Assembly (NCBI GenBank): GCA_963663895.2
Contig: CAXXRD010000001.1
Span: 512,001 to 576,000 of the forward strand
Direction of reading: 5' to 3'
DNA length: 64,000 nucleotides
Origin: Dehalococcoidia bacterium
GTDB taxonomy: Bacteria; Chloroflexota; Dehalococcoidia; Bin125
A model generated the notes under the pieces. The model searched no databases. It was not told the origin of the DNA and saw only the letters and a list, made by a program, of their open reading frames with translations. Of this stretch, positions 1 to 64,000 are shown piece after piece. The translations under genes and the position numbers were made by a program. The number at the start of each line of letters is the position of its first letter. Position 1 is the stretch's first letter.

Positions 1-484
1 CGAAGGTGGTGAACAGGAGCGGTTTCCACCAGATGAAGATCACAGCCGCCACCAAGGCCATGACACCGGCGATCACATAGAGATCGTCAGCCGTGATGCC
101 CAGGATCTCCCCGAAAAGGGCCGCCTCGAAGTCACGCGTGAAGGTGGATCGCCGGCTGATAAGCGCCACTCCCACGGCGAAAGCGGCGGTCGTGATGATG
201 CCGATCGCGGCGTCGCCGCCGATGCGGCGGTGACGGCCCGCCGCGTTAATCAGAAAGGCGGCGAAGGCTCCCCACAACGTCGCGCCGATGTAAAAGCTGA
301 ATCCTGAGACGAAGGAGACAACCGCACCCCCGAAGATCGCATGCGCCAGACCGTGGCCGATATAAGCGAGGTGCCGGAGGACGATGTAGACGCCGATGAG
401 GCCGGTCAGCAGCCCAACCAGCCCGGCCGCGATCATGGCGCGGACCATGAACTCGAAGCGAAAGGGGTCGGCTAACGCATCCAC
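1..484 (-). CDS. Zn/Mn ABC transporter permease (ZnuB-like), runs off window edge
   Basis: Manual translation from GTG at 484: MDALADPFRFEFMVRAMIAAGLVGLLTGLIGVYIVLRHLAYIGHGLAHAIFGG, typical ABC-3 permease; overlaps the ATPase gene. Confidence 0.88.
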   Translation of the reverse strand, partial: MDALADPFRFEFMVRAMIAAGLVGLLTGLIGVYIVLRHLAYIGHGLAHAIFGGAVVSFVSGFSFYIGATLWGAFAAFLINAAGRHRRIGGDAAIGIITTAAFAVGVALISRRSTFTRDFEAALFGEILGITADDLYVIAGVMALVAAVIFIWWKPLLFTTF

Positions 485-1383
485 GCGGATCCGGCGGCTT
501 CGGCCGCCCTCGCATCGGCGGGTCTCGGTTGGGACTCCTGGGAATCGCTTTCCGCATGCTCAAGCACGTAGAGAGCGTCACCGCGCCGGACCACGAGCAT
601 CTCCGCGCCGTAGGTCCGGCGCAGAATATCCGGCCGGATCACAGCGGCGGGTGTACCATCGGCGATGACGGTACGCTCGGCCACACAGACAAGCCGCGGC
701 AAGTGCGTCGCGACGCCGTTGAGCTCGTGCGTGGTCAGGACGATGCCAACTCCGCCGCGATTGAGCTCGCCCAAGAGATGCATGATGTCGTGCCGGGTCT
801 TGATATCGACGCCACTGGTCGGCTCATCAAGCAACAGCAAATCCGGGTCGCCTATCAGGGCGCGGGCCAGGAACGTCCGGTGCTGCTCGCCGCCGGAGAG
901 TGCCCGAATGTGACGACCGGCCAAGTGGTCGATGCCCAGTCGTTCCAACACTTGCCGGACGAGGACGCGGTCGTTGGGACGCGGCCACGGGAACCGTCCC
1001 GACTCGCGCCAGCGGCCGAGCAACACCACCTGCTCGACCGTGATCGGAAAGTTCCAGTCGCTGGTGTGAACCTGGGGCACGTAGCCGAATCGCAGCGTGG
1101 CGCCGTCAGACCGCGGATGGTGGATGATCTCGCCGCTGAAGCGATCAGCTTGTCCCATGATCGCGCGCAGCAGCGTCGTCTTGCCGGAGCCGCTGGGGCC
1201 CACCACGCCCAAGAACTCGCCACGCTGCAGTGCAAGGGAAACCTCTTCCAGCGCCACGACCCCTTCGTACCCAACGGTCAGCCCGCGGAGCGTCACCAGC
1301 GGCCCGCCCGCCTGAGAAGCGGGTGGAGGCCCGTGCTCTACGGGCCGCATGGCCGCCGCCGCTCCACCGTCTGGGTTAACCAT
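472..1383 (-). CDS. Zn/Mn ABC transporter ATP-binding protein (ZnuC-like)
   Basis: Walker A GPSGSGKT, GYVPQ, LSGGE, LLLLDEP. Confidence 0.92.
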   Translation of the reverse strand: MVNPDGGAAAAMRPVEHGPPPASQAGGPLVTLRGLTVGYEGVVALEEVSLALQRGEFLGVVGPSGSGKTTLLRAIMGQADRFSGEIIHHPRSDGATLRFGYVPQVHTSDWNFPITVEQVVLLGRWRESGRFPWPRPNDRVLVRQVLERLGIDHLAGRHIRALSGGEQHRTFLARALIGDPDLLLLDEPTSGVDIKTRHDIMHLLGELNRGGVGIVLTTHELNGVATHLPRLVCVAERTVIADGTPAAVIRPDILRRTYGAEMLVVRRGDALYVLEHAESDSQESQPRPADARAAEAAGSAWMR

Positions 1384-2419
1384 CGAACCGCTCGAAGGGG
1401 ATCCAGGTGTTGCTCACGTCCACACCATCAAGTACGCCGCTGTCACCGCCAAGGCTTTGAGCGATGGCACGGACGTTCTCCACCATCATCGCGAAATACG
1501 TATTGGTGGGATCACCCGGCTCCCCAGGCAGATCGTCATCACGCAGCGCCGACACCTGGACGGCCCCAGCCTCTTCCGCGATACGGTCCAGCACGGAGCT
1601 GGGGAAAACTTCGGAGCCAAAGATGGCCGGGAGATTCACTTCCCGAATCTGGGCGATGAGTGCAGCGACCTCCTGCGGCGCCGGCTCTGAAAAGTCGGAG
1701 GGCTCGATCGCTCCGATGATCTCAAGGCCGTAGCGCGGTCCGAAGTAGGGAAAGGAGTCGTGGTAGGTCAGCAACTTGCGGTTGGCCGGCGGGATCGTGC
1801 CGAGCGCCTCCGCGAAGAGACGGTCCAACGCCGAGATTCGCGTGCGGAACGCATCAAGATTCATGCTGTAGTAGCCCGCAGCTTCTGGATCCTTCTTCAC
1901 GAGGGAATCACGGACGACTTCAGCATAGGCGACGGCGAGATGGGGATCGGTCCACGCATGGGGATTGGGATTACCGCCGGTTTCCGGAAACGAGAAGTCA
2001 AAAACGTACTGATCGACCGGGACCACCGTGTCGCCGAGCAGCACGATCTCCGCCTCCGTGTTCGCCCGCGCGAGCTCCAGCGTTGGGAGCTCGAGGTTGA
2101 GCCCGTTGATAACGACCAAATCGGCCTCGGCGAGCACGCGCGCCGCGGAGGGGGCCGGCTCGAACGTATGCGAATTGATGCCTTCGGGGACCAGGCCGAC
2201 CACATCAACGTGGTCGCCGCCGACGTTCTCGATGACGCTGCGAAGCGGTGAAACGGTGGTCACGACGAGCAGCCGATCGTCGCCGCCGTCACCACCGCCA
2301 CAGGCGGCAGTGGAGAGCGCGTAGAGCACCGACGCGCACACGCCAAGTTGCGCGAGCCGTCGAACCAGCCGGAGCACGACTGCTGCACCTCTCGTGACTC
2401 GATCCTGACGGTTGTCCAC
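1376..2419 (-). CDS. Zn/Mn ABC transporter substrate-binding lipoprotein (ZnuA/TroA family)
   Basis: Lipobox TAAC; NSHTFEP, NPHAWTDP and YHDSFPYF motifs. Confidence 0.92.
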   Translation of the reverse strand: MDNRQDRVTRGAAVVLRLVRRLAQLGVCASVLYALSTAACGGGDGGDDRLLVVTTVSPLRSVIENVGGDHVDVVGLVPEGINSHTFEPAPSAARVLAEADLVVINGLNLELPTLELARANTEAEIVLLGDTVVPVDQYVFDFSFPETGGNPNPHAWTDPHLAVAYAEVVRDSLVKKDPEAAGYYSMNLDAFRTRISALDRLFAEALGTIPPANRKLLTYHDSFPYFGPRYGLEIIGAIEPSDFSEPAPQEVAALIAQIREVNLPAIFGSEVFPSSVLDRIAEEAGAVQVSALRDDDLPGEPGDPTNTYFAMMVENVRAIAQSLGGDSGVLDGVDVSNTWIPFERFDG

Positions 2420-2431
2420 TCTCGTTCAATA

Positions 2432-2449
2432 GTTGCAAGTGTTTGCAAC
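2432..2449. promoter_or_regulatory. Palindrome GTTGCAA-N4-TTGCAAC, candidate metalloregulator operator
   Basis: Perfect 7-4-7 inverted repeat directly upstream of the metal ABC operon. Confidence 0.4.
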
Positions 2450-2535
2450 AGCAGTCAAGAACTATAGCACTCGTACGCAGTAAGTGTGGACGACCGGCTT
2501 GGTTTCCCCAGAAGCTCCTCCGCGCTCCAGCCGCT

Positions 2536-3093
2536 ATGCTCCTGTCAAGCTGGAGTGACGCCGTGGAAGCCAGATCCGCCCGGGCCGTCCGCTGGGGACG
2601 CGTGAGTACCGCGCAGGGCCCCGTTGCCGTGGGGTATGACGAGGCAGGCCGCGTTCTGCGCTCCGCTCCCGGAGAGCGGAGCGGTGACTTGATCGAAGCA
2701 TTGCAGCGTGACGGCGATGTCGCGCCGGTCCCCGACGAAGAGCCTCCGCCGACCGTCGTCGCGACAGCACGGCAAGCGCTGGCAGAAGGTCCCGACAAAC
2801 TGCTCGCGGAATCCGGGCTCACGGCATTCCAACAACGGGTACTGGAAGCTACGGCAAAGATCGCGCCGGGAGAGCGGCTCACCTACGGCGAACTCGCGCG
2901 GCGAATCGGATCGCCGGGAGCGGCCCGGGCCGTGGGGACGGCTCTAGCGCGCAATCCCTTCCCCGTGCTGATTCCCTGTCACCGCGTGGTGCGCGCGGAC
3001 GGGTCGATCGGAAACTATTCCTGCGGCGGCAGCCGGGTGAAGCAACGGCTCCTGAAGGAAGAGAGGTCCACGCTGCCGCGCGACCGCGTCTAG
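2536..3093 (+). CDS. ogt: Methylated-DNA--protein-cysteine methyltransferase
   Basis: TYGELA, ARAVGTALARNP and IPCHRVV active site; start uncertain. Confidence 0.88.
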   Translation: MLLSSWSDAVEARSARAVRWGRVSTAQGPVAVGYDEAGRVLRSAPGERSGDLIEALQRDGDVAPVPDEEPPPTVVATARQALAEGPDKLLAESGLTAFQQRVLEATAKIAPGERLTYGELARRIGSPGAARAVGTALARNPFPVLIPCHRVVRADGSIGNYSCGGSRVKQRLLKEERSTLPRDRV

Positions 3094-4025
3094 CGGAAGC
3101 GCGGCAAGACCTTCTCAGCGAAGAGTGCCGCCGGCTCCCGGGTGTCGCGGCCGAAGAACTCGATCATGAACATCGAGCAGCCTAGATCGAGGTGCTCTTG
3201 GATCCGCCTTGACACTTGGTCGGCCGTGCCGGTGAGCGCGATCGACCCCGCCGGGTCCCCCATATGGCCCCCGTAGATCTTCTGTGCCTTCTCGACCATC
3301 GGCGCCAACGCCAACTCGTCCGGAGCGATCGTCACGAGGCATTGCTGAGACACCGCGATCTCGCCAAAGTCACGGCCGACATCGGCGCAGTGCGCCTTCA
3401 GCACGCCGATCTTCCTCTCCAACAGCGATTGCCGGCGCGCGGAATTGTTCCAGATATCCGCGAGTTCGGCAGCGATCCGCAGCGTGACCTTCTCGCCCGT
3501 CCCCCCGACCAAGATCGGCGGCCGCCGGGCAGGCTTGGGCGCGCAATGCAGATCGGCGCTCTGAATGAACTCGCCCTCAAAAGTCACCGATTCCTCGCTC
3601 CACAGGCCTTGAAGAAACTCGACCGATTCGCGGAGATGGCGCAGGCGCGCAGCGATCGGTGGAAACGGCATGCCGAAATCGGTGAACTCGCGCTCCATCC
3701 ACCCGGCTCCGAGCCCTGGAATCACGCGCCCGCCGCTGATGCTATCCACGGTGGCGATCGTTTTCCCCAGGTGCGCCGGGTTGCGCATGGCGGTCGGAGT
3801 AACCAGCGTGCCCAGCTCCGCGCGCGTGGTAACGGCTGCGAGTCCGGCGAGCAGGGACCAGGCTTCGAGCACTGGCGTCTGCGGCGAGGTGGCACCATAG
3901 AGATGGTCGTTAACCCAAAGCGAGTCGTACCCCATCGCCTCGAACCCCGTCGCCGCGCGGCAGCTCTCCTCCCAAGTGCGCTTGAACTGGGGGACCATCA
4001 CGCCGAAGTGGGGCTGAGGCGGCAT
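3090..4025 (-). CDS. LLM-class (luciferase-like, possibly F420-dependent) oxidoreductase
   Basis: GYDSLWVNDHL, GLGAGW and PPILVGG motifs. Confidence 0.9.
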   Translation of the reverse strand: MPPQPHFGVMVPQFKRTWEESCRAATGFEAMGYDSLWVNDHLYGATSPQTPVLEAWSLLAGLAAVTTRAELGTLVTPTAMRNPAHLGKTIATVDSISGGRVIPGLGAGWMEREFTDFGMPFPPIAARLRHLRESVEFLQGLWSEESVTFEGEFIQSADLHCAPKPARRPPILVGGTGEKVTLRIAAELADIWNNSARRQSLLERKIGVLKAHCADVGRDFGEIAVSQQCLVTIAPDELALAPMVEKAQKIYGGHMGDPAGSIALTGTADQVSRRIQEHLDLGCSMFMIEFFGRDTREPAALFAEKVLPRFR

Positions 4026-4292
4026 CGCGTTCCTCCAGAGCGGCCCGGCGGGCCGTCGCGGCACCATTCTAGGTGCAGCGTCTCCACCGTCGTCAGCGCA
4101 CGCGAATCGTGGTGCAGCCACCGCTGAAGCGCAGCACGTCGATCGCGGGCCCGACTCACTGCGAGCAGGTGCGCACTTCCGCTAGACCTGCGGAGATCCC
4201 GCACAACCAGGGAGCAGGCGAAAGCCCGTCCCACGAGCAGCCTGCCCTTGCCTAGAATGCGCACATCACCCGTGCGGAATGAGGAGCGACTC

Positions 4293-5576
4293 GTGTCCAC
4301 AGCGTTCGTTGGAGCTCACCTGATCATCGGAGACGGCCGCGACTTCGATCGCGGCAGCGTCAAGATCGAAAACGGGCGGATCGCCGAGGTGCGGACGGAC
4401 GGCCAGAGTATCTCGGCAGATGTGACGGTAGACCTCGCTGGGCGAGCGCTCCTCCCAGGATTCATGGATCTGCACGACCACATGGTCGGCGGGGACAACC
4501 AGATCGCCCACGGCGACGAGTGGATCAGCTTCCGCATGAGCGACCCGCTCCAGGTCGCCGCGCTGGAAACGGTCGCCGCGGCGCGCAGAACGCTGCAGGC
4601 CGGCATCACATCCGCGCGGGAGATCGGGGCACGCGACTACATTGATGTGGCGTTGAAAAAGGCACAGGCACGTGGCGAGATCGAGGCGCCGCGCATGATC
4701 GCCGCCGGCCCCGGCGTATGGATGACGGGCGGACATGGATCGTTCTGGCGGCCCGGCGTGGGAGCCGACGGCGTGGACGCGATCATCCATCGCGTGCGGG
4801 AAATGGTCGCCAACGGATGCGACGTCATCAAGACCGTCAGCTCGGACGGTCCGGAGACCTGCGGAAATTGGGACAGCCCCCAGTACACGCGCGCAGAAGT
4901 CGCCACCGCGTTCGCCGAGGCGAAGCGGCTGGGCCGCCAGCCTGCCGCGCACGCGATGGGGAACGACGGAATCAACAACGTCGTCCTCTCGGGCGTCGAG
5001 ACGGTCGAGCATGGCTGGTACCTCAGCGAGGAGAACTGCCACAACATGGTCATGAAGGGGACGTATCTGATCCCCACCCTCGGCAACGTGATCGACATCC
5101 TGCGCAAGGGTCCCGGCCTCGGGATGAGCTGGGCGGAGATGATGGCGGAGGACGAGGAGGCAATCTTCGCACGGCACCGGATGGCCGTTGAGCTCGGAGT
5201 CAACATCGCCATGGGCTCCGACTGCGGCGGCAACGAGGCCCGCCTCCACGGCGATAATCTGCTGGAGTTGGAATGTCACGTACGAGCGGGAATGACGCCG
5301 ATGCAGGCGATCGTCAGCGGTACCCTGGAGCCCGCCAAAGCGACGAACGTCGCGGAGGAGATCGGAACGATCGAGACGGGCAAGCTGGCCGATCTGGTCG
5401 TTATCGATGGCGATCCGACCAGCGACATCACCCTGACGCGGACGGCCCTGGTCGGCGTGGTGCAAGGCGGCGCGGTCAAGCGGGACGACCTAGGCCTGCT
5501 CAGCGGCCTCGCGATCGACCCCGGATCCCGCTCCAACGAAGTCATCTTGCTACGCAAGCAAGGGAAGCTCAGCTGA
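4293..5576 (+). CDS. Metal-dependent amidohydrolase (prolidase-like), paralog 1
   Basis: LLPGFMDLHDH, TGGHG, AAHAMG, VEHG, MGSD, GKLADLV; GAGGAG before GTG. Confidence 0.9.
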   Translation: MSTAFVGAHLIIGDGRDFDRGSVKIENGRIAEVRTDGQSISADVTVDLAGRALLPGFMDLHDHMVGGDNQIAHGDEWISFRMSDPLQVAALETVAAARRTLQAGITSAREIGARDYIDVALKKAQARGEIEAPRMIAAGPGVWMTGGHGSFWRPGVGADGVDAIIHRVREMVANGCDVIKTVSSDGPETCGNWDSPQYTRAEVATAFAEAKRLGRQPAAHAMGNDGINNVVLSGVETVEHGWYLSEENCHNMVMKGTYLIPTLGNVIDILRKGPGLGMSWAEMMAEDEEAIFARHRMAVELGVNIAMGSDCGGNEARLHGDNLLELECHVRAGMTPMQAIVSGTLEPAKATNVAEEIGTIETGKLADLVVIDGDPTSDITLTRTALVGVVQGGAVKRDDLGLLSGLAIDPGSRSNEVILLRKQGKLS

Positions 5577-5595
5577 GCAGACAAGGAGAGCACCG

Positions 5596-6879
5596 ATGGC
5601 CACCAGCCTGATCAACGCCCACCTAATCACCGGTGACGGCCGGGATTTCGCGGCCGGCAGCGTCAAGATCGATCAGGGGCGAATCACGGAAGTGCGCAAC
5701 GCGGGCGAGCCCGGCGGCGCAGATAAAGTCGTGGACCTCGGCGGCCGGGCGCTCCTCCCCGGTTTCATCGACCTGCACGACCATATCGTGGGCGGGGACT
5801 GCGCGCGCGGCTACGGCGATGAAGGCAAGAGCTTCCGCATGGAGGAGCCGATCATCAACGCCGTGCTGGAAACGATCCGGGCGGCGCGGACCAACCTGCT
5901 CACGGGCGTCACCTCCGCGCGCGACACGGCCGCCCGCGACTACATTGATGTGGATCTGAAGCGCGCCCAAGCCCAAGGCATGGCGGAGGGGCCGCGCATG
6001 CTGGCCTCCGGTCCCGGCGTTTGGATGACGGGCGGCCACGGGTCGTTTCTCGAGCCGGGGCATGAGGCGGACGGCGTCAACGCGATCACGCGGCGGGTCC
6101 GCGAGTTGGTCGCGCGAAAAGTCGACGTGATCAAAACGATCAGCTCCGACGGCCCCGAGACGTGCGGCGACTGGGACAGTCCGCAGTACACCCGTGAAGA
6201 GGTGACGGCCGCGTTCACGGAGGCGCGGCGCTTGGGCCGCCGCCGCGCCGCCCACGCCATGGGACACGAGGGGGTCAACAACGTCGTGTTGGGCGGCGTC
6301 GAGACGGTCGAGCACGGCTGGTATATCTCCGAGGAGAACTGCAGCAACATGATCGAGCACGGGACGTACCTCATCCCGACGCTCGGAAACGTCCTCGACA
6401 TCATTCACAAGGGGCCCGCCCTGGGAATGCCGTGGGCGGAGATGATGGCGGAGGACGAGGAGGCGATCTTCGAGCGCCATCGCATGGCCGTCGAGATGGG
6501 AGTCAAGATCGCCATGGGCTCCGACTGCGGCGGCAACGAGGCCCGCCTCCACGGCGACAGCCTCCTGGAGCTTGAGTGCTACGTGCGCTGCGGTATGACG
6601 CCCATGCAGGCGCTCGTGAGCGCTACCGGCGAAGCAGCCAACGCGGTCCACATTGAGGATGAGGTCGGGACGATCGAGGTGGGGAAGCTGGCGGACTTCG
6701 TAATTATCGAGGGCGACCCGACGGCCGACATCTCGCTCACCCGAACGGGAATCGTGGGCGTGATCCAGGGAGGCGACGTCAAGCGCGACGACCTGGGGAT
6801 ACTGGGCGATCTGCGGCTGGACCCTGGCGCGCGCTCCAACGAGGTGGTCCTGCTGGGCAAGCTCGGGAAGCTGGGCTAG
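5596..6879 (+). CDS. Metal-dependent amidohydrolase, paralog 2
   Basis: Same motifs and same length as the upstream paralog. Confidence 0.9.
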   Translation: MATSLINAHLITGDGRDFAAGSVKIDQGRITEVRNAGEPGGADKVVDLGGRALLPGFIDLHDHIVGGDCARGYGDEGKSFRMEEPIINAVLETIRAARTNLLTGVTSARDTAARDYIDVDLKRAQAQGMAEGPRMLASGPGVWMTGGHGSFLEPGHEADGVNAITRRVRELVARKVDVIKTISSDGPETCGDWDSPQYTREEVTAAFTEARRLGRRRAAHAMGHEGVNNVVLGGVETVEHGWYISEENCSNMIEHGTYLIPTLGNVLDIIHKGPALGMPWAEMMAEDEEAIFERHRMAVEMGVKIAMGSDCGGNEARLHGDSLLELECYVRCGMTPMQALVSATGEAANAVHIEDEVGTIEVGKLADFVIIEGDPTADISLTRTGIVGVIQGGDVKRDDLGILGDLRLDPGARSNEVVLLGKLGKLG

Positions 6880-7880
6880 AGCTCGAGGCGAGTGCCAATC
6901 CCGCGCTCCCGCGCCCGCTGATAGGCGAGGTCAAAGACGACGACGTCGATCGCCGAGAGGCCGGTCGAGTCCATGAGCGTCACCTCATCGTCGTGCTCGC
7001 GGCCGGGCTTGTCCCCGTTGACGACCTCGCCCAACTCCGCGTGCACGTCGGCGTCCGTCATGCTGCCGTCCGCGAAGGTGTGCTGAATCTCTCCGCCGAT
7101 CTTGCACTGCTCCAGGCTGTCGACGACGACTTTGGCGCTGCGCACGACGGCGGGCGCGACCTCTTGTTTGCCGGACGCATCGGAACCGTAGGCGTTGATA
7201 TGCATCCCCGGACGAACGATCTCCGGGGTCACGCGCGGCTCCCGCGAGCGGCTGCTGGCATAGACGATGTCCGCTCCTTCGATGGCGGCGGCGGCCGTCT
7301 CAACCGCCTGGACATCCGCGCCGTGGCGCTCGCGCATCGCCAGCGCGAAGCGCTCGCGCATCGCCGCGGTCCGGCTCCAAACGCGAACGACGCCCGCACG
7401 GCCGTACTGCTCGACATGGGCGTTCAGCATGTGCCGCGCAAGGTTGCCGGTCCCGATCAAGGCCAGCCGCTCCGGGTTCGCGCGCGCCAGGTATTTCGAC
7501 GCGACGACGGACGAGGCGCCGGTGCGCATATTGGCCAAGTACTCCGCCTCCATGATCGCAACCGGCTCGCCGGTTTCCAGCTTGGTCAGCACGGCTACCG
7601 CAAACAGCCCCGAGATGCCGTGCTTCGCGGGGTTATCGCCGTAGCCGAAGCCCAGCGTGGAGCACAGCGTGGACACCGGATCCATCGTCGAGGCGCGGTA
7701 GTCGATGTCGCTGTTGGGGATCTTGGTGTGGAAGGCAACCATGGGCGAGAAGCTGGCGGGATTCTCGCCCGCCTTGCTCTTCACGAACAGCCCGTTGGCG
7801 CGCTCGGTCGCATCCAGCATCTCCCGCATGTGCAGGAGGGGCTCGATCTCGCGTCTGGAGAGGAAGAGGATCTCGGTCAT
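6876..7880 (-). CDS. Ornithine cyclodeaminase/mu-crystallin family protein
   Basis: RTGA, IGTGNLA, GMHINAYGSD, DSTGLSAID motifs. Confidence 0.88.
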   Translation of the reverse strand: MTEILFLSRREIEPLLHMREMLDATERANGLFVKSKAGENPASFSPMVAFHTKIPNSDIDYRASTMDPVSTLCSTLGFGYGDNPAKHGISGLFAVAVLTKLETGEPVAIMEAEYLANMRTGASSVVASKYLARANPERLALIGTGNLARHMLNAHVEQYGRAGVVRVWSRTAAMRERFALAMRERHGADVQAVETAAAAIEGADIVYASSRSREPRVTPEIVRPGMHINAYGSDASGKQEVAPAVVRSAKVVVDSLEQCKIGGEIQHTFADGSMTDADVHAELGEVVNGDKPGREHDDEVTLMDSTGLSAIDVVVFDLAYQRARERGIGTRLEL

Positions 7881-8018
7881 GCGTCGCCCCACCTTGCGCC
7901 CTGCACCGGCGCACTGCCAGGCTAAGCCGTCAAGCCCGCCTGTCAAGCAGGCTCCCGCCGCCGTCAGGCCTGGCAAACTATGATCCGCTTGGCCGTGGCG
8001 AGCAGGAGGATGGATCGA

Positions 8019-8318
8019 ATGCCCGAGACGAGCACCCAGATTACTGTCACGAAAACCGCCAACGGCGAGTTTCAGGTCGACGTTCGCGACACCGAGGGCG
8101 AGACGCACCACGCCGTGCGGGCAGATGAAGCCACGATCGAGAAGTTCGGCCACGGGCAGCCGGCCGAAACCGTCGTCGAAACGTCGTTCCGCTTCCTCTT
8201 GGAGCGCGAGCCGAAGGTCTCGATCCTCGGGAACTTCGAACTCTCGATCATCGGCAGGTTCTTCCCCGAATACGAAGCCGAGATGGAGCGCCGCCTGGGC
8301 GGCGAGCCCACCGGCTGA
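8019..8318 (+). CDS. Small conserved hypothetical protein
   Basis: AGGAGG RBS; SFRFLLEREP..SIL..F.L..I.RFFPEYE motif. Confidence 0.7.
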   Translation: MPETSTQITVTKTANGEFQVDVRDTEGETHHAVRADEATIEKFGHGQPAETVVETSFRFLLEREPKVSILGNFELSIIGRFFPEYEAEMERRLGGEPTG

Positions 8319-8321
8319 TCC

Positions 8322-9962
8322 TCAGCCGAGGGGCAGACCCAACTGGGTAAGCGCGATATCGCGCAGCTTGAACTTCTGCACCTTGCCGCTCGAGGTCATC
8401 GGGTACTCGTCCAGAAAGAGGACGTGACGCGGGATCTTGAAGGTCGCGACCTTGCCCTTGCAGTGGGCAATCAGCTCGGCGGCGTCGAGCTGAGCGCCGG
8501 GCTTGAGGCGCACGCAGGCGCAGGCGACTTCAGCCAGCCGCTCGTCCGACACGCCCACAACCGCCACCTGGGCGACGGCTTCGTGAGTCAGCACGAGCGC
8601 CTCCACCTCCGCCGCATCCACGTTCTCGCCGCCCACCTTCAGCATGTCCTTGTAGCGGCCGAGGAAACGGATCGTGCCGTCCGCGCGCTCAATCCCGCGG
8701 TCGCCCGTGTGCATCCAGCCTTCGCCGTCGATCGCCTTGGCCGTTTCCTCGGGCTTCTTGTAGTACCCCTGCATCACGCCGTAGCCATGGACCAGGATCT
8801 CGCCCGGCGTCCCGTGCGGCTGCTCGGCGCCGGTGTCGGGATCGATCACGCGGAACGTGTAGCCCGGCATGGGCGCGCCGGACATCGTGCAGCGGTCGTC
8901 CTCGCTATCGAGGGGGAAGCTCTGCGCCGCGCAGTTGTGCAGCTCGGTCATGCCGTAGGCGCTGATCGTGTCGCACAAGAGCTGCTGAGCGCGGCGCGCC
9001 GTCGGCTCGGAGCTGGCGAGGCCAGCGCTGCAGATTCCGGAACGGATCGTCGATCGGTCGGTCTTCTCCAGATCGGGGTGGTTCATCAGCTCACGGAAGT
9101 GGGTATCGAAGCCATGAATCAACGCGATCCGTTCCGCTTCGATTAGGCGGAGCGCCTCCCCCGCCTCGAACCGTTCCATCAGCACCTGCCGCGCGCCGCT
9201 CACCACGGACATGTAGGGGCCCTCATACAGTCCGAAGGCGTGGAAGAGCGGCAGGTAGGTGAGGATGGCATCGGGCGGGCGAATCGCCTGACGGCTCGCC
9301 TGGTCCGTGACGTTGCGCAGAAGGTCATGGCAGTGCATGACGCCCTTGGGAAAGCCGGTCGTTCCGGAGGTGTAGAGCATGATCGTGGTCGCATCTGGAT
9401 CGACCGACTCTTGCCGGGCACGCCGGTCCGCTTCCGGCACCGCTTCCCCGCCCTCCACGACGTCCGTCCAGCGCAGCGTGCCGGGAGAGAGCGCCTCGTC
9501 CACGACGATGACGCGCCGCAACTCCGGAAAATCCTGCGACTGCAGGGCGGCGGGGGCGGCGATCGCATCCAACTCGGGGATCAGGACGCGCACCATCGAC
9601 AGGTAGTCGATCGGGCCGGACCGGCGCGCGGTGATCAACGTGGTGGCATCCGACTGCCGGACCACGTACTCCAAGTCGTTCGTGCGGAAGCGGGTGTTGA
9701 TCGGCACCAGCACCGCCCCGACCTTCGCCGCCGCGAAGAGGATGTGAATCCATTCAGGCCGGTTGTCGAGCCAGAGGGCAACCTTGTCGCCCGGCTGCAC
9801 CCCGGCTTGGATCAGTCCCCGAGCGGCGCGGTCGCAATCGTCGCGCAGCGCCGCGAAGCTCCAGCGCCGCCCTTCGAAGAAGAGCGCTTCCAGGTCGCCC
9901 CAGCGCTGCGCGGCGCGATCGACCGCATCGCCGACCGTTAGCTTGTCGATCCAGCGACTCAT
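8322..9962 (-). CDS. AMP-binding acyl-CoA synthetase
   Basis: YTSGTTGFPKG, YGMTE, HTGD, SGKVQK. Confidence 0.92.
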   Translation of the reverse strand: MSRWIDKLTVGDAVDRAAQRWGDLEALFFEGRRWSFAALRDDCDRAARGLIQAGVQPGDKVALWLDNRPEWIHILFAAAKVGAVLVPINTRFRTNDLEYVVRQSDATTLITARRSGPIDYLSMVRVLIPELDAIAAPAALQSQDFPELRRVIVVDEALSPGTLRWTDVVEGGEAVPEADRRARQESVDPDATTIMLYTSGTTGFPKGVMHCHDLLRNVTDQASRQAIRPPDAILTYLPLFHAFGLYEGPYMSVVSGARQVLMERFEAGEALRLIEAERIALIHGFDTHFRELMNHPDLEKTDRSTIRSGICSAGLASSEPTARRAQQLLCDTISAYGMTELHNCAAQSFPLDSEDDRCTMSGAPMPGYTFRVIDPDTGAEQPHGTPGEILVHGYGVMQGYYKKPEETAKAIDGEGWMHTGDRGIERADGTIRFLGRYKDMLKVGGENVDAAEVEALVLTHEAVAQVAVVGVSDERLAEVACACVRLKPGAQLDAAELIAHCKGKVATFKIPRHVLFLDEYPMTSSGKVQKFKLRDIALTQLGLPLG

Positions 9963-10035
9963 GATGCCTCCGTAGCAGCCCCCTCGCACGTGTCCGAACG
10001 TCCGAGCTGGCGGCCTATTCTATCGATCCGCTGCG

Positions 10036-10977
10036 CTAGGCGATCAGGATCACGCCCACAACGGCGAGCACCGTGCCCACCGCCACCCAGATGGTGATCC
10101 GCTCCCGCAGGAAGAACGCGCCAATGGGCAACGCCATGAGCGGCGCCAAGGAGTACAGAATGACGGTCCGGCCCGTGCCGATCTCCTCCAGTGCGACGAT
10201 GAAGAGCAGGCCCGCAACGCCATTCGCCAGCACGCCCGACACCAGCAGGATCGTCAGAGAGCGTCTGCCGATGGCGAGCCGACGCAGGTTGGACTCCGGC
10301 TGCATCATGGCCGCCACCAGCAGCACGGCCGCCGCGACCGGCAGCCGCGCGGTGCCGACCGCGGACTCGTCGAATTGATCGCCCGCGGCTTGGAGCCACA
10401 CCGCGGCGGCGCCCCAGGCAAGGCCGTTGAGCGCCGCCAGCACGATGCCGAGCTGCAGCGTAGGCCGGACTCGACCGATCAAGGGGAGGCGCACATCGGC
10501 AGCGCCGTAGGGCAAGATGTGCGGGCTGCCTTCGACGCCGGCGGCCCGCGCCCGGCCGTGCAGCACGACGAGGTACACCCCTACGAGAACGAGAATGGAT
10601 CCCACCGCGACATCCCAGTGGACGGCCTCACCGAGAAAAACCGCGGCTAAGAGGAAGGCAAAAAGGTTGTAGAGCACCACCACCGTGGTAAAGGCGCGCG
10701 TCATGCCGATCGTCGCGACGGCGGCAGCGTAGAGACTCTCCCCAATCGCCAGCGCCAGCAGACCGATCGCGGCCAATTCCGCGAACTCGGTGAGGCTCAT
10801 GCGGCCGAAATCGCCGGCCGCACCGACCGCGAAGATCACGACGAGAAAGAAGGCCAGCGCCGAGATGAGCCGCAGGGTGCTGGCGGACAGCGTATCGACG
10901 CGTTCCGCTTGCGAGGCGAGCAGCGCGCTGGAGATCGCCCAGCTCGCCGCTCCAGCCAGCGCGACCGCTACGCCCAC
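10036..10977 (-). CDS. DMT/EamA family transporter
   Basis: Two hydrophobic EamA repeats (FLGE/FLRE motifs). Confidence 0.85.
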   Translation of the reverse strand: MGVAVALAGAASWAISSALLASQAERVDTLSASTLRLISALAFFLVVIFAVGAAGDFGRMSLTEFAELAAIGLLALAIGESLYAAAVATIGMTRAFTTVVVLYNLFAFLLAAVFLGEAVHWDVAVGSILVLVGVYLVVLHGRARAAGVEGSPHILPYGAADVRLPLIGRVRPTLQLGIVLAALNGLAWGAAAVWLQAAGDQFDESAVGTARLPVAAAVLLVAAMMQPESNLRRLAIGRRSLTILLVSGVLANGVAGLLFIVALEEIGTGRTVILYSLAPLMALPIGAFFLRERITIWVAVGTVLAVVGVILIA

Positions 10978-11147
10978 ACCCGCTCCGTCCTCCGCGCCGC
11001 GGCCGGCTGTTCGTCACGCGTGTGACCAGCGTCGCGCCACCAGTGTAAGGGCGGGTGACCGTACGCGCGCTGCGTGATGATCGCTTGCAGCGTCGATCGG
11101 CGACTCCTAGCATTCCCGCGCCCCCCATACCTGCGAAGGAGTGCGGC

Positions 11148-12062
11148 ATGGAGACGATCCGGTTCCCCAGCGGCGGCGTGACCTGTGCCGGCGACCTCTA
11201 TCTGCCCGAGGGCGCCTCCGCCGATTCCCCCAGGCCGGGAATCGTCCTGGGCCACGGTTTCACCATCACCAAGCAGTCGCTGACCGAAGAAGCAACGTTT
11301 CTCAGCAGCAACGGCTACGTCTGTCTCGCCATCGACTACCGCACCTTTGGTGAAAGCGACGGCGAGCCGCGCGGGCAGTTATTCCCGCTCAACGAGGCCG
11401 AGGACATCCGTAACGCGGTGAGCTACCTGCAGCACCGGCCGGAGGTCGATGCGGAGAAGATCGGCTTCTGGGGCGCTAGCTTCGGCGGGGCGCTGGCGAT
11501 CTACACAGCCGGCGTCGACCGGCGCATCAAGGCGTCCGTCGCGGTCGTGCCGGTGATTAACGGCCGCCGCTGGCTGCAAGCGCTGAAGACCAGCGCGGAG
11601 TGGGAGGAGTTGCTCGATCGTCTGGAGGCCGATCGCGACCGCCGCTACCAAACGGGCGAGAGCGAGCGCATCCCATCCACCGGCCGCAGCCGCCGCGCGG
11701 CGCTCACGCTGACCGATCGCACGGTCCAAGCCTTCCAGTCGGCCGTCGAGAAGCTCGGCAAGATGCCCGTGGTGAACGACCTGGAGGTCACGGTCGAATC
11801 CCTGGAGAAGATCATCGAGTTCAGCCCCGACGACGTGATCCAGCATATCGGCCCCCGGGCGCTCATGATCATCACGACCTCCGGCTGGGACGTGGTCCAC
11901 CTCCTCGAACACATCCAAGACGCCTACGCGAAGGCGAACGAGCCCAAGAAACTCGTCTTGCTGCCCTATACGGAGCTAGACTTCTATATGGAGCCGGGCC
12001 GCAGCACGGGGCTGCGCCACGCGCTGGAGTGGTACAACCAGCACATCCCCATCGGCGGCTAG
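11148..12062 (+). CDS. Alpha/beta hydrolase (peptidase S15/S9-like)
   Basis: LGHGF, DYRTFGESDGEPR, GASFGG nucleophile elbow. Confidence 0.85.
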   Translation: METIRFPSGGVTCAGDLYLPEGASADSPRPGIVLGHGFTITKQSLTEEATFLSSNGYVCLAIDYRTFGESDGEPRGQLFPLNEAEDIRNAVSYLQHRPEVDAEKIGFWGASFGGALAIYTAGVDRRIKASVAVVPVINGRRWLQALKTSAEWEELLDRLEADRDRRYQTGESERIPSTGRSRRAALTLTDRTVQAFQSAVEKLGKMPVVNDLEVTVESLEKIIEFSPDDVIQHIGPRALMIITTSGWDVVHLLEHIQDAYAKANEPKKLVLLPYTELDFYMEPGRSTGLRHALEWYNQHIPIGG

Positions 12063-12113
12063 CAGCGCGCTCCCACCCGTCTCCCCGTCCGATCGTCACC
12101 GGAAGGATGCACC

Positions 12114-12938
12114 ATGCCCGGACAGAGCGAGCCCATTCTCTACGAACAGGAAGGCGCCATCGTCACGGTCACGCTCAACCGCCCCGAGGTCATGAACAAC
12201 TTCGGCGGCGGCTTGATCGAGGGACTCGCGGCCGCCGCCGACCGCTTCGACGCCGACCCCTCGGCGCACGTCATGATCCTGACGGGCAACGGCCGCGCCT
12301 TCTGCGCCGGCGCGGACCTGAAGGCCGCCGAGCAGCGTATCCGCGAAGGGGGATCGGTCTCGGACCCCTCGTCGGCAGGGGCGCGACAGCGCGAGGCATT
12401 CTTTGAAAACCCCAAATTCGTCCGGCGGACGAATCTCTTCAAGCCGATGATCGGCGCCATCAACGGCTACTGCGTAGCGGGGGGGCTCGAAGTGGCGCTG
12501 GCCTGCCACTTCCTGATCGGCGCCGAGAGCTCCAAGTACGGGATCCTCACGCGGCGCTGGGGCGGCCCCACGGTCGACGGCGGGACCTACCGTCTTCCAC
12601 TCTGGGTGGGCCTCGGCAACGCGCTTTACCTGCTGCAAACCGGGAAGCAGATCGACGCCCAGGAGGCGTTCCGCATCGGCTTGATCCAAGAGGTGGTCCC
12701 CGACGACGAGCTTCTGCCGCGCGCGCGTGCGATCGCCGAGAACCTGGCCACCGTGCCGCAAGGGGCATTGGTGGGAGATACCGAGGCGACGCTGCGGGGG
12801 CTCGGCCGTCGATACGACGACGGGCTCGCGCTGGAGGCCGTCATCGCCAGCACCGTGCACATGTCGGGCGAAGCCGTGGGGCGCTTTGTACGCAAGGACT
12901 ACGACCCAGAAACGGGCCAGTCGAAAGCATCCGGCTAA
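12114..12938 (+). CDS. Enoyl-CoA hydratase/isomerase family protein
   Basis: LNRPE, AFCAGADL, AINGYCVAGGLE. Confidence 0.9.
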   Translation: MPGQSEPILYEQEGAIVTVTLNRPEVMNNFGGGLIEGLAAAADRFDADPSAHVMILTGNGRAFCAGADLKAAEQRIREGGSVSDPSSAGARQREAFFENPKFVRRTNLFKPMIGAINGYCVAGGLEVALACHFLIGAESSKYGILTRRWGGPTVDGGTYRLPLWVGLGNALYLLQTGKQIDAQEAFRIGLIQEVVPDDELLPRARAIAENLATVPQGALVGDTEATLRGLGRRYDDGLALEAVIASTVHMSGEAVGRFVRKDYDPETGQSKASG

Positions 12939-12971
12939 CAGCTGGCCTCACCGAAGAAACCGAGGCGAGAG

Positions 12972-13964
12972 CTAGCCTTCCGCCGCCGCCGCGATCACGG
13001 CGGCGATGACGGCTTCGGCCGGGAAGGCCGACACCAGGGTGCCGTTCACGAAGATCGTGGGGGTGCCCCGAACGCCGTAGGCCGCCGCGATCTCCCCATC
13101 TTCCGTGATCCGTGGGAGATGCATCTCGCTCTGCAGACAGCCGCTGAACGCGCTCGTGTCCAGTCCGAGATCGGCCGCGATCTGCAGAAGGTGCTCGTCC
13201 ACCGGCACGCTGCCGCGGCGCCGTTCAAAGATCTGGTCGTGGAAGGGCCAGAACGCTCCCTGATCCGCCGCGCACTCCGTCGCCAGAGCGGCCTGCACAC
13301 TGTTCTCGCCGAAACGGATCTGATGCCGGTAGGTGAGCTTGGCGATCCCGGTTCGGACAAGCTGCTCAAAGAGGACCGGCTCAACCTGAGCCGCCCAATT
13401 CCTGCAGGCTCCTCACTGGAAGTCGCTGAAGTCGATGATCTCGACCGTGGCCTCCTCGAAACCAACCGTCTTGCGGTCGACGGGCACGCCATCGTGGAGA
13501 GCAGCCACTCGTGGCTCCACGACGGGCTCCTCAGGCGGCGCTGGCGTTTTGATCGCTTCCGCTTCCGCGATCCCGGCCTCTTCCGAAGGGGGCGCGTCGG
13601 CTTGAGGCTCCGAAGCACCCACCTCGGGGGCATCCGGCGCGCCGTACGCTGGGGTCTCCGCCACGGCCGGCGCGCTGGGCTCCGCCGTCGCCACGGCCGG
13701 CGCACCCGCCTCTTCATCCGCCGCGGCAGGGACACTCGACTCCTCAGCCGCCACGGCCGGCGCGTCCGGCTCCTCGGCCGCCACGGCCGGCGCACCCGCC
13801 TCCTCGGTCGCCGCAGGCGGCGCGCTCGGCTCCCCATCCGTCACGGCCAGCGCGCCCGACTTCTCCGCACCGCCGCCGCAGGCCGTCACGACGAGGACCG
13901 CGAGAGCAATGCAAGATCCGAGTAGGATCGTCTTGGGCGCCGCGAACAGTCGATCGCGCATCAC
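12972..13964 (-). CDS. DsbA-family thioredoxin-fold lipoprotein, probable selenoprotein (in-frame TGA 13413-13415, UxxC)
   Basis: Two in-frame ORFs join as FSDFQ-TGA-GAC-RNW...GVRGTPT; lipobox VTAC; hairpin follows the TGA. Confidence 0.85.
13377..13393 (-). promoter_or_regulatory. Candidate bacterial SECIS hairpin CGGCTCA-GGT-TGAGCCG
   Basis: 7-bp stem with G-first loop; loop starts 26 nt after the UGA. Confidence 0.65.
13660..13850 (-). repeat. Degenerate 30-bp coding repeats (EEAGAPAVAA-like linker)
   Basis: Recurring ccacggccggcgc with 30-bp periodicity. Confidence 0.75.
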
Positions 13965-14030
13965 CGATCAACTATATCCCATCTATCCCACGCTCAACCC
14001 CGCGATTGCGTCCAACGCCCGCCCTAATAT

Positions 14031-14180
14031 GGGACCGTTGCGTGTTGAAGATGAGCAAGGACCGCGACCAGATTGGGCAAGCCACGAGCCGGCGTTGCGC
14101 ACCCGGGGAGTACCACCAGGCAATGCGCTGGAGACGCTGAGAGGGGGACCTTTGGCAGCGAGGCAGGCGACGGCGCTCCC
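14031..14180 (+). ncRNA. Candidate structured RNA (rod-like, 6S-like or leader)
   Basis: GGGACCGTTGC pairs with GCGACGG-CGC-TCCC; inner AAGG/CCTT and GCGCA/TGCGC stems; no convincing ORF. Confidence 0.3.
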
Positions 14181-14258
14181 AAACCAGGAAGTCGGAGAGG
14201 CTTCCCTGACATGCGCATCCTTCCCCAGCGATCCGCTCAACGCCGCGGCAGGTGAGCG

Positions 14259-15494
14259 ATGAGCGGCGTGCTGCGCGGCCTCCGCGTGATCGAGGGCTCC
14301 GCCTTCGTCGCCGCGCCCAGCGCCGGCATGACGCTGGCGCAGCTCGGCGCCGAGGTGATCCGCTTCGATCCCGTCGGCGGCGGGCTGGATTATCGACGCT
14401 GGCCGCTCGGCGAGGGCGGCGCAAGTCTGTATTGGGCGGGTCTCAACAAAGGCAAGCGCTCCATCGCGATCGATTTGCGCCGCCCCGCCGGCCGGGAGCT
14501 CGCCGCCGCCCTCATCACGGCGCCCGGCGCCGGCGCCGGTCTCTTCCTCACCAACTTCCCCGCCAGCGGGTGGCTCGACTATGAGGCGCTGCGTGCAGGC
14601 AGGCCGGACCTGATCATGGTCAACATCCAGGGCAACCCGGACGGATCGTCGGAGGTCGACTACACGGTCAACCCGGCCACGGGCTTGCCGGCGCTCACGG
14701 GGCCAGCCGACGATCCAGCCCCGGTCAACCACGTGCTGCCCGCCTGGGATCTCCTGACCGGACAGGCGGCCGTGGTGGCCCTGCTCGCCGCCGAGCGACA
14801 GCGGCGGCAGACCGGCGAGGGGCAATTGGTGCAGATCGCCCTCTCCGATATCGCGCTGGGCGCGATGGGCGCCCTCGGGTTCCTGGCCGAGCACGAAGCC
14901 TCGGCCGAGATGCGACCCCGCTACGGCAACGACCTCTACGGCGCCTTCGGCCGCGACTTCGCGACCAAAGACGGCCGGCGAGTGATGATCGTCGCGATCA
15001 CGCCACGGCAGTGGGATGCGCTGGTGCGGGTCACGGGCATTGAGGAGAGCGCCGCCGCGATCGAGCGCGACCGGAGCCTCGATCTCAGCGACGCCGGTGA
15101 TCGCTTTCGCGCGACGGACGCCATCGCCGCCCTGCTCGCGCCCTGGTGCGCCGCCCGCACGCTGCCGGAGGTGCGCCGCGCGTTCAAGGAAGGAGGCGTG
15201 GCCTGGGGGCCCTATCAGACGATCCCCCAACTCCTGGCCGACGATCCCCGCTGTTCCACGGAAAACCCGCTGTTCGAGCTGGTCGACCAGCCCGGCATCG
15301 GGCCGACGCTCACGCCCGGGTCCCCCCTGGCGTGGAGCGGCATCCCTCGCGCCGCGCCCGCGCCCGCGCCCACGCTCGGCGCGGATACCGACGCGATCCT
15401 GCGCGAGGTGCTGCAACTGAGCGACGCGGCAGTGCGCCGTCTGCACGACGACGGCGTGGTCGCCGGCAGCGACCCGGTCACGGCTCATGGCTGA
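14259..15494 (+). CDS. mct: Mesaconyl-CoA C1-C4 CoA transferase (family III CoA transferase)
   Basis: GLRVIEGSAFVAAP, DPVGGGLDYRRWP, WAGLNKGKRS, GSSEVDYTVN resemble Chloroflexus Mct as recalled. Confidence 0.8.
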   Translation: MSGVLRGLRVIEGSAFVAAPSAGMTLAQLGAEVIRFDPVGGGLDYRRWPLGEGGASLYWAGLNKGKRSIAIDLRRPAGRELAAALITAPGAGAGLFLTNFPASGWLDYEALRAGRPDLIMVNIQGNPDGSSEVDYTVNPATGLPALTGPADDPAPVNHVLPAWDLLTGQAAVVALLAAERQRRQTGEGQLVQIALSDIALGAMGALGFLAEHEASAEMRPRYGNDLYGAFGRDFATKDGRRVMIVAITPRQWDALVRVTGIEESAAAIERDRSLDLSDAGDRFRATDAIAALLAPWCAARTLPEVRRAFKEGGVAWGPYQTIPQLLADDPRCSTENPLFELVDQPGIGPTLTPGSPLAWSGIPRAAPAPAPTLGADTDAILREVLQLSDAAVRRLHDDGVVAGSDPVTAHG

Positions 15495-16359
15495 CGACGA
15501 CCGTCAATCGAGCGGCCCCGCCGACTACCGCGATTGGATCGGCCGGGAATGCCTGGAGCACGATACCGTCGCGCTGCAGCCGGTCCGCCGTCTCCTCGCC
15601 ACGCTCGACGATACGGACACGCAGCTCAACCTCGGCGATCCGCTGCCGCCGCTGTGGCACTGGCTGTTCTTTCTTCCCGAGGCGCCGCAGCGGGAGCTGG
15701 GCGCGGACGGTCATCCGCCCCGGGGCGGCTTCCTGCCGTCCGTCCCGCTGCCGCGGCGGATGTGGGCGGGCGGGCGTCTCCGCTTCCACCGCGCCGTGCC
15801 CATCGGGACGCCCCTGCGCCGGCTGGGCCGCGTGGCGGAGATCGCCGAGAAGACGGGCCGGACGGGGCCCCTCGTCTTCGCGACGGTCGACTACCGGCTT
15901 CTCGACGGCGACGCCCTGTGCATCGAGGAGCGCCAAGAGATCGTCTATCGCGACTTCGGCCCGCCGCTGGCGCCGCCGGAGCCTGCGCCCGCGCCGCCGG
16001 AAGCGCCGGCGGGCGCCTGGAGCCGCGAGGTGACGCCCGACCCGCGCCTGCTCTTCCGCTACTCGGCGCTGACCTTCAACGCCCACCGCATCCACTACGA
16101 CCGCTCCTACACCGTGGAGCGGGAGGGCTACCCCGCTCTCGTCGTCCACGGCCCCCTGATCGCCACCTTGCTCTTGGATCTGGTGCGCCGCAACAGCGAC
16201 CGCGCCGTGGCGCAGTTCGACTACCGGGCCAAGGCGCCGATCTTCGACACGCATCCATTCCGGCTGCTGGGCGTTCCCCACGCAGGAGAGCGCGTCGCAT
16301 TGACCGCGATCCGCTGCGACGGAGCGGTCGCGATGTCGGCGGAGGCGCTCCTTCGCTGA
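15487..16359 (+). CDS. meh: Mesaconyl-C4-CoA hydratase (double hot-dog, HTD2-like)
   Basis: LPPLWHW, DGHPPRGGFLP, PRRMWAGG, FNAHRIHYD, VVHGPL; coupled to mct. Confidence 0.78.
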   Translation: MADDDRQSSGPADYRDWIGRECLEHDTVALQPVRRLLATLDDTDTQLNLGDPLPPLWHWLFFLPEAPQRELGADGHPPRGGFLPSVPLPRRMWAGGRLRFHRAVPIGTPLRRLGRVAEIAEKTGRTGPLVFATVDYRLLDGDALCIEERQEIVYRDFGPPLAPPEPAPAPPEAPAGAWSREVTPDPRLLFRYSALTFNAHRIHYDRSYTVEREGYPALVVHGPLIATLLLDLVRRNSDRAVAQFDYRAKAPIFDTHPFRLLGVPHAGERVALTAIRCDGAVAMSAEALLR

Positions 16360-16499
16360 CGGGCGCGCGCAGGGCCCTGCGGCCTCCAGGGTCCTGCCCC
16401 GCCCCCAGATCCAGACGGCGTTCACCCAGGCAGGCGACCACAGGGCGCGGCTCGGCTAGCCTAGAAGAGATAGATCTCGGCCCGGAGAGAGGATGCGCT

Positions 16500-17159
16500 G
16501 TGCCGCCGGCCGGCATCCCAGAGATCGTCATCGATCGACTGCCGCTGTACGTGCGGGCATTGGCGCTGCTTGCGACCAACGGGCAGGAGATCATCAGCTC
16601 CAAGGAGCTGGGCGAAGAGCTGGGCGTGACGCCGGCCCAAATCCGCAAGGACCTCTCCTACTTCGGCCGTTTCGGCAAGCAGGGCAGCGGCTACAACGTC
16701 GCCCAGCTGCTCGACGAGCTGCGGGAGGTGTTGGGGCTCACGCAGCGCTGGTCCATGGCGCTCCTGGGCGTGGGGCGCCTGGGACGGGCCATCCTGAGCT
16801 ACGGCGGCTTCGGCTCCCAGCAGCTCCACGTCGCCAAGGCCTTCGACTCCGACCCGGCGGTCATCGGGACGGAGATCGGCGGCGTGGTGGTGGAGGACAT
16901 CAAGGATGTCGCGGCCAGCCTGGAGGCCCTGCCCGTCGAGATCGCCATCGTGGCCGTGCCGCCGCACGCGGCCCAGCCGGTGATCGACGCACTCGTCGCC
17001 GCCGGCGTGCGCGCCATCCTCAACTACGCGCCGATCGCCGTGCGCGTGCCCCCCGGCGTCCGCTGCCGCAACGTGGACCCCGTCGTCTACCTGCACGCCA
17101 TGACGTACCACTTGAAGAGCGACGCCCGCGGCGGCTCCGACGCAGCCCCGGTTTCTTAG
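16500..17159 (+). CDS. rex: Redox-sensing transcriptional repressor Rex
   Basis: RLPLYVRAL, QIRKDLSYFGRFGKQGSGY, GVGRLG, ILNYAP. Confidence 0.95.
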   Translation: MPPAGIPEIVIDRLPLYVRALALLATNGQEIISSKELGEELGVTPAQIRKDLSYFGRFGKQGSGYNVAQLLDELREVLGLTQRWSMALLGVGRLGRAILSYGGFGSQQLHVAKAFDSDPAVIGTEIGGVVVEDIKDVAASLEALPVEIAIVAVPPHAAQPVIDALVAAGVRAILNYAPIAVRVPPGVRCRNVDPVVYLHAMTYHLKSDARGGSDAAPVS

Positions 17160-17174
17160 GAAGTTTCTTAGGAA
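17151..17174. repeat. Tandem 12-bp repeat GTTTCTTAGGAA x2
   Basis: Exact AT-rich duplication at the rex stop/island edge. Confidence 0.8.
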
Positions 17175-17282
17175 AAAGCCGGGCAAGCTTCCGGACCCTA
17201 GCCGCAGGACGGGTCCAGCGTCGGGTAACTCAACCAGCAGCGCGGTTTACATGCGGACGAACAAGGGCTTCCAAGGCACGCG

Positions 17283-20159
17283 TCACGCTGGCTGATCGAT
17301 CTCGAAGACCTTCAGCACTTCGTCGCCGTAGTGGTTGATCACCTTGACGGCGATCTTGCCGCTCGCGGGAGGCGGGAAGGGGCGACTGCGCGTCGCGTAG
17401 AGCGACGCCCACGCTTCCTCGTCGATCTCAGCGCGGAGCGCGCGCTTGAGCCGATCGTAGGGCTCGTCCGCGCCGGTGAAGTAGGCGTGGCGCACGAAGA
17501 AGCTCTGCTCGTCGTAGTCGCTGTCGATGAACCAGCAGGCGATATCATCCGTGGAGGCGGATCGCACCGCGCCGGTGGTCGGATCGTAGACATCGACGCC
17601 GCGTATCTCGACGACGATCGCGCCATCCGGCGTTCGCTCGATCTCAACATCCGGCTCGCCGAAGACGGTGAAGAGGTTGCCGGCGCCGGTCTTCTTCAGT
17701 AGCTCGTCGCCCATCGCGAGGTCGGGGTTCATCCGCGCGAGCATCACCGGCAGCTTGCCGTACTTGCGTTCGCTCTCGGCGACGGCGAAGCTGTCATCCT
17801 CGCCGCTCCCAGCGCCCGGCGCGGAGGCGAACTCCTCTGTTTTCTCGCCGGCGCGGGCGTCGAAGGCGAAACCGCAGACCACGAGCAGGTCGTAGCCGAG
17901 GCCGCGGATCGCCGCCTTCGCCGCCCGCTCCACCTGCTCCGCGCCGACCGTCCCGTGCTCGGGGCCGATCGAGACGGCGACGCGCCGGGGCGTGCCGCCC
18001 TTGTCCTCGAACTCGCCCTCGGCGTGAATCCAGGGATCGCCCGCCAGCGGGTCGAGGCGCGAGAAGACGAGCCGCTCGTCACGCTTCGTATTCTGCACGC
18101 CGGCTTTGCCGAGATTCTCGATGATGGTGGCGGCGAAGTCCGGGCGCACTGGATCTCCCGTCGCCTCGCGCACCGCGGCGGGCACATCCTCGTCGGCGGC
18201 GATCATGCGGTGCGGCGAGAGGCTCTCGACGGTGAACGGGCCGGCGACGCGCACACGGCTGCTGTCCTCGTAGGGTTGGTCGTAGAGGATCTCGCTCTCC
18301 GAGTTGCGGGCGATCGACTCGTCGATCTCACGCTGGCGGGCGAGGCGCTGCTCCCACCACTGCTTGTGCGCCGCAGCGGCCGGGGCCGGCCACGCCTCGC
18401 CGGCCTTGCGGGGAACCTCCCACTCCTCCCAGGACTCGCCCAACGCATCGTTGAGCGCCGCGCGCAGCGGTTCGAGGCGCTCCTGGAAGCGCTCCCAGAT
18501 GTCGTCGATCTCCTCGTTGTTGGCGATGTCGCGCAGTTGGATGTGCGGCGCGCGCCTGTAGACGAAGCCCTGCCGTACGTCGCCCGAGGTCGGGCCGTCG
18601 CCGGCGGGCCGGCCGCTGACCTTCGCCTCCTGCGCGCGGCCCTCGGGCGTGTCGGCAAGGTGATAGTACGGATAGCGGGCCGCCATCAGCCGCGTGCGCG
18701 CCAGCGTCAGCGCCACCCGCGACGTGTCGACCGTGATCCAGCGCCGTCCCCACTGCTCGGCGACGTACGCCGTCGTGCCGCTGCCGCACGTCGGGTCGAG
18801 CACGAGGTCGCCGGGATCCGTCGCCATGAGAATGCAGCGCTCGATGACTTTGTTCGTGGTCTGAACGACATAGATCTTCGGGTCGTTGAAACCCCCGGAC
18901 TGCGTATCGAGCCACATGTTCGTGAGCGCCGTAGCTGCGAACGAGTCCCAGTACAGCTTGTGGTGGACCGAGCTTCCTGAACGGAGAATCTTGCCGGCGC
19001 GGACCAGCCGGTCACGGCCGACACGCTTTACTTTCCAGTGCTGGTTCGCAGGGGGCTCGAAGACACTCCCCTCAAAGACGAACTCTTGGTCACCGGAACT
19101 TCGACCCTCGGACAAGAGCGGCCCGCTCCGGAATATTCGTGCTCCATCCGGGAGTGCTCTGCGGCGCTGCCGCTCATCTCTCGTCATGCGACGTATCGTC
19201 CCGTCAGACAGCTCTAGCAGCACGTAATTCGGGTCGGTCATCGGAGGCTCTGGTTGTAGCTGGAATATCTTTCTGGTCTTCGCAAGAGAAGCGTCACGTG
19301 CATACCAAAGCACGTGGTCGGAGACGTTCCCGATCGCAGCCTGACCGAAGCCTCCGGTCTTCTGGAACGTGACACTTGACACGAAGCCGTCACTGCCGAA
19401 GACCTCATCCAGCAGTGAGCGGACGAGATGCACGTTCTCATCGCCGATCTGGACGAAGATGCTGCCCGTCTCGTTGAGCAGCTCGCGAGCAACCCTGAAG
19501 CGATCACGCAGGTAGGTAAGGTAGGAGTGGATGTGGAGTTTCCAGGTGTCGCGGAAGGCGCGCACCTGCTCGGGCTGCCGCGTCGTGTCCTCGGCGCGGC
19601 CGTCGCGCACGTCGCGCTTGCGGGTGGAGACCTGCCAGTTGGAGCCGAACTTGATGCCGTAGGGCGGGTCGATATAGATGCACTGGACCTTGCCGCGCAG
19701 CCCCTCCTTCTCCGCCAGCGAGGTCATGACCAACAGTGAGTCGCCGAGGATCATGCGGTTGGACCAGTGCTGGTCGTGCTCGTAGAACTCCAGCTTCCGC
19801 TCCAGGTCGTCCAAGCCGTTGAAGTCGGCGAAGAGGTCGAGCTGGTGCGCGCCCTGCGGATGGCCGTTGCGCCGCAGATCCTCAATGATCGCCTGCGGCT
19901 GGATCTTCTCCTGGATGTAGACGGGCACGACGGGTACAACGAGGTCGTCGCCGTCGAGATCATCCTTGCCCTGCCAGACGAGCTGGGGGTCGAGCGCGGG
20001 ATCGCGCGGCCAGCGCAAGTGGTCGCGGATGTCCTCCTCTTCGTCGGGGATGAACTCGCGCAGCTCCTCGGTGGGGATGTTCTTGCGGCTGTCCTCGTGC
20101 CGGATCGCGTCGATCCGGGTTCGCCTCTTGCTCTTCTTGCCGCGCCGCGGCGCCATCAT
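17283..20159 (-). CDS. mod: Type III R-M DNA methyltransferase (Mod)
   Basis: NRMILGDSL, YIDPPYG, VLDPTCGSGTT; TGATG-coupled to res. Confidence 0.9.
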   Translation of the reverse strand: MMAPRRGKKSKRRTRIDAIRHEDSRKNIPTEELREFIPDEEEDIRDHLRWPRDPALDPQLVWQGKDDLDGDDLVVPVVPVYIQEKIQPQAIIEDLRRNGHPQGAHQLDLFADFNGLDDLERKLEFYEHDQHWSNRMILGDSLLVMTSLAEKEGLRGKVQCIYIDPPYGIKFGSNWQVSTRKRDVRDGRAEDTTRQPEQVRAFRDTWKLHIHSYLTYLRDRFRVARELLNETGSIFVQIGDENVHLVRSLLDEVFGSDGFVSSVTFQKTGGFGQAAIGNVSDHVLWYARDASLAKTRKIFQLQPEPPMTDPNYVLLELSDGTIRRMTRDERQRRRALPDGARIFRSGPLLSEGRSSGDQEFVFEGSVFEPPANQHWKVKRVGRDRLVRAGKILRSGSSVHHKLYWDSFAATALTNMWLDTQSGGFNDPKIYVVQTTNKVIERCILMATDPGDLVLDPTCGSGTTAYVAEQWGRRWITVDTSRVALTLARTRLMAARYPYYHLADTPEGRAQEAKVSGRPAGDGPTSGDVRQGFVYRRAPHIQLRDIANNEEIDDIWERFQERLEPLRAALNDALGESWEEWEVPRKAGEAWPAPAAAAHKQWWEQRLARQREIDESIARNSESEILYDQPYEDSSRVRVAGPFTVESLSPHRMIAADEDVPAAVREATGDPVRPDFAATIIENLGKAGVQNTKRDERLVFSRLDPLAGDPWIHAEGEFEDKGGTPRRVAVSIGPEHGTVGAEQVERAAKAAIRGLGYDLLVVCGFAFDARAGEKTEEFASAPGAGSGEDDSFAVAESERKYGKLPVMLARMNPDLAMGDELLKKTGAGNLFTVFGEPDVEIERTPDGAIVVEIRGVDVYDPTTGAVRSASTDDIACWFIDSDYDEQSFFVRHAYFTGADEPYDRLKRALRAEIDEEAWASLYATRSRPFPPPASGKIAVKVINHYGDEVLKVFEIDQPA

Positions 20160-23100
20160 CAGCCTCCCGCCGCCTGCGCCGGCAGGTCGCGCTCCGCGAG
20201 CCAGGCGCGCAGCTCGGTTCGCAGGTTCCACGGGTCGCGCGCCTCGAAGAAGGCCCAGCGGCCCCAGCCGCCGGCGTTGTTGAGGGCGGGCGCCCAGAGC
20301 GTGCGCGCCGCTTCCGCCTTGGCCTGCTTCTCGGGCAAGTCGCGCCCGCTGACCTCCAGGACGACGTTGAGCAGGTCGCCGGGGCCATGCCCGTCCTCAA
20401 CGTGGGCGATGAAGTCCGGATAGTACCAGCGCTCAACGCCGGCGTGCGTGTAAGGAATGCGGAACTCGCAGCCGTGGTTCTTCACGTAGTGCAGGACTTC
20501 CGGCATCGTCTCCAGGGTTTCGGCGGTTTTCTGCTCCCAGCTGCCGGTGTCGGCGACGACGTGCGAGACGTGGCACTTGGCCTCGTTCGTAACCATCAGT
20601 GGGCGCGTGGTTTGCAAGTCGACGAAGCGCGAGGAGGCGCGTGGGTTGTAGTGGTTGACGATCGGCTTGAGCCGCTCGGCGCCCGGCCCGGAACGCGCGA
20701 TCGAACTGAAGATGCGCTCGGCGGCGCGGTCGCCGAGCCCGCCGACGAGCAGCAGTTGCGGATAGACGTTGTCCTTGAGAACAACGCACTCGCGCAGCCA
20801 CTGGCCTGCGATGCGCAGCAGCGACGGGAATGCCCAAAGTTGCCAGTTACCATCGCCATCGCGGAACTTCCGCTCCAGCACGCGACGCGCGAGGTGGAAG
20901 GCGATCGTCTGCTCCCGTTGCGCGCGCAGTGATTCCAACGTGTGCCTCTTGTCTTCGCCGATGATCGAGGAAACGTGCGTCTCCGTTGGCACGTCCTGTG
21001 TAGAGATGGCCATCCGCGAGTCCTCGCCGAACTGAGCCGTCAGCCGCTGCGGTGCGATGTCGTAGCGGTAGCCGGTGAGGTTCGGGAACGTGATCTCGGC
21101 GTGAGCGCGATCCGGCAGAGCGCGTACACGGGCCGGCTGCGGGCCGTCAATGACGCCCGTCGCCGCGCCGGAGGCGGGGATGAACGAGAAGGGAACGCCG
21201 TAGACCTCAGCGTACTCAGCGTCGAACATTCCCTCCGTGTTCGGCTCGTAGCTGCGTCGTCGCAGCGCCCGTCCAACGACCTGCTCGCAGAGCAATTGCG
21301 TGCCGAAAGCGCGGACGCCGAGAATGTGCGTGACGGTGTTCGCGTCCCAACCTTCGGTCAGCATCGAGACGGAGACCACGCACCGGATGCGCTCGCCGAG
21401 GCGTCCCGGCTTGCCGACGGTGTTCATGACCTCGCGCAGTAGATCTTCATCGCTCAGCGCCTCGGCATCGCGGCCGGGATAGCGGCGGCGGTACTCACGC
21501 TTGAACTCCTCGATCTCGCGCTTCGCGACACGCTTAAAGGTGCCGCTCATCTGCTCGCCGGACTCCAGCTCGGCGCTGTCGATCAGGATCGTGTTCGGCC
21601 GATCGCTCCAGCGGCCATCCATCGTATTGCTGAAAAGCGGCAGGGCGCCGTCGTGAACGTACGGCCCGGCACCGTCCCCGCGCTGCTCCTCCCAACCGCC
21701 CACGAAGTCGTAAATCAACTTCGAGACGTTGGTGTTGTTGCAAACAATGATGAAGACGGGCGGCGAGCCGTGCTCGCGGGCGGCCGCATCGGCTTCCCAG
21801 CGCTCGTGGGAACGCTTGTAGTTGTCGTAGAGCTGGCGCAATGCCGCTTCCAGAGCTTCGGGTAAGTGCGGCTCGCCGGAGACCGTATCGACCTTACGCC
21901 CGTGCTTCGGAAGACCGTCGCGGATCTGGATCCAGAGGTTGCGATAGACCGGCAGATCCGAAGTTCCCGCATCGTCGCTAACCGGTACGCGTGGAACCTT
22001 CACGATCCCGCTCTCGATCGCATCGATCAGTGAGAAGTCGGAGACCACCCACGGGAACAACGTGCCTTCGTCGTAGCCGGAGCCGCGCAGAAAGAACGGC
22101 GTCGCCGAGAGGTCATAGACAACCTTGATGCCAAGTCTCCGCTGCACCGCCTGTAAGCCGGTGAGCCAGACGCGGGCATCCTCATTGCGCTGCTTGGCCT
22201 CGCGACGTTCGTCGGCGCTCAGTCGCTGCTTCTTCGCCGCCTCGCGCCCGCGGTAGCAGTGGTGCGCCTCGTCGTTGAAGACGATGATCTGCCGCTTCGT
22301 CCCGAGGCCGAGCTCGCGACGCAGACGCATCACCACCTGCGCCTCCGTCTCGACGTGTCCGACGCCTATGGGCGCACCGCCCGCCTCAATGATCGCCTGA
22401 TGCAATTTGCCGGCGTCGCTCGTCTTGCGCGGTTGGAACTTGTGGTAGTTGGCTATATGAATCTTCGCCTGCCCGAGCCGATCGGTGAGATCGGGCGGCA
22501 CGATGTCGCGCTCCGCGTAGTAGTTCCCCGGATCGCTCGGCAGTAGTACGCGCAGCCGGTCGCGGATGGTGATGCCGGGCGTCACTACGAGGAAAGCGTC
22601 GGTGAAGCGCGCGTCGCGTGATGCGGCGTGCTTGTTCAGCGACTGCCACGCGATCAGCATCGCCATCAGCACCGTCTTGCCGGAACCGGTCGCCATCTTG
22701 AAAGCGATGCGGTAGAGACCGTCGTTCCACTCGCGCGCGTGATCCCGCAGTTGGTTCTCGATCCAACTGTCGCCATGCCGCGACGCGACCTCTGCTAGGT
22801 AGATCGCGGTCTCGGCGGCTTCGATCTGACAGAAGAAGAGCTTGCGCTCACGGTCCGGCGACTGCCAGTAGTCGAGCAGGCGACGGGTGGTGCGCGTCAC
22901 ACCGACATAGCCACCATTCCGCCAGCGCACCACGCGTTCACGCACACGGTTGACGAACTCGTTCTCCTCGATACGGTCCTGCGTCCACTCTGCGGCAAGG
23001 GCAAGTTGCCCTTGGCTTCGCTTTGAAGCCGGCACCGGCACGAAATACGAACTCGGCCGCCGACCTTCGACGATGTCGCTTGTGATCCCTTGGTCGTCGA

Positions 23101-23170
23101 AGCGGAAGTGACGGCTCGGCTCCACGAACGGTGAATTGAGGACCGGGTTCTCGATGACGACGTTCGGCAT
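20159..23170 (-). CDS. res: Type III R-M restriction endonuclease/helicase (Res)
   Basis: MATGSGKT, DEAH, LSATP, EGWD, QVVGRALRR, PD-(D/E)xK-like YYPDF...LEVSG. Confidence 0.9.
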   Translation of the reverse strand: MPNVVIENPVLNSPFVEPSRHFRFDDQGITSDIVEGRRPSSYFVPVPASKRSQGQLALAAEWTQDRIEENEFVNRVRERVVRWRNGGYVGVTRTTRRLLDYWQSPDRERKLFFCQIEAAETAIYLAEVASRHGDSWIENQLRDHAREWNDGLYRIAFKMATGSGKTVLMAMLIAWQSLNKHAASRDARFTDAFLVVTPGITIRDRLRVLLPSDPGNYYAERDIVPPDLTDRLGQAKIHIANYHKFQPRKTSDAGKLHQAIIEAGGAPIGVGHVETEAQVVMRLRRELGLGTKRQIIVFNDEAHHCYRGREAAKKQRLSADERREAKQRNEDARVWLTGLQAVQRRLGIKVVYDLSATPFFLRGSGYDEGTLFPWVVSDFSLIDAIESGIVKVPRVPVSDDAGTSDLPVYRNLWIQIRDGLPKHGRKVDTVSGEPHLPEALEAALRQLYDNYKRSHERWEADAAAREHGSPPVFIIVCNNTNVSKLIYDFVGGWEEQRGDGAGPYVHDGALPLFSNTMDGRWSDRPNTILIDSAELESGEQMSGTFKRVAKREIEEFKREYRRRYPGRDAEALSDEDLLREVMNTVGKPGRLGERIRCVVSVSMLTEGWDANTVTHILGVRAFGTQLLCEQVVGRALRRRSYEPNTEGMFDAEYAEVYGVPFSFIPASGAATGVIDGPQPARVRALPDRAHAEITFPNLTGYRYDIAPQRLTAQFGEDSRMAISTQDVPTETHVSSIIGEDKRHTLESLRAQREQTIAFHLARRVLERKFRDGDGNWQLWAFPSLLRIAGQWLRECVVLKDNVYPQLLLVGGLGDRAAERIFSSIARSGPGAERLKPIVNHYNPRASSRFVDLQTTRPLMVTNEAKCHVSHVVADTGSWEQKTAETLETMPEVLHYVKNHGCEFRIPYTHAGVERWYYPDFIAHVEDGHGPGDLLNVVLEVSGRDLPEKQAKAEAARTLWAPALNNAGGWGRWAFFEARDPWNLRTELRAWLAERDLPAQAAGG

Positions 23171-23191
23171 CAGTACTCCCAGCACGTTTGC

Positions 23192-23374
23192 GCAGCCGTA
23201 GAGGCGAAGATTACAGCCTCATGGGAGAAGAGAGGGGTCCGAGGATCAGTACCCATCCACGAACTGGCCGAGTCAGCCGCTTGCGTCACCACTGCACAAA
23301 CATCGGGATCAATGTTCCAAAACGACCAAAAGGGCAGTGTGTCATTCGCCTTGATTGTTCGTCTCTCGGGATGA
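23192..23374 (+). pseudogene. Recombinase C-terminal remnant spanning the internal att copy
   Basis: AVEAKITASWEKRGVRGSVPIHE...VTTAQTSG-SMFQ...RLSG*, homologous to the remnant at 31046-31240. Confidence 0.7.
23285..23306. repeat. att-like direct repeat of the dnaN 3' end
   Basis: GTCACCACTGCACAAACATCGG vs GTCACCATTGAACAAACATCGG; minus strand encodes PMFVQW* in both. Confidence 0.85.
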
Positions 23375-23671
23375 GGTGCTCGAACCGGCTCCCTTCTCGG
23401 CGATCGCGCCGTCTATGCGTCGACGCCGACTGACCATGTGCTCGGGCGAAGAGCTGGGCATTCGGCGTCTCGCGAGGCTACCGCTCTGAGCCCGGCCCGC
23501 CTGTGGATGAAGGGGAAAACGTCCACGGTTCGCGACCATCCCGGTGGGCCTACACGTACTGTACTGCGAACTTTCTCGTGGGCGGTCTCGCTATAGACCG
23601 CTCTGACCAAGCGGAGACTGGTGAAGACCATCCCTCCAAGACAGTACCCGCGCTTCGACACTTCCCAACGC

Positions 23672-24178
23672 TCAGTCTGCGAGTGCCTTCAACAGAGCCT
23701 CGCGGGCGTCGGAGTAGTAGAGGATTGTGAGCTTCGTGGCCATCTCGTCGGAGAGGTCGTTCAGCTGTTTCCTGGCCGAGATTGACACCAAGAGGGCGCT
23801 GGCGGCCTTCTCGACAGCCAGTTCCGCGACCCTCACAGGGTCGTAGACCGGGTCGATCGCGCCACCGAGATTGAGTCCACCCACGGCGACCAAGGCCTCG
23901 CGCAGGCTCTTGCCAAGCAATGCACTGCACAAGGCGAGTAGCGCCGGAAGCCCCAAGAACGCCCCGCTGCGGGATGCGTCGAAACTGCGAAGCTGCACCA
24001 AAAACTCGTGCGCGCTTGGGCTCCGGTCGCCCACAAGCTCGTTGGCGCGCGCCATCAGGTTGCCTTCCGCGTAGCGGACGCTCTCGCGGAACGGTCCCGG
24101 AGCTGGGACATTCGTGATCCGTACACCGGAACCCGGGTTCACGTTGACGTCGATACGGTAGAGCCCGGCGTGCTCATC
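23672..24178 (-). pseudogene. brxL: C-terminal fragment of BREX Lon-like protein BrxL
   Basis: GLYRIDV..PGSG, F.VQLRSFD, GGLNLGG, EMATKL..YYSDAREALLKAL; AAA+ part missing. Confidence 0.72.
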
Positions 24179-24195
24179 TGGTAGAGGGGTAGGCG

Positions 24196-25452
24196 CTACT
24201 CGTTGCGGAGCGCGGCGATCGGGTCGACGGTGGTGGCGCGATAGGCCGGGTAGCTGCCGCTCGCGAAGCCCACGCCTGCCGCCACCAGGAACGCCATCGC
24301 GATGCTCCAGGGCTGGATCAGTGTCGTCATCTCCTGGCCGCCCAGTTCGCGCCCGTCGACGGCGAGCGAGGCGCCGATGCCGATCGCGATCCCCACGACG
24401 CCGCCGAAGAGGCTGAGCGTCAGCGCCTCGGTCACGAACTGCTTGACGATGTCGCCGGCCGTCGCGCCCACGGCGCGGCGGATGCCGATCTCGCGGGTCC
24501 GCTCGGTGACGGAGACGAGCATGATGTTCATCACCCCGATCCCGCCGACCAGCAGCGAGATGCCGGCGATGCTGCCGAGCAGGATCGAGAGGGTGTTGCT
24601 GACCTCGGTAGCGGCGCTGATCAGGTCGTCCTGGCTCTGGATCACGAAGTCCGGCTCGGGCGTCTCGTGGAGGAAGAGCAGCAACTCGCTGACCTCGTCC
24701 TTGACGCGCTGCTCGTCGGCGCCGCTGGCGGTCTGGATGTCGATCTGCGTGACGCGCAGGTCGCCGGTGGGCGTGTAGAGGAAGCGCAGGCGGCCGGCGA
24801 CGCCGCTCAGCGGAACGAAGACCTGGTCGTTCGCCTCGCTCGCGCCGCCCTGCTCCTCGAGCACGCCGACCACGATGAAGGGGAACGTGATCCGCCCGCC
24901 CGCGAAGGAGAGCCGCACCTCCTGCCCGACGGGATCGAGGCCCCGGTAGAGGGTGTCGGCGACGCGCGCGCCCAGCGCGGCGACCAGCGAGCCGTCCTCG
25001 TCGTGCAACGGGGTGATGAAGGTCCCGGAGCGAATCCCCAGGTCGCGAACCTCAGCGTACGTGCTCGAGGTGCCGACGATCTCCGCGCCGACGTTGTTCG
25101 AACCGGCGACCGCCTGCGCGTCGACCGCGATCTGCGCCGCGACCGAGACGACGCCGGGGATCGCGTTGTCGGCGATCGCGGTCGCATCGCCCTGCACCAG
25201 CGTGGACTGCGCGAGCCCGCCGAGGCCTCCCGTTTGCGAGGTCGTCGCCGCCACGCTCGACTCGATGAAGATCAGGTCGGTGCCGAGTCCCCGGATCTGA
25301 TCCGTGACGCCGCGCTGCGTGCCCTGACCGACCGCGATCAACACGATCACAGAGCTGACGCCGATCACGAGGCCGAGCGAGGTGAGCGCGCTGCGCAGCC
25401 GGTTCGCGAAGATCGCACGCAGCGCGATGCGGAACGCGTCGAACGGGCTCAC
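24196..25452 (-). CDS. MacB/FtsX-like ABC permease
   Basis: NRLRSALT, GGIGVMNIMLVSVTERTREIGIRRAVGA, DPIAALRNE. Confidence 0.93.
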   Translation of the reverse strand: MSPFDAFRIALRAIFANRLRSALTSLGLVIGVSSVIVLIAVGQGTQRGVTDQIRGLGTDLIFIESSVAATTSQTGGLGGLAQSTLVQGDATAIADNAIPGVVSVAAQIAVDAQAVAGSNNVGAEIVGTSSTYAEVRDLGIRSGTFITPLHDEDGSLVAALGARVADTLYRGLDPVGQEVRLSFAGGRITFPFIVVGVLEEQGGASEANDQVFVPLSGVAGRLRFLYTPTGDLRVTQIDIQTASGADEQRVKDEVSELLLFLHETPEPDFVIQSQDDLISAATEVSNTLSILLGSIAGISLLVGGIGVMNIMLVSVTERTREIGIRRAVGATAGDIVKQFVTEALTLSLFGGVVGIAIGIGASLAVDGRELGGQEMTTLIQPWSIAMAFLVAAGVGFASGSYPAYRATTVDPIAALRNE

Positions 25453-26156
25453 GGCACGGGCCCGTCCGCTGTCGCAGCCGCCACCGGGGCGCCGCTGTCC
25501 TCGATGATCCGTCCGTCGCGCATGCGCATGGTCCGGTTGGCATAGGCGGCGACCTCCGCCTCGTGCGTCACGAGCACGACCGTCAGCCCCTGCTGATCGA
25601 CCAGCTCGCTGAGCAGCGTCATCAGCTCGTGTTCGGTCGCCGTATCGAGGGCGCCCGTCGGCTCGTCGGCGAGTAGCACCAGCGGGTTCACGACCAGCGA
25701 GCGCGCGATCGCGACGCGCTGCTGCTCGCCGCCGGACAGCTCGGTCGGCAGGTGCGTGATGCGGTCCTGCAGGCCGACGCGCACGAGCGCCTCGGCGGCG
25801 CGCCGCTTGCGGTTGGGCGCACCCTGGTAGATCAGCGGCAGATCGACCTGCTCGAGGGCGGTCATGCGTGGCAGCAGGTTGTAAGACTGGAAGACGAAGC
25901 CGAAGGCGCTGCCGCGCAGCCGTGCGCGGGCGTCCTCGGAGAGCTGCGCGACATCGCGTCCCCCGAAGCCGTACTCGCCGCTGCTGGGGCGGTCGAGCAG
26001 GCCGATGATGTTCATCAGCGTGCTCTTGCCGGAGCCGGACTGCCCCATGATCGCGACGAACTCGCCTCGCCCGATCTCGAGGCTCACGCCGGCGAGGGCA
26101 TGCACCGCCGTCTCGCCGCTGGCGTAGATACGGGTCACGTCCTGGAGGTGGATCAC
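25449..26156 (-). CDS. ABC ATP-binding protein (LolD/MacB-type)
   Basis: GQSGSGKST, LSGGEQQRVA, LADEPTG. Confidence 0.93.
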   Translation of the reverse strand: MIHLQDVTRIYASGETAVHALAGVSLEIGRGEFVAIMGQSGSGKSTLMNIIGLLDRPSSGEYGFGGRDVAQLSEDARARLRGSAFGFVFQSYNLLPRMTALEQVDLPLIYQGAPNRKRRAAEALVRVGLQDRITHLPTELSGGEQQRVAIARSLVVNPLVLLADEPTGALDTATEHELMTLLSELVDQQGLTVVLVTHEAEVAAYANRTMRMRDGRIIEDSGAPVAAATADGPVP

Positions 26157-28624
26157 TGGCCGCCTCCGCCACCTCCACCGCCGCCGCCGAAGAAGCGGCC
26201 GGGGCCGAAGGCTGGGAGCTGCTGCTGCGGTTGCCGCTGTGTGGCGCTGAAGGCGATGCCCGCGCTATCCGCGCCGATCAGCAGCACAGCGCCGGCCTTG
26301 AGGCCGCTCGTGATCTCGACGTTTGTGCCGTCCGACTCACCGATCTCGACAGTCACGCGCTCGAAGGCGAGGGCGGCCGGGTCGTCGCCCGCGGCGGGCG
26401 CCGGGATGGTGACGAACCACGCGCCGTCGAGCTGGCGCACGGCGGCGACCGGGACGAGCACCGAGGGCTCGCGCAGCTCGGTTAGGATCGTGACGCTGGC
26501 GCTCATGCCGGGTGCGGGGAGCGGCCGGGCGGCGAGTGCGCCCTGCCCGGTTGCGCCTGGCCGGCCGTCGGCGCCTTCTCCGCCGGCCGCCCCGAGCACA
26601 CCCGCGGCGATCCGCTCGAGGAGCTGCGGCGGGATCTCGAAGCCCTCGGGCAGGTTCACGCCCTCCGGGAGCGGCTCGCCGGCCGCCAGCGCCTGCAGTA
26701 CGTCGCGGATGGTCGTGCCCTCGGGAAGTTCGATCTGGGCGAGCAGTCCGCCGCCGGCCCCGGCGCGGCCGCCTGCACCGCCACCTGCATCGGCTCCCGC
26801 AGCGCCGAGGATCGCCGCCAGACCCCCGGTCTGGTCGCTGAGGACGGCAATCTCGCTCGCGACCTGGGCGATCTCCGCTCCGGCGAGAATCCGCGCCTCC
26901 ACGTCGTACGTCACTACCCCCTGAGCGGCGTTCGGCAGGCGGCTGATCGACGCGATGCGCACCGGGTACTCGACGTTCTCGATGGCGTCGAACGATGCGA
27001 GACCGATCTGGCCGACCTCGAGGGCGAGCAGGTCCGCCTCGGTCACGGTAAGCGCGATCAGCATGCGGTCGGTGGTGCTCAGGGAGAACGCGGCGAAGTT
27101 GGCCGCCACGCGATCGCCGGGCTGCACGTTCACGGCCTCGACGATGCCGTCGAAGGGCGCAAGCACCGTCAGCTCCGCGAGGGCGGTGCGCGCCTCCTCG
27201 AGGGAGATCTCGGAGAGCCGCACGCTCTGCTCCTGCTGGGCGATCGCGTTCGCCGTCGCGCCCCCCGCCAGCTCGTCGTAGCGCGCCTGCGCGCTGGCGA
27301 GGCTGGCGAGCGCGGTCTCGAGCGAGGCGCGCGCCTGCTCGATCTCGCCCTCGTCGGCGGGTGCGCGCAGCTCAGCGAGGCGGGCGACGGCCGCAGCGTG
27401 ATTCGCCCGCGCCGCCTCCACCGACCGCTCTGCCTGGAAGCGATCCTCCTCGCTGGGCTCCGCGGTCAACTCGGCCAGGCGGGCGACGGCCGCGGCGTGG
27501 TTCGCCCGGGCCGCTTCCACCGACTGCTGCGCCTGGTAGCGGTCCTGCTCGGAGACCGGCGCGAGCAGGTCGGCGAGCCGCTCCTCGGCGGAGCCAAGCG
27601 TCGTGACGGCCGACTGCCTGGTCGCGTCGGCGCTGATGAACGCGACATTGGCGTTGATCAGAGCGTTCGCCGTGCGCTGATAGTTGTTCGACCTGTCCTC
27701 GAAGGAGTCGCGGAGCACGGCGATCTGCGCGTCGGAGAGCGGCAACGCGGCTGCGCAGGTCGTTTCGGTCACATCGGGAAGGTGGTCGTAGCCCTCGCAG
27801 TACGCCTCGAACGCGTTCCCAAGGGCGTGCCACGCGTCGTCCGCCCCACTGATCGCGCCAGAGAGCTGCGCCTGCGCCTGCGCCACGGCGGACCGCGCGG
27901 ACGCGATCTCCGTCTCGCTCGGGTCGGCGGTCAACGCAGCCAGCGCCTCCTCGGCGCTCGAGAGCTGACCGAGGGCGTTCGCCACCGCCTGCTCCGCGCT
28001 CGCCTGCGCGCTCGCCTCCGGCGGCTCGGACAGCCGCGCCTGCGCCTCTTCCGCGCTCGAGAGTTGCCCGAGGGCGTTCGCGACGGATTGCTCCGCGCTC
28101 GCCTGCGCGCTCGCCTCCGGCGGCTCGGAGAGCCGGGCCAACGCCTGCTCCGCGTTCACGACCTGCGCCTCGGACGATTCGATCGACTGCCTCGCGGACG
28201 CGATGGCGGACGCCTCGGGGTCGGCCTCGAGGGCGTCGAGGCGCAACTGTGCGAGGCGCAGCTGCACCTCCGCGGTCTCGACCCGCCGCTGCGCGTCGGA
28301 GTCGTCGAGCGTCGCCAGCGCGTCTCCGGCGCGCACCGTATCGCCGCTCTCCACGGCGACGGAGGCGACGATCCCGGCGGCGCCGAAGCTGAGGTTGGCG
28401 CTGCGCTCGGCCTCCGCCGAGCCGGACAGGTCGACCGTGGTGCTCAGTTGGCCCTCGACGGCTTCGGCACGCTGCGGCTCGGCGACCACCTCGGTGTCGT
28501 CGGGCTGGAGCAGCACGAACACGGCCACCGCCGCTGCGGCAATCGCCAGCGCGGCCGCCAGCACCAGCCAGCGCCTGCGCGAACGGCGGCCGCGGATCAG
28601 CAGATCGATGTCAACGTCGCTCAT
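26153..28624 (-). CDS. Elongated HlyD/MacA-like periplasmic adaptor
   Basis: N-terminal TM, lipoyl halves (V.SGD.V; APFDGIV), long helical hairpin with 33-aa repeats. Confidence 0.85.
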   Translation of the reverse strand: MSDVDIDLLIRGRRSRRRWLVLAAALAIAAAAVAVFVLLQPDDTEVVAEPQRAEAVEGQLSTTVDLSGSAEAERSANLSFGAAGIVASVAVESGDTVRAGDALATLDDSDAQRRVETAEVQLRLAQLRLDALEADPEASAIASARQSIESSEAQVVNAEQALARLSEPPEASAQASAEQSVANALGQLSSAEEAQARLSEPPEASAQASAEQAVANALGQLSSAEEALAALTADPSETEIASARSAVAQAQAQLSGAISGADDAWHALGNAFEAYCEGYDHLPDVTETTCAAALPLSDAQIAVLRDSFEDRSNNYQRTANALINANVAFISADATRQSAVTTLGSAEERLADLLAPVSEQDRYQAQQSVEAARANHAAAVARLAELTAEPSEEDRFQAERSVEAARANHAAAVARLAELRAPADEGEIEQARASLETALASLASAQARYDELAGGATANAIAQQEQSVRLSEISLEEARTALAELTVLAPFDGIVEAVNVQPGDRVAANFAAFSLSTTDRMLIALTVTEADLLALEVGQIGLASFDAIENVEYPVRIASISRLPNAAQGVVTYDVEARILAGAEIAQVASEIAVLSDQTGGLAAILGAAGADAGGGAGGRAGAGGGLLAQIELPEGTTIRDVLQALAAGEPLPEGVNLPEGFEIPPQLLERIAAGVLGAAGGEGADGRPGATGQGALAARPLPAPGMSASVTILTELREPSVLVPVAAVRQLDGAWFVTIPAPAAGDDPAALAFERVTVEIGESDGTNVEITSGLKAGAVLLIGADSAGIAFSATQRQPQQQLPAFGPGRFFGGGGGGGGGGQ

Positions 28625-28687
28625 GGTCGTCTCTCACACCCCGATCGGAGAAGCTGGAACAGGTCGGCGCAACAGTGCACCGCGTCG

Positions 28688-28736
28688 CATAACGCCCTCG
28701 TAACCTCGCGCGCTCCGTACGTTACGTTCGCGTTAG
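28688..28736. promoter_or_regulatory. Two oppositely oriented pairs of 11-bp-spaced direct repeats, candidate OmpR-family sites
   Basis: CATAAC/CGTAAC (28688, 28699) and CGTTAC/CGTTAG (28720, 28731) between divergent operons. Confidence 0.45.
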
Positions 28737-28786
28737 GGTCGAAGGGGTAGCCTGCGTGTGGCCGGTGGGCTGCAGGAGCGACGCCT

Positions 28787-29443
28787 ATGCGCGTGCTGCT
28801 GGTGGAGGACGAGCGCGACCTCGCGAACGCGATCGCGAGGGGTCTGCGCCGCGACGGGCTCGCCGTCGACATCGCCTTCGACGGCGCCACTGCCCTCGAG
28901 AAGGCAACGGTGCACCCCTACGACGTCGTCGTGCTCGACCGCGACCTGCCCCTCGTCCACGGCGACGAGGTCTGCCGCGAGCTGGTCGCTGCCGAGGGCG
29001 ACTCCCGCATCCTCATGCTCACCGCCGCCGCCGCCGTGCACGACCGCATCGAGGGCCTCGACCTCGGAGCGGACGACTACCTCTCCAAGCCGTTCGACAT
29101 CGGCGAGTTGCGCGCGCGGATCCGCGCGCTGGGGCGGCGTTCGCAGCCGGCGGCGCACCCGGTGCTCGAGCGCGGCGGCGTGGTCCTCGATGCCGCGCGG
29201 CGCAGCGCCACGCGCGACGGGCGCGAGCTCGGCCTCACGCGCAAGGAGTTCGTGGTGCTGCAGGTGCTGCTCGAGGCGGAGGGCGCCGTCGTCAGCCCCG
29301 AGGAGCTGCTGGACCGCGCCTGGGACGAGCACACCGACCCATTCACAAACGTGGTGCGCGTGACGATCATGAAGCTGCGCAAGAGCCTCGGAGAGCCGCC
29401 GCTGATCGAGACGCTGCGCGGCGTCGGCTACCGCATCCTCTGA
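28787..29443 (+). CDS. OmpR-family response regulator
   Basis: VLLVED, LDRDLP, GADDYLSKPF, IETLRGVGY. Confidence 0.93.
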   Translation: MRVLLVEDERDLANAIARGLRRDGLAVDIAFDGATALEKATVHPYDVVVLDRDLPLVHGDEVCRELVAAEGDSRILMLTAAAAVHDRIEGLDLGADDYLSKPFDIGELRARIRALGRRSQPAAHPVLERGGVVLDAARRSATRDGRELGLTRKEFVVLQVLLEAEGAVVSPEELLDRAWDEHTDPFTNVVRVTIMKLRKSLGEPPLIETLRGVGYRIL

Positions 29444-30690
29444 TGCGCTTGCCGGGCGCCGTGATTCCCCAGCCGTCGATCCGGCTGCGCCTGACGCTCT
29501 GGTACGGCGGGCTGTTCCTGCTGGCGGGCACGGTGCTGCTCGGGCTCAACTTCGCGCTCGTTGCCCGTAACTTCCCCTCCGACGGGGCCGACCTGCGCGA
29601 GAACGTCGAGCGCCGCTTCGACCTCGATCCGGGCGAACTGCGCGGGGAGGTCTTCTTCGTCGTCGAGCGGCCAGCGACGCCGGGACGGTCGGTTGGTCCG
29701 CGGCGGGGTGTCGCCGCCACGCCGCTCTTCAACAGCGTCATCTCGCACATCAAGACCGACACCCTCCAGCAGATCGTCTGGCAATCGGGTGTCGCGCTCG
29801 GGCTGATGGCCGTGCTCTCGATCGGCCTCGGCTGGTTCGTCGCCGGGCGGATGCTGCGACCCGTTGAGGAGATCGCAGCCACCGCGCGCCGCATCAGCGA
29901 GGCGAGCCTGGAGGAGCGGATCGCCCTCGGCGGGCCGTCCGACGAACTCAAGGATCTCGCCGACCAGTTCGACGCGATGCTCGATCGCCTGCAGACCGCC
30001 TTCGAGGCGCAACGCGAGTTCGTCGCCAACGCCTCGCACGAGCTGCGCACCCCACTCACGATCATCCGCACCGAGATCGACGTCACCCTCGACGACCCGG
30101 ACTCCGGCCGCGAGCAGCTCGAACGGACCGCCGAGGTCGTCCGCCGTGCGATCGACCGCACCGAGGGCCTGATCGACCGCCTGGTGGTCCTCGCCCGCGC
30201 CGAGGAGCCGCTCCAGCGCGGCGAGGAGAGTGAGCTTGCCGACGCCGTCCGGCGCGCCCTCGACGCACGCGAGACGGAGATCGCCGAGCTGGGTCTCCGC
30301 GTCACGCTCGACCCCGGCGAGGCGACCGTCGAGGGCGACCTGATGCTGCTCGACCGGCTGGCCGGCAACCTCGTCGACAACGCCGTCGAGCACAACGAGC
30401 GCGACGGATGGATCGAGATCACGAGCGGACAGGACGAGCAGACGGTGACGCTGAGCGTCGCCAACGGCGGGCCGCTCATTCCCGAGGGCGAGGCGCCGCG
30501 GCTGTTCGAGCGCTTCGCACGGGCGGAGGGCTCGCGCACTCGCCCGCGCGGCGGCTACGGCCTCGGACTCTCGATCGTGCGCGCGATCGTGCGCGCCCAC
30601 CGCGGCGAGGTGACGGCGCGTGCGCTGTCCGAGGGCGGCCTCACCGTCGAGGTTTCGCTGCCCCGCCGGCGCCAGGGTTCGTCCCAGTAG
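29443..30690 (+). CDS. HAMP sensor histidine kinase
   Basis: ASHELRTPL, NLVDNA, GYGLGLSIV. Confidence 0.93.
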   Translation: MRLPGAVIPQPSIRLRLTLWYGGLFLLAGTVLLGLNFALVARNFPSDGADLRENVERRFDLDPGELRGEVFFVVERPATPGRSVGPRRGVAATPLFNSVISHIKTDTLQQIVWQSGVALGLMAVLSIGLGWFVAGRMLRPVEEIAATARRISEASLEERIALGGPSDELKDLADQFDAMLDRLQTAFEAQREFVANASHELRTPLTIIRTEIDVTLDDPDSGREQLERTAEVVRRAIDRTEGLIDRLVVLARAEEPLQRGEESELADAVRRALDARETEIAELGLRVTLDPGEATVEGDLMLLDRLAGNLVDNAVEHNERDGWIEITSGQDEQTVTLSVANGGPLIPEGEAPRLFERFARAEGSRTRPRGGYGLGLSIVRAIVRAHRGEVTARALSEGGLTVEVSLPRRRQGSSQ

Positions 30691-30703
30691 CGCCGCCGCG
30701 CCC

Positions 30704-31045
30704 TCAGCGCTCCATCAGCACCGCGCCCGCTCCAATACGCGGTCGAGGTCGATGATCACCGCGACGCCCCCAGGCGGTCCGGGTCGCGGTCGCGCTCAAG
30801 CCTGTGCGAGCCCTCGAAGATGGCGTCGCGGGCCTCCGGGTCGTCGACGATGCGTGCGCGGCCGTGGAACTGCCACATCTGGCGTTGAGCCGGGTGCGGT
30901 AGAGGAAGGCGATGCGCGGATTGACGGCGATCCGGCGCAGGATGTCGCCGGCCGGGTTCCGCACCCAGATCGCGAGTTGATCGGCACTGTGGACCTGCGT
31001 GCTGCCGTAGAAGGAGAGGCTCGGCTGGCCCTCGCCGTCGCCACC
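30704..31045 (-). pseudogene. Pyridoxamine 5'-phosphate oxidase-like fragment, 5'-truncated and frameshifted
   Basis: GQPSLSFYGSTQV...NPRIAFLY in one frame, QFHGRARIVDD...ERDRDP in another. Confidence 0.6.
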
Positions 31046-31240
31046 GATATGCCACGAATGCTGCAACGGATCCGACGATGGATCGCCGAAGCCGACGGAG
31101 ACGATCTCGATCTACTGTTAACGGCCGTGGATGCGAAGGTCATAGCCTCGCGTGAACGGGCCGAGATTCGGGGCTCGGTACCAGCCTATGAGCAAGCTTC
31201 GCAGGCCGATTTAGTCACCATTGAACAAACATCGGCATGA
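31046..31240 (+). pseudogene. Recombinase C-terminal remnant ending antisense inside dnaN
   Basis: LQRIRRWIAEADGDDLDLLLTAVDAKVIASRERAEIRGSVP...LVTIEQTSA*; large-serine-recombinase call is from recalled family style. Confidence 0.65.
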
Positions 31241-32348
31241 TGACGTGGACGTAGTTCTCGCGCTCGTCGGGGCGGAACACGCCCGGATTCGAGGGGCCCG
31301 TCGTCTCCAACCGGACCTTCCCCTTCTCCAAGACCTGTAGCACGTCCTGGAGATAGCGGTTGTTGAAGGCGATGCGGCCCTCCTCGCCCTCGATGGCGGC
31401 ATCCATCTGTCCCTCGTGCTCGCCTTGCTCGTCCGCCCGCGCGGAGACGGAGACGCGCCCGCCGCCGTCCTCCGGGCGCAGCAGCACGCGCACGATGCCG
31501 CTGCCGTCACGCGCGAACACGGCGGCGGTCTTCACCTCGCGCAGGAACTCGCCGCCGTCCATGATCGCCCGCGTTTGGTACTCCGAGGGGATGAGTTGCT
31601 GGTAGCTGGGGAAGGTCCCCTGAATGAGCTGCGCCGTGAGCTCGATGTCGCTGAACTTGAGCAAGACCTGGCTGCGGGCGCTGTTGAGCTGCAGCAGCAC
31701 GGGCTCGTCCTGCTCCGGCAAGAGGCGCCCCAAATCTTGCAGGGCCCGCGCCGGCACGATGATCTCGATCGGCTCCGGCAATAGCTCCGCGATGTCGAGG
31801 TGGTAGACGGCCAGGCGAAAGCCGTCCGCGCCCGCCAGGGTGAGGCGGCCTTCCTCGATCTTGAGCTGCACGCCCGTCAGGACCGGCCGACTGTCGTCCG
31901 TGGCGGCGGCGAAGCCCACGTGCTCCACCGCCTCTCGCAGGGCCTGCGGCTCCAAGCGGATCACGTCCCCTTCGGTGATGGACGGGATCGGGGGAAAGTC
32001 GTCCGCGTCCATGCCGCTGATGGAGGCCTCGTTGCGGGCGCAAACGATCTGCGCCTGCCGGGAGCGCGCGGCCACGCTGAAGTCGATCTCCGCCGACGGC
32101 AGCGAGGAGACGAACTCGCTGAGCAGCCGCGCGGGGATCGTGATCGCTCCGGGCTCCTCGACGCGCGCGCCCACCCACGAGGTGAGCGCGATCTGGAGGT
32201 TGGTGGCGGCGAGCTTGAGCCGGTCCTCTTCCGCGGAGAGCAGCACGTGCGAGGTCTGGGGCAGCGTGGGGCGCGACGCGACCGCGCGTCCCACAATATC
32301 GAGGCCTCGCTTGAGCGCCTCTTGCTGGACCGCCAGTTTCACCCGCAA
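31215..32348 (-). CDS. dnaN: DNA polymerase III beta sliding clamp
   Basis: LAATNL, SRPVLTGV, ADGFRLA, GTFPSY, IMPM. Confidence 0.97.
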   Translation of the reverse strand: MRVKLAVQQEALKRGLDIVGRAVASRPTLPQTSHVLLSAEEDRLKLAATNLQIALTSWVGARVEEPGAITIPARLLSEFVSSLPSAEIDFSVAARSRQAQIVCARNEASISGMDADDFPPIPSITEGDVIRLEPQALREAVEHVGFAAATDDSRPVLTGVQLKIEEGRLTLAGADGFRLAVYHLDIAELLPEPIEIIVPARALQDLGRLLPEQDEPVLLQLNSARSQVLLKFSDIELTAQLIQGTFPSYQQLIPSEYQTRAIMDGGEFLREVKTAAVFARDGSGIVRVLLRPEDGGGRVSVSARADEQGEHEGQMDAAIEGEEGRIAFNNRYLQDVLQVLEKGKVRLETTGPSNPGVFRPDERENYVHVIMPMFVQW

Positions 32349-32465
32349 GCCTCCACGGCCCTACAAATGCGAATCGATCTATGCGATTGACTGGATGATT
32401 GTAGAGCACCAGAGAGGCCAATAGCGACGCAACAGCGGGCAGTTGCGCGGCAGTCGACAGAAGTT

Positions 32466-32485
32466 CGTGGAGAAACGGTGGATAA
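32466..32485 (-). promoter_or_regulatory. Two DnaA-box-like 9-mers upstream of dnaN
   Basis: TTATCCACC and TTCTCCACG vs consensus TTATCCACA, 11 nt apart. Confidence 0.45.
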
Positions 32486-32491
32486 CGTGCG

Positions 32492-33790
32492 TTATCGGCT
32501 GCGAGCGACTTCGTCAAGGGCCTTCGCGATGGCGGATTCGGTGAAGGCGATCACTTCGTTGGTGTGCGCCAGCGAGACGAACATGGCCTCGAACTGGGAA
32601 GGCGCGACGTTGACCCCCGCGGCCAGGGCGGCGTGGCAGAAGCGTGCATAGGCCGCCGTGTCGCTGGCCTGGGCCGTGGCAAGATCCGTGGGCGGCTGGG
32701 CCTGGAAGAAGACGGTGAGCAGGGAGCCGGCGCGGCTCACCGTGACCGGCAGGGACGCGCGCCGCGCCGCCGCCGTGATCGCCGCCGCCAGCCGGGCGGC
32801 GCGCCGATCGAGCCGGTCGTAGACGCCGGGATCGCTCAGCTCGTCGAGCGTCGCGACGCCGGCCGCCATCGCCAGCGTATTGCCCGCCAGGGTCCCCGCT
32901 TGATAAACAGCGCCCAGCGGCGCCAGGTGCTTCATGATCGCCGCCGGGCCGCCCACGGCGCCGATCGGGAGCCCGCCCCCGATGATCTTGCCCAAGCAGG
33001 TGAGGTCCGGCGTGACGCCGAACTGCGCCTGGGCGCCGCCGCGGGTGAGGCGAAATCCCGTGATCACCTCATCGAAGATGAGGAGCGCCCCGGCGCCGAG
33101 GGTGATCTCCCGCAGCCCTTCCAAGAAGCCCGGCTGCGGCGGCACGAGGCCCATGTTGGCGGCCACCGGCTCCACGATCACGCCCGCCAGATCATCGGCG
33201 TAGGCGCGAACGATGCGCTCGACGCCCGCCAGATCGTTGTAGCGGGCGACCAAGGTCTCGGCGGCGTAGCTCGCGGGGACGCCGGCGCTGTCCGGCAAGC
33301 CCAACGTGGCGAGCCCCGACCCCGATCGCGCCAGCAGGCCGCCGGCGTGCCCGTGGTAGCAGCCGGCGAACTTGATCAGCTTGTTGCGGCCCGTATACCC
33401 GCGCGCGAGCCGGATGGCGGTCATCGTCGCCTCGGTGCCGGAGTTGACGAACCGCACCTGCTCGATCGAGGGGACCGCGGCCACGACCCGCCGCGCGAGC
33501 GCCGTCTCCAACTCCGTGGGGGCGCCGAAGGCCGTCCCGGCGGCGGCGGCATCGCGGATCGCGCCAATGACGGCCGGATGGGCGTGCCCCAGGATCAGCG
33601 GCCCGTAGGCGCACACGTAGTCCGCGTAGGCATTGCCGTCCAAGTCGTAGATGTAGGCGCCACTGCCGCGGTCGATGACGGGCGGCTCTCCGCCGACCGC
33701 GCCAAAGGCCCGCACGGGGCTATTCACGCCCCCGGGAAAGAGCTCCTGCGCGGCCTGAAACGCCGCCCGCGACCGCGGCCGGTCTCTCAC
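32492..33790 (-). CDS. hemL: Glutamate-1-semialdehyde 2,1-aminomutase
   Basis: PGGVNSPVRAF, NSGTEA, DEVITGFR, GKIIGGGLP. Confidence 0.95.
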   Translation of the reverse strand: MRDRPRSRAAFQAAQELFPGGVNSPVRAFGAVGGEPPVIDRGSGAYIYDLDGNAYADYVCAYGPLILGHAHPAVIGAIRDAAAAGTAFGAPTELETALARRVVAAVPSIEQVRFVNSGTEATMTAIRLARGYTGRNKLIKFAGCYHGHAGGLLARSGSGLATLGLPDSAGVPASYAAETLVARYNDLAGVERIVRAYADDLAGVIVEPVAANMGLVPPQPGFLEGLREITLGAGALLIFDEVITGFRLTRGGAQAQFGVTPDLTCLGKIIGGGLPIGAVGGPAAIMKHLAPLGAVYQAGTLAGNTLAMAAGVATLDELSDPGVYDRLDRRAARLAAAITAAARRASLPVTVSRAGSLLTVFFQAQPPTDLATAQASDTAAYARFCHAALAAGVNVAPSQFEAMFVSLAHTNEVIAFTESAIAKALDEVARSR

Positions 33791-34563
33791 GGCGCCGCCG
33801 CGGGAATGAGGCGCAAGAGCCCGCGCAGGTCGGGGAAGGTCCAAGTGGCCTCGAACGCCGGTTGATGGGAGGGCGTCTCGCGCTCGAAGCGCTGCACCCG
33901 GTAGACCGGCATCCCCACGCTGCGGGCGCCCGTGACGTCCGCGATCGGATGGTCGCCCACGTGCAGCACTTGCGCGGCCGGCAGGTCGAGCGCCCGCAGC
34001 ACGGCCTCGTAGAAGGGACGGCGCGGTTTGTAGGCGCGCACGTCTTCCGACGACACGACAACGTCCACGCTGATCTCCGCGCCCCGCAGCGCCGCGGCCA
34101 GGTGCCCGCGATCGGCGTTGCTCGCCACCGCGACGGTCACGCCCGCCGCCCGGATCCCATCGACCACCTCCTTGCTCTCCTCGTAGGCCGGCGCCCGCCC
34201 GAGCTCGTCGAGCAGATAAGCCGTCGCCGCATGCGCATCGACCGCGCTGACCTTCCATAGATCGAGGGCGTAGCCGAAGAACAGCGGCCAGCTCTCTTGG
34301 AAGGTGCGGAACGGGGGCTCGGGCCCGTCCAGGGGCCGCTCCGGATCGAGTCCCATCGTCTTGGCGAACTCCCTCGCGGCCTTGATCCAGTCGTCCCAGA
34401 CCGCGCCCGCGTCGGCGGCGACGCCGTGCCGGGCGAAGAGGGTGCGGATCGCCGGAACGAACGCTCGTTCGTCGAAGTCAATGAGGGTGCCGTAGCAGTC
34501 GAAGGCGACTGCCCGGATGTGCGAGAGGTCGACGCCCGCTAGTCCGTTGCTCGTTGCAGCCAG
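33787..34563 (-). CDS. HAD-family hydrolase
   Basis: FDCYGTL, ASN, YKP, HVGD..AD; start uncertain (possible CTG). Confidence 0.85.
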
Positions 34564-35549
34564 CGCGCCATCTCCTTGGCGTGATACGTGAGGATCAGGT
34601 CCGCACCGGCGCGCTTGATCGCGGTCAGCACTTCCGGCACGACACGATTCTCCTCCAACCATCCGTTGGCCGCAGCCGCTTTCACCATCGCGTATTCGCC
34701 GCTGACGTTATAGGCGGCGATCGGACAATCCATGCGATCACGCGCTTGGCGGATCAGATCCAGGTACGGGAGCGCGGGCTTCACCATCACCATATCCGCG
34801 CCCTCGGCAAGGTCTTGCGCGATCTCGCTCAGCGCCTCCCGCCCGTTGGGCGGGTCCATCTGGTAGCTCCGGCGATCGCCGAAGGCCGGCGTCGAGTCCG
34901 CCGCCTCGCGAAAAGGACCGTAGAAGGCCGAAGCGAACTTGGCGGCGTAGGCCAAGATCGCGACATCCGGCAAGCCCGCACCGTCGAGAGCGCCGCGGAT
35001 CGCTCCCACACGGCCGTCCATCATGTCGCTGGGCGCCACGATGTCCGCCCCCGCCTCCGCCTGGCTCAGTGCCGTGGCGGCGATCAGCTCCACGGAGGCG
35101 TCGTTCTCGACCACGCCGCCCGCGCCCAGCACGCCGCAGTGGCCGTGATCGGTGTACTCGCAGAGACAGACATCCGTCATCACGACCAGGTCGGGATCGG
35201 CGTCCTTTAGCACCCGGACGGCCTGCTGCACGATACCGTCCGCGGCGTACGCTTCGGACGCCCGCGCATCCTTGCGAGCCGGAAGCCCGAAGAGGATGAG
35301 CGCGGGAATTCCGAGCGCTCGCAACTCGCGCGCCTCCTCCGGCAGTTGGTCGATCGAGAGGCGGCTCTGTCCCGGCATCGACGCAATGGGGGCGCGCACA
35401 TCGCGGCCGTGCGTCACGAAGAGCGGATATACGAAGTCGTCCGCCGCCAGCCGCGTCTCCCGGACCATCCGTCGCATCGTCTCGCTCCGGCGGATGCGGC
35501 GGTGCCGGCGCGGAAGTGCGAGCCGTGTTGCGCGGTTCGTGTCAAGCAT
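34539..35549 (-). CDS. hemB: Porphobilinogen synthase
   Basis: [31 protein letters not shown]. Confidence 0.96.
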
Positions 35550-37086
35550 GGGATGTCACTTTACCGAATGCATCCTTGAGCGCCTTCACCAAGCCAGGGA
35601 TCGTATGCTCCTCGCTGACTACATCCACGCGCAAGCCTAACTCGCGCGCCCTGGCGGCCGTGACGGGACCGATACAGGCCACGAACGGCTGCTCCAGCAG
35701 CTCCGTTCTCCCGTCCAACAGCTCGACACACCCTTGCACCGTCGACGAAGCGGTAAAGGTCGCGATGTCGATCTCCCCCGCCTCGAGCCGCGCGATGACG
35801 GCCGAATCGGCCGTGGCAGGTCGACGCGCGACGTAGAACACCACATCGTCGACGGTCGCGCCACGGCGGCGGAGCCCCTGGGGGAGGACCGTTCGCGCTC
35901 CGTCAGCCCGAGCGAGCAGCATCCGCGCCCCTTCCAAGGGATGATCGGCGAGGGCCAAAAGCAACTCCTCGGCCACGTACCGGGCCGGCACCACGTCCGC
36001 ACGAATCCCCCGGCGGGCTAGCGCCCCGGCGGTCGCCTGGCCGATCGCGGCGACCTGGACACCGCCCAAGGCGCGGCTGTCATGTCCTGCCCGATCGAGC
36101 GCGGCGAACAGCTGATCAACGCCATTGGCGCTCGTGAGGATGGCCCAGTCGTAGCGGCCCGCGGCCAGATCGGCGACGGCGGCGGCCGTGGCGGCGCTGG
36201 GCCGTGCCTCAATCTCGATAGCGGGGAATTCGATCGGCTCGGCGCCTTCCCGGACGAGGCATCGCGCCATCTCGCTCACCTGCGTCCGTGTGCGGGTGAT
36301 GAGAACCCGCTTGCCGAAGAGGGGTCGTTGGTCGAACCAGCGCAGCTTCGCCCGTAACGAAACCACCTGCCCCACGATGAGGACGGCGGGGGCGGCGAGG
36401 CCCGCTGCATCGGCCGCGGCGGGGAGTCGTGCCAGGGGCGCTTCCACGACCCGCTGCTGCGGCGTGGTCCCGCGCTCCACGAGCGCGGCCGGCGTGTTGG
36501 CCGGGCGGCCGTGCTCGATCAGCCGCTCGCACACCGCAGCGAGCGTCCGCCTCGCCATGAGGCAAGCGATGGTGTCGGGCCCGCGCGCGATCGCTTCCCA
36601 ATCGATGGCGCTGTCGACCTTCAACGCATCTTCGTGGCCGGTGACGACCACGAAAGACGATGCGAGATCGCGATGGGTCACCGGAATCCCAGCATAGGCA
36701 GGCGCTGCAACCGCCGAGCCCACGCCGGGGACCACTTCAAAGGGAACTCCGGCTGCCGCCAGCGCTTCCGCCTCCTCGCCGCCGCGTCCGAAGACGAACG
36801 GATCGCCGCCTTTGAGGCGCACCACAGCCTTCCCGGCGCGGGCGCCGTCGATCAACGACCGTGCGATCTCGGCCTGCGGCATCGCCTGCGCGCCGGCTTC
36901 CTTGCCGACGAAAACGCGCTCCGCTTCGGGACGGACTTCCTGCAGCAGCGCGGGATTAATCAAGCGGTCGTAGACAACGAGATCGGCCCGGCGAAGCCGC
37001 TCCCGTCCCAGCAGCGTCAGCAAGCCCGGGTCGCCGGGACCGGCGCCGACGAGACTCACCAAGCCGGCCGCGTCGCCGCGCGTCAC
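35542..37086 (-). CDS. cobA: Uroporphyrinogen-III C-methyltransferase/uroporphyrinogen-III synthase fusion (CobA-HemD)
   Basis: [22 protein letters not shown]; then TSANGV, FTASSTV, CIGPVT. Confidence 0.93.
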
Positions 37087-37997
37087 GAGACGCTCCGGCC
37101 GATCAGCTCGTGGACGCCCTGCTTCCGCAGCGCCGCCGCCAGCGCATGCCCTACCGCCTCCGGATCATCGGCGGGACCGGAGCGCTGCGCCGTAATCGTG
37201 CGCGCCGCGCGTTCGCCGTAGGCCGCGCCCACAACCGTCACCTCACCCGCGCGCACGTGACCCAAGGCCGCGACCGGCAGCGCGCAGCCCGCTCCCAGTG
37301 AAGCCAGCACCGCTCGCTCGGCCCGCACCGCCAGCGCAGTTGGCCGGTGATCGAGGGACTCCAGCTCCGCGATCGTCTCACGCTCGCCGCGCCGCGCCTG
37401 CAGCACAACCGCGCCCTGGCCCGGCGCGGGAAGCATGCGATCGATCGGCAAGTATTCGCTCACTACATCCAGGCGCCCGAGCCGAGCGAGACCGGCGGCT
37501 GCCAGCACAGTGCCATCGTAATCGCCGCGCTGGACCTTCTCGATACGGGTGTCGACGTTGCCCCGAATGTTCGGAGTCTCGACATCCTGGCGCAGGGAGC
37601 GGAGCTGGGCCGCGCGCCGCCGACTGCTCGTGCCAACGCGCGCGCCGGCCGGCAGCCCGGCCAATGACGATCCGCTGCGGCTGACCAGCACGTCGCGCAC
37701 ATCCGCGCGGGGCAGGTACGCCGCCAGCTCCGTTCCCTCCAGCGGTGCGATCCCCACATCCTTCGCGCTATGCACCGCCACATCGATCCGCCCATCGAGA
37801 AGCGCCTCCTCGATAGCGCGGGCGAAAACACCGGGACCAGCGATCGACGCCAGCCGCGCCTCGGGCTGCTGATCGCCCAGCGTGCGGCAGACGACGACTT
37901 CCACACGCACGCCGGCGGCCTCGATCGCTTGCACCGCCTCCTGCGTCTGCACGCGCGCCAGCCAGCTGCCGCGCGTGCCTACCCGCAGCGTTCGCAA
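37083..37997 (-). CDS. hemC: Hydroxymethylbilane synthase
   Basis: GTRGS, AVHSAKD, GTSSRRR, RGNVDTR, PAPGQG. Confidence 0.95.
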   Translation of the reverse strand: MRTLRVGTRGSWLARVQTQEAVQAIEAAGVRVEVVVCRTLGDQQPEARLASIAGPGVFARAIEEALLDGRIDVAVHSAKDVGIAPLEGTELAAYLPRADVRDVLVSRSGSSLAGLPAGARVGTSSRRRAAQLRSLRQDVETPNIRGNVDTRIEKVQRGDYDGTVLAAAGLARLGRLDVVSEYLPIDRMLPAPGQGAVVLQARRGERETIAELESLDHRPTALAVRAERAVLASLGAGCALPVAALGHVRAGEVTVVGAAYGERAARTITAQRSGPADDPEAVGHALAAALRKQGVHELIGRSVS

Positions 37998-37998
37998 G

Positions 37999-39237
37999 TC
38001 AGCGCTCCTCCAGCGCGAACAGCCGCCGAACGGCAGCCGCGTCCACATCGTCCTCTTTCAACGCCTGGATCGGCTCGTGCAGCAGCTTTTTCACGATCGC
38101 GGCGGTCATCTTCTCAAGCTTGGCAGTGGAAGCGTCGTCGAGCGCAAGCTCGCGGACCGTGCGTTCCGTCTCCGCCCGGCGGATCGCCTCCGCTCGGTCG
38201 AGCAAGGCGGTAATCGCCGGCACCGCTCTCCGCGACTCGACCCAGCTGGTGAACTGCTCCGCAGCGGCCGACACGAGGCACTGCGCATGGGCCGCCGCCT
38301 GTTCGCGCAGCCGCAGGTTCGCCTCCGAAATCGTCTGCAGATCATCGATGTCGAACAGTCCCACGCCCGGCAGTGCCCGGACCACCGGGTCGACATCCCG
38401 CGGGACCGCGACGTCAAGAATCGTGATGGAGGATTCACGGATCGCAAGCACCTCTTGCAGGCGTGCGCGATCGAGAAGGAAGCCCTCCGCCGCGCTGGAG
38501 GTAATCACGACATCCGCCTGCACAAGCGCACTGGTCAGATCCGCAAACGGGACCGCCGCGCCCTGCAGCTCCAGCGCAAGCCTCTCCGCCCGCCGAGCCG
38601 TGCGGCCCGTGACGGCCACATCGTGGACCCCCGCGTCGCGCAGCGCCCGGGCCGCGAGCTTGCCCGCTTCCCCCGCACCCACCACAAGCGCACGCTTGCC
38701 GTGCAACGAGCCGATCCGCTCGCGGGCGAGATCAACGGCCGCGCTACTCACGGATACCGCAAATCGCGCGATGTCCGTCTCATGCCGGCAGCGCTTGCCC
38801 ACCTCCAGCGCCGCATGAAAGAGCCGCGCCAGTACGGGATCCAGGGATCCGGCGCGAGACGCACCCTGCAATCCCCGCCGAACCTGGCCCAGGATCTGCC
38901 CTTCACCCAGGATCATGGAATCAATCCCGGCTGCCACGCGGAACAGATGCGCGGCCGCGTCGTGCTCCCGCAGCTCATAGAAACTGGGGAGCAGCTCGCT
39001 GCCGTCGATCCCCTTCAAGCGCGAGAGGTGAGCGACCAGATCGCTCGGACGGTCACTCGCATCGTGGCTATTGACGTACAGCTCCACGCGATTGCACGTC
39101 GAGAGCACCGCTCCGTTGCCGAACCGGTCGCGGAGCGACTGCAGCGCCAGTGGCGCCTCGCGATGGTTGAGCGCGAAACGCTCGCGCGCCTGCACGGAGG
39201 CTGTGCGATGGGAGACCCCCGCAGCCAGCAGCGTCAT
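37999..39237 (-). CDS. hemA: Glutamyl-tRNA reductase
   Basis: STCNRVE, GEGQILGQV, GAGEAG, DVAVPRD. Confidence 0.95.
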   Translation of the reverse strand: MTLLAAGVSHRTASVQARERFALNHREAPLALQSLRDRFGNGAVLSTCNRVELYVNSHDASDRPSDLVAHLSRLKGIDGSELLPSFYELREHDAAAHLFRVAAGIDSMILGEGQILGQVRRGLQGASRAGSLDPVLARLFHAALEVGKRCRHETDIARFAVSVSSAAVDLARERIGSLHGKRALVVGAGEAGKLAARALRDAGVHDVAVTGRTARRAERLALELQGAAVPFADLTSALVQADVVITSSAAEGFLLDRARLQEVLAIRESSITILDVAVPRDVDPVVRALPGVGLFDIDDLQTISEANLRLREQAAAHAQCLVSAAAEQFTSWVESRRAVPAITALLDRAEAIRRAETERTVRELALDDASTAKLEKMTAAIVKKLLHEPIQALKEDDVDAAAVRRLFALEER

Positions 39238-39935
39238 CGAACGGTGCTCCGCGCCGCGGGACGCGTCACCGCGAGAGCGGTAGGCAGCGGCTCCTGCGGC
39301 AGGATGGGCGCACCCAGGCGAGACAGCAACAAGGCCTTCGCTTGGCCCCAGCGCCGTTGCGCCAAGAGCGAACGGAGCCGTCCGTCAATGGCAGCCTGCC
39401 AAGTGTCCTGTGGAATTTGCAGCAGCACGCCGCGGCGCTTGAGTTCGGCGCGCACTTCAGCCAGGAGCTCCGCCAGCGCTTCGAAGTCCTCGGTGAAGTA
39501 GGCGTCCAGCTCCTCACGCACGCGCCGGGCCATCGCGGGGCTGCCTCCGCCCGTCGAGATCGCGATGGTGACCGGACCGCGTCGCACCACGGCGGGAAGA
39601 ATGAAGTCGCAGTTATCGGGATCGTCCGCCGCGTTGACCCACGCCCCGCGGGCACGCGACTCAGCACGGACTTGCGCATTGGCCGAGCGGTCGTCCGTCG
39701 CCACCATCACGATCGCGAAGCCCGTCGCGTCGTCCGAGCTATACGCGCGCGCCACGTGCTTGATCCGCCCCTCCGCCACCCACGCGGCCAGCGTCGGGTG
39801 CAACTCCGGACTGACGACGGTGACCTGCGCCTCGGCGGCCAAGAGACCCCGGACCTTCTGTAGCCCGATCTCGCCGCCGCCAACCACCAAGCATGGCTTG
39901 TTCTTCAGCTCCACAAAGATCGGGTAATAGACCAC
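39234..39935 (-). CDS. Precorrin-2 dehydrogenase/sirohydrochlorin ferrochelatase (SirC/CysG-N)
   Basis: YPIF, VVGGG, VNAADDP..CDF, ISTGGGSP. Confidence 0.9.
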   Translation of the reverse strand: MVYYPIFVELKNKPCLVVGGGEIGLQKVRGLLAAEAQVTVVSPELHPTLAAWVAEGRIKHVARAYSSDDATGFAIVMVATDDRSANAQVRAESRARGAWVNAADDPDNCDFILPAVVRRGPVTIAISTGGGSPAMARRVREELDAYFTEDFEALAELLAEVRAELKRRGVLLQIPQDTWQAAIDGRLRSLLAQRRWGQAKALLLSRLGAPILPQEPLPTALAVTRPAARSTVR

Positions 39936-39951
39936 GCGTCCCTCCCTCGGC

Positions 39952-40617
39952 TTAACCGTGTCGGCCAAGACCGGGGACGGACGTCCTGGCCGCCTCACGC
40001 TCGTAGGCTGCGGTAAGCGCCACCAAAATCTCGTCTTCAAGCCGCGAAACTCGCTCCCACACGCCTCCCGCAGCGCCAGCCGCCATGCCCTGCGTTTGGG
40101 CGTGGCGAGTCACCACCTCTGCCACGCCGGTGCGGAAATAAGAGAACGCGGCCACTGCCTCTGAAAGGCCCAACCCGGCCTCGCCCAGTAACCGTCCGTA
40201 ATCCGCGCCGACGCGGCTGGCCTCGGCGGTCAGGGCACCTTCGTCCGGCTCCGCTTCCGCGGCCCGGCTCACTAGCTCAACGGTATGGCGACCCAGATCA
40301 CCAAGGGCCCGTCGTGTCTGATCGGTGAGCCGCCCGAGCCAGGCCGGCGCACGTCCTTCATCCAAGCGAGCGCGGATGTGGCGGAGCGCCTCCCCATCGA
40401 TCTGAAACCCGTCACCGCCCGCTCCCCCCTCCGTCAACCGGCTCAACTCCCTCGCCGCGAAGCGGCGATGGCCACCCGGCGTCCGGAAGCTGCGGACCGT
40501 GCCGGCGTCCGCCCAGCGGCGCAGCGTGGACTCACTGACACCCAGGACACGACTGGCCTGCCCCAGAGTGAGCCAAGAGCTCAGCGCGCGCGCGGACCCG
40601 GATCCACTTTTGCTCAA
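39952..40617 (-). CDS. MerR/excisionase-type HTH protein with helical C-terminal domain
   Basis: LTLGQASRVLGVSESTLRRWADAG...TPGGHRRF. Confidence 0.85.
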   Translation of the reverse strand: MSKSGSGSARALSSWLTLGQASRVLGVSESTLRRWADAGTVRSFRTPGGHRRFAARELSRLTEGGAGGDGFQIDGEALRHIRARLDEGRAPAWLGRLTDQTRRALGDLGRHTVELVSRAAEAEPDEGALTAEASRVGADYGRLLGEAGLGLSEAVAAFSYFRTGVAEVVTRHAQTQGMAAGAAGGVWERVSRLEDEILVALTAAYEREAARTSVPGLGRHG

Positions 40618-40657
40618 AACTACTCAAATCTACCGAAAAATACGCGAATCTCTGGGA

Positions 40658-40686
40658 ATTCTAAGAGCGATACGGACAGCGGACAA
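40658..40686 (-). promoter_or_regulatory. Sigma70-type promoter TTGTCC-N17-TAGAAT for the hem operon
   Basis: Hexamers and 17-nt spacer read directly. Confidence 0.55.
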
Positions 40687-40691
40687 GGAAT

Positions 40692-40709
40692 TTGTGACGA
40701 AACTCACAG
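40692..40709. promoter_or_regulatory. Rex/CRP-type operator TTGTGA-N6-TCACAG
   Basis: TGTGA-CGAAAC-TCACA palindrome just upstream of the -35 element. Confidence 0.6.
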
Positions 40710-40719
40710 ATCGGAAAGG

Positions 40720-41217
40720 TTACGACGCCGAGCCGCCATCCGACCAGTGCTCACGTGCCAACGCCAACACGCGCGCGCTCTCGATAGCGGCGCGCGCCGC
40801 CTCTTCGCCCTTGTTCCCGGCAGTACCGCCCGCGCGCGCGAACGCCAGCTCGGTGGAGGGGGTGGCCAGCACCTCGAAGATGCAGGGCACGCCCGTATCC
40901 GTCGAGACCGCGGCGATCCCGCGGGCCGCTTGATCCGCCACCAACCGATAGTGGTCCGTCTCGCCCTGGATCACCGCGCCAAGACAGATCACCGCGTCGT
41001 AGCGCTCGCTCGCGGCGGCGGTGCGCGCAACCAGCGGAATCTCGAATGCGCCGGGAACCCAGAAAACATCAAGGGCGTCTTCACTGGCGCCGCGCTCGAC
41101 GAGAGTCCGCAGAGCGCCTTCCAACAAGCGCTTGCCAATGACCTCATTGAAGCGAGACACCACCAGTGCGAAGCGCAAACCGGTGGCATCGTCGCCGCCC
41201 TCGAAGACCCGCGCCAT
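40720..41217 (-). CDS. ribH: 6,7-dimethyl-8-ribityllumazine synthase
   Basis: SRFN, VPGAFEIP, GETDH, GNKG. Confidence 0.95.
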   Translation of the reverse strand: MARVFEGGDDATGLRFALVVSRFNEVIGKRLLEGALRTLVERGASEDALDVFWVPGAFEIPLVARTAAASERYDAVICLGAVIQGETDHYRLVADQAARGIAAVSTDTGVPCIFEVLATPSTELAFARAGGTAGNKGEEAARAAIESARVLALAREHWSDGGSAS

Positions 41218-41225
41218 GCGGTCAG

Positions 41226-42635
41226 CTAGCCGGAACGGGCGCGCGGCTTGCGCGCGCTGCGCTTCTTCGTCGCCGCCGTCTTCGGCGAGGATGCCCGCTT
41301 CGCTCGACGCTTCTGGCCCGCCTGCGCCGCCGGAAGCGCGTCCGACGGCGGGGCAGTGCCCTCTCCGGGACCAGCGTCGAGCAGATGGCCCATCTTCTCG
41401 CGCTTCGTCGCCAGATAGCGCTCGTTGTAGGGATTGGGCTCGGTTGCGAGCGCGACTCGCTCCACAACTTCCAGGCCATAGCCGCTCAGGCCCGCTCGTT
41501 TGGCGGGGTTATTCGTGAGCAAGCGGATCTTCGATATCCCGAGGTCGCGCAGGATCTGCATGCCGATCCCGTAGTCGCGCATGTCGACGGGCAGGCCGAG
41601 CGCCAGATTCGCCTCCACGGTGTCGAGTCCGCCGTCTTGCAGAGCGTACGCCCGCAGCTTGTTGTGGAGCCCGATCCCCCGTCCTTCCTGCCGCATGTAG
41701 ACGAATGCCCCCCTGCCTTCCTCGGCGATGCATTGAAGCGCGGACATCATCTGCTCTCCACAATCGCAGCGCAGGGAATGAAACACATCGCCCGTCACGC
41801 ACTGTGAGTGCACGCGGACCAGCGCCGGCTCGGCGAGGGAGAGGTCGCCCATCACGAGCGCGACATGCTCATCCACCTTCCCTTTGACCCGATACCCCAC
41901 CACGCGGAACTCCCCGAATTGGGTAGGAAGGGTGGCGTCCGTGATCCGCTCGACCAGCTTCTCAGTCTGGAAACGGTGCTTAATGATCTGCTCGATGCTG
42001 ATCATCTTGAGACGGTGGCGCCTCGCGAAGCGAACCAGATCCGGAAGGCGCGCCATCGTCCCGTCCGACTTCATGATCTCGCAGATCACCGCACCGGGCT
42101 CGAGTCCGGCCAGCTTGCAGAGGTCGACGCTGCCTTCCGTCTGTCCAGCCCGGACCAAGACGCCGCCATCGTTGGCGCGCAGCGGGAACATGTGCCCCGG
42201 CGCCGTGAGGTCTCGGGGCTTGGTGTCCGGAGACATCAGAACGTGCACGGTGCGCGCGCGGTCGGCGGCCGAGATACCGGTACTTACCCCGTTCCGCGCC
42301 TCCACGGACACGGTAAAAGCGGTCCCGAACGGCGCGTCATTGCGGTCTTCCCCAACCATCAGCGGCAAGCCCAGGTGGTCCAAGCGCTCGCCCGTCATCG
42401 TGATGCAGATCAACCCACGACCGTACTTGGCCATGAAGTTGATCGCCGCCGGCGTCACGTACTGGGCGGGGATGCAAAGGTCCCCCTCATTCTCCCGCTC
42501 TTCATCATCCGTGATGATGACGAAGTGTCCCTGCTGGAACTCCTGAATGGCCTCTTCGACCGTCGCAAATGGATTGCCGCGGCGGGAGCCAGTGCGACTG
42601 GGTCTCTTGCGTTTCCCGGCTTTCGCCGCCGCCAT
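41226..42635 (-). CDS. ribBA: Bifunctional DHBP synthase/GTP cyclohydrolase II
   Basis: RENEGD, PGHMFPL, RVHSQC, RCDCG, QEGRGIG. Confidence 0.95.
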   Translation of the reverse strand: MAAAKAGKRKRPSRTGSRRGNPFATVEEAIQEFQQGHFVIITDDEERENEGDLCIPAQYVTPAAINFMAKYGRGLICITMTGERLDHLGLPLMVGEDRNDAPFGTAFTVSVEARNGVSTGISAADRARTVHVLMSPDTKPRDLTAPGHMFPLRANDGGVLVRAGQTEGSVDLCKLAGLEPGAVICEIMKSDGTMARLPDLVRFARRHRLKMISIEQIIKHRFQTEKLVERITDATLPTQFGEFRVVGYRVKGKVDEHVALVMGDLSLAEPALVRVHSQCVTGDVFHSLRCDCGEQMMSALQCIAEEGRGAFVYMRQEGRGIGLHNKLRAYALQDGGLDTVEANLALGLPVDMRDYGIGMQILRDLGISKIRLLTNNPAKRAGLSGYGLEVVERVALATEPNPYNERYLATKREKMGHLLDAGPGEGTAPPSDALPAAQAGQKRRAKRASSPKTAATKKRSARKPRARSG

Positions 42636-42651
42636 GGCTTGCTGGCGCTCC

Positions 42652-43248
42652 CTACGAAAGCCGACCGAGGCCCCGCTCTTCGAGCCACTGACCTACGTAA
42701 CGCGCGATGATGTCCGTCTCCAGATTCACCCGCGCTCCCCGCGCACGCTGCGTGAGGTTCGTGTGCTCTTGAGTATATTGCACGAGCGAAACGGAGAACG
42801 TCGCATCCGTCTTGGCCATGACGGTCAGGCTGGCCCCGTCCACGCACACAGGCCCTTTCATCACAATGTAGGAGAGTAGCTCGCGCGGCGCCGCATACGT
42901 CGCGATCAGCGCCTCGCCTTCAGGCCGTAGGTCTTCAAGCGTGCCCGTTCCTTCGACCACCCCGCGCACGATGTGGCCGCTGAGACGGTCCGTAGGCCGG
43001 AGAGAACGTTCGAGATTCACCCGCGATCCGACAACGAGATCGGCCAGGTTACTGCGACGGTAGGTCTCCGGCATCACGTTGGCGAAGAAGAGGCCATCGT
43101 GCAGTTCCGCCACTGTCAGATCCACGCCGTTGACCGCAATGCTGTCACCGGCTTGGGCGTCCTCCACAATACGCGGCGCTTCGACACACAGGACGCCCTG
43201 ATCCGAGTTCGTGACCGTTCCTACCTCCTCAATGATCCCGGTGAACAC
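42652..43248 (-). CDS. ribE: Riboflavin synthase
   Basis: FTGIIE N-terminus, GDSIAVNG, VNLE twice. Confidence 0.95.
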   Translation of the reverse strand: MFTGIIEEVGTVTNSDQGVLCVEAPRIVEDAQAGDSIAVNGVDLTVAELHDGLFFANVMPETYRRSNLADLVVGSRVNLERSLRPTDRLSGHIVRGVVEGTGTLEDLRPEGEALIATYAAPRELLSYIVMKGPVCVDGASLTVMAKTDATFSVSLVQYTQEHTNLTQRARGARVNLETDIIARYVGQWLEERGLGRLS

Positions 43249-43256
43249 ATCGTCCC

Positions 43257-44882
43257 TCAATCCGGCGCGCGCGCGGCGAGGGTACCCGCCGGCCGCAAGT
43301 CCTTGATCAACAGCACGCGTTCGTCAGCAGCGCGACGGTAGTACCGGTAGCCGCGCCGCGCCCATTCCCGCCGAGATTCACCGTCGTCGCGCTCCACGTC
43401 AGCCGCTAGCCAGTCGAACCCCCGGCCCGCTGCGGAGGCTTCCGCCGCTTCGATGAGACGGTCCTCCAACTCGAATGCGCAGCCTTCGCCCATCAGCAAC
43501 GGGTCCAAGAAGGCCTTCCCTTCCGCTTGATTCGAACCGGATCGCTCGTACGCCACCCCCAAGCAGCCCAGGACGCGGTCTTTTTCTTCAAGAGCGAGCC
43601 ACACGTTGCCCGCATCGCGCTGGAGACGTTCGAACGCTTGCCGCACGGCCGCCTGTGCAGCGACGGGCCGGGTATCCCCTTCCGCCAGCTCCAGGCAGCA
43701 CTCAAGGTCCGCGAGGCCAGCGGGCCGCAACGCAACCGACTCCCACAACCGTGGACATCGTGGGTAGCCGCTGACGAGCAGGTCCGGCCCTAGCCGTTCC
43801 ACCGACACCTCTCGCAGCCGCAGCGCCTCGGCCATACGCGCCGCGCCGCGGCCGCCCACCGCGCCAGCGCCGTCACCACCGATGATCATGGGCGCCACGA
43901 CCGCCGCGACCTTGTCGACCAGTCCGAGATCAAAGAGGGCGCCGTGCACGGTTCCTCCGCCCTCGACCAGCAGCGTCACAACGCCGAAGCGCTGTGCGAG
44001 CAGTTGCAGCGCGGGCGCCAGCGCAACGCGGCCTTCGTCCGAGGTCACGCGCTCGACGGTCGCGCCCGTGGCCTCTATCCGCTCTTGCCATTCTTGAGAG
44101 GCAGCGCTCGTCGTAAGAACAAGCGTGTCCGCGACGTCCTGCCGCCGCAGAACGCGGGCCGCGGGTGAGATGCGGCCGCGGCTGTCCAGCACGACGCGGA
44201 GCGGCTGATGCGTCGCTGCGGTCGCATGGTCGGGCCGCGCGGTGAGCTCCGGATCGTCGACAACCACGGTGGACACCCCCACCAGGATTGCGTCGATCTG
44301 GGCGCGCAGCGCGTGTGCCCAAGCGCGCGTTTCCGGCGAGCTGATCCAGCGCGAGTCACCATTGGTCGCGGCGATCTTGCCATCGAGACTCGCCGCAAAC
44401 TTCACCGTCACGAAAGGGCGTCCCGCCCGGCGATGATGTGCATAGGCTTCATAGTGCCGCCGCGCCACCCCGGCGCCGTCACCCACCTCAACCCCGACTC
44501 CCGCCTCGCGCAGCTGCTCAATGCCACGGCCATCGACACGCGGATCAGGGTCTCGGATCGCCACGACAACGCGCTCGATCCCCGCCGACAGGATCGCATC
44601 GGTGCAAGGCGGCGTGCGGCCTTGCATTGAGCAGGGCTCAAGCGTCACGTACAGCGTGCTGCCGCGCGCGGCATCGTCCGCGCATTCGAGCGCGACGACC
44701 TCCGCATGAGCGCCGCCGGGGGGGCAAGTCGCACCCTCGCCTATCACGGCGCCGTCTCGCACGAGCACCGCCCCCACGGTGGGGTTTGGACTCACCATCC
44801 CCACCACCGAGCGCGCTAGCTCAAAAGCGCGCTGCATTGGCGCTGAGATCCGACCATCGGCGGGAGTTGGCCGCGTTGTCAT
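43257..44882 (-). CDS. ribD: Riboflavin deaminase/reductase RibD with C-terminal GNAT-like extension
   Basis: HAE, EPC..TPPC, SLDGKIA, VEGGG; extra ~170 aa after the reductase domain. Confidence 0.9.
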   Translation of the reverse strand: MTTRPTPADGRISAPMQRAFELARSVVGMVSPNPTVGAVLVRDGAVIGEGATCPPGGAHAEVVALECADDAARGSTLYVTLEPCSMQGRTPPCTDAILSAGIERVVVAIRDPDPRVDGRGIEQLREAGVGVEVGDGAGVARRHYEAYAHHRRAGRPFVTVKFAASLDGKIAATNGDSRWISSPETRAWAHALRAQIDAILVGVSTVVVDDPELTARPDHATAATHQPLRVVLDSRGRISPAARVLRRQDVADTLVLTTSAASQEWQERIEATGATVERVTSDEGRVALAPALQLLAQRFGVVTLLVEGGGTVHGALFDLGLVDKVAAVVAPMIIGGDGAGAVGGRGAARMAEALRLREVSVERLGPDLLVSGYPRCPRLWESVALRPAGLADLECCLELAEGDTRPVAAQAAVRQAFERLQRDAGNVWLALEEKDRVLGCLGVAYERSGSNQAEGKAFLDPLLMGEGCAFELEDRLIEAAEASAAGRGFDWLAADVERDDGESRREWARRGYRYYRRAADERVLLIKDLRPAGTLAARAPD

Positions 44883-45168
44883 CGGGTCATCGGCGGTCGA
44901 TCATCGCTATCGTCCCCAACGGCACTCACCGGCACAGCCGAGGCAAGCGCCGATCGCCCCGGTCAATGCGACGACGATACGCCGAGAGGCCAGTGCCCCC
45001 GTCAGCTCTCGGCCGGACAGCAACGCGCTCCCCCTCCATCGCTCTCGATCGCAGCCGGGCATCCTTCGCCGTGCTACATCGCATCGCTATCGCGTTATTG
45101 TCGCATGCGCGGTGATCTCATCGCCGCGCCGGATGGAACAGGATAACTGCGAAGACGCGTGCGGCGAG

Positions 45169-46845
45169 CTAGAAGCTCCGGGCGCGGCGGCGCAACCAAA
45201 TGGCTACAGCCAGCACCGCGCTGAAAACCGCCACAATCCCAAGCGTCATCTGGAGCGGACGCAGCCAAGGAACACTCGTTTCGCCGTCGGCGGACGCCGC
45301 CGCCGGCCGGCCGGTGGGAGCAGCGGCCGGGCCTCGCTGCGAGCCGTCAGACTCCGAAGCAACGATCGGGACTGCTTCCGGGCCGCCGTCCTGCGCGCCA
45401 TCAAGGGCTGGATCCGCTGCCGCCGGAAGCGCGTCCGCCGACTCTGAAACGACGGCGGGGGCTGTCCCTGGGGACGCAGGCCCTTCGTGGATCCGAGCGT
45501 CAGCGGCTTGGTCTTCCACCTCAGGCACCGCCAGTGGATCGTCACCCGCTGGCATTTCAACATCTGCGACGGGCATGTCTGCATGGCCAGGAGCAGCGTC
45601 GCCGGAGACCGGTTCGTCCAATGACGCCGCATCGGCCGACGGCTCCATCATGCCGGAGCTTTCGCCGGAGATCTCGTCAGAGCTTCCCTCTCCAACCGGT
45701 ACGTCCGTGGAGACGCCGGGCGCGGGCTCCGCCGTTTCAGAGCGAGCATCCTCGACGGGCTGGGCAATGTCGTCCTCCGAAGCGCCGGCGTCCACCGCGA
45801 CATCGGCGACATCGGCGGGGGGCGCGGTTTCCGCCTCCTCGTCACCTGCCGACAAGGACTCAGCATCCCCAGAGGTATCCAGCACTGCCTCCCCTTCCTC
45901 GGGTACCAACGCGGACTCGTCCTCCCTCAGCGAGGGTCCAGCGTCCTCCGAGGTCTCCGGCGGCACGACAGCGGCGGGCTCTTTCTGCCCGCCCAACGAG
46001 TCATCGCCTGGCGCATCCACTGGCGTTTCCTTGTCGAACTCCGCGACTGCTTCCGCCTCGATAGCGGCTACTCCCAGGCCCACGTTCCCTTCGGGGACGA
46101 TGTCATCCGCGCGCGAGGCTGGGTCGTCCGCAGCTTCGGAGGCGACAAGCGCGACCGAGCCAAAGCCATCCGAGCCCGGAAGGAAGATGTCCAGCAGCTC
46201 CGGCACCGCCGCAACAAACGTCTCCTCGATCACTTCCTCAAGAGCTTCCTCAAACTCCGGGGCAGGCGCAGGTTCGACCTCCACCACGCGCGGGGCCTCC
46301 TGCTCCGGCGCCGCGGGAGCGTCGGGGCCTTCAACGAGCAACACCGAGTCCACGCGCACAGCGGCCTCAGGCGCCTGAGTAACAGTGGGATCGTCAGTGG
46401 AAGCGACAGCCTCGGCCACAACCGGCGCCGCTCTCTCCACGACCACGGTCTGCGAAACTTGCTGCACGACGGCTGTACCCGATCCATCGTCGAGGTCGAT
46501 CACAACGGCCGCTACGAGCGCCGCGGCCATCATGATCGAAACGGAAGCAGCGAGGCGCGGCACGCCCGGGCCGCCCCAGCCAGCGGCGTCCGCCGTGGGG
46601 CCGGGCCTGAATGCGGGCCGAGCCGCCAGTGCCGGGCTGAGCGTGAAGCTGCGGGGCAGCGCTTCCGTTCCCAGCGCCTTGAGCATTCCCTTGGTGTCAC
46701 GCAGCTGGGTCACCTCACTCTGGCAAGCGGCACAGACAGCCAGGTGACGTGCGAATGCCTCACGGTCCCTGGGACCCAACGCTCCATCGACGAACGCGGA
46801 GGCGTCGTCATGGATACGACGGCGAAGCAGCAGACGACCGATCAC
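45169..46845 (-). CDS. Zinc-finger anti-sigma factor with long acidic region
   Basis: HLAVCAAC (HxxxCxxC), PRSFTL, TM helix; overlaps the sigma gene. Confidence 0.8.
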   Translation of the reverse strand: MIGRLLLRRRIHDDASAFVDGALGPRDREAFARHLAVCAACQSEVTQLRDTKGMLKALGTEALPRSFTLSPALAARPAFRPGPTADAAGWGGPGVPRLAASVSIMMAAALVAAVVIDLDDGSGTAVVQQVSQTVVVERAAPVVAEAVASTDDPTVTQAPEAAVRVDSVLLVEGPDAPAAPEQEAPRVVEVEPAPAPEFEEALEEVIEETFVAAVPELLDIFLPGSDGFGSVALVASEAADDPASRADDIVPEGNVGLGVAAIEAEAVAEFDKETPVDAPGDDSLGGQKEPAAVVPPETSEDAGPSLREDESALVPEEGEAVLDTSGDAESLSAGDEEAETAPPADVADVAVDAGASEDDIAQPVEDARSETAEPAPGVSTDVPVGEGSSDEISGESSGMMEPSADAASLDEPVSGDAAPGHADMPVADVEMPAGDDPLAVPEVEDQAADARIHEGPASPGTAPAVVSESADALPAAADPALDGAQDGGPEAVPIVASESDGSQRGPAAAPTGRPAAASADGETSVPWLRPLQMTLGIVAVFSAVLAVAIWLRRRARSF

Positions 46846-47501
46846 GGCTCCCTCCTCGCCCGAGGCGAGGCGTTTTCTTGCTCGTACCCAGCTAGACGCT
46901 CCCGGCCAGATCCTAGTTCCCCGTTCCGCAGCAAGTAGTCCCGCAGACGGGACCTCCCGCGGCTGATCCGGGACTTCACCGTCCCGATCGAGGTTCCCAT
47001 CGCCTGGGCGATCTCATCGTAGGAAAGCTCCTGCACGTCGCAGAGGATGATCGCCATGCGTTGGTCCTCCGGCAGCGTCTCCAGACCGTGCTGGATCGCC
47101 CGCAGCGTCTCGGCCCCCAAAGCGGCGCGTTCGGGCGAGGGCGCGCCATCGGCAGGAGCGACCCACTCCCCCTGCCGTTCACGCAGGGCATCAAGCGAAT
47201 CCACGGGGCGGCGCTTGCGCTTGCGCAGTTCGTCCCGGCAGCGGTTCCCCGCGATCCGCAAGATCCAGGCTTGGAACGATCCCCCGCGGTAGCGCCCGAG
47301 TCCGCGCCAAGCGGCAAGGAACGTCTCCTGCGCCGCGTCCTCCGCCGCGGGAGCCGACGAGAGCATCCGCAGACACAGCCCGAACACGGACCGCTGGTAG
47401 CGCTCGACCAACGTGTTAAAGGCAGGCAGGTCCCCGGCCTGGGCCATCGTCGCCAGGGCGTCGTCGCTCAGCCGTGAGTCGGTTCCCCGATCGTCACTCA
47501 T
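46842..47501 (-). CDS. ECF RNA polymerase sigma factor
   Basis: AEDAAQETF, WILRIA.N, GTVKSRISRGR. Confidence 0.92.
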   Translation of the reverse strand: MSDDRGTDSRLSDDALATMAQAGDLPAFNTLVERYQRSVFGLCLRMLSSAPAAEDAAQETFLAAWRGLGRYRGGSFQAWILRIAGNRCRDELRKRKRRPVDSLDALRERQGEWVAPADGAPSPERAALGAETLRAIQHGLETLPEDQRMAIILCDVQELSYDEIAQAMGTSIGTVKSRISRGRSRLRDYLLRNGELGSGRERLAGYEQENASPRARREP

Positions 47502-47686
47502 CCGGCCACAGCAAGCCTTCCAGGGCAGGCAAGTGAAGCACGCCCCGCCGAGTCCATCAGCGACGACGGAGCACACCGTACGACCGCACCGACCCGCCGT
47601 GCTTCAAACGATCTCCGTTACGCGGCCGGATCACAGACTAGCAACTGATCGGGGCCGCCCGTAGGCTGGTTGCAGCCCCAACGACG

Positions 47687-48316
47687 ATGAATCTGCACTA
47701 CGGTCCCCTGCGCGACATCCTCGAGACGGTCATCTTGGCGTTGATCGTCTTCTTGCTGGCGCGCGAGGCGATCCAGAACTTTCAAGTCGAGGGCACCAGC
47801 ATGGTGCCGACCTTGCAAAACGAAGACTTCGTGCTGGTCAACAAGCTGGCCTACCGCCAGCTCGATATCGGACCGTTCGACGCGCTTGTCCCCGGGAAGC
47901 ACAACGGTGACTTCCTCTTCGGTCCCCCGCAGCGAGGAGATGTCGCCGTCTTCCATTCGCCTCAGGATGAATCCCGCGACTTCGTGAAGCGCGTCATCGG
48001 CTTACCCGGAGAGACCGTGCAGATCCGCGGGGGCGCCGTGTTCGTGGACGGGGTACCAGTCAACGACAGCTTCCTCGTCAGTGGACCAGCCGCCGGCAGC
48101 AACGGCACCACGTACGTGCCGCCCGGCCATTACTTCGTCTTGGGAGACAATCGCAGCGCCAGCCAGGACTCCCGCAGCTTCGGCCCGATCCCTCAACGCC
48201 TGATCGTCGGGAAGGTCTGGGTCCGCTGGTTCCCCTTCGACGCGATTAGCGGTGGCGGCAGCAAGGATCTCGAACCGGCCGGCGCCGCGCAGCTCCCGGC
48301 CGCGCCGGCGCCCTAA
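47687..48316 (+). CDS. lepB: Signal peptidase I
   Basis: GTSMVPTL, FVKRVIGLPG, GDNR..S.DSR. Confidence 0.95.
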   Translation: MNLHYGPLRDILETVILALIVFLLAREAIQNFQVEGTSMVPTLQNEDFVLVNKLAYRQLDIGPFDALVPGKHNGDFLFGPPQRGDVAVFHSPQDESRDFVKRVIGLPGETVQIRGGAVFVDGVPVNDSFLVSGPAAGSNGTTYVPPGHYFVLGDNRSASQDSRSFGPIPQRLIVGKVWVRWFPFDAISGGGSKDLEPAGAAQLPAAPAP

Positions 48317-48321
48317 GCCTC

Positions 48322-48882
48322 ATGCCGGACGATGCGACACGCCTCCTGCGCGCTGCCGGCGCCCTGCTTACGGGACATTTTCAGTACACCTCCGGCCGGC
48401 ACGGAGCGCTGTACGTCGAGAAGTTCCGGCTGCTGGAGAATCCCGCGGCGACGACCGAGCTGTGCCGCCACATCGCCGAGCGCTTCCGCGCCGCCGCGGT
48501 GGAGATCGTGGCCGGTCCCACAACAGGCGGCACGCTTCTCGCCTTCGAGACCGCCCGCCAGCTCCGGGCCAAGGCCTTCTCCGCAGAGCGCAACCCGCAA
48601 GGCAACGGGCGGATCTTCGCGCGCGGCTTCACCTTCGCGCCCGGGGCGCGGACGCTGGTGGTCGATGACGTTCTCACGACGGGCGGCTCGCTGCGCGACA
48701 CGCTGGCCGCAGTACGCGCGGCCGGCGGCGAGCCCGTCGGCGTCGCCGTTATCGTCGACCGCACCGGGCGGCGGACCGACTTCGGGCTGCCCTTTTACGG
48801 GTGCCTCACCCTCGACATCGAGGCGCACGCGCCGGAACAGTGTCCGCTTTGCCAGCAACAGGTTCCCTTGACGATCACCTAA
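48322..48882 (+). CDS. pyrE: Orotate phosphoribosyltransferase
   Basis: GHFQYTSGRH, VVDDVLTTGGS. Confidence 0.92.
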   Translation: MPDDATRLLRAAGALLTGHFQYTSGRHGALYVEKFRLLENPAATTELCRHIAERFRAAAVEIVAGPTTGGTLLAFETARQLRAKAFSAERNPQGNGRIFARGFTFAPGARTLVVDDVLTTGGSLRDTLAAVRAAGGEPVGVAVIVDRTGRRTDFGLPFYGCLTLDIEAHAPEQCPLCQQQVPLTIT

Positions 48883-48988
48883 TTCACCTAATTCGATCCC
48901 GGCGAGCGATCCCCGCCCAGGCCGCCCGAACGCCCATCAACCGCTTGGCGGCCCCGCCCTATCTCCCTAGTCCGGCCCTCTTCCCGTC

Positions 48989-49513
48989 TCATTCCAGGAG
49001 ATACCCAACCGCGACGACGTTGCGGCCGCTCTGCCCGCTCCCCTCGACGATGACGACGGTCGCTCCGGAATCCGCCGTCCCGACGTCCAAGGTCGCAAAG
49101 CCATCGGCCTCGGTGCGCACCCGCTCGCCCGGCAGGCCCAGCGCGTCGAAGGCCGCCTCGTAAAAGTCGAGGACCGTCCCCGCATCGTCGTCCGTCTCCC
49201 AAAACACGAGGAACTGCGGGCGGCCTTCCTCTTCAACCGCCGCGCTCTGGGTGAGGACGCCGCGCGGGTAGACCAGCTCCGGCGGAAAGCCCTCTCCTGG
49301 GGTCTCTCCGGCCGTGAAGCTCGTCCGTCTCTCCGGCCCCTCAATGGAGAAGTCCTCGCCCTCGACCCGCAGAACCGCCTCTCCTTCTTCGCCCTCCAGG
49401 ACGAGGGAGCGGTCGCCTCCAGCCTCTCCGGCGCCGCCGTTGCCGCAAGCGGCCAGCAGCGCGACCGCGGCCAGCGGCACGAGCAACCGAACGAACCGCA
49501 ACGGACGATCCAT
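48989..49513 (-). CDS. Hypothetical lipoprotein
   Basis: Lipobox LLAAC. Confidence 0.65.
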   Translation of the reverse strand: MDRPLRFVRLLVPLAAVALLAACGNGGAGEAGGDRSLVLEGEEGEAVLRVEGEDFSIEGPERRTSFTAGETPGEGFPPELVYPRGVLTQSAAVEEEGRPQFLVFWETDDDAGTVLDFYEAAFDALGLPGERVRTEADGFATLDVGTADSGATVVIVEGSGQSGRNVVAVGYLLE

Positions 49514-49643
49514 CGCTCTCCTTCCGTCCGCAACTCCCGCCGGGAAACGTCCGGCGACGCGCCTGCGCAACGGCGCGGCGCGCTGACGACCTCCCGTCAC
49601 TGCTATTCTCTACCACGCCTTGCGGACTCGAAGGAGGCCCACC

Positions 49644-50645
49644 GTGCCCCACCCGCAACGCATCGCCGTGATCGACGTCAGCCACTGGCACGCGCGCTAC
49701 GACGCCGCCTATCTGCAGATCCTGCGCGACCTGCGCCTGCAGATCGTCGGCGTCTCCGACCGCGACGCCCGGATCGCCCGGCAGTGCGCGGACGAGTTCG
49801 AGAGCCGCGCCTTCGACGACTACCGCGCCATGATCGAGGAGAGCAAGCCGGAGTTCGTCATCGCGCTGGGGCGCCATTGCGACATGCCGGAAACCTTCCG
49901 CTACCTCGTCGACAGCGGCATCCCCTTCGCGATGGAGAAGCCCTGGGGCATCGCGGCGGAGACCGTCACCGCGCTGGCCGACCTGGCGGAGGCGAGAGGC
50001 GCCTGGGTCGCCGCGCCCTTCATGATCCGCTACCTGCCCTGGGCCCAGACCGCGAAACGGATGCGCGCCAGCGGCGAGTTCGGCACCGTTTCGCACATCG
50101 TCTTTCGCATGATCCGGCCGACCATGCAGCGTTACCACGACTGGGGCTCGCCCTGGATGTACGACCGCGCCGCCGCCGGGGGCGGGGCCCTGACCAACCT
50201 GGGGCCGCACGGCATGGACATCGCCCGCTTCATCACCGGCGAGGAGCCCGAGGTCCTCTCGGCGGTGATCAGCCACGCCGTGCACAAGACCGCGGTCGAG
50301 GATTATGCGCTGGCGACCCTGCGCACGCCGAGCGGGATCATCGTGCACAACGAGGTCGGCTACACGATGCCGACCTGGCCGAAGAACAGCAGCGACCTCG
50401 AGCAGAAGGTCGCCGGCGGCAAGGCGATGCTGGAGCTGGTCCCGGAGGGGCTGCACCTGCTCACCTCCGACCGCGACGAGGTGATCCCGGCCGAGTCCAG
50501 CTTCGCCCCGGGCTACCCGCTCACGATCCGGCACTTCCTGGAGGCGCTCGGCGCGGGGAATCCCCCGCCCGTCACCGCGCGCGACTGCGCCCGCGCGGTC
50601 CAGTTGATCCACGACGCCTACCGCCTGGCGGGCCGAGCGGCGTAG
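49644..50645 (+). CDS. Gfo/Idh/MocA family oxidoreductase
   Basis: MEKP, GGGALTNLGPHGMD; AAGGAGG RBS. Confidence 0.85.
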   Translation: MPHPQRIAVIDVSHWHARYDAAYLQILRDLRLQIVGVSDRDARIARQCADEFESRAFDDYRAMIEESKPEFVIALGRHCDMPETFRYLVDSGIPFAMEKPWGIAAETVTALADLAEARGAWVAAPFMIRYLPWAQTAKRMRASGEFGTVSHIVFRMIRPTMQRYHDWGSPWMYDRAAAGGGALTNLGPHGMDIARFITGEEPEVLSAVISHAVHKTAVEDYALATLRTPSGIIVHNEVGYTMPTWPKNSSDLEQKVAGGKAMLELVPEGLHLLTSDRDEVIPAESSFAPGYPLTIRHFLEALGAGNPPPVTARDCARAVQLIHDAYRLAGRAA

Positions 50646-50725
50646 GCGCCTGCCACGCGACCATGCGCCGGGACCTGCATCCGCGTGAACCGCGAACAGC
50701 CGCGGCATCGTTGTAGCATTCGCGC

Positions 50726-50801
50726 GGGCCCTTAGCTCAGCTGGAAGAGCAGCGGACTTTTAATCCGAAGGCCCAGGGTTCGAGTCCCTGAGGGCCCACC
50801 A
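50726..50801 (+). tRNA. tRNA-Lys (anticodon TTT)
   Basis: GGGCCCT acceptor, CTTTTAA anticodon loop, GTTCGAG T-loop, encoded CCA. Confidence 0.97.
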
Positions 50802-50912
50802 CACCGGCGAAAGAGAAGGGTCAAATCTCAACGTGACCGACCCTCTGTCGTCGGACGTCATGCGAACCTGGAATTGACTCATCGGTCTAGGCAACTCGAT
50901 GAGAGACGCGGC

Positions 50913-52388
50913 ATGAACCCTGTTCCCAAAGTCATGAGCACGCAGCACCCGGATAACGCAACGCCGGCGCCCTTCGCCGACGAGGCAGGAGTGTTGAAGG
51001 GGGAAGGGGAAGTCGCTGAGGCCGCAAGCGTCTTCGCCCTGGGTTGTGACGAGCAGATGTGGGACTCCGAAGGCAAGGAGGCCGACACCCAGGTCGTCCG
51101 GAAACTTCTCACCAGTCACCCAGACTTATTTCGCAATCAGTTTCAGCTTGGTCGAGACGTAGCCCTGACGCTGCGCGTGCCCAATCCGCGTATCGAGCAC
51201 GACATGCGCAAGTCGATGGTCGAGGCCTTACAGAGTGTGCCTTCGGCGTGGGACATGGCGCATGGCTTCTACAGCGATGACCACGCCGACCCTATCCAGG
51301 AGGTCATCCTTCCGTTCACCACCTCTGCGGAAGAGCTCTCTTTGGTCGAGGCCTACTATCAAAAAGTGATCGTAGGCCATGAAGACCAGGTGTTGATCCA
51401 AGGGCAGACCGTCAGGGACTGGGTGGGGGAGTTTTTCCCAAAACGCGTGCGCGTCATTCCCCTCATCGAGGACATGGAGAGCCTACTCCATTGCGACCGG
51501 ATCGTGGAGGAGTACGTGGGGCCCAGAGACCTGCCCTACCAGCGGGTATTCCTTGCGCGAAGCGATCCGGCGCTCAACTACGGCATCATCGGCGCGGAGT
51601 TGGTGCTGAAAGTGGGGTTGCTACGTCTTCACAATCTGGAAGACCAGCTCGGACTGCCCCTCTACCCTGTCATCGGCGCCGGCTCCGTCCCCTTTAGGGG
51701 CCACCTGACTCCGCTCAACATCGAGCGGGCCCACATCGAGTACCCAACCGCCCAGACCCTCACCGTCCAATCGGCCTTCAAGTACGACTACAACACAGAG
51801 GTGGTCCGCAACGGCATCTCGCAGATTCGCGCGCGCGAGCGGGGCGAACCCGTGCCGGTCACGCGGGAGCGCGCCTGCGAGATCATCGACAAGACCACCG
51901 CCGAGTACCAGGCCAATGTGCAGAAGCTGATCGGGGCCATCAAGGCCGTGTCGCCTCACGTACCCAAGCGGCGCGAACGGAAGCTCCACGTCGGCCTCTT
52001 CGGTTACGGCCGCTCCCTGGGCGGAGTGGGCGGGGTGACGCTTCCCCGGGCAATCAGCTTCACCGCTTCCCTGTACTCCATCGGCATTCCGCCGGAACTG
52101 CTGGGCCTCGCTTCGTTGACGGAGCAGGACGTCCTCTACGTCAAGGATGTCTACCCGAGTCTGTTTGGAGACCTGCGTGCCGCCCTGCGCTTCGCCAATG
52201 AGCGCCGTGTCAGGGAGTTGCTTGGCGAACCGTACTCGGCTGTCCTGAGTCGATTCGCAGGCGAGCTTGACCAGGTCCACGAGGGCCTGACCAGCGCCAT
52301 CTGGGCAAGCGTCGGCCAAGACGGCCCAACAGGACATATCACCCACTTCATCGAAGAGGCCGCCCACCTGCGCCGCTTCCTGGGCTAA
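50913..52388 (+). CDS. ppcA: Archaeal-type phosphoenolpyruvate carboxylase
   Basis: MSTQHPDN, MWDSEGKE, FLARSDPALNYG, PFRGH, TVQSAFKYD, LPRAI. Confidence 0.9.
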   Translation: MNPVPKVMSTQHPDNATPAPFADEAGVLKGEGEVAEAASVFALGCDEQMWDSEGKEADTQVVRKLLTSHPDLFRNQFQLGRDVALTLRVPNPRIEHDMRKSMVEALQSVPSAWDMAHGFYSDDHADPIQEVILPFTTSAEELSLVEAYYQKVIVGHEDQVLIQGQTVRDWVGEFFPKRVRVIPLIEDMESLLHCDRIVEEYVGPRDLPYQRVFLARSDPALNYGIIGAELVLKVGLLRLHNLEDQLGLPLYPVIGAGSVPFRGHLTPLNIERAHIEYPTAQTLTVQSAFKYDYNTEVVRNGISQIRARERGEPVPVTRERACEIIDKTTAEYQANVQKLIGAIKAVSPHVPKRRERKLHVGLFGYGRSLGGVGGVTLPRAISFTASLYSIGIPPELLGLASLTEQDVLYVKDVYPSLFGDLRAALRFANERRVRELLGEPYSAVLSRFAGELDQVHEGLTSAIWASVGQDGPTGHITHFIEEAAHLRRFLG

Positions 52389-52550
52389 AGACCGCTCCCG
52401 CCCGGGTCGGGCAAGGACCCCGACGAGGCGCCGATGGTCGAGCGGGTCCGCCAGGCGGCCGCGATCCCCGGCTGGCAGGGGTTCTAACGGCCTACTCCGG
52501 CTGCGAGGCGTGGCGGCGGGCGGGCTCCCCAGCGGCTGACGACCGGCTGG

Positions 52551-53345
52551 CTATCCCTGCGACCGTTTTCGGCCACCCAGGCCGATCGTCGCCAGACCCA
52601 GCGCCAGTCCCACCGGCGCGATCGCCAGGGCGGCCGGTACCGGCGCGTGGCCGGCCGAGCCGGCCAGCACATCCCCCAGACTCGGCCCGGCCGCCGTCGC
52701 TTCCTCGGCGTCGGCGTGATCGTCGGCGTGATCGTCTGCGCGCTCGGTGGCCTCCTCGTCCGCGTCGTCGGCGGCGTGGTGGTGGTCGTCCGACGCCATG
52801 GCCTCCTCGTCCGCATCGTCGGCGGCGGCGTGGTGGTCGTCCGACGCCGGGGCCTCCTCGTCCGCATCGTCGGCGGCGTGGTGGTGGTCGTCCGACGCCA
52901 TGGCCTCCTCGTCCGCATCGTCGGCGGCGGCGTGGTGGTCGTCCGACGCCGGGGCCTCCTCGTCCGCATCGTCGGCGGCGTGGTGGTGGTCGTCCGACGC
53001 CATGGCCTCCTCGTCCGCATCGTCGGCGGCGTCGTGGGCGTGGTGGTCGTGGTCCGCGTGTGGGTTGAGATTCGCGTCGATGTGTTGCCAGACCCCGACG
53101 GCCGCGCTGACGATGGCCAGGACGGCCACCGCTCGCGCCAGGAAGACCGTCGCCGTCGTCTGACGCACGACGAGGGCCACCACGGCGACGCTGATGATGC
53201 CCAGCGTGATCCACGGCGCCAACTGCCAGGCGCCGAGCCAGTGGCGCTCGTAGGCGAGCGCCAAGGCGGTGCCCGCCACGCCCAGCACCACGAGCAGGAG
53301 CAACCCCGCCCGCAGTCCGCCCGCTGCCCCGTCCCGTCTGATCAT
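52551..53345 (-). CDS. Membrane protein with His/Asp-rich tandem-repeat loop
   Basis: Three TM helices, repeat loop, C-terminal TM (HAPVPAALAIAP). Confidence 0.75.
   Translation of the reverse strand: MIRRDGAAGGLRAGLLLLVVLGVAGTALALAYERHWLGAWQLAPWITLGIISVAVVALVVRQTTATVFLARAVAVLAIVSAAVGVWQHIDANLNPHADHDHHAHDAADDADEEAMASDDHHHAADDADEEAPASDDHHAAADDADEEAMASDDHHHAADDADEEAPASDDHHAAADDADEEAMASDDHHHAADDADEEATERADDHADDHADAEEATAAGPSLGDVLAGSAGHAPVPAALAIAPVGLALGLATIGLGGRKRSQG
52749..53027 (-). repeat. 51-bp coding tandem repeat (~5.5 units, alternating A/B)
   Basis: ADDADEEAMASDDHHHA / ADDADEEAPASDDHHAA. Confidence 0.92.
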
Positions 53346-53539
53346 GCCGCTCCCCGTACCTGTTGGCCCCTCATCATAGTGGCTGCCATCCCCGGCCGGC
53401 GCGGGTTCCGGCGGCCCGCCGCGGGCAGCCCGCTCCTCACCGCCCGGTCCCAGGTTCGAGCCCCTGAGGGCCCACGGGAGCGGACGACATCGGGAACCGT
53501 TCCGGCGAGGTTCGCGCCGGCCCTAGCCGTGCTGCCGGC

Positions 53540-53776
53540 CTATCGATCCGCCCTGGCGGTCACGAACGTTGCGATGTTGGCCAGCAGCCATGCGGAGGCC
53601 GCGCACAGCTGCAACCACGCCCCAGGGGAGTCGACCCCGGAGATCAGCATGCTGCTGATCCAGAAAATGCTGGCCGCCGTTTGCCCGAGCCAGGTGAGGC
53701 GCCGCACCCCGGCCAGCCGGCTTCGCCCCGCGCCGGACGCGGCGACCGCCTCGGCATTTCCGGTCAGCAGGCGCAC
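53540..53776 (-). CDS. Small two-TM membrane protein
   Basis: WLGQTAASIFWISSM...WLQLCAASAWLLANIA; overlaps the oxidoreductase stop. Confidence 0.6.
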   Translation of the reverse strand: MRLLTGNAEAVAASGAGRSRLAGVRRLTWLGQTAASIFWISSMLISGVDSPGAWLQLCAASAWLLANIATFVTARADR

Positions 53777-54897
53777 TGCGTCCCGCAGCAGGAGAGGTCG
53801 TCGAGGTACATGCCCCACTGGCGGTACCCCTCCAGCGCTTCCGCCGGCATCTCCAACGCGGTCGCCACGGCCTTGGCGACGACGGCGAATCGTTGCCGGT
53901 ACTTGAAGATGAAGCAGAAGACGTGATCCTCATGGCGCACGGCGGGGCCGCAGAGAAACACGCCCGGCACGATGGTCGATTCATCATGCTCGCTCAGAAG
54001 GAGCGAGCCATCGTCGCGCCGCTCAAACAGATCCGCGACCAGCTTGTGGCTCCCCCCATCGAATCCGCCCGCCAAGAGCGGCGGCACGCCGGTGTGAAAC
54101 CGATCCCCGTCCCGGGCCGTGACCTCGTACATGTCGCCCGCGCGCGCGACCGATTCGATCGGCGTGTTCGGGAAAAGCTCCACCCGCTTGGCGAACCGCT
54201 CCTCCCGCATCCGTTCGAGCGTGAACGGGGAGAGTGCGACGCTCGGATCGGAGCTCTCCTCCTCCCAGGGGCAGTCCTTGTCGAACAGCCGCACGCGCTT
54301 GTCGCGGCAGGCCAGGTGGAAGGCCGCGTCGACGCCGCTCTCGTAGCCGCCCACCACGATGAAGTCGTCGCCGTCGAGCGCCTCATAGCTGTCGATGGTC
54401 GCGGTGTGGCGGCACAGTTGGCTGCCCGAGAACCCGTCCAGGCGCGGGTACTGGAACTCGCCGGCGGCCCAAATGACGTGCTTGGCCTGCAAGGTCTCGC
54501 CGGCCGTCTCGATGCGAAAGCCGTCGCCAGCCTTCGCCACCTGCATCACGTCGGTATCCCGGCGCACGGGCACCTCGAAGTACCGCGCCACCGCACGCAG
54601 ATAGCCCGCGTACTCCTCGCCCGTCGGATGCTCGACCCCCAACGTGAACGCGGGGGAAGTTCCGATCGCGATCGAGTTCAGATCGAGCATGCCGATCGAG
54701 TTGGTCGCGTACGAGGGCGTGATGAAGCGCGTCTCGGCCGGCCAGGCGGCGAACGACGCCCCGACCGTGTGGCGATCGCACACGACGAAATTCTCGATGC
54801 CGGCATGCTTGAGCGCCACCGCGGCGCCCACGCCAGCGGCGCCGGCGCCGACGACGACGACGTCATAGACGATTTCCCTGCTCTTGGTGCCGTTCAA
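53764..54897 (-). CDS. NAD(P)/FAD-dependent oxidoreductase (CzcO-like) with CC..C.C tail
   Basis: VVGAGAAG, WAAGEFQYP, GGYESG.D, FCFIFKYRQRF, LSCCGTQCAC; GGGAGGAG RBS before TTG. Confidence 0.88.
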   Translation of the reverse strand: MNGTKSREIVYDVVVVGAGAAGVGAAVALKHAGIENFVVCDRHTVGASFAAWPAETRFITPSYATNSIGMLDLNSIAIGTSPAFTLGVEHPTGEEYAGYLRAVARYFEVPVRRDTDVMQVAKAGDGFRIETAGETLQAKHVIWAAGEFQYPRLDGFSGSQLCRHTATIDSYEALDGDDFIVVGGYESGVDAAFHLACRDKRVRLFDKDCPWEEESSDPSVALSPFTLERMREERFAKRVELFPNTPIESVARAGDMYEVTARDGDRFHTGVPPLLAGGFDGGSHKLVADLFERRDDGSLLLSEHDESTIVPGVFLCGPAVRHEDHVFCFIFKYRQRFAVVAKAVATALEMPAEALEGYRQWGMYLDDLSCCGTQCAC

Positions 54898-55042
54898 TGC
54901 AGACTCCTCCCGTCGCCATTCCAATCCGACATTCCCATCAACATTCAAATCGGACGTGTTTCGATCTCCCGCCGCAGGCCCGTGCCGGCCCGCCGACCTC
55001 GGCCGAGCCGTGCGCCCGGGGTGGGCTGTCGCCTGTCTCCAC

Positions 55043-55063
55043 TAATAAGAATCATTCTTATTA
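55043..55063. promoter_or_regulatory. Fur/Zur-family box TAATAAGAAT-C-ATTCTTATTA
   Basis: Perfect 10-1-10 AT-rich palindrome in GC-rich context. Confidence 0.75.
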
Positions 55064-55106
55064 TTCGCGACGAGCAATCGTAGGTCCGGGCTCGGGATGG
55101 GTCAAC

Positions 55107-55152
55107 CCATGCCGCGCCACGACGTCGTGGAGCGAGTCGTGGCGCGGCATGG
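55107..55152. repeat. 17-bp perfect inverted repeat
   Basis: CCATGCCGCGCCACGAC-N12-GTCGTGGCGCGGCATGG. Confidence 0.8.
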
Positions 55153-55437
55153 CCGGCCGCGGGCGGCGGGAACGCGGCCGGGGGCCGGCCACGCGGGAGG
55201 CACTGGATGCAGAGACGCATGCCCGGCGTTGCGGGGATCGAGCGCCCGCGGATCGCCCCGGAAGCCGGGGCGCGGTCCCGCCGAGCTTCCGCGCGCCGCG
55301 CGCAGCCGCGCGCTTTTAATTACCCCCCCACATTGGGCGCACCCTACATCTAGGACTTCTAAGCAGCCTTCTCCCGCCAGCCCGCCGGGGTCGGCGTATG
55401 ACGGCCATGCCCGCGGCGTGGCCGCTTTTCCGCGTCC

Positions 55438-56403
55438 ATGCCGAGAGCCGCCGCCTACGCGACCGCCCGCACCATCAAGACGAGCGCCGACGTGGAAGTC
55501 CGCGTCTGGCAAGCCGTCAGCGACGAGGCCCTTTATATCAGCTACCGCCCCGCCGGCGGGACGTGGACCACGGACAACACGCCGCTGGACATGGCCGAGC
55601 TGAGCGCGTCGGGGCGCTTCCGGCAGAGTCCGATCACGACGGTGTCCGTGCCCGTCAGCGTTCCCGTGCCGGAGCCGCCGCCGTTCGACGATCACGGCAA
55701 CACCCTGGCCGTTGCCAGCCCCCTGGCGCTCGGCGCGACGATCGACGCCATGATCGATTACGAAGGCGATGCGGACGCGTTCGCCTTCGAGGCGACGGCG
55801 GGAAGCTGGTACCGCATCGCGATCGGGGGCGATCTCGCGCTCGCGGTCGGGGGCGATCTCGCGCTCGCGGATCGAAATGTCAACCTGAACCTGCACGGTC
55901 CCGATGGAGTGTGGATCGAGAGCTTCTTCGGCGCCGCCGGCCGCTTCGCGGCCGCGGCGACGGGCCGGCATTACTTCACCATCTACTCCTTCGCGCATCC
56001 GGCGCTTCCCGGTTCACCGTGGACCGGCCCCTACACCCTCACCGTCACCCCGGTCGATCCCCCCGGCCCGCCACCCCTCACCCTGGCCCTCTCGAATGAC
56101 GCCGACGGGGCGCTGCTAATGGCCGCCCGCTTCGCGCCGGACGCGACGCCGTACGCCGGCGCCGCGATCATCTTTGCGAGCGGCGCGCAGCTCAGCTACA
56201 CCCTGACCGCGGCGCCGGCGGCGGGCGCGTGGGCCGATCTCACCGCGCAGCACTCGTTGGCGGTCGCGCATGGCCTCGTGACCACCGCCCACTTCTTTGT
56301 CGGCTCCTCCGGGGAAGTCGGCTATCGCGACTATGACTGCGTCGCCGACGACGCCGCCAGCACGGCCGAGCGCACCGTCTACGAGTGTCGGGAACGGGAG
56401 TAG
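55438..56403 (+). CDS. Hypothetical protein with PPC-like (pre-peptidase C-terminal) domain
   Basis: DDHGNT..A, IDYEGDADAFAF, G.YTL.V; 24-bp tandem duplication at 55823-55870. Confidence 0.65.
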   Translation: MPRAAAYATARTIKTSADVEVRVWQAVSDEALYISYRPAGGTWTTDNTPLDMAELSASGRFRQSPITTVSVPVSVPVPEPPPFDDHGNTLAVASPLALGATIDAMIDYEGDADAFAFEATAGSWYRIAIGGDLALAVGGDLALADRNVNLNLHGPDGVWIESFFGAAGRFAAAATGRHYFTIYSFAHPALPGSPWTGPYTLTVTPVDPPGPPPLTLALSNDADGALLMAARFAPDATPYAGAAIIFASGAQLSYTLTAAPAAGAWADLTAQHSLAVAHGLVTTAHFFVGSSGEVGYRDYDCVADDAASTAERTVYECRERE

Positions 56404-56469
56404 GCGCCCTGCTACCCTGCCGGCGCCGTCGCGTTCCCGTTGACCGCGCGACGAGCCTCTAGCGCCGGC

Positions 56470-56643
56470 GGGGCGCGGGATCGTGTAGTGGATCGTGGCT
56501 CGCCCGGGCCGCACCGGGATCGCCTTCACGAAGGAGCGCACGAACGCCCGTGTCTCTGTGCTCTCGCTGGGAGCGAGGAACTCGCTCATCTCCTCCGCGC
56601 AGGCCGCCACGGTCTCCGCGCCGTCCAGCAGCGCGCGACGCCC
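56470..56643 (-). pseudogene. Large serine recombinase C-terminal remnant
   Basis: EEMSEFL..SE.TETRAFVRSFVK.I.VRPG.A.IHYTIP. Confidence 0.6.
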
Positions 56644-56679
56644 GGCGAGCGTGGCGCCCGGTCATCGTCCAAGCGCCCG
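56644..56679. repeat. 36-bp hairpin-forming repeat, copy 1
   Basis: GGCGAGCGTGGCGCCCGGTCATCGTCCAAGCGCCCG; 35/36 identical to 58497-58532. Confidence 0.85.
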
Positions 56680-56800
56680 GCCGGCCCGTGGGTTCGACTC
56701 CCAACTCGCGCAGCAGGCGGGCAGCGTGGTGTAGGCGGCGCCCGTGTCGACGGTGGCCTCGATCTCCCTGGACGGCCCACCGTTCATACCGGAGATCCGG
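56680..56800 (-). pseudogene. Clan AA aspartic protease fragment, frameshifted
   Basis: REIEATVDTGAAYTTLP then LLRELGVEPTGR in a shifted frame. Confidence 0.65.
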
Positions 56801-57055
56801 AATCGATTCTAGCCCGTCACCGGCAGGCGCGAGCCCGCCGCTGGGGTTCGAGCGTGTCCCGGCCGTACGGGGCATACAAGGGTCCGGGCAGTGCCTTCCG
56901 ATGCGAGCGCCCCTCAGCGCCCGGCGCCTCGCTCCTGACGAGGAAGAGCGTCTCTACCTTTTCGCCCCCCGACCATCCCGACACTGAATCCCTGTACGGC
57001 GGCTTTTTCGCGTCCCGCGGTCTTTTGGGTCGGCGGCGAACGCAGAACGCCGGAG

Positions 57056-58420
57056 TCAGCGCGCCTCGACGAACAGGGTGTAGGTACCGAGGTCGTAGCC
57101 CCAGACATCAATGTAGTGGTCGCCGGAGTAGTCGGCCAGCCAGTAGATGCGCGAGGCGAAGGTGTCCGCATAGTCGTCGCTGAAGGCCAGTTGCCGCCAC
57201 TCCGCGTCGTAGAGCGTGAGCACGGAGTCACCCAACGTGACGAGTCCGATGTCGATCTCGTAGAGGACGCCCTGCTCCGCCTCGAAGACGAAGTAGTCGG
57301 AGTCGTGATCCGAGCCCAACTCCCCCGACGCCTGCACTCCGACGGCGATCACGGTGGCGCCGTCGGGGAAGTCGGCGTGGTCGTCGGGGCCGTCGCCGCT
57401 CGCGGCGCTCGCCGCGTCCGTGAACTGGGACAGGACGGGCAGGCAGACCAGCAGGCCCGTGTAGAAACGTTCGGCCCCCGGGCTGTCCTCGCCGACCAGA
57501 TCGGACGCCTCGGTCTCATCCAGCAGTCGACGCAGGCACGCCTCCGCCTCGGGGTCGATCTCCGGTCCGCCGCCGCCGAAGCTGGCCAGCAGCGACGGCG
57601 AGCAGCGGAACAGACCAAAGGTCAGCTCCACCAGTGGCGCGTCGTCGCCCGCGTCCATCGCGTCCAGCAGCGCGATCACGTCCAGCTCGCGGGCCCACTC
57701 TCGGATGCAGGCGCGTTCGGGCTCACTGACCGCGTCGCTGTCCACGCCAATCTCCGCCGCGACCGACTCGAACAGCAACTCGGGCAGGCAGCGCCAGATG
57801 CCGGCGAGGAAGGCGTTGCCCTCCGGGCCGTCGTCCTCCCTGGCCGCCACCACGGTGGCGGGATCGACCCCGGCCAGAACCTCGCGCAGGCAAGCCATTT
57901 CCGCTGCGCCGGCCTCCATCCCCTCCTCCTCCATGCCCGCGAGCAACGAGCCGAGCAGCAGGTCGCGGCCGGTCTCCGGGGCGAGGCAAGCGAACAAGTC
58001 CGTTTCCCAGGCCGGGGTCGTTTCTTCGCGCAAGACCTCGCGCGCAAGCAGCGCCGCCGCCTCGTCGCCGAACTGGTCGCGGATGCAGGCCTGCTCCGAA
58101 GCCGTCAGCGTCTCGAACACATCCTGCCAGGACGTGCTGCGATCGAGAGTCAGCGCCCACTCCGCCGATTCGTCTGCGTCCTGCGGCGCGTCGCCGGCGG
58201 AGGGTTCGGCCTGCTCATCGTTCGCCGTTGATGCCGCCGCGTTGCGCTGCTCGGTCCGCGATTCGGCGGTCTCCGGCTCATCCGCCGCCGTGGTCGTCTC
58301 CGCAGCCGGCCCGACGGCGTCGGGCGCCGGATCGCCGCCCGAGCAGCCGGCCAGCGTGGCGACCGCGACGAGCGCAAGCGTCAGTGATATCAGCCAGTGG
58401 CGCAGGATCGCATTCACCAC
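57056..58420 (-). CDS. Lipoprotein with Cys-paired helical repeats and C-terminal PPC-like domain
   Basis: Lipobox LAGC; E.AC[IL]R...C[LS] x4; DDHAD...D.DYF.F. Confidence 0.8.
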   Translation of the reverse strand: MVNAILRHWLISLTLALVAVATLAGCSGGDPAPDAVGPAAETTTAADEPETAESRTEQRNAAASTANDEQAEPSAGDAPQDADESAEWALTLDRSTSWQDVFETLTASEQACIRDQFGDEAAALLAREVLREETTPAWETDLFACLAPETGRDLLLGSLLAGMEEEGMEAGAAEMACLREVLAGVDPATVVAAREDDGPEGNAFLAGIWRCLPELLFESVAAEIGVDSDAVSEPERACIREWARELDVIALLDAMDAGDDAPLVELTFGLFRCSPSLLASFGGGGPEIDPEAEACLRRLLDETEASDLVGEDSPGAERFYTGLLVCLPVLSQFTDAASAASGDGPDDHADFPDGATVIAVGVQASGELGSDHDSDYFVFEAEQGVLYEIDIGLVTLGDSVLTLYDAEWRQLAFSDDYADTFASRIYWLADYSGDHYIDVWGYDLGTYTLFVEAR

Positions 58421-58496
58421 GATTCACCCTGTGTCCGAGACGCCCAGACCCAGGCTACTGCGTTGCGGCCCGGCGGTCTTGCGCTTGGCCTGTGAA

Positions 58497-58532
58497 GGCG
58501 AGCGTGGCGCCCGGTCATCGTCCAGGCGCCCG
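58497..58532. repeat. 36-bp hairpin-forming repeat, copy 2
   Basis: Intergenic, just downstream of the Cache gene stop. Confidence 0.85.
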
Positions 58533-58553
58533 CCGCCGGCATACCTTTCGCGC

Positions 58554-60311
58554 TTACTCTTCCTCGTAGTAGGCGCTGGAGAATACATACCCGTCGTGGC
58601 GAATGATCCAGAGATTCACCACCAAATTCCCCGATGCTCTCGGATTGGGCCACTCGTACTGGAACCAGTGGCCTTCCTCCGTCGCGCCGAGCATCTCTTC
58701 GCCTATCGGCTCTCCGGCCAAAATCCCCCTGAACGCGCCGGCCGCCTGGCCAACCAGTTCGGGCGCCACGGCGGAGGCAACGATATCGCCCTCGGGACCG
58801 ACGATCATCAGCCAGTACGAGCCATCTATGCTCTCTTGGCTGTTGTAGTAGGCCAGCGTCGCCTCCACGCCCTCCCGTTCGTAGTATGCGATCGCCTTTT
58901 GCACGTAGCCTTTCGCGTAGGCTGCGGGATCATCAACGGCCGGATAGTAGCCCGACGCGAAGATCAGCCCGTCGCGGCGCACCGCGTAGCCCACCTTGGG
59001 AACTTCCTGCAGCGTCACCGGGTGCGGCCAGAGGTACTCCACCCAGACGCCTTCGCCGCCATCCTCGGCCGCGGCCAGCGCCTTGCCCAGCTCGTAGCCG
59101 TCCGACCCCACCACCTCCTTGATGTCCGTCCCGATCAGCCGGGGCAGCAGGGGATGGACGTGGTAGATGTCGTTCGCGTCGGTGGCGAAGAGGTACCACT
59201 CGCCCTCGAAGCTGGCGACGCTGTTGTAGTAGTTGCGCATGGACTCCAGACCGTCGCGCTCGTACCGCTCAATGGCCCGCTCCACGTACTGCACGGTGTA
59301 CTCCCGTGGATCGGCGTCCTGCCAGGGGGGGGAATCCACCTTGGACCCGCCGGCATAGTAGCCCGACGCGAAGATCAGCCCGTCGTGGCGGACGGCCCAG
59401 GTGATCTTCGGCTGCTCCTTCCGGGTGACCGGATGGGGCCACAGATACTCCACCCAGACGCCCTCCTCGGTGGCCCGGGCGATCTCCTTGCCCAGCTCCT
59501 GCCCGTCGGACCCCACCACCTCCTTGATATCCGTCCCGATCAGGTGCGGGAAGACGGGATGGACCAGGTAGTGGTCGTCGGCCCCGATCAGGAACAGGTA
59601 GAACTGACCCTCCAGGCTGTCCGGGCTGTTGTAGTGGGCGATGACGGCGTCGAGGCCGTCCGCGTTGTACTTGGCGATGGCCTTGTTCACGTACTCCTTG
59701 GTGGGCTCCGCCAAGTTCTCCTGCAGGACGGAGTGGCTGGATATGAAAAGCCAGCCGTCGTAAAGGATGAAGTAGGTGCGGAGATCATCCTCTCTGACCA
59801 CGACGCCAGCGTCCGTCAGGGTAGGATGGATCTCCCGATGCTCCAGCCAATCGCCGGCCTCGGTCGCTCTTTCCAAGAAATGGCCAGCATATTCGTACTT
59901 CTGGCCCAGAATAATGTCCTGATAAAACGGGATCGCTATCGCCGTGCCGTCATCCCCGTCGAGGATGATCAAGTACCGTTCCCCCTCGATGCTCTCCTCA
60001 CTGCTGTAGTAGGCGACGGTGGCATCCAGCCCGTCCCGCTTGTACCGCTCTACCGCCTCCTCCACGTAGGCGCGGGTGAGGGCGTCGTCTTCGTTGACGG
60101 GCTCGGATTCCGGGGTCGGCGCCGGCGCCGGCTCAGCAGGCTCGGGCGCCGGAGTTGCCGCCGGCGCAGGCTCGGCGGGGTCGGCCACAGGGGTCGGCGG
60201 CGGGTCATCGCCGCAGGCCACACTGAACGTCGCCACAGAAACCAAGGCAAGCGCCAATATCAGCAGGGCCGCGCCCGCCGACCGCCGCGCAACCCGTCTC
60301 GTCTGCAACAT
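58554..60311 (-). CDS. Lipoprotein with four tandem single-Cache-like domains
   Basis: Lipobox SVAC; repeated YV..AI..Y...G, YLF, WVEYLWPHPVT, DGLIFASGYY. Confidence 0.85.
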   Translation of the reverse strand: MLQTRRVARRSAGAALLILALALVSVATFSVACGDDPPPTPVADPAEPAPAATPAPEPAEPAPAPTPESEPVNEDDALTRAYVEEAVERYKRDGLDATVAYYSSEESIEGERYLIILDGDDGTAIAIPFYQDIILGQKYEYAGHFLERATEAGDWLEHREIHPTLTDAGVVVREDDLRTYFILYDGWLFISSHSVLQENLAEPTKEYVNKAIAKYNADGLDAVIAHYNSPDSLEGQFYLFLIGADDHYLVHPVFPHLIGTDIKEVVGSDGQELGKEIARATEEGVWVEYLWPHPVTRKEQPKITWAVRHDGLIFASGYYAGGSKVDSPPWQDADPREYTVQYVERAIERYERDGLESMRNYYNSVASFEGEWYLFATDANDIYHVHPLLPRLIGTDIKEVVGSDGYELGKALAAAEDGGEGVWVEYLWPHPVTLQEVPKVGYAVRRDGLIFASGYYPAVDDPAAYAKGYVQKAIAYYEREGVEATLAYYNSQESIDGSYWLMIVGPEGDIVASAVAPELVGQAAGAFRGILAGEPIGEEMLGATEEGHWFQYEWPNPRASGNLVVNLWIIRHDGYVFSSAYYEEE

Positions 60312-60373
60312 GTCGTTTCCCTCTCCCTGCCTGGCGGCTTAGGCAGCCGTTCCTCGCCCTAACTTATCTACGC

Positions 60374-62335
60374 CTATCCGTCGCTCTGGGCCGAATCAGG
60401 AACGTCCGGCCGGTCGTCGTAGTAGCGTGAGGTGAAGAGCAGCCCGTCGTAGCGGATGGCCCAGGTATGCGCGTACAAGATCTCCGAGGACCGGACGTTG
60501 GGGAAGACGTTGCTGACCCAGAGGCCCTCCTCGGTGGCCGCCGCCATCTCCCTGCCAATCTGCCGGATGCGGCCCGCGCCAAGATCCTTCAAGTCGGTCC
60601 CTATGAGATGTTGAGCGAGCAGGGCGACGCGCACGATGTCGTTCTCATCGGCCAGGGTCAGGCTCCACTGGCCGTCAGCGCTCTCCTCACTGTTGTAATG
60701 GGCGATGGTGGCGTCCAGGCCGTTGGCCTGGTAGTACTCGACGGCCTGCTGTACATACGCCTGGGTCTGCGCCGCCGGGTCTTCCACGTGGACGTAGTAG
60801 CCGGAGGCGAAGAGCATCCCGTCGCGGCGCACCGCGTAGCCCACCTTGGGAACTTCCTTGAGCGTCACCGGATGCGGCCACAGGTACTCCACCCAGACGC
60901 CTTCGCCGCCATCCTCGGCCGCGGCCAGCGCCTTACCCAGCTCGTAGCCGTCCGACCCCACCACCTCCTTGATGTCCGTCCCGATCAGCTGGGGCAGCAG
61001 CGGATGGACATGGTAGATGTCGTTCGCGTCGGTGGCGAAGAGGTACCACTCGCCCTCGAAGCTGGCGACGCTGTTGTAGTAGTTGCGCATGGATTCCAGA
61101 CCGTCGCGCTCGTACCGCTCAATGGCCCGCTCCACGTACTGCACGGTGTACTCCCGCGGGTCGGCGTCCTGCCAAGGGGGGGCGCCCGCCTCGGGCGCGC
61201 CGACATAGTAGCCCGACGCGAAGATCAGCCCGTCGTGGCGGACGGCCCAGGTGACCTTCTGCTGCTCCTTCCGGGTGATCGGATGGGGCCACAGGTACTC
61301 CACCCAGACGCCCTCCTCGGTGGCCCGGGCGATCTCCTTGCCCAGCTCCTGCCCGTCGGACCCCACCACCTCCTTGATGTCCGTCCCAATCAGGTGCGGG
61401 AAGATGGGATGGGCCAGGTAGTGGTCGTCGGCCCCGATTAGGAACAGGTAGAACTGGCCCTCCAGGCTGTCCGAGCTGTTGTAGTGCGCGATGGTGGCGT
61501 CGAGGCCGTCCTCGTCGTATTTGGCGATGGCCTTGCGCACGTACTCCTTAGTGGACTCTCCCACGTCCTCCGTCAGGGCGGAATGGCTGGCGACGAACAC
61601 CAGGCCGTCATGAAGGACGCCAAAGACCCGTCGCGGCTCCTCCTGCTTGGTGACCGGGTTGATGCCCCGGGTCGTAACCCAGCGGCCTTCTTCGGTGGCG
61701 ACGGCTGTCAACCCCCCCAAAGCGGGGAACCTCGAGCCGGGGCCGACGTACTGGCCCTCCAGGCTGCGAAGGGCGTGGTACACCAGCAATACGCTTTCTT
61801 CAGCGTCCAGGATGATCAGCGGGCGCCCGTCGGCGACGCCGGTCGCGCTCCGGTAGTAGGCGACCGTGGCCGCCCGCCCATTGGCTTTGTAGTAGTCGAT
61901 GACGTCCATCACGTAAGCGTGGGTGAGTATCTCGTCCGCGTTGTTCAGGCCATGGATCGCGGTTAGCGACTGCCACGCGCCCCAGGAAGTGGCGGCGGGG
62001 GCTTGCCGGCTCTCGCTGCCCACGCTGAACCAGTAGGCGTCGTCCTTGATGAGACTCTCGGCTGGTACGACGTGCGTGGCGCCGGCCGGGACGGCGGCGT
62101 AGTGCAGCGCCGCGGTCCAGTCGCCGGCGTCTCTGGCCGCCTGGTATTCGTCGTCGTTCATCCACGCCACCCAGTGGGCGGCGGCATCATTCTGGTCCCA
62201 GCTGACGAGGACGCCTTCCTCGGTGCTGACCAGCGTCACCCCGCTGGGCGCCGCTGGCGAGTGCGCGGCGGCGGCGAAGCCGACGAAGCAGAGGGCGATG
62301 AGGGCGGGGGCGCTGAGAGCCACAAAGCGTTTCAC
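60374..62335 (-). CDS. Secreted protein with FN3-like N-terminus and four Cache-like domains
   Basis: Signal peptide; PAAPSGV..VSW; same Cache repeats. Confidence 0.85.
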   Translation of the reverse strand: MKRFVALSAPALIALCFVGFAAAAHSPAAPSGVTLVSTEEGVLVSWDQNDAAAHWVAWMNDDEYQAARDAGDWTAALHYAAVPAGATHVVPAESLIKDDAYWFSVGSESRQAPAATSWGAWQSLTAIHGLNNADEILTHAYVMDVIDYYKANGRAATVAYYRSATGVADGRPLIILDAEESVLLVYHALRSLEGQYVGPGSRFPALGGLTAVATEEGRWVTTRGINPVTKQEEPRRVFGVLHDGLVFVASHSALTEDVGESTKEYVRKAIAKYDEDGLDATIAHYNSSDSLEGQFYLFLIGADDHYLAHPIFPHLIGTDIKEVVGSDGQELGKEIARATEEGVWVEYLWPHPITRKEQQKVTWAVRHDGLIFASGYYVGAPEAGAPPWQDADPREYTVQYVERAIERYERDGLESMRNYYNSVASFEGEWYLFATDANDIYHVHPLLPQLIGTDIKEVVGSDGYELGKALAAAEDGGEGVWVEYLWPHPVTLKEVPKVGYAVRRDGMLFASGYYVHVEDPAAQTQAYVQQAVEYYQANGLDATIAHYNSEESADGQWSLTLADENDIVRVALLAQHLIGTDLKDLGAGRIRQIGREMAAATEEGLWVSNVFPNVRSSEILYAHTWAIRYDGLLFTSRYYDDRPDVPDSAQSDG

Positions 62336-62569
62336 GGTTCCATCTCCTGAGCGATTGTCGCCGGCGGATCCTGTCCGTTGGGTTGTTCAGATGTCGAGCG
62401 CGCGGATTGATGGTCAATACCATCCTGCCTGTGGGTTAGAGTAGCGGAAGGCGAGCGCGGGGGCACGGTCGCGGAGCGCGCGGGTTTGATGGTCAACCAT
62501 TCCGAGATAGCTTGAAGGTGATTCAAAATTCGCTACGAACCGGATGAGAAGTGCCCGCCGCTAGTGGCA

Positions 62570-64000
62570 ATGACTTCGGCGGTGCAGATATTCCTACCCA
62601 ACACCATCGGCCTCATCATGCTCGTGGCGCTGGTGGTGCGGGCAGCCGGCGAGTCCGACGCCTATTTGAGTTGGGTGACATTTACCGCGCTGGCAGTCTC
62701 CGGCGCCGGCATGATCCTACAAGCCTTTCGGTTCCGGTATCTGGGGTCGGGCCGCCTCATCGTCACCAACTTCAACATTCCCTTCCTGGCGGTTTGCGCT
62801 TTGGCGATCGAAGCCGGCGGGCCGAATCTGCTGGCCAGCTTGATAGTGGCTTCTACGTTGGTGCAGTTCGTTTTGACCCTGCGCCTCGCCGCCCTCCGCC
62901 GGGTGTTTACTTCGACAGTGAGTGGAGTAGTGGTGATGTTAGTGGCGGTTTCCGCCGTGCCTTACATCATCAGCAGCACAGTGGTCGTACCGGAAGGCGT
63001 ATCGTCGACGCTTTTTTTGGCGCCTGGACTGGCCGCTCTGATCGTTGGGATTGCAATATCTCTTCACGGCACGCCGCTTTGGCGCATGTGGATTCTGCCG
63101 GTCACCGGAGCGGCAGGCATAATTGTAGCCGCGCCCCTGGGATTCTACGACATCGGCTCCATAATTGATGCTCCGTGGGTGAGCTTGCCCGGTTTCGGTT
63201 GGCCTGGGTTGGACCTGTCCTTTGACACGAATTTCTGGGCCCTGTTTCCGGTCTTCGTGTTTGTGAATCTGACTGCATTTATGAAAACAGTGGGGGATTT
63301 ATCGGTGATTCACCGCGCCTCCTACCGGAAACCGGAGGCGACTGACTACCGTGCGGTTCAGAGGGGTCTAAACACGTACGGGATGGGCACCCTCTTTTCC
63401 GGCCTCCTGGGAACTGTCCCCGTCGCCGCGCCATGGGCGGTCACCGCAGTGTACATCGGCTTTAACGGCATCGCTGCCAGGAGCGTCGGGATATACCTGG
63501 GACTGCTGACCATAGCAGTCGCCCCCTTTTCCAAATTTCTGGCCGTATTGATCGCCATCCCCGGCCCGGTGGTAAGTGCGGTATACATCATCATTTTCGG
63601 GCTGCTCTTTGTCGAAGGCGCGAAAACGGTCTTCGGCAGTCTCTTCACCGGCCAAGTTGACCAGAAAAAATCCACTATCACCGGCATTTCTATGGTGCTC
63701 GGCCTGTCTGCCGGGATTTTCAGCGGACTTACGGAAGGGATTACCAGTCAGTTGGTGGGCAATACCATCGTCGTCGGCGGTCTTGCGGCCATTGGCATGA
63801 CCTTACTCAACGAATTACCAAGTTTTCGCATCAAGCGGTTGCAGGTTGATCTATCCGAGGCTTCTCTGCCTGCCGTTGACAATTTTCTTAGCCAATTCGC
63901 CGACAGCCATTCATGGACGGAGAACGGGAAAGCCCGGCTGCGGCTGGTAGGGGAAGAGGTGCTGTTGAGCCTGCTGGAAGAAGAGAATGATGGACAGGCG
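62570..64000 (+). CDS. NCS2 (xanthine/uracil permease) family protein, runs off window edge
   Basis: Manual translation: multi-TM, LGSGRL, AGGP, FSKFLAVLIAIPGPV; start uncertain. Confidence 0.75.
   Translation, partial: MTSAVQIFLPNTIGLIMLVALVVRAAGESDAYLSWVTFTALAVSGAGMILQAFRFRYLGSGRLIVTNFNIPFLAVCALAIEAGGPNLLASLIVASTLVQFVLTLRLAALRRVFTSTVSGVVVMLVAVSAVPYIISSTVVVPEGVSSTLFLAPGLAALIVGIAISLHGTPLWRMWILPVTGAAGIIVAAPLGFYDIGSIIDAPWVSLPGFGWPGLDLSFDTNFWALFPVFVFVNLTAFMKTVGDLSVIHRASYRKPEATDYRAVQRGLNTYGMGTLFSGLLGTVPVAAPWAVTAVYIGFNGIAARSVGIYLGLLTIAVAPFSKFLAVLIAIPGPVVSAVYIIIFGLLFVEGAKTVFGSLFTGQVDQKKSTITGISMVLGLSAGIFSGLTEGITSQLVGNTIVVGGLAAIGMTLLNELPSFRIKRLQVDLSEASLPAVDNFLSQFADSHSWTENGKARLRLVGEEVLLSLLEEENDGQA

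Follow-up and report, generated by a model that had tools for sequence, protein, structure and literature searches.

The analysed window, a stretch of 64,000 nucleotides from a Dehalococcoidia bacterium, contains the only dnaN gene found by a search of the whole genome. It lies on the minus strand (31215–32348) and encodes a DNA polymerase III beta clamp of 377 amino acids with the C-terminus ...VIMPMFVQW*. The product contains all three clamp domains (DNA_pol3_beta, beta_2 and beta_3; Pfam) and scores 283.8 bits on TIGR00663, compared to a cut-off of 137.65. The end of this gene is present twice in the window. Core copy B (31215–31235), which resembles an attR and would have been supplied by an element, comprises the stop codon and the last six codons of dnaN, with TTT GTT CAA for F-V-Q. 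Core copy A (23286–23306, codons TTT GTG CAG) can be regarded as a displaced dnaN end. As the initial annotation had noted, positions 31214–31235 and 23285–23306 are identical at 20 of 22 nucleotides in an ungapped comparison, both copies read P-M-F-V-Q-W-stop on the minus strand, and the two differences (GTT/GTG and CAA/CAG) are synonymous; the plus-strand peptides that it had read through both copies also agree with our translations. Leftwards of the core the similarity runs on without gaps, with 74 of 115 identical positions (64%) between 23192–23306 and 31121–31235. A degenerate PMFVQW pattern occurs four times in the source genome and the reversed control pattern not once in the 151 genomes searched, and therefore the repeat of the dnaN end is not due to chance. 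As to a plain segmental duplication, a flank of 64% identity and synonymous changes within the core do not fit a recent event of this kind.

The codons at the end of dnaN differ from those of the gene body. GC3 is 0.92 in the body and 0.57 in the last seven codons, in agreement with the AT-richer gene end described before. Within the body GTT accounts for 1 of 31 valine, TTT for 2 of 11 phenylalanine and CAA for 5 of 21 glutamine codons, and the same AT-rich codons as in core copy B end the dnaN gene of a relative (G005), where it lies beside an intact large serine recombinase (LSR) gene. Moreover, the F-V-Q codons have a GC3 of 0.40 where an LSR converges on dnaN (40 genes) and of 0.77 where none does (25 genes), a comparison across mixed taxa in which related genomes are not independent. 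For annotation, the unusual codons ending dnaN in this genome can be read as derived from an element.

Both core copies overlap what is left of a recombinase gene on the plus strand. Remnant B (31037–31240; BLASTP and tblastn) corresponds to the C-terminal 65–75 amino acids of an LSR, ends with ...VTIEQTSA*, and its last eight codons are antisense to the dnaN end. It is 55% identical over 67 amino acids to residues 468–534 of the G005 LSR (BLASTP, E 2e-13), and is located at 31037–31231 by tblastn and at 31013–31237 (LSR residues 460–534) by the whole-genome search. Remnant A (23180–23306; tblastn and alignment) represents the C-terminal approximately 40 amino acids of a second LSR and matches three LSRs at 23180–23305 with E values of 2e-5 to 2e-3, covering LSR residues from about 494 to 533. 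The comparison with LSRs suggested by the initial annotation thus yields matches for both remnants, which are only about 50% identical to each other. An alignment with intact family members covers both and shows the C-terminal segment to be homologous. Neither remnant has a Pfam match of its own, and 30941–31237 is also blank; only C-terminal LSR residues are matched, and the resolvase catalytic domain as well as the Recombinase and zinc-ribbon domains are absent from both (Pfam). With the catalytic part gone, the identification as LSRs is a probable one, drawn from these tails and from the relatives. Since the recombinases of the window are stubs of about 40 and 65–75 amino acids, nothing here is self-mobile. 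As the whole-genome search found no intact LSR of the dnaN-targeting family in the source genome, both islands described below are probably fixed. The sole LSR-like gene found in the genome, on contig C3, is 28% identical over the N-terminal 220 amino acids and has a similar gene in all relatives, and is therefore probably unrelated to the islands.

In G005 the LSR is intact. It has 534 amino acids with Resolvase (1.5e-30), Recombinase (1.9e-21) and Zn_ribbon_recom (5.5e-13) domains (Pfam) and scores below the cut-off of every LSR equivalog of NCBIfam. Its gene is convergent with dnaN and ends inside it, overlapping the last dnaN codons in antisense; the displaced dnaN end lies 19.1 kb away, so that the element is bounded by repeats like the islands of the window. 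This arrangement is that of the intact element in relatives, in which the LSR gene stands at the dnaN-proximal end, reads towards dnaN, and has its last approximately eight codons (...T-I-E-Q-T-S-A) antisense to M-P-M-F-V-Q-W-stop of dnaN. We surveyed 80 LSR loci from public genomes, mostly of Dehalococcoidia. At 40 of them dnaN is convergent and overlapped by 26–252 nt; at three dnaN is convergent and the LSR frame reads on, six overlap an antisense dnaN end without the dnaN body, four have the dnaN end in sense, at ten the contig ends first, and the remaining 17 have none of these arrangements. Recombinases convergent with and overlapping dnaN, which the initial annotation had proposed to look for, therefore exist in G005 and at 40 of the 80 loci in all. 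The additional PMFVQW copies downstream of dnaN that it had expected in relatives occur as well, as 30 of 151 genomes sampled from the class have at least two exact-pattern copies of the dnaN end. Furthermore, the islands at the dnaN 3' end vary between congeners as predicted: G001 and G002, whose dnaN genes are 99% and 95% identical to that of the source genome, share flanks on both sides and differ in the content between them, and the sequence past the stop codon differs among all three genomes. A literature search retrieved no report of LSRs that target dnaN, and the dnaN end is apparently the site of a widespread, hitherto undescribed family of serine-recombinase elements.

In light of these data it is very likely that two, or possibly three, integrative elements have left their remains in the region from 17.2 to 31.2 kb, and that they belong to a single LSR family which targets the seven terminal codons of dnaN. 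The islands are bounded by direct repeats of the target 3' end (23286–23306 and 31215–31235), with island 1 at 23307–31214, island 2 at about 17.27–23.29 kb and core copy A at the junction between them. Island 1 would have arrived last and island 2 would be older, each having lost its LSR gene except for the tail. Island 1 carries a truncated BrxL, a BREX Lon-like protease (23672–24142, minus strand; PADLOC BrxL 4.5e-37, weak Lon_C and ChlI matches in Pfam), which spans only positions 524–677 of the 680 of the profile. It is followed by an efflux set on the minus strand, consisting of a MacB-type permease (MacB_PCD and FtsX; 24196–25452), an ABC transporter ATPase (25449–26156) and a HlyD-family periplasmic adaptor (26153–28624), and by a two-component system on the plus strand with an OmpR-type response regulator (28787–29443) and a histidine kinase (HAMP, HisKA, HATPase_c; 29440–30690; all Pfam). 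The G+C content of this cargo is 0.70–0.75 and thus host-like, which counts against this interpretation. A further point against it is that in public sequencing runs the block from 24.2 to 30.7 kb has a higher depth and is 1–2% divergent from the junction contigs; the block must therefore be present in other strains as well, with surroundings that the runs do not show. Island 2 carries a Type III restriction-modification (RM) system, with mod, the methyltransferase gene (17283–20231; PADLOC MTase_III 3.7e-293, Pfam N6_N4_Mtase), and res, the restriction enzyme gene (20159–23185; Pfam ResIII, PADLOC REase_III 1e-9), both on the minus strand.

The edge of the array away from dnaN is less clear. 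A conserved chromosomal flank (11300–17143, plus strand) forms the boundary and is 93–94% identical to G001:C5:41764-47472 and 85–86% identical to G002:C1:387242-393106. Between this flank and mod, a third, decayed core copy may be present at 17254–17270, which we assign with low confidence. It is identical at 15 of 17 positions to the core of the copy at C2:74.8 kb, a score reached by 2 of 300 shuffles with six targets tried, and its position corresponds to the outermost copy in G001. The outer edge of island 2 is thus a weak assignment. Since parts of what is apparently the same array are located on another contig (C2, at 74.8 and 83.2 kb), the locus has undergone rearrangement. With the left boundary copy in doubt, it could be argued that only island 1 was ever integrated, that to the left of copy A ordinary chromosome adjoins an old scar, and that the RM genes were acquired separately. 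In line with this, the start of res (23185) directly abuts remnant A and no other element gene is present there. However, remnant A ends a separate LSR gene that differs from the first, being about half identical to remnant B, and therefore an LSR gene once stood where res is now. Moreover, the RM genes have a lower G+C content (0.62–0.66), a search of G001 and G002 did not find them at the orthologous flank, and a homologous RM system including mod lies inside the dnaN-linked array of G005. Taken together, a single integration is distinctly unlikely.

A conserved arm of about 70 nt (P') stands at the start of island 1 (23307–23378, plus strand) and recurs beside dnaN-end copies: four times in the source genome, five times in G001, three times in G002 and twice in G006. 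It has no Rfam match and no codon periodicity after copy A, is thus non-coding, and probably combines the right half of attP with a further conserved stretch. Core and arm are well kept, with 83–88% identity between copies, while the intervening genes differ, and arrays without an internal LSR exist, with two cassettes within 5.2 kb in G006 and four copies in G001. This would also be expected if the islands were cis-mobilizable cassettes, that is recombinase-less DNA between intact att-like sites moved in trans by an incoming LSR, as has been proposed for tandem ssrA islands lacking an LSR (PMC3146451). However, a joint of 23306 to 31214 is not among the joints listed from the assembled contigs of public runs, and the genome has no intact LSR of this family in our search. 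In addition, recombination between attL and attR by LSRs normally depends on a directionality factor. Mobilization in trans is therefore rather unlikely, although it retains some probability.

In eight of the nine pairs examined, the homology of the displaced copy to dnaN begins at the CC of the proline codon. By inspection, this CC/GG is flanked by 8-nt inverted repeats in G005 and G062 and by an 8/9 repeat in G110, whereas the symmetry is weaker in this window. We infer from the sequences that the crossover maps to this CC, the centre of a near-palindromic site. Elements arranged in this way would have their attP core within the LSR gene, at its 3' end, where it bears a synonymous copy of the dnaN end, and the strands would be exchanged at the proline CC, which reads GG on the LSR strand. 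The host would then keep dnaN through the methionine codon before the proline, the element would supply P-M-F-V-Q-W-stop, and the original end would be displaced to the far side of the element. Since the dnaN-side half-site must still encode the same peptide, each integration would recreate an attB-like site, at which further elements can stack. The initial annotation had already claimed an attP within the element's own recombinase gene, a clamp C-terminus supplied in antisense and tandem stacking; the antisense overlap of LSR and dnaN in relatives and the additional dnaN ends speak for it, and the position of attP and the steps of integration stay deduced. On the whole, that interpretation is largely borne out, as its main points agree with the outcomes of the checks it suggested.

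Short inverted repeats around a spacer are also found at sites of tyrosine recombinases, and two tyrosine-recombinase genes lie on C2 (98.7 and 101.2 kb), approximately 15–18 kb from the copy at C2:83.2 kb. One could therefore ask whether the repeats are the work of a different enzyme, be it a tyrosine integrase, Xer acting on a dif-like site or a system resembling an integron. However, no tyrosine recombinase is present in or beside the array of the window, the gene that lies across the core in relatives encodes an LSR (dnaN being convergent and overlapped at 40 of 80 LSR loci), and one of the two nearby genes reads by eye from its translation as P4-type, a type that usually goes with a tRNA target. 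An origin of the repeats from another enzyme, or from the segmental duplication discussed above, is extremely improbable.

Assuming serine-recombinase integration at the dnaN end, a further, rather doubtful extension is that the site acts as a switch of the LSR C-terminus and as an open docking platform. As strand exchange would occur two codons before the LSR stop, which is provided by antisense dnaN sequence, the C-terminus of the recombinase would be longer in the excised than in the integrated form, and the alternative tail could set stability or the direction of action; a coding test of the approximately 70-nt stretch gave no evidence of a function of such a tail. If the platform were true, cassettes for defence and transport would accumulate at the end of the clamp gene throughout the class, and scattered core copies would drive large inversions, for example of approximately 118 kb between this genome and G002. 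Apart from this, our analysis makes the beta-clamp gene one of the few essential single-copy genes at which serine-recombinase islands dock. With 30 of 151 sampled genomes containing additional dnaN ends, such docking looks common in Dehalococcoidia, and the dnaN end can serve as a simple marker by which to locate strain-specific genes for defence and transport in this group of bacteria, most of which are uncultured. An LSR family with a short target, which we infer to be about 40–50 bp, that is conserved across the class is of the kind sought by genome engineers. Furthermore, the locus exemplifies how an att site can be doubly constrained, its core being recombinase half-site, C-terminal codons of the clamp and recombinase tail.

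Several known systems share parts of this arrangement. In the integration-dependent immunity of mycobacteriophages such as BPs, attP also lies in a gene of the element and the integrated and excised forms differ in their C-termini. However, phages of this type use a tyrosine integrase and the crossed gene is the repressor, whereas at dnaN the integrated LSR takes its stop codon from host dnaN sequence. An integron array has an adjacent IntI tyrosine recombinase and attC sites between its cassettes; no match to the Phage_integrase family was found in or beside the array of the window and the repeats are unlike the attC core, and this classification was rejected. The SCCmec islands of staphylococci are likewise LSR-driven and occupy a conserved protein-coding gene at its 3' end, with Ccr acting at rlmH (orfX) and composite tandem arrays being formed. 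The target gene is a different one, and to our knowledge ccr genes are not placed antisense over it. The G005 LSR is no Ccr, as it reaches 100.7 bits on the CcrB model with a cut-off of 900. A mobile element next to dnaN is also known from pneumococci, where a prophage is located between dnaN and ychF with a 14-bp attB described in relation to the ychF promoter; this attB appears to be intergenic and not within dnaN codons, so that the clamp C-terminus is not rebuilt (PMC6375853). The closest analogue, from the same bacterial class, are the ssrA islands of Dehalococcoides with the CcrB-like serine recombinase DsiB, which insert at an essential single-copy gene, at its 3' end, leave direct repeats of that end of about 20 bp, stack in tandem and include recombinase-less islands; SCCmec/Ccr is mentioned in the same paper (PMC3146451). 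Their integrase module is encoded on the reverse strand at attL, together with the small partner recombinase DsiA, whereas here the LSR tail overlaps the target. The islands described here do not belong to the ssrA islands, which are defined by integration at ssrA and the DsiB/DsiA module. In those, the target is an RNA gene (tmRNA) and the repeat need not encode a peptide, while the islands at dnaN are inserted at a protein-coding gene of the replication machinery.

The only dnaN gene found in G000, the genome that the window comes from (2.37 Mb, 5 contigs), is an ORF on the minus strand (31215-32348) with three beta-clamp Pfam domains and a score of 283.8 bits against TIGR00663 (cut-off 137.65), and its product ends with ...VIMPMFVQW-stop. 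As claimed in the initial annotation, this end is present twice, at 31214-31235 and 23285-23306, with two mismatches that are both synonymous on the minus strand (GTT/GTG, CAA/CAG). The similarity continues leftward without gaps: in 23192-23306, 74 of 115 positions are the same as in 31121-31235. We refer to the true dnaN end (31215-31235) as core copy B and to the displaced one (23286-23306) as core copy A. The two plus-strand peptides that had been quoted for these repeats are both present, and the codons of the dnaN end are indeed atypical. In a G+C-rich window (about 0.66-0.75), GC3 is 0.92 in the dnaN body and 0.57 in the last seven codons, and GTT is one of 31 valine codons in the body. 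The observation on the dnaN end is real and stands. A candidate third core, decayed, lies at 17254-17270 between the conserved left flank and the mod gene; with 15 of 17 positions identical and 2 of 300 shuffles reaching its score, six targets having been tried, this putative copy is given low weight.

In G005, which belongs to another genus of the same family, a 534-aa ORF is convergent with dnaN and terminates inside it. It contains the domains Resolvase (1.5e-30), Recombinase (1.9e-21) and Zn_ribbon_recom (5.5e-13), and the last codons of this large serine recombinase (LSR), ...ATIEQTSA-stop, are antisense to the MPMFVQW-stop of dnaN. The peptides left of core copies A and B, remnants A and B, had been suggested to be the tails of such enzymes, and this is what they are. 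Pfam gave no match for either plus-strand peptide and both were identified solely via relatives, remnant B aligning with aa 468-534 of the G005 LSR (55% identity, E 2e-13) and remnant A with the same region of three LSRs (E 2e-5 to 2e-3). With the G005 LSR as query, only remnant B and an LSR-like gene on contig C3 were found in the G000 genome; the latter, 28% identical and conserved in all relatives, was judged to be probably unrelated. The G005 LSR lies below the XisF and Ccr equivalog cut-offs, and among solved structures it has distant matches only, to other serine recombinases. Since the gene overlying the core in the relatives is an LSR gene, repeats made by tyrosine integrases, Xer/dif-type elements, integrons, IS110-type elements or HUH elements were rejected as explanations. 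The element of G005 spans about 19.1 kb, and the displaced dnaN end at its far side uses native-looking codons (TTC GTC CAG); the dnaN gene adjoining its LSR has TTT GTT CAA, the same as dnaN of the window.

The boundary of the homology was read from nine copy pairs in nine genomes. In eight of them, the true dnaN end is paired with a copy whose dnaN likeness begins at the CC of the proline codon; the ninth consists of a more extended partial duplication. The two bases of this CC are the invariant positions of the proline codon, and by inspection they are flanked by an inverted repeat of 8-9 nt in G005 and in two further sampled genomes, G062 and G110. This is the layout of LSR sites, which have near-symmetric arms around a central dinucleotide. 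Of the two arms of the G005 palindrome, one is formed by the AT-rich stretch coding for V-Q in antisense, which accounts for the odd AT-rich codons at the dnaN end. Among the loci examined, the F-V-Q codons have a GC3 of 0.40 in dnaN genes that face a convergent LSR (40 genes) and of 0.77 in those that do not (25 genes), in a set of mixed taxa in which related genomes are not independent.

Recombinases convergent with and overlapping dnaN, as had been anticipated, are found in many relatives. Using the single G005 LSR protein as query, 80 loci of public genomes were fetched, by record title mostly from Dehalococcoidia, Tepidiformaceae and other Chloroflexota MAGs, and at 40 of them a convergent LSR gene overlaps dnaN by 26-252 nt. 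At three loci dnaN is convergent and the LSR frame runs on without a stop, at six the LSR lies over an antisense dnaN end without the dnaN body (inner copies of arrays), and at ten the LSR extends past the contig edge. Another 17 loci fall into none of these classes, including the 29%-identical LSRs of Sphingomonas and Blautia as well as short fragments. At the remaining four the LSR tail meets a sense-oriented dnaN end, and they resemble a second arrangement, in which LSRs that are 42-49% identical to the G005 enzyme share the strand of a displaced dnaN end and traverse it in sense, shifted by one frame. This arrangement is present at L056:3-1421 in G017, at L058 in G005 (G005:C1:1642111-1643601), and at L059:5295-6395 and L060:4008-5171 in the congener G002. 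As they read through the displaced dnaN end on the same strand, these LSRs lie at the far end of their element. Since the antisense frame over dnaN varies with the LSR lineage, the conserved feature is, to judge from these reading frames, the site and not any one tail peptide. Extra PMFVQW copies, likewise expected, were detected in a sample of the class: the exact pattern is present in 125 of 151 genomes and occurs in at least two copies in 30 of them, often a few kb apart on the same strand, and a reversed control pattern was found in 0 of the 151. G118, of the same class, has 13 exact-pattern copies of the dnaN end on contigs C3 to C30, five of which lie within 35 kb on one contig.

Among the congeners, G001 matches G000 at 99% in dnaN, at 93-94% in the left flank (window 11300-17143) and at 95% right of dnaN (window 31300-44000), and the corresponding values for G002 are 95%, 85-86% and 89%. 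The content between these flanks is unlike in all three genomes, starting at the base after the dnaN stop. In G001 the left flank leads directly into a core copy, its contig has four consecutive copies, and no Type III genes were found beside this flank. A homologue of the Type III system of the window is contained in the dnaN-linked array of G005. G006 has, in the 5.2 kb next to dnaN, two small cassettes bounded by core copies, and its array contains no recombinase; read from the translations, one cassette likely carries a transposase ORF and a HEPN/nucleotidyltransferase pair, and the other likely an acetyltransferase. Furthermore, a block of about 118 kb appears to be inverted between G002 and G000 (G002:C1:272737-405748 vs G000 C1:410.7-544 kb). 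In G000 the dnaN gene faces one end of the block, and in G002, where core copies lie at or near both breakpoints (286007 and 405725), it faces the opposite end.

About 70 nt following copy A (23307-23378), referred to as the 70-nt arm, are found again in G000 at C2:74.8 kb, C2:83.2 kb and C1:792.3 kb. Both C2 copies are preceded by an antisense PMFVQW that is encoded with yet other synonymous codons, and on the arm side their flanks correspond to those of copies b and a in the G001 array (G001:C5:25556 and 17033), so that one array seems to be divided between two loci in G000. Genes for a Type I restriction enzyme, a SIR2-domain protein, ABC transporters and a Type II methyltransferase with a likely restriction enzyme lie near these copies (L001:14830 and L002:3173). 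The third copy (C1:792260-792336; L003:16260-16336, minus strand) has no dnaN-like core, is located between katG and the gene for a 249-aa membrane protein, and is also present in G001. Rfam at a permissive threshold gave no match for the arm beyond a chance-level Termite-flg (E 2.5), and the consensus fold is weak (-6.3 kcal/mol, with a compensatory change in 2 of 19 predicted pairs). A small ORF through the arm (..SMFQNDQ..LSG-stop) was dropped as a conserved tail because 13 copies show no codon-position pattern (entropies of 16.5, 14.3 and 16.9 at the codon positions), a count that leaves out G001_d, which has a 1-nt insertion, and window copy B, which is without such an arm. The arm behaves as a conserved DNA site rather than a gene.

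Island 1 (23307-31214), between the core copies, carries on the minus strand a BrxL fragment (23672-24142; profile positions 524-677 of 680), reduced to the last ~155 residues and with no other BREX genes seen nearby, a MacB-type permease with its ATPase (24196-26156) and an HlyD-type adaptor (26153-28624), and on the plus strand an OmpR-type regulator with a histidine kinase (28787-30690). Island 2 (about 17.27-23.29 kb), left of copy A, carries a Type III restriction-modification pair (17283-23185, minus strand; mod with MTase_III 3.7e-293, res with REase_III 1e-9), in which G+C is lower (0.62-0.66). Elsewhere, G+C-rich stretches of the window contain tandem repeats at 52641-53048 (51-nt unit, about 8 units) and 13652-13871 (30-nt unit, about 7 units), and two diverged tandem duplications are located at 4314-6555 and 58.8-61.5 kb. 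Four public runs, stored as assembled (Logan) contigs, were compared with window 22700-31800. Window-identical contigs cover 22700-24164 and 31011-31800 at a depth of 5-14 and end near 24193 and 31011, and the cargo between is represented by contigs that are 1-2% different and three to five times as deep (36-59). The cargo block therefore also occurs in more abundant relatives, which hints that the transporter and two-component genes circulate among strains in other contexts. A joint of 23306 to 31214 was not among the 15 joints listed (55 further joints exist) for these assembled contigs.

The variable DNA is bounded by repeats of the dnaN end, the tails beside these repeats derive from LSRs, the homology breaks off at the proline codon, and in many relatives dnaN is overlapped by an intact LSR gene. 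Integration would proceed through LSR strand exchange at the CC, with the element contributing most of the proline codon, the last six codons and the stop. Since the same peptide must be encoded, the regenerated dnaN-side half-site would still be attB-like and would allow stacking. New arrivals would land beside dnaN, which would make island 1 younger than island 2, and with the LSR body lost both islands would now be fixed. The partner-binding pocket of the beta clamp is formed in part by its C-terminal residues, as known for the E. coli clamp. This role would explain the class-wide conservation of the clamp end, which would hence offer LSRs a dependable target. The overall reading of the initial annotation is supported, and it is very probable that the islands of the window are explained by dnaN-targeting LSR elements, which are relics here and look common in the class.

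A pneumococcal prophage is the sole element that we found described beside dnaN; its 14-bp attB is, in the part of the source available to us, discussed with the ychF promoter and not with dnaN codons (PMC6375853). Our literature search revealed neither dnaN as an LSR target nor a co-mention of "large serine recombinase" and "dnaN", and target lists in the supplements of LSR-mining studies could already include dnaN. Among known systems, SCCmec at rlmH is similar in kind to the dnaN islands, and the closest analogue is the ssrA islands of Dehalococcoides. The latter are, in the part of the account available to us, serine-recombinase islands with ~20-bp repeats of the 3' end of an essential gene, which form tandem arrays including recombinase-less members (PMC3146451). 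The dnaN islands are distinct in that they target a protein-coding gene of replication, that the same bases encode the LSR tail on one strand and the target gene on the other, and that the stop codon of the integrated LSR comes from host sequence.
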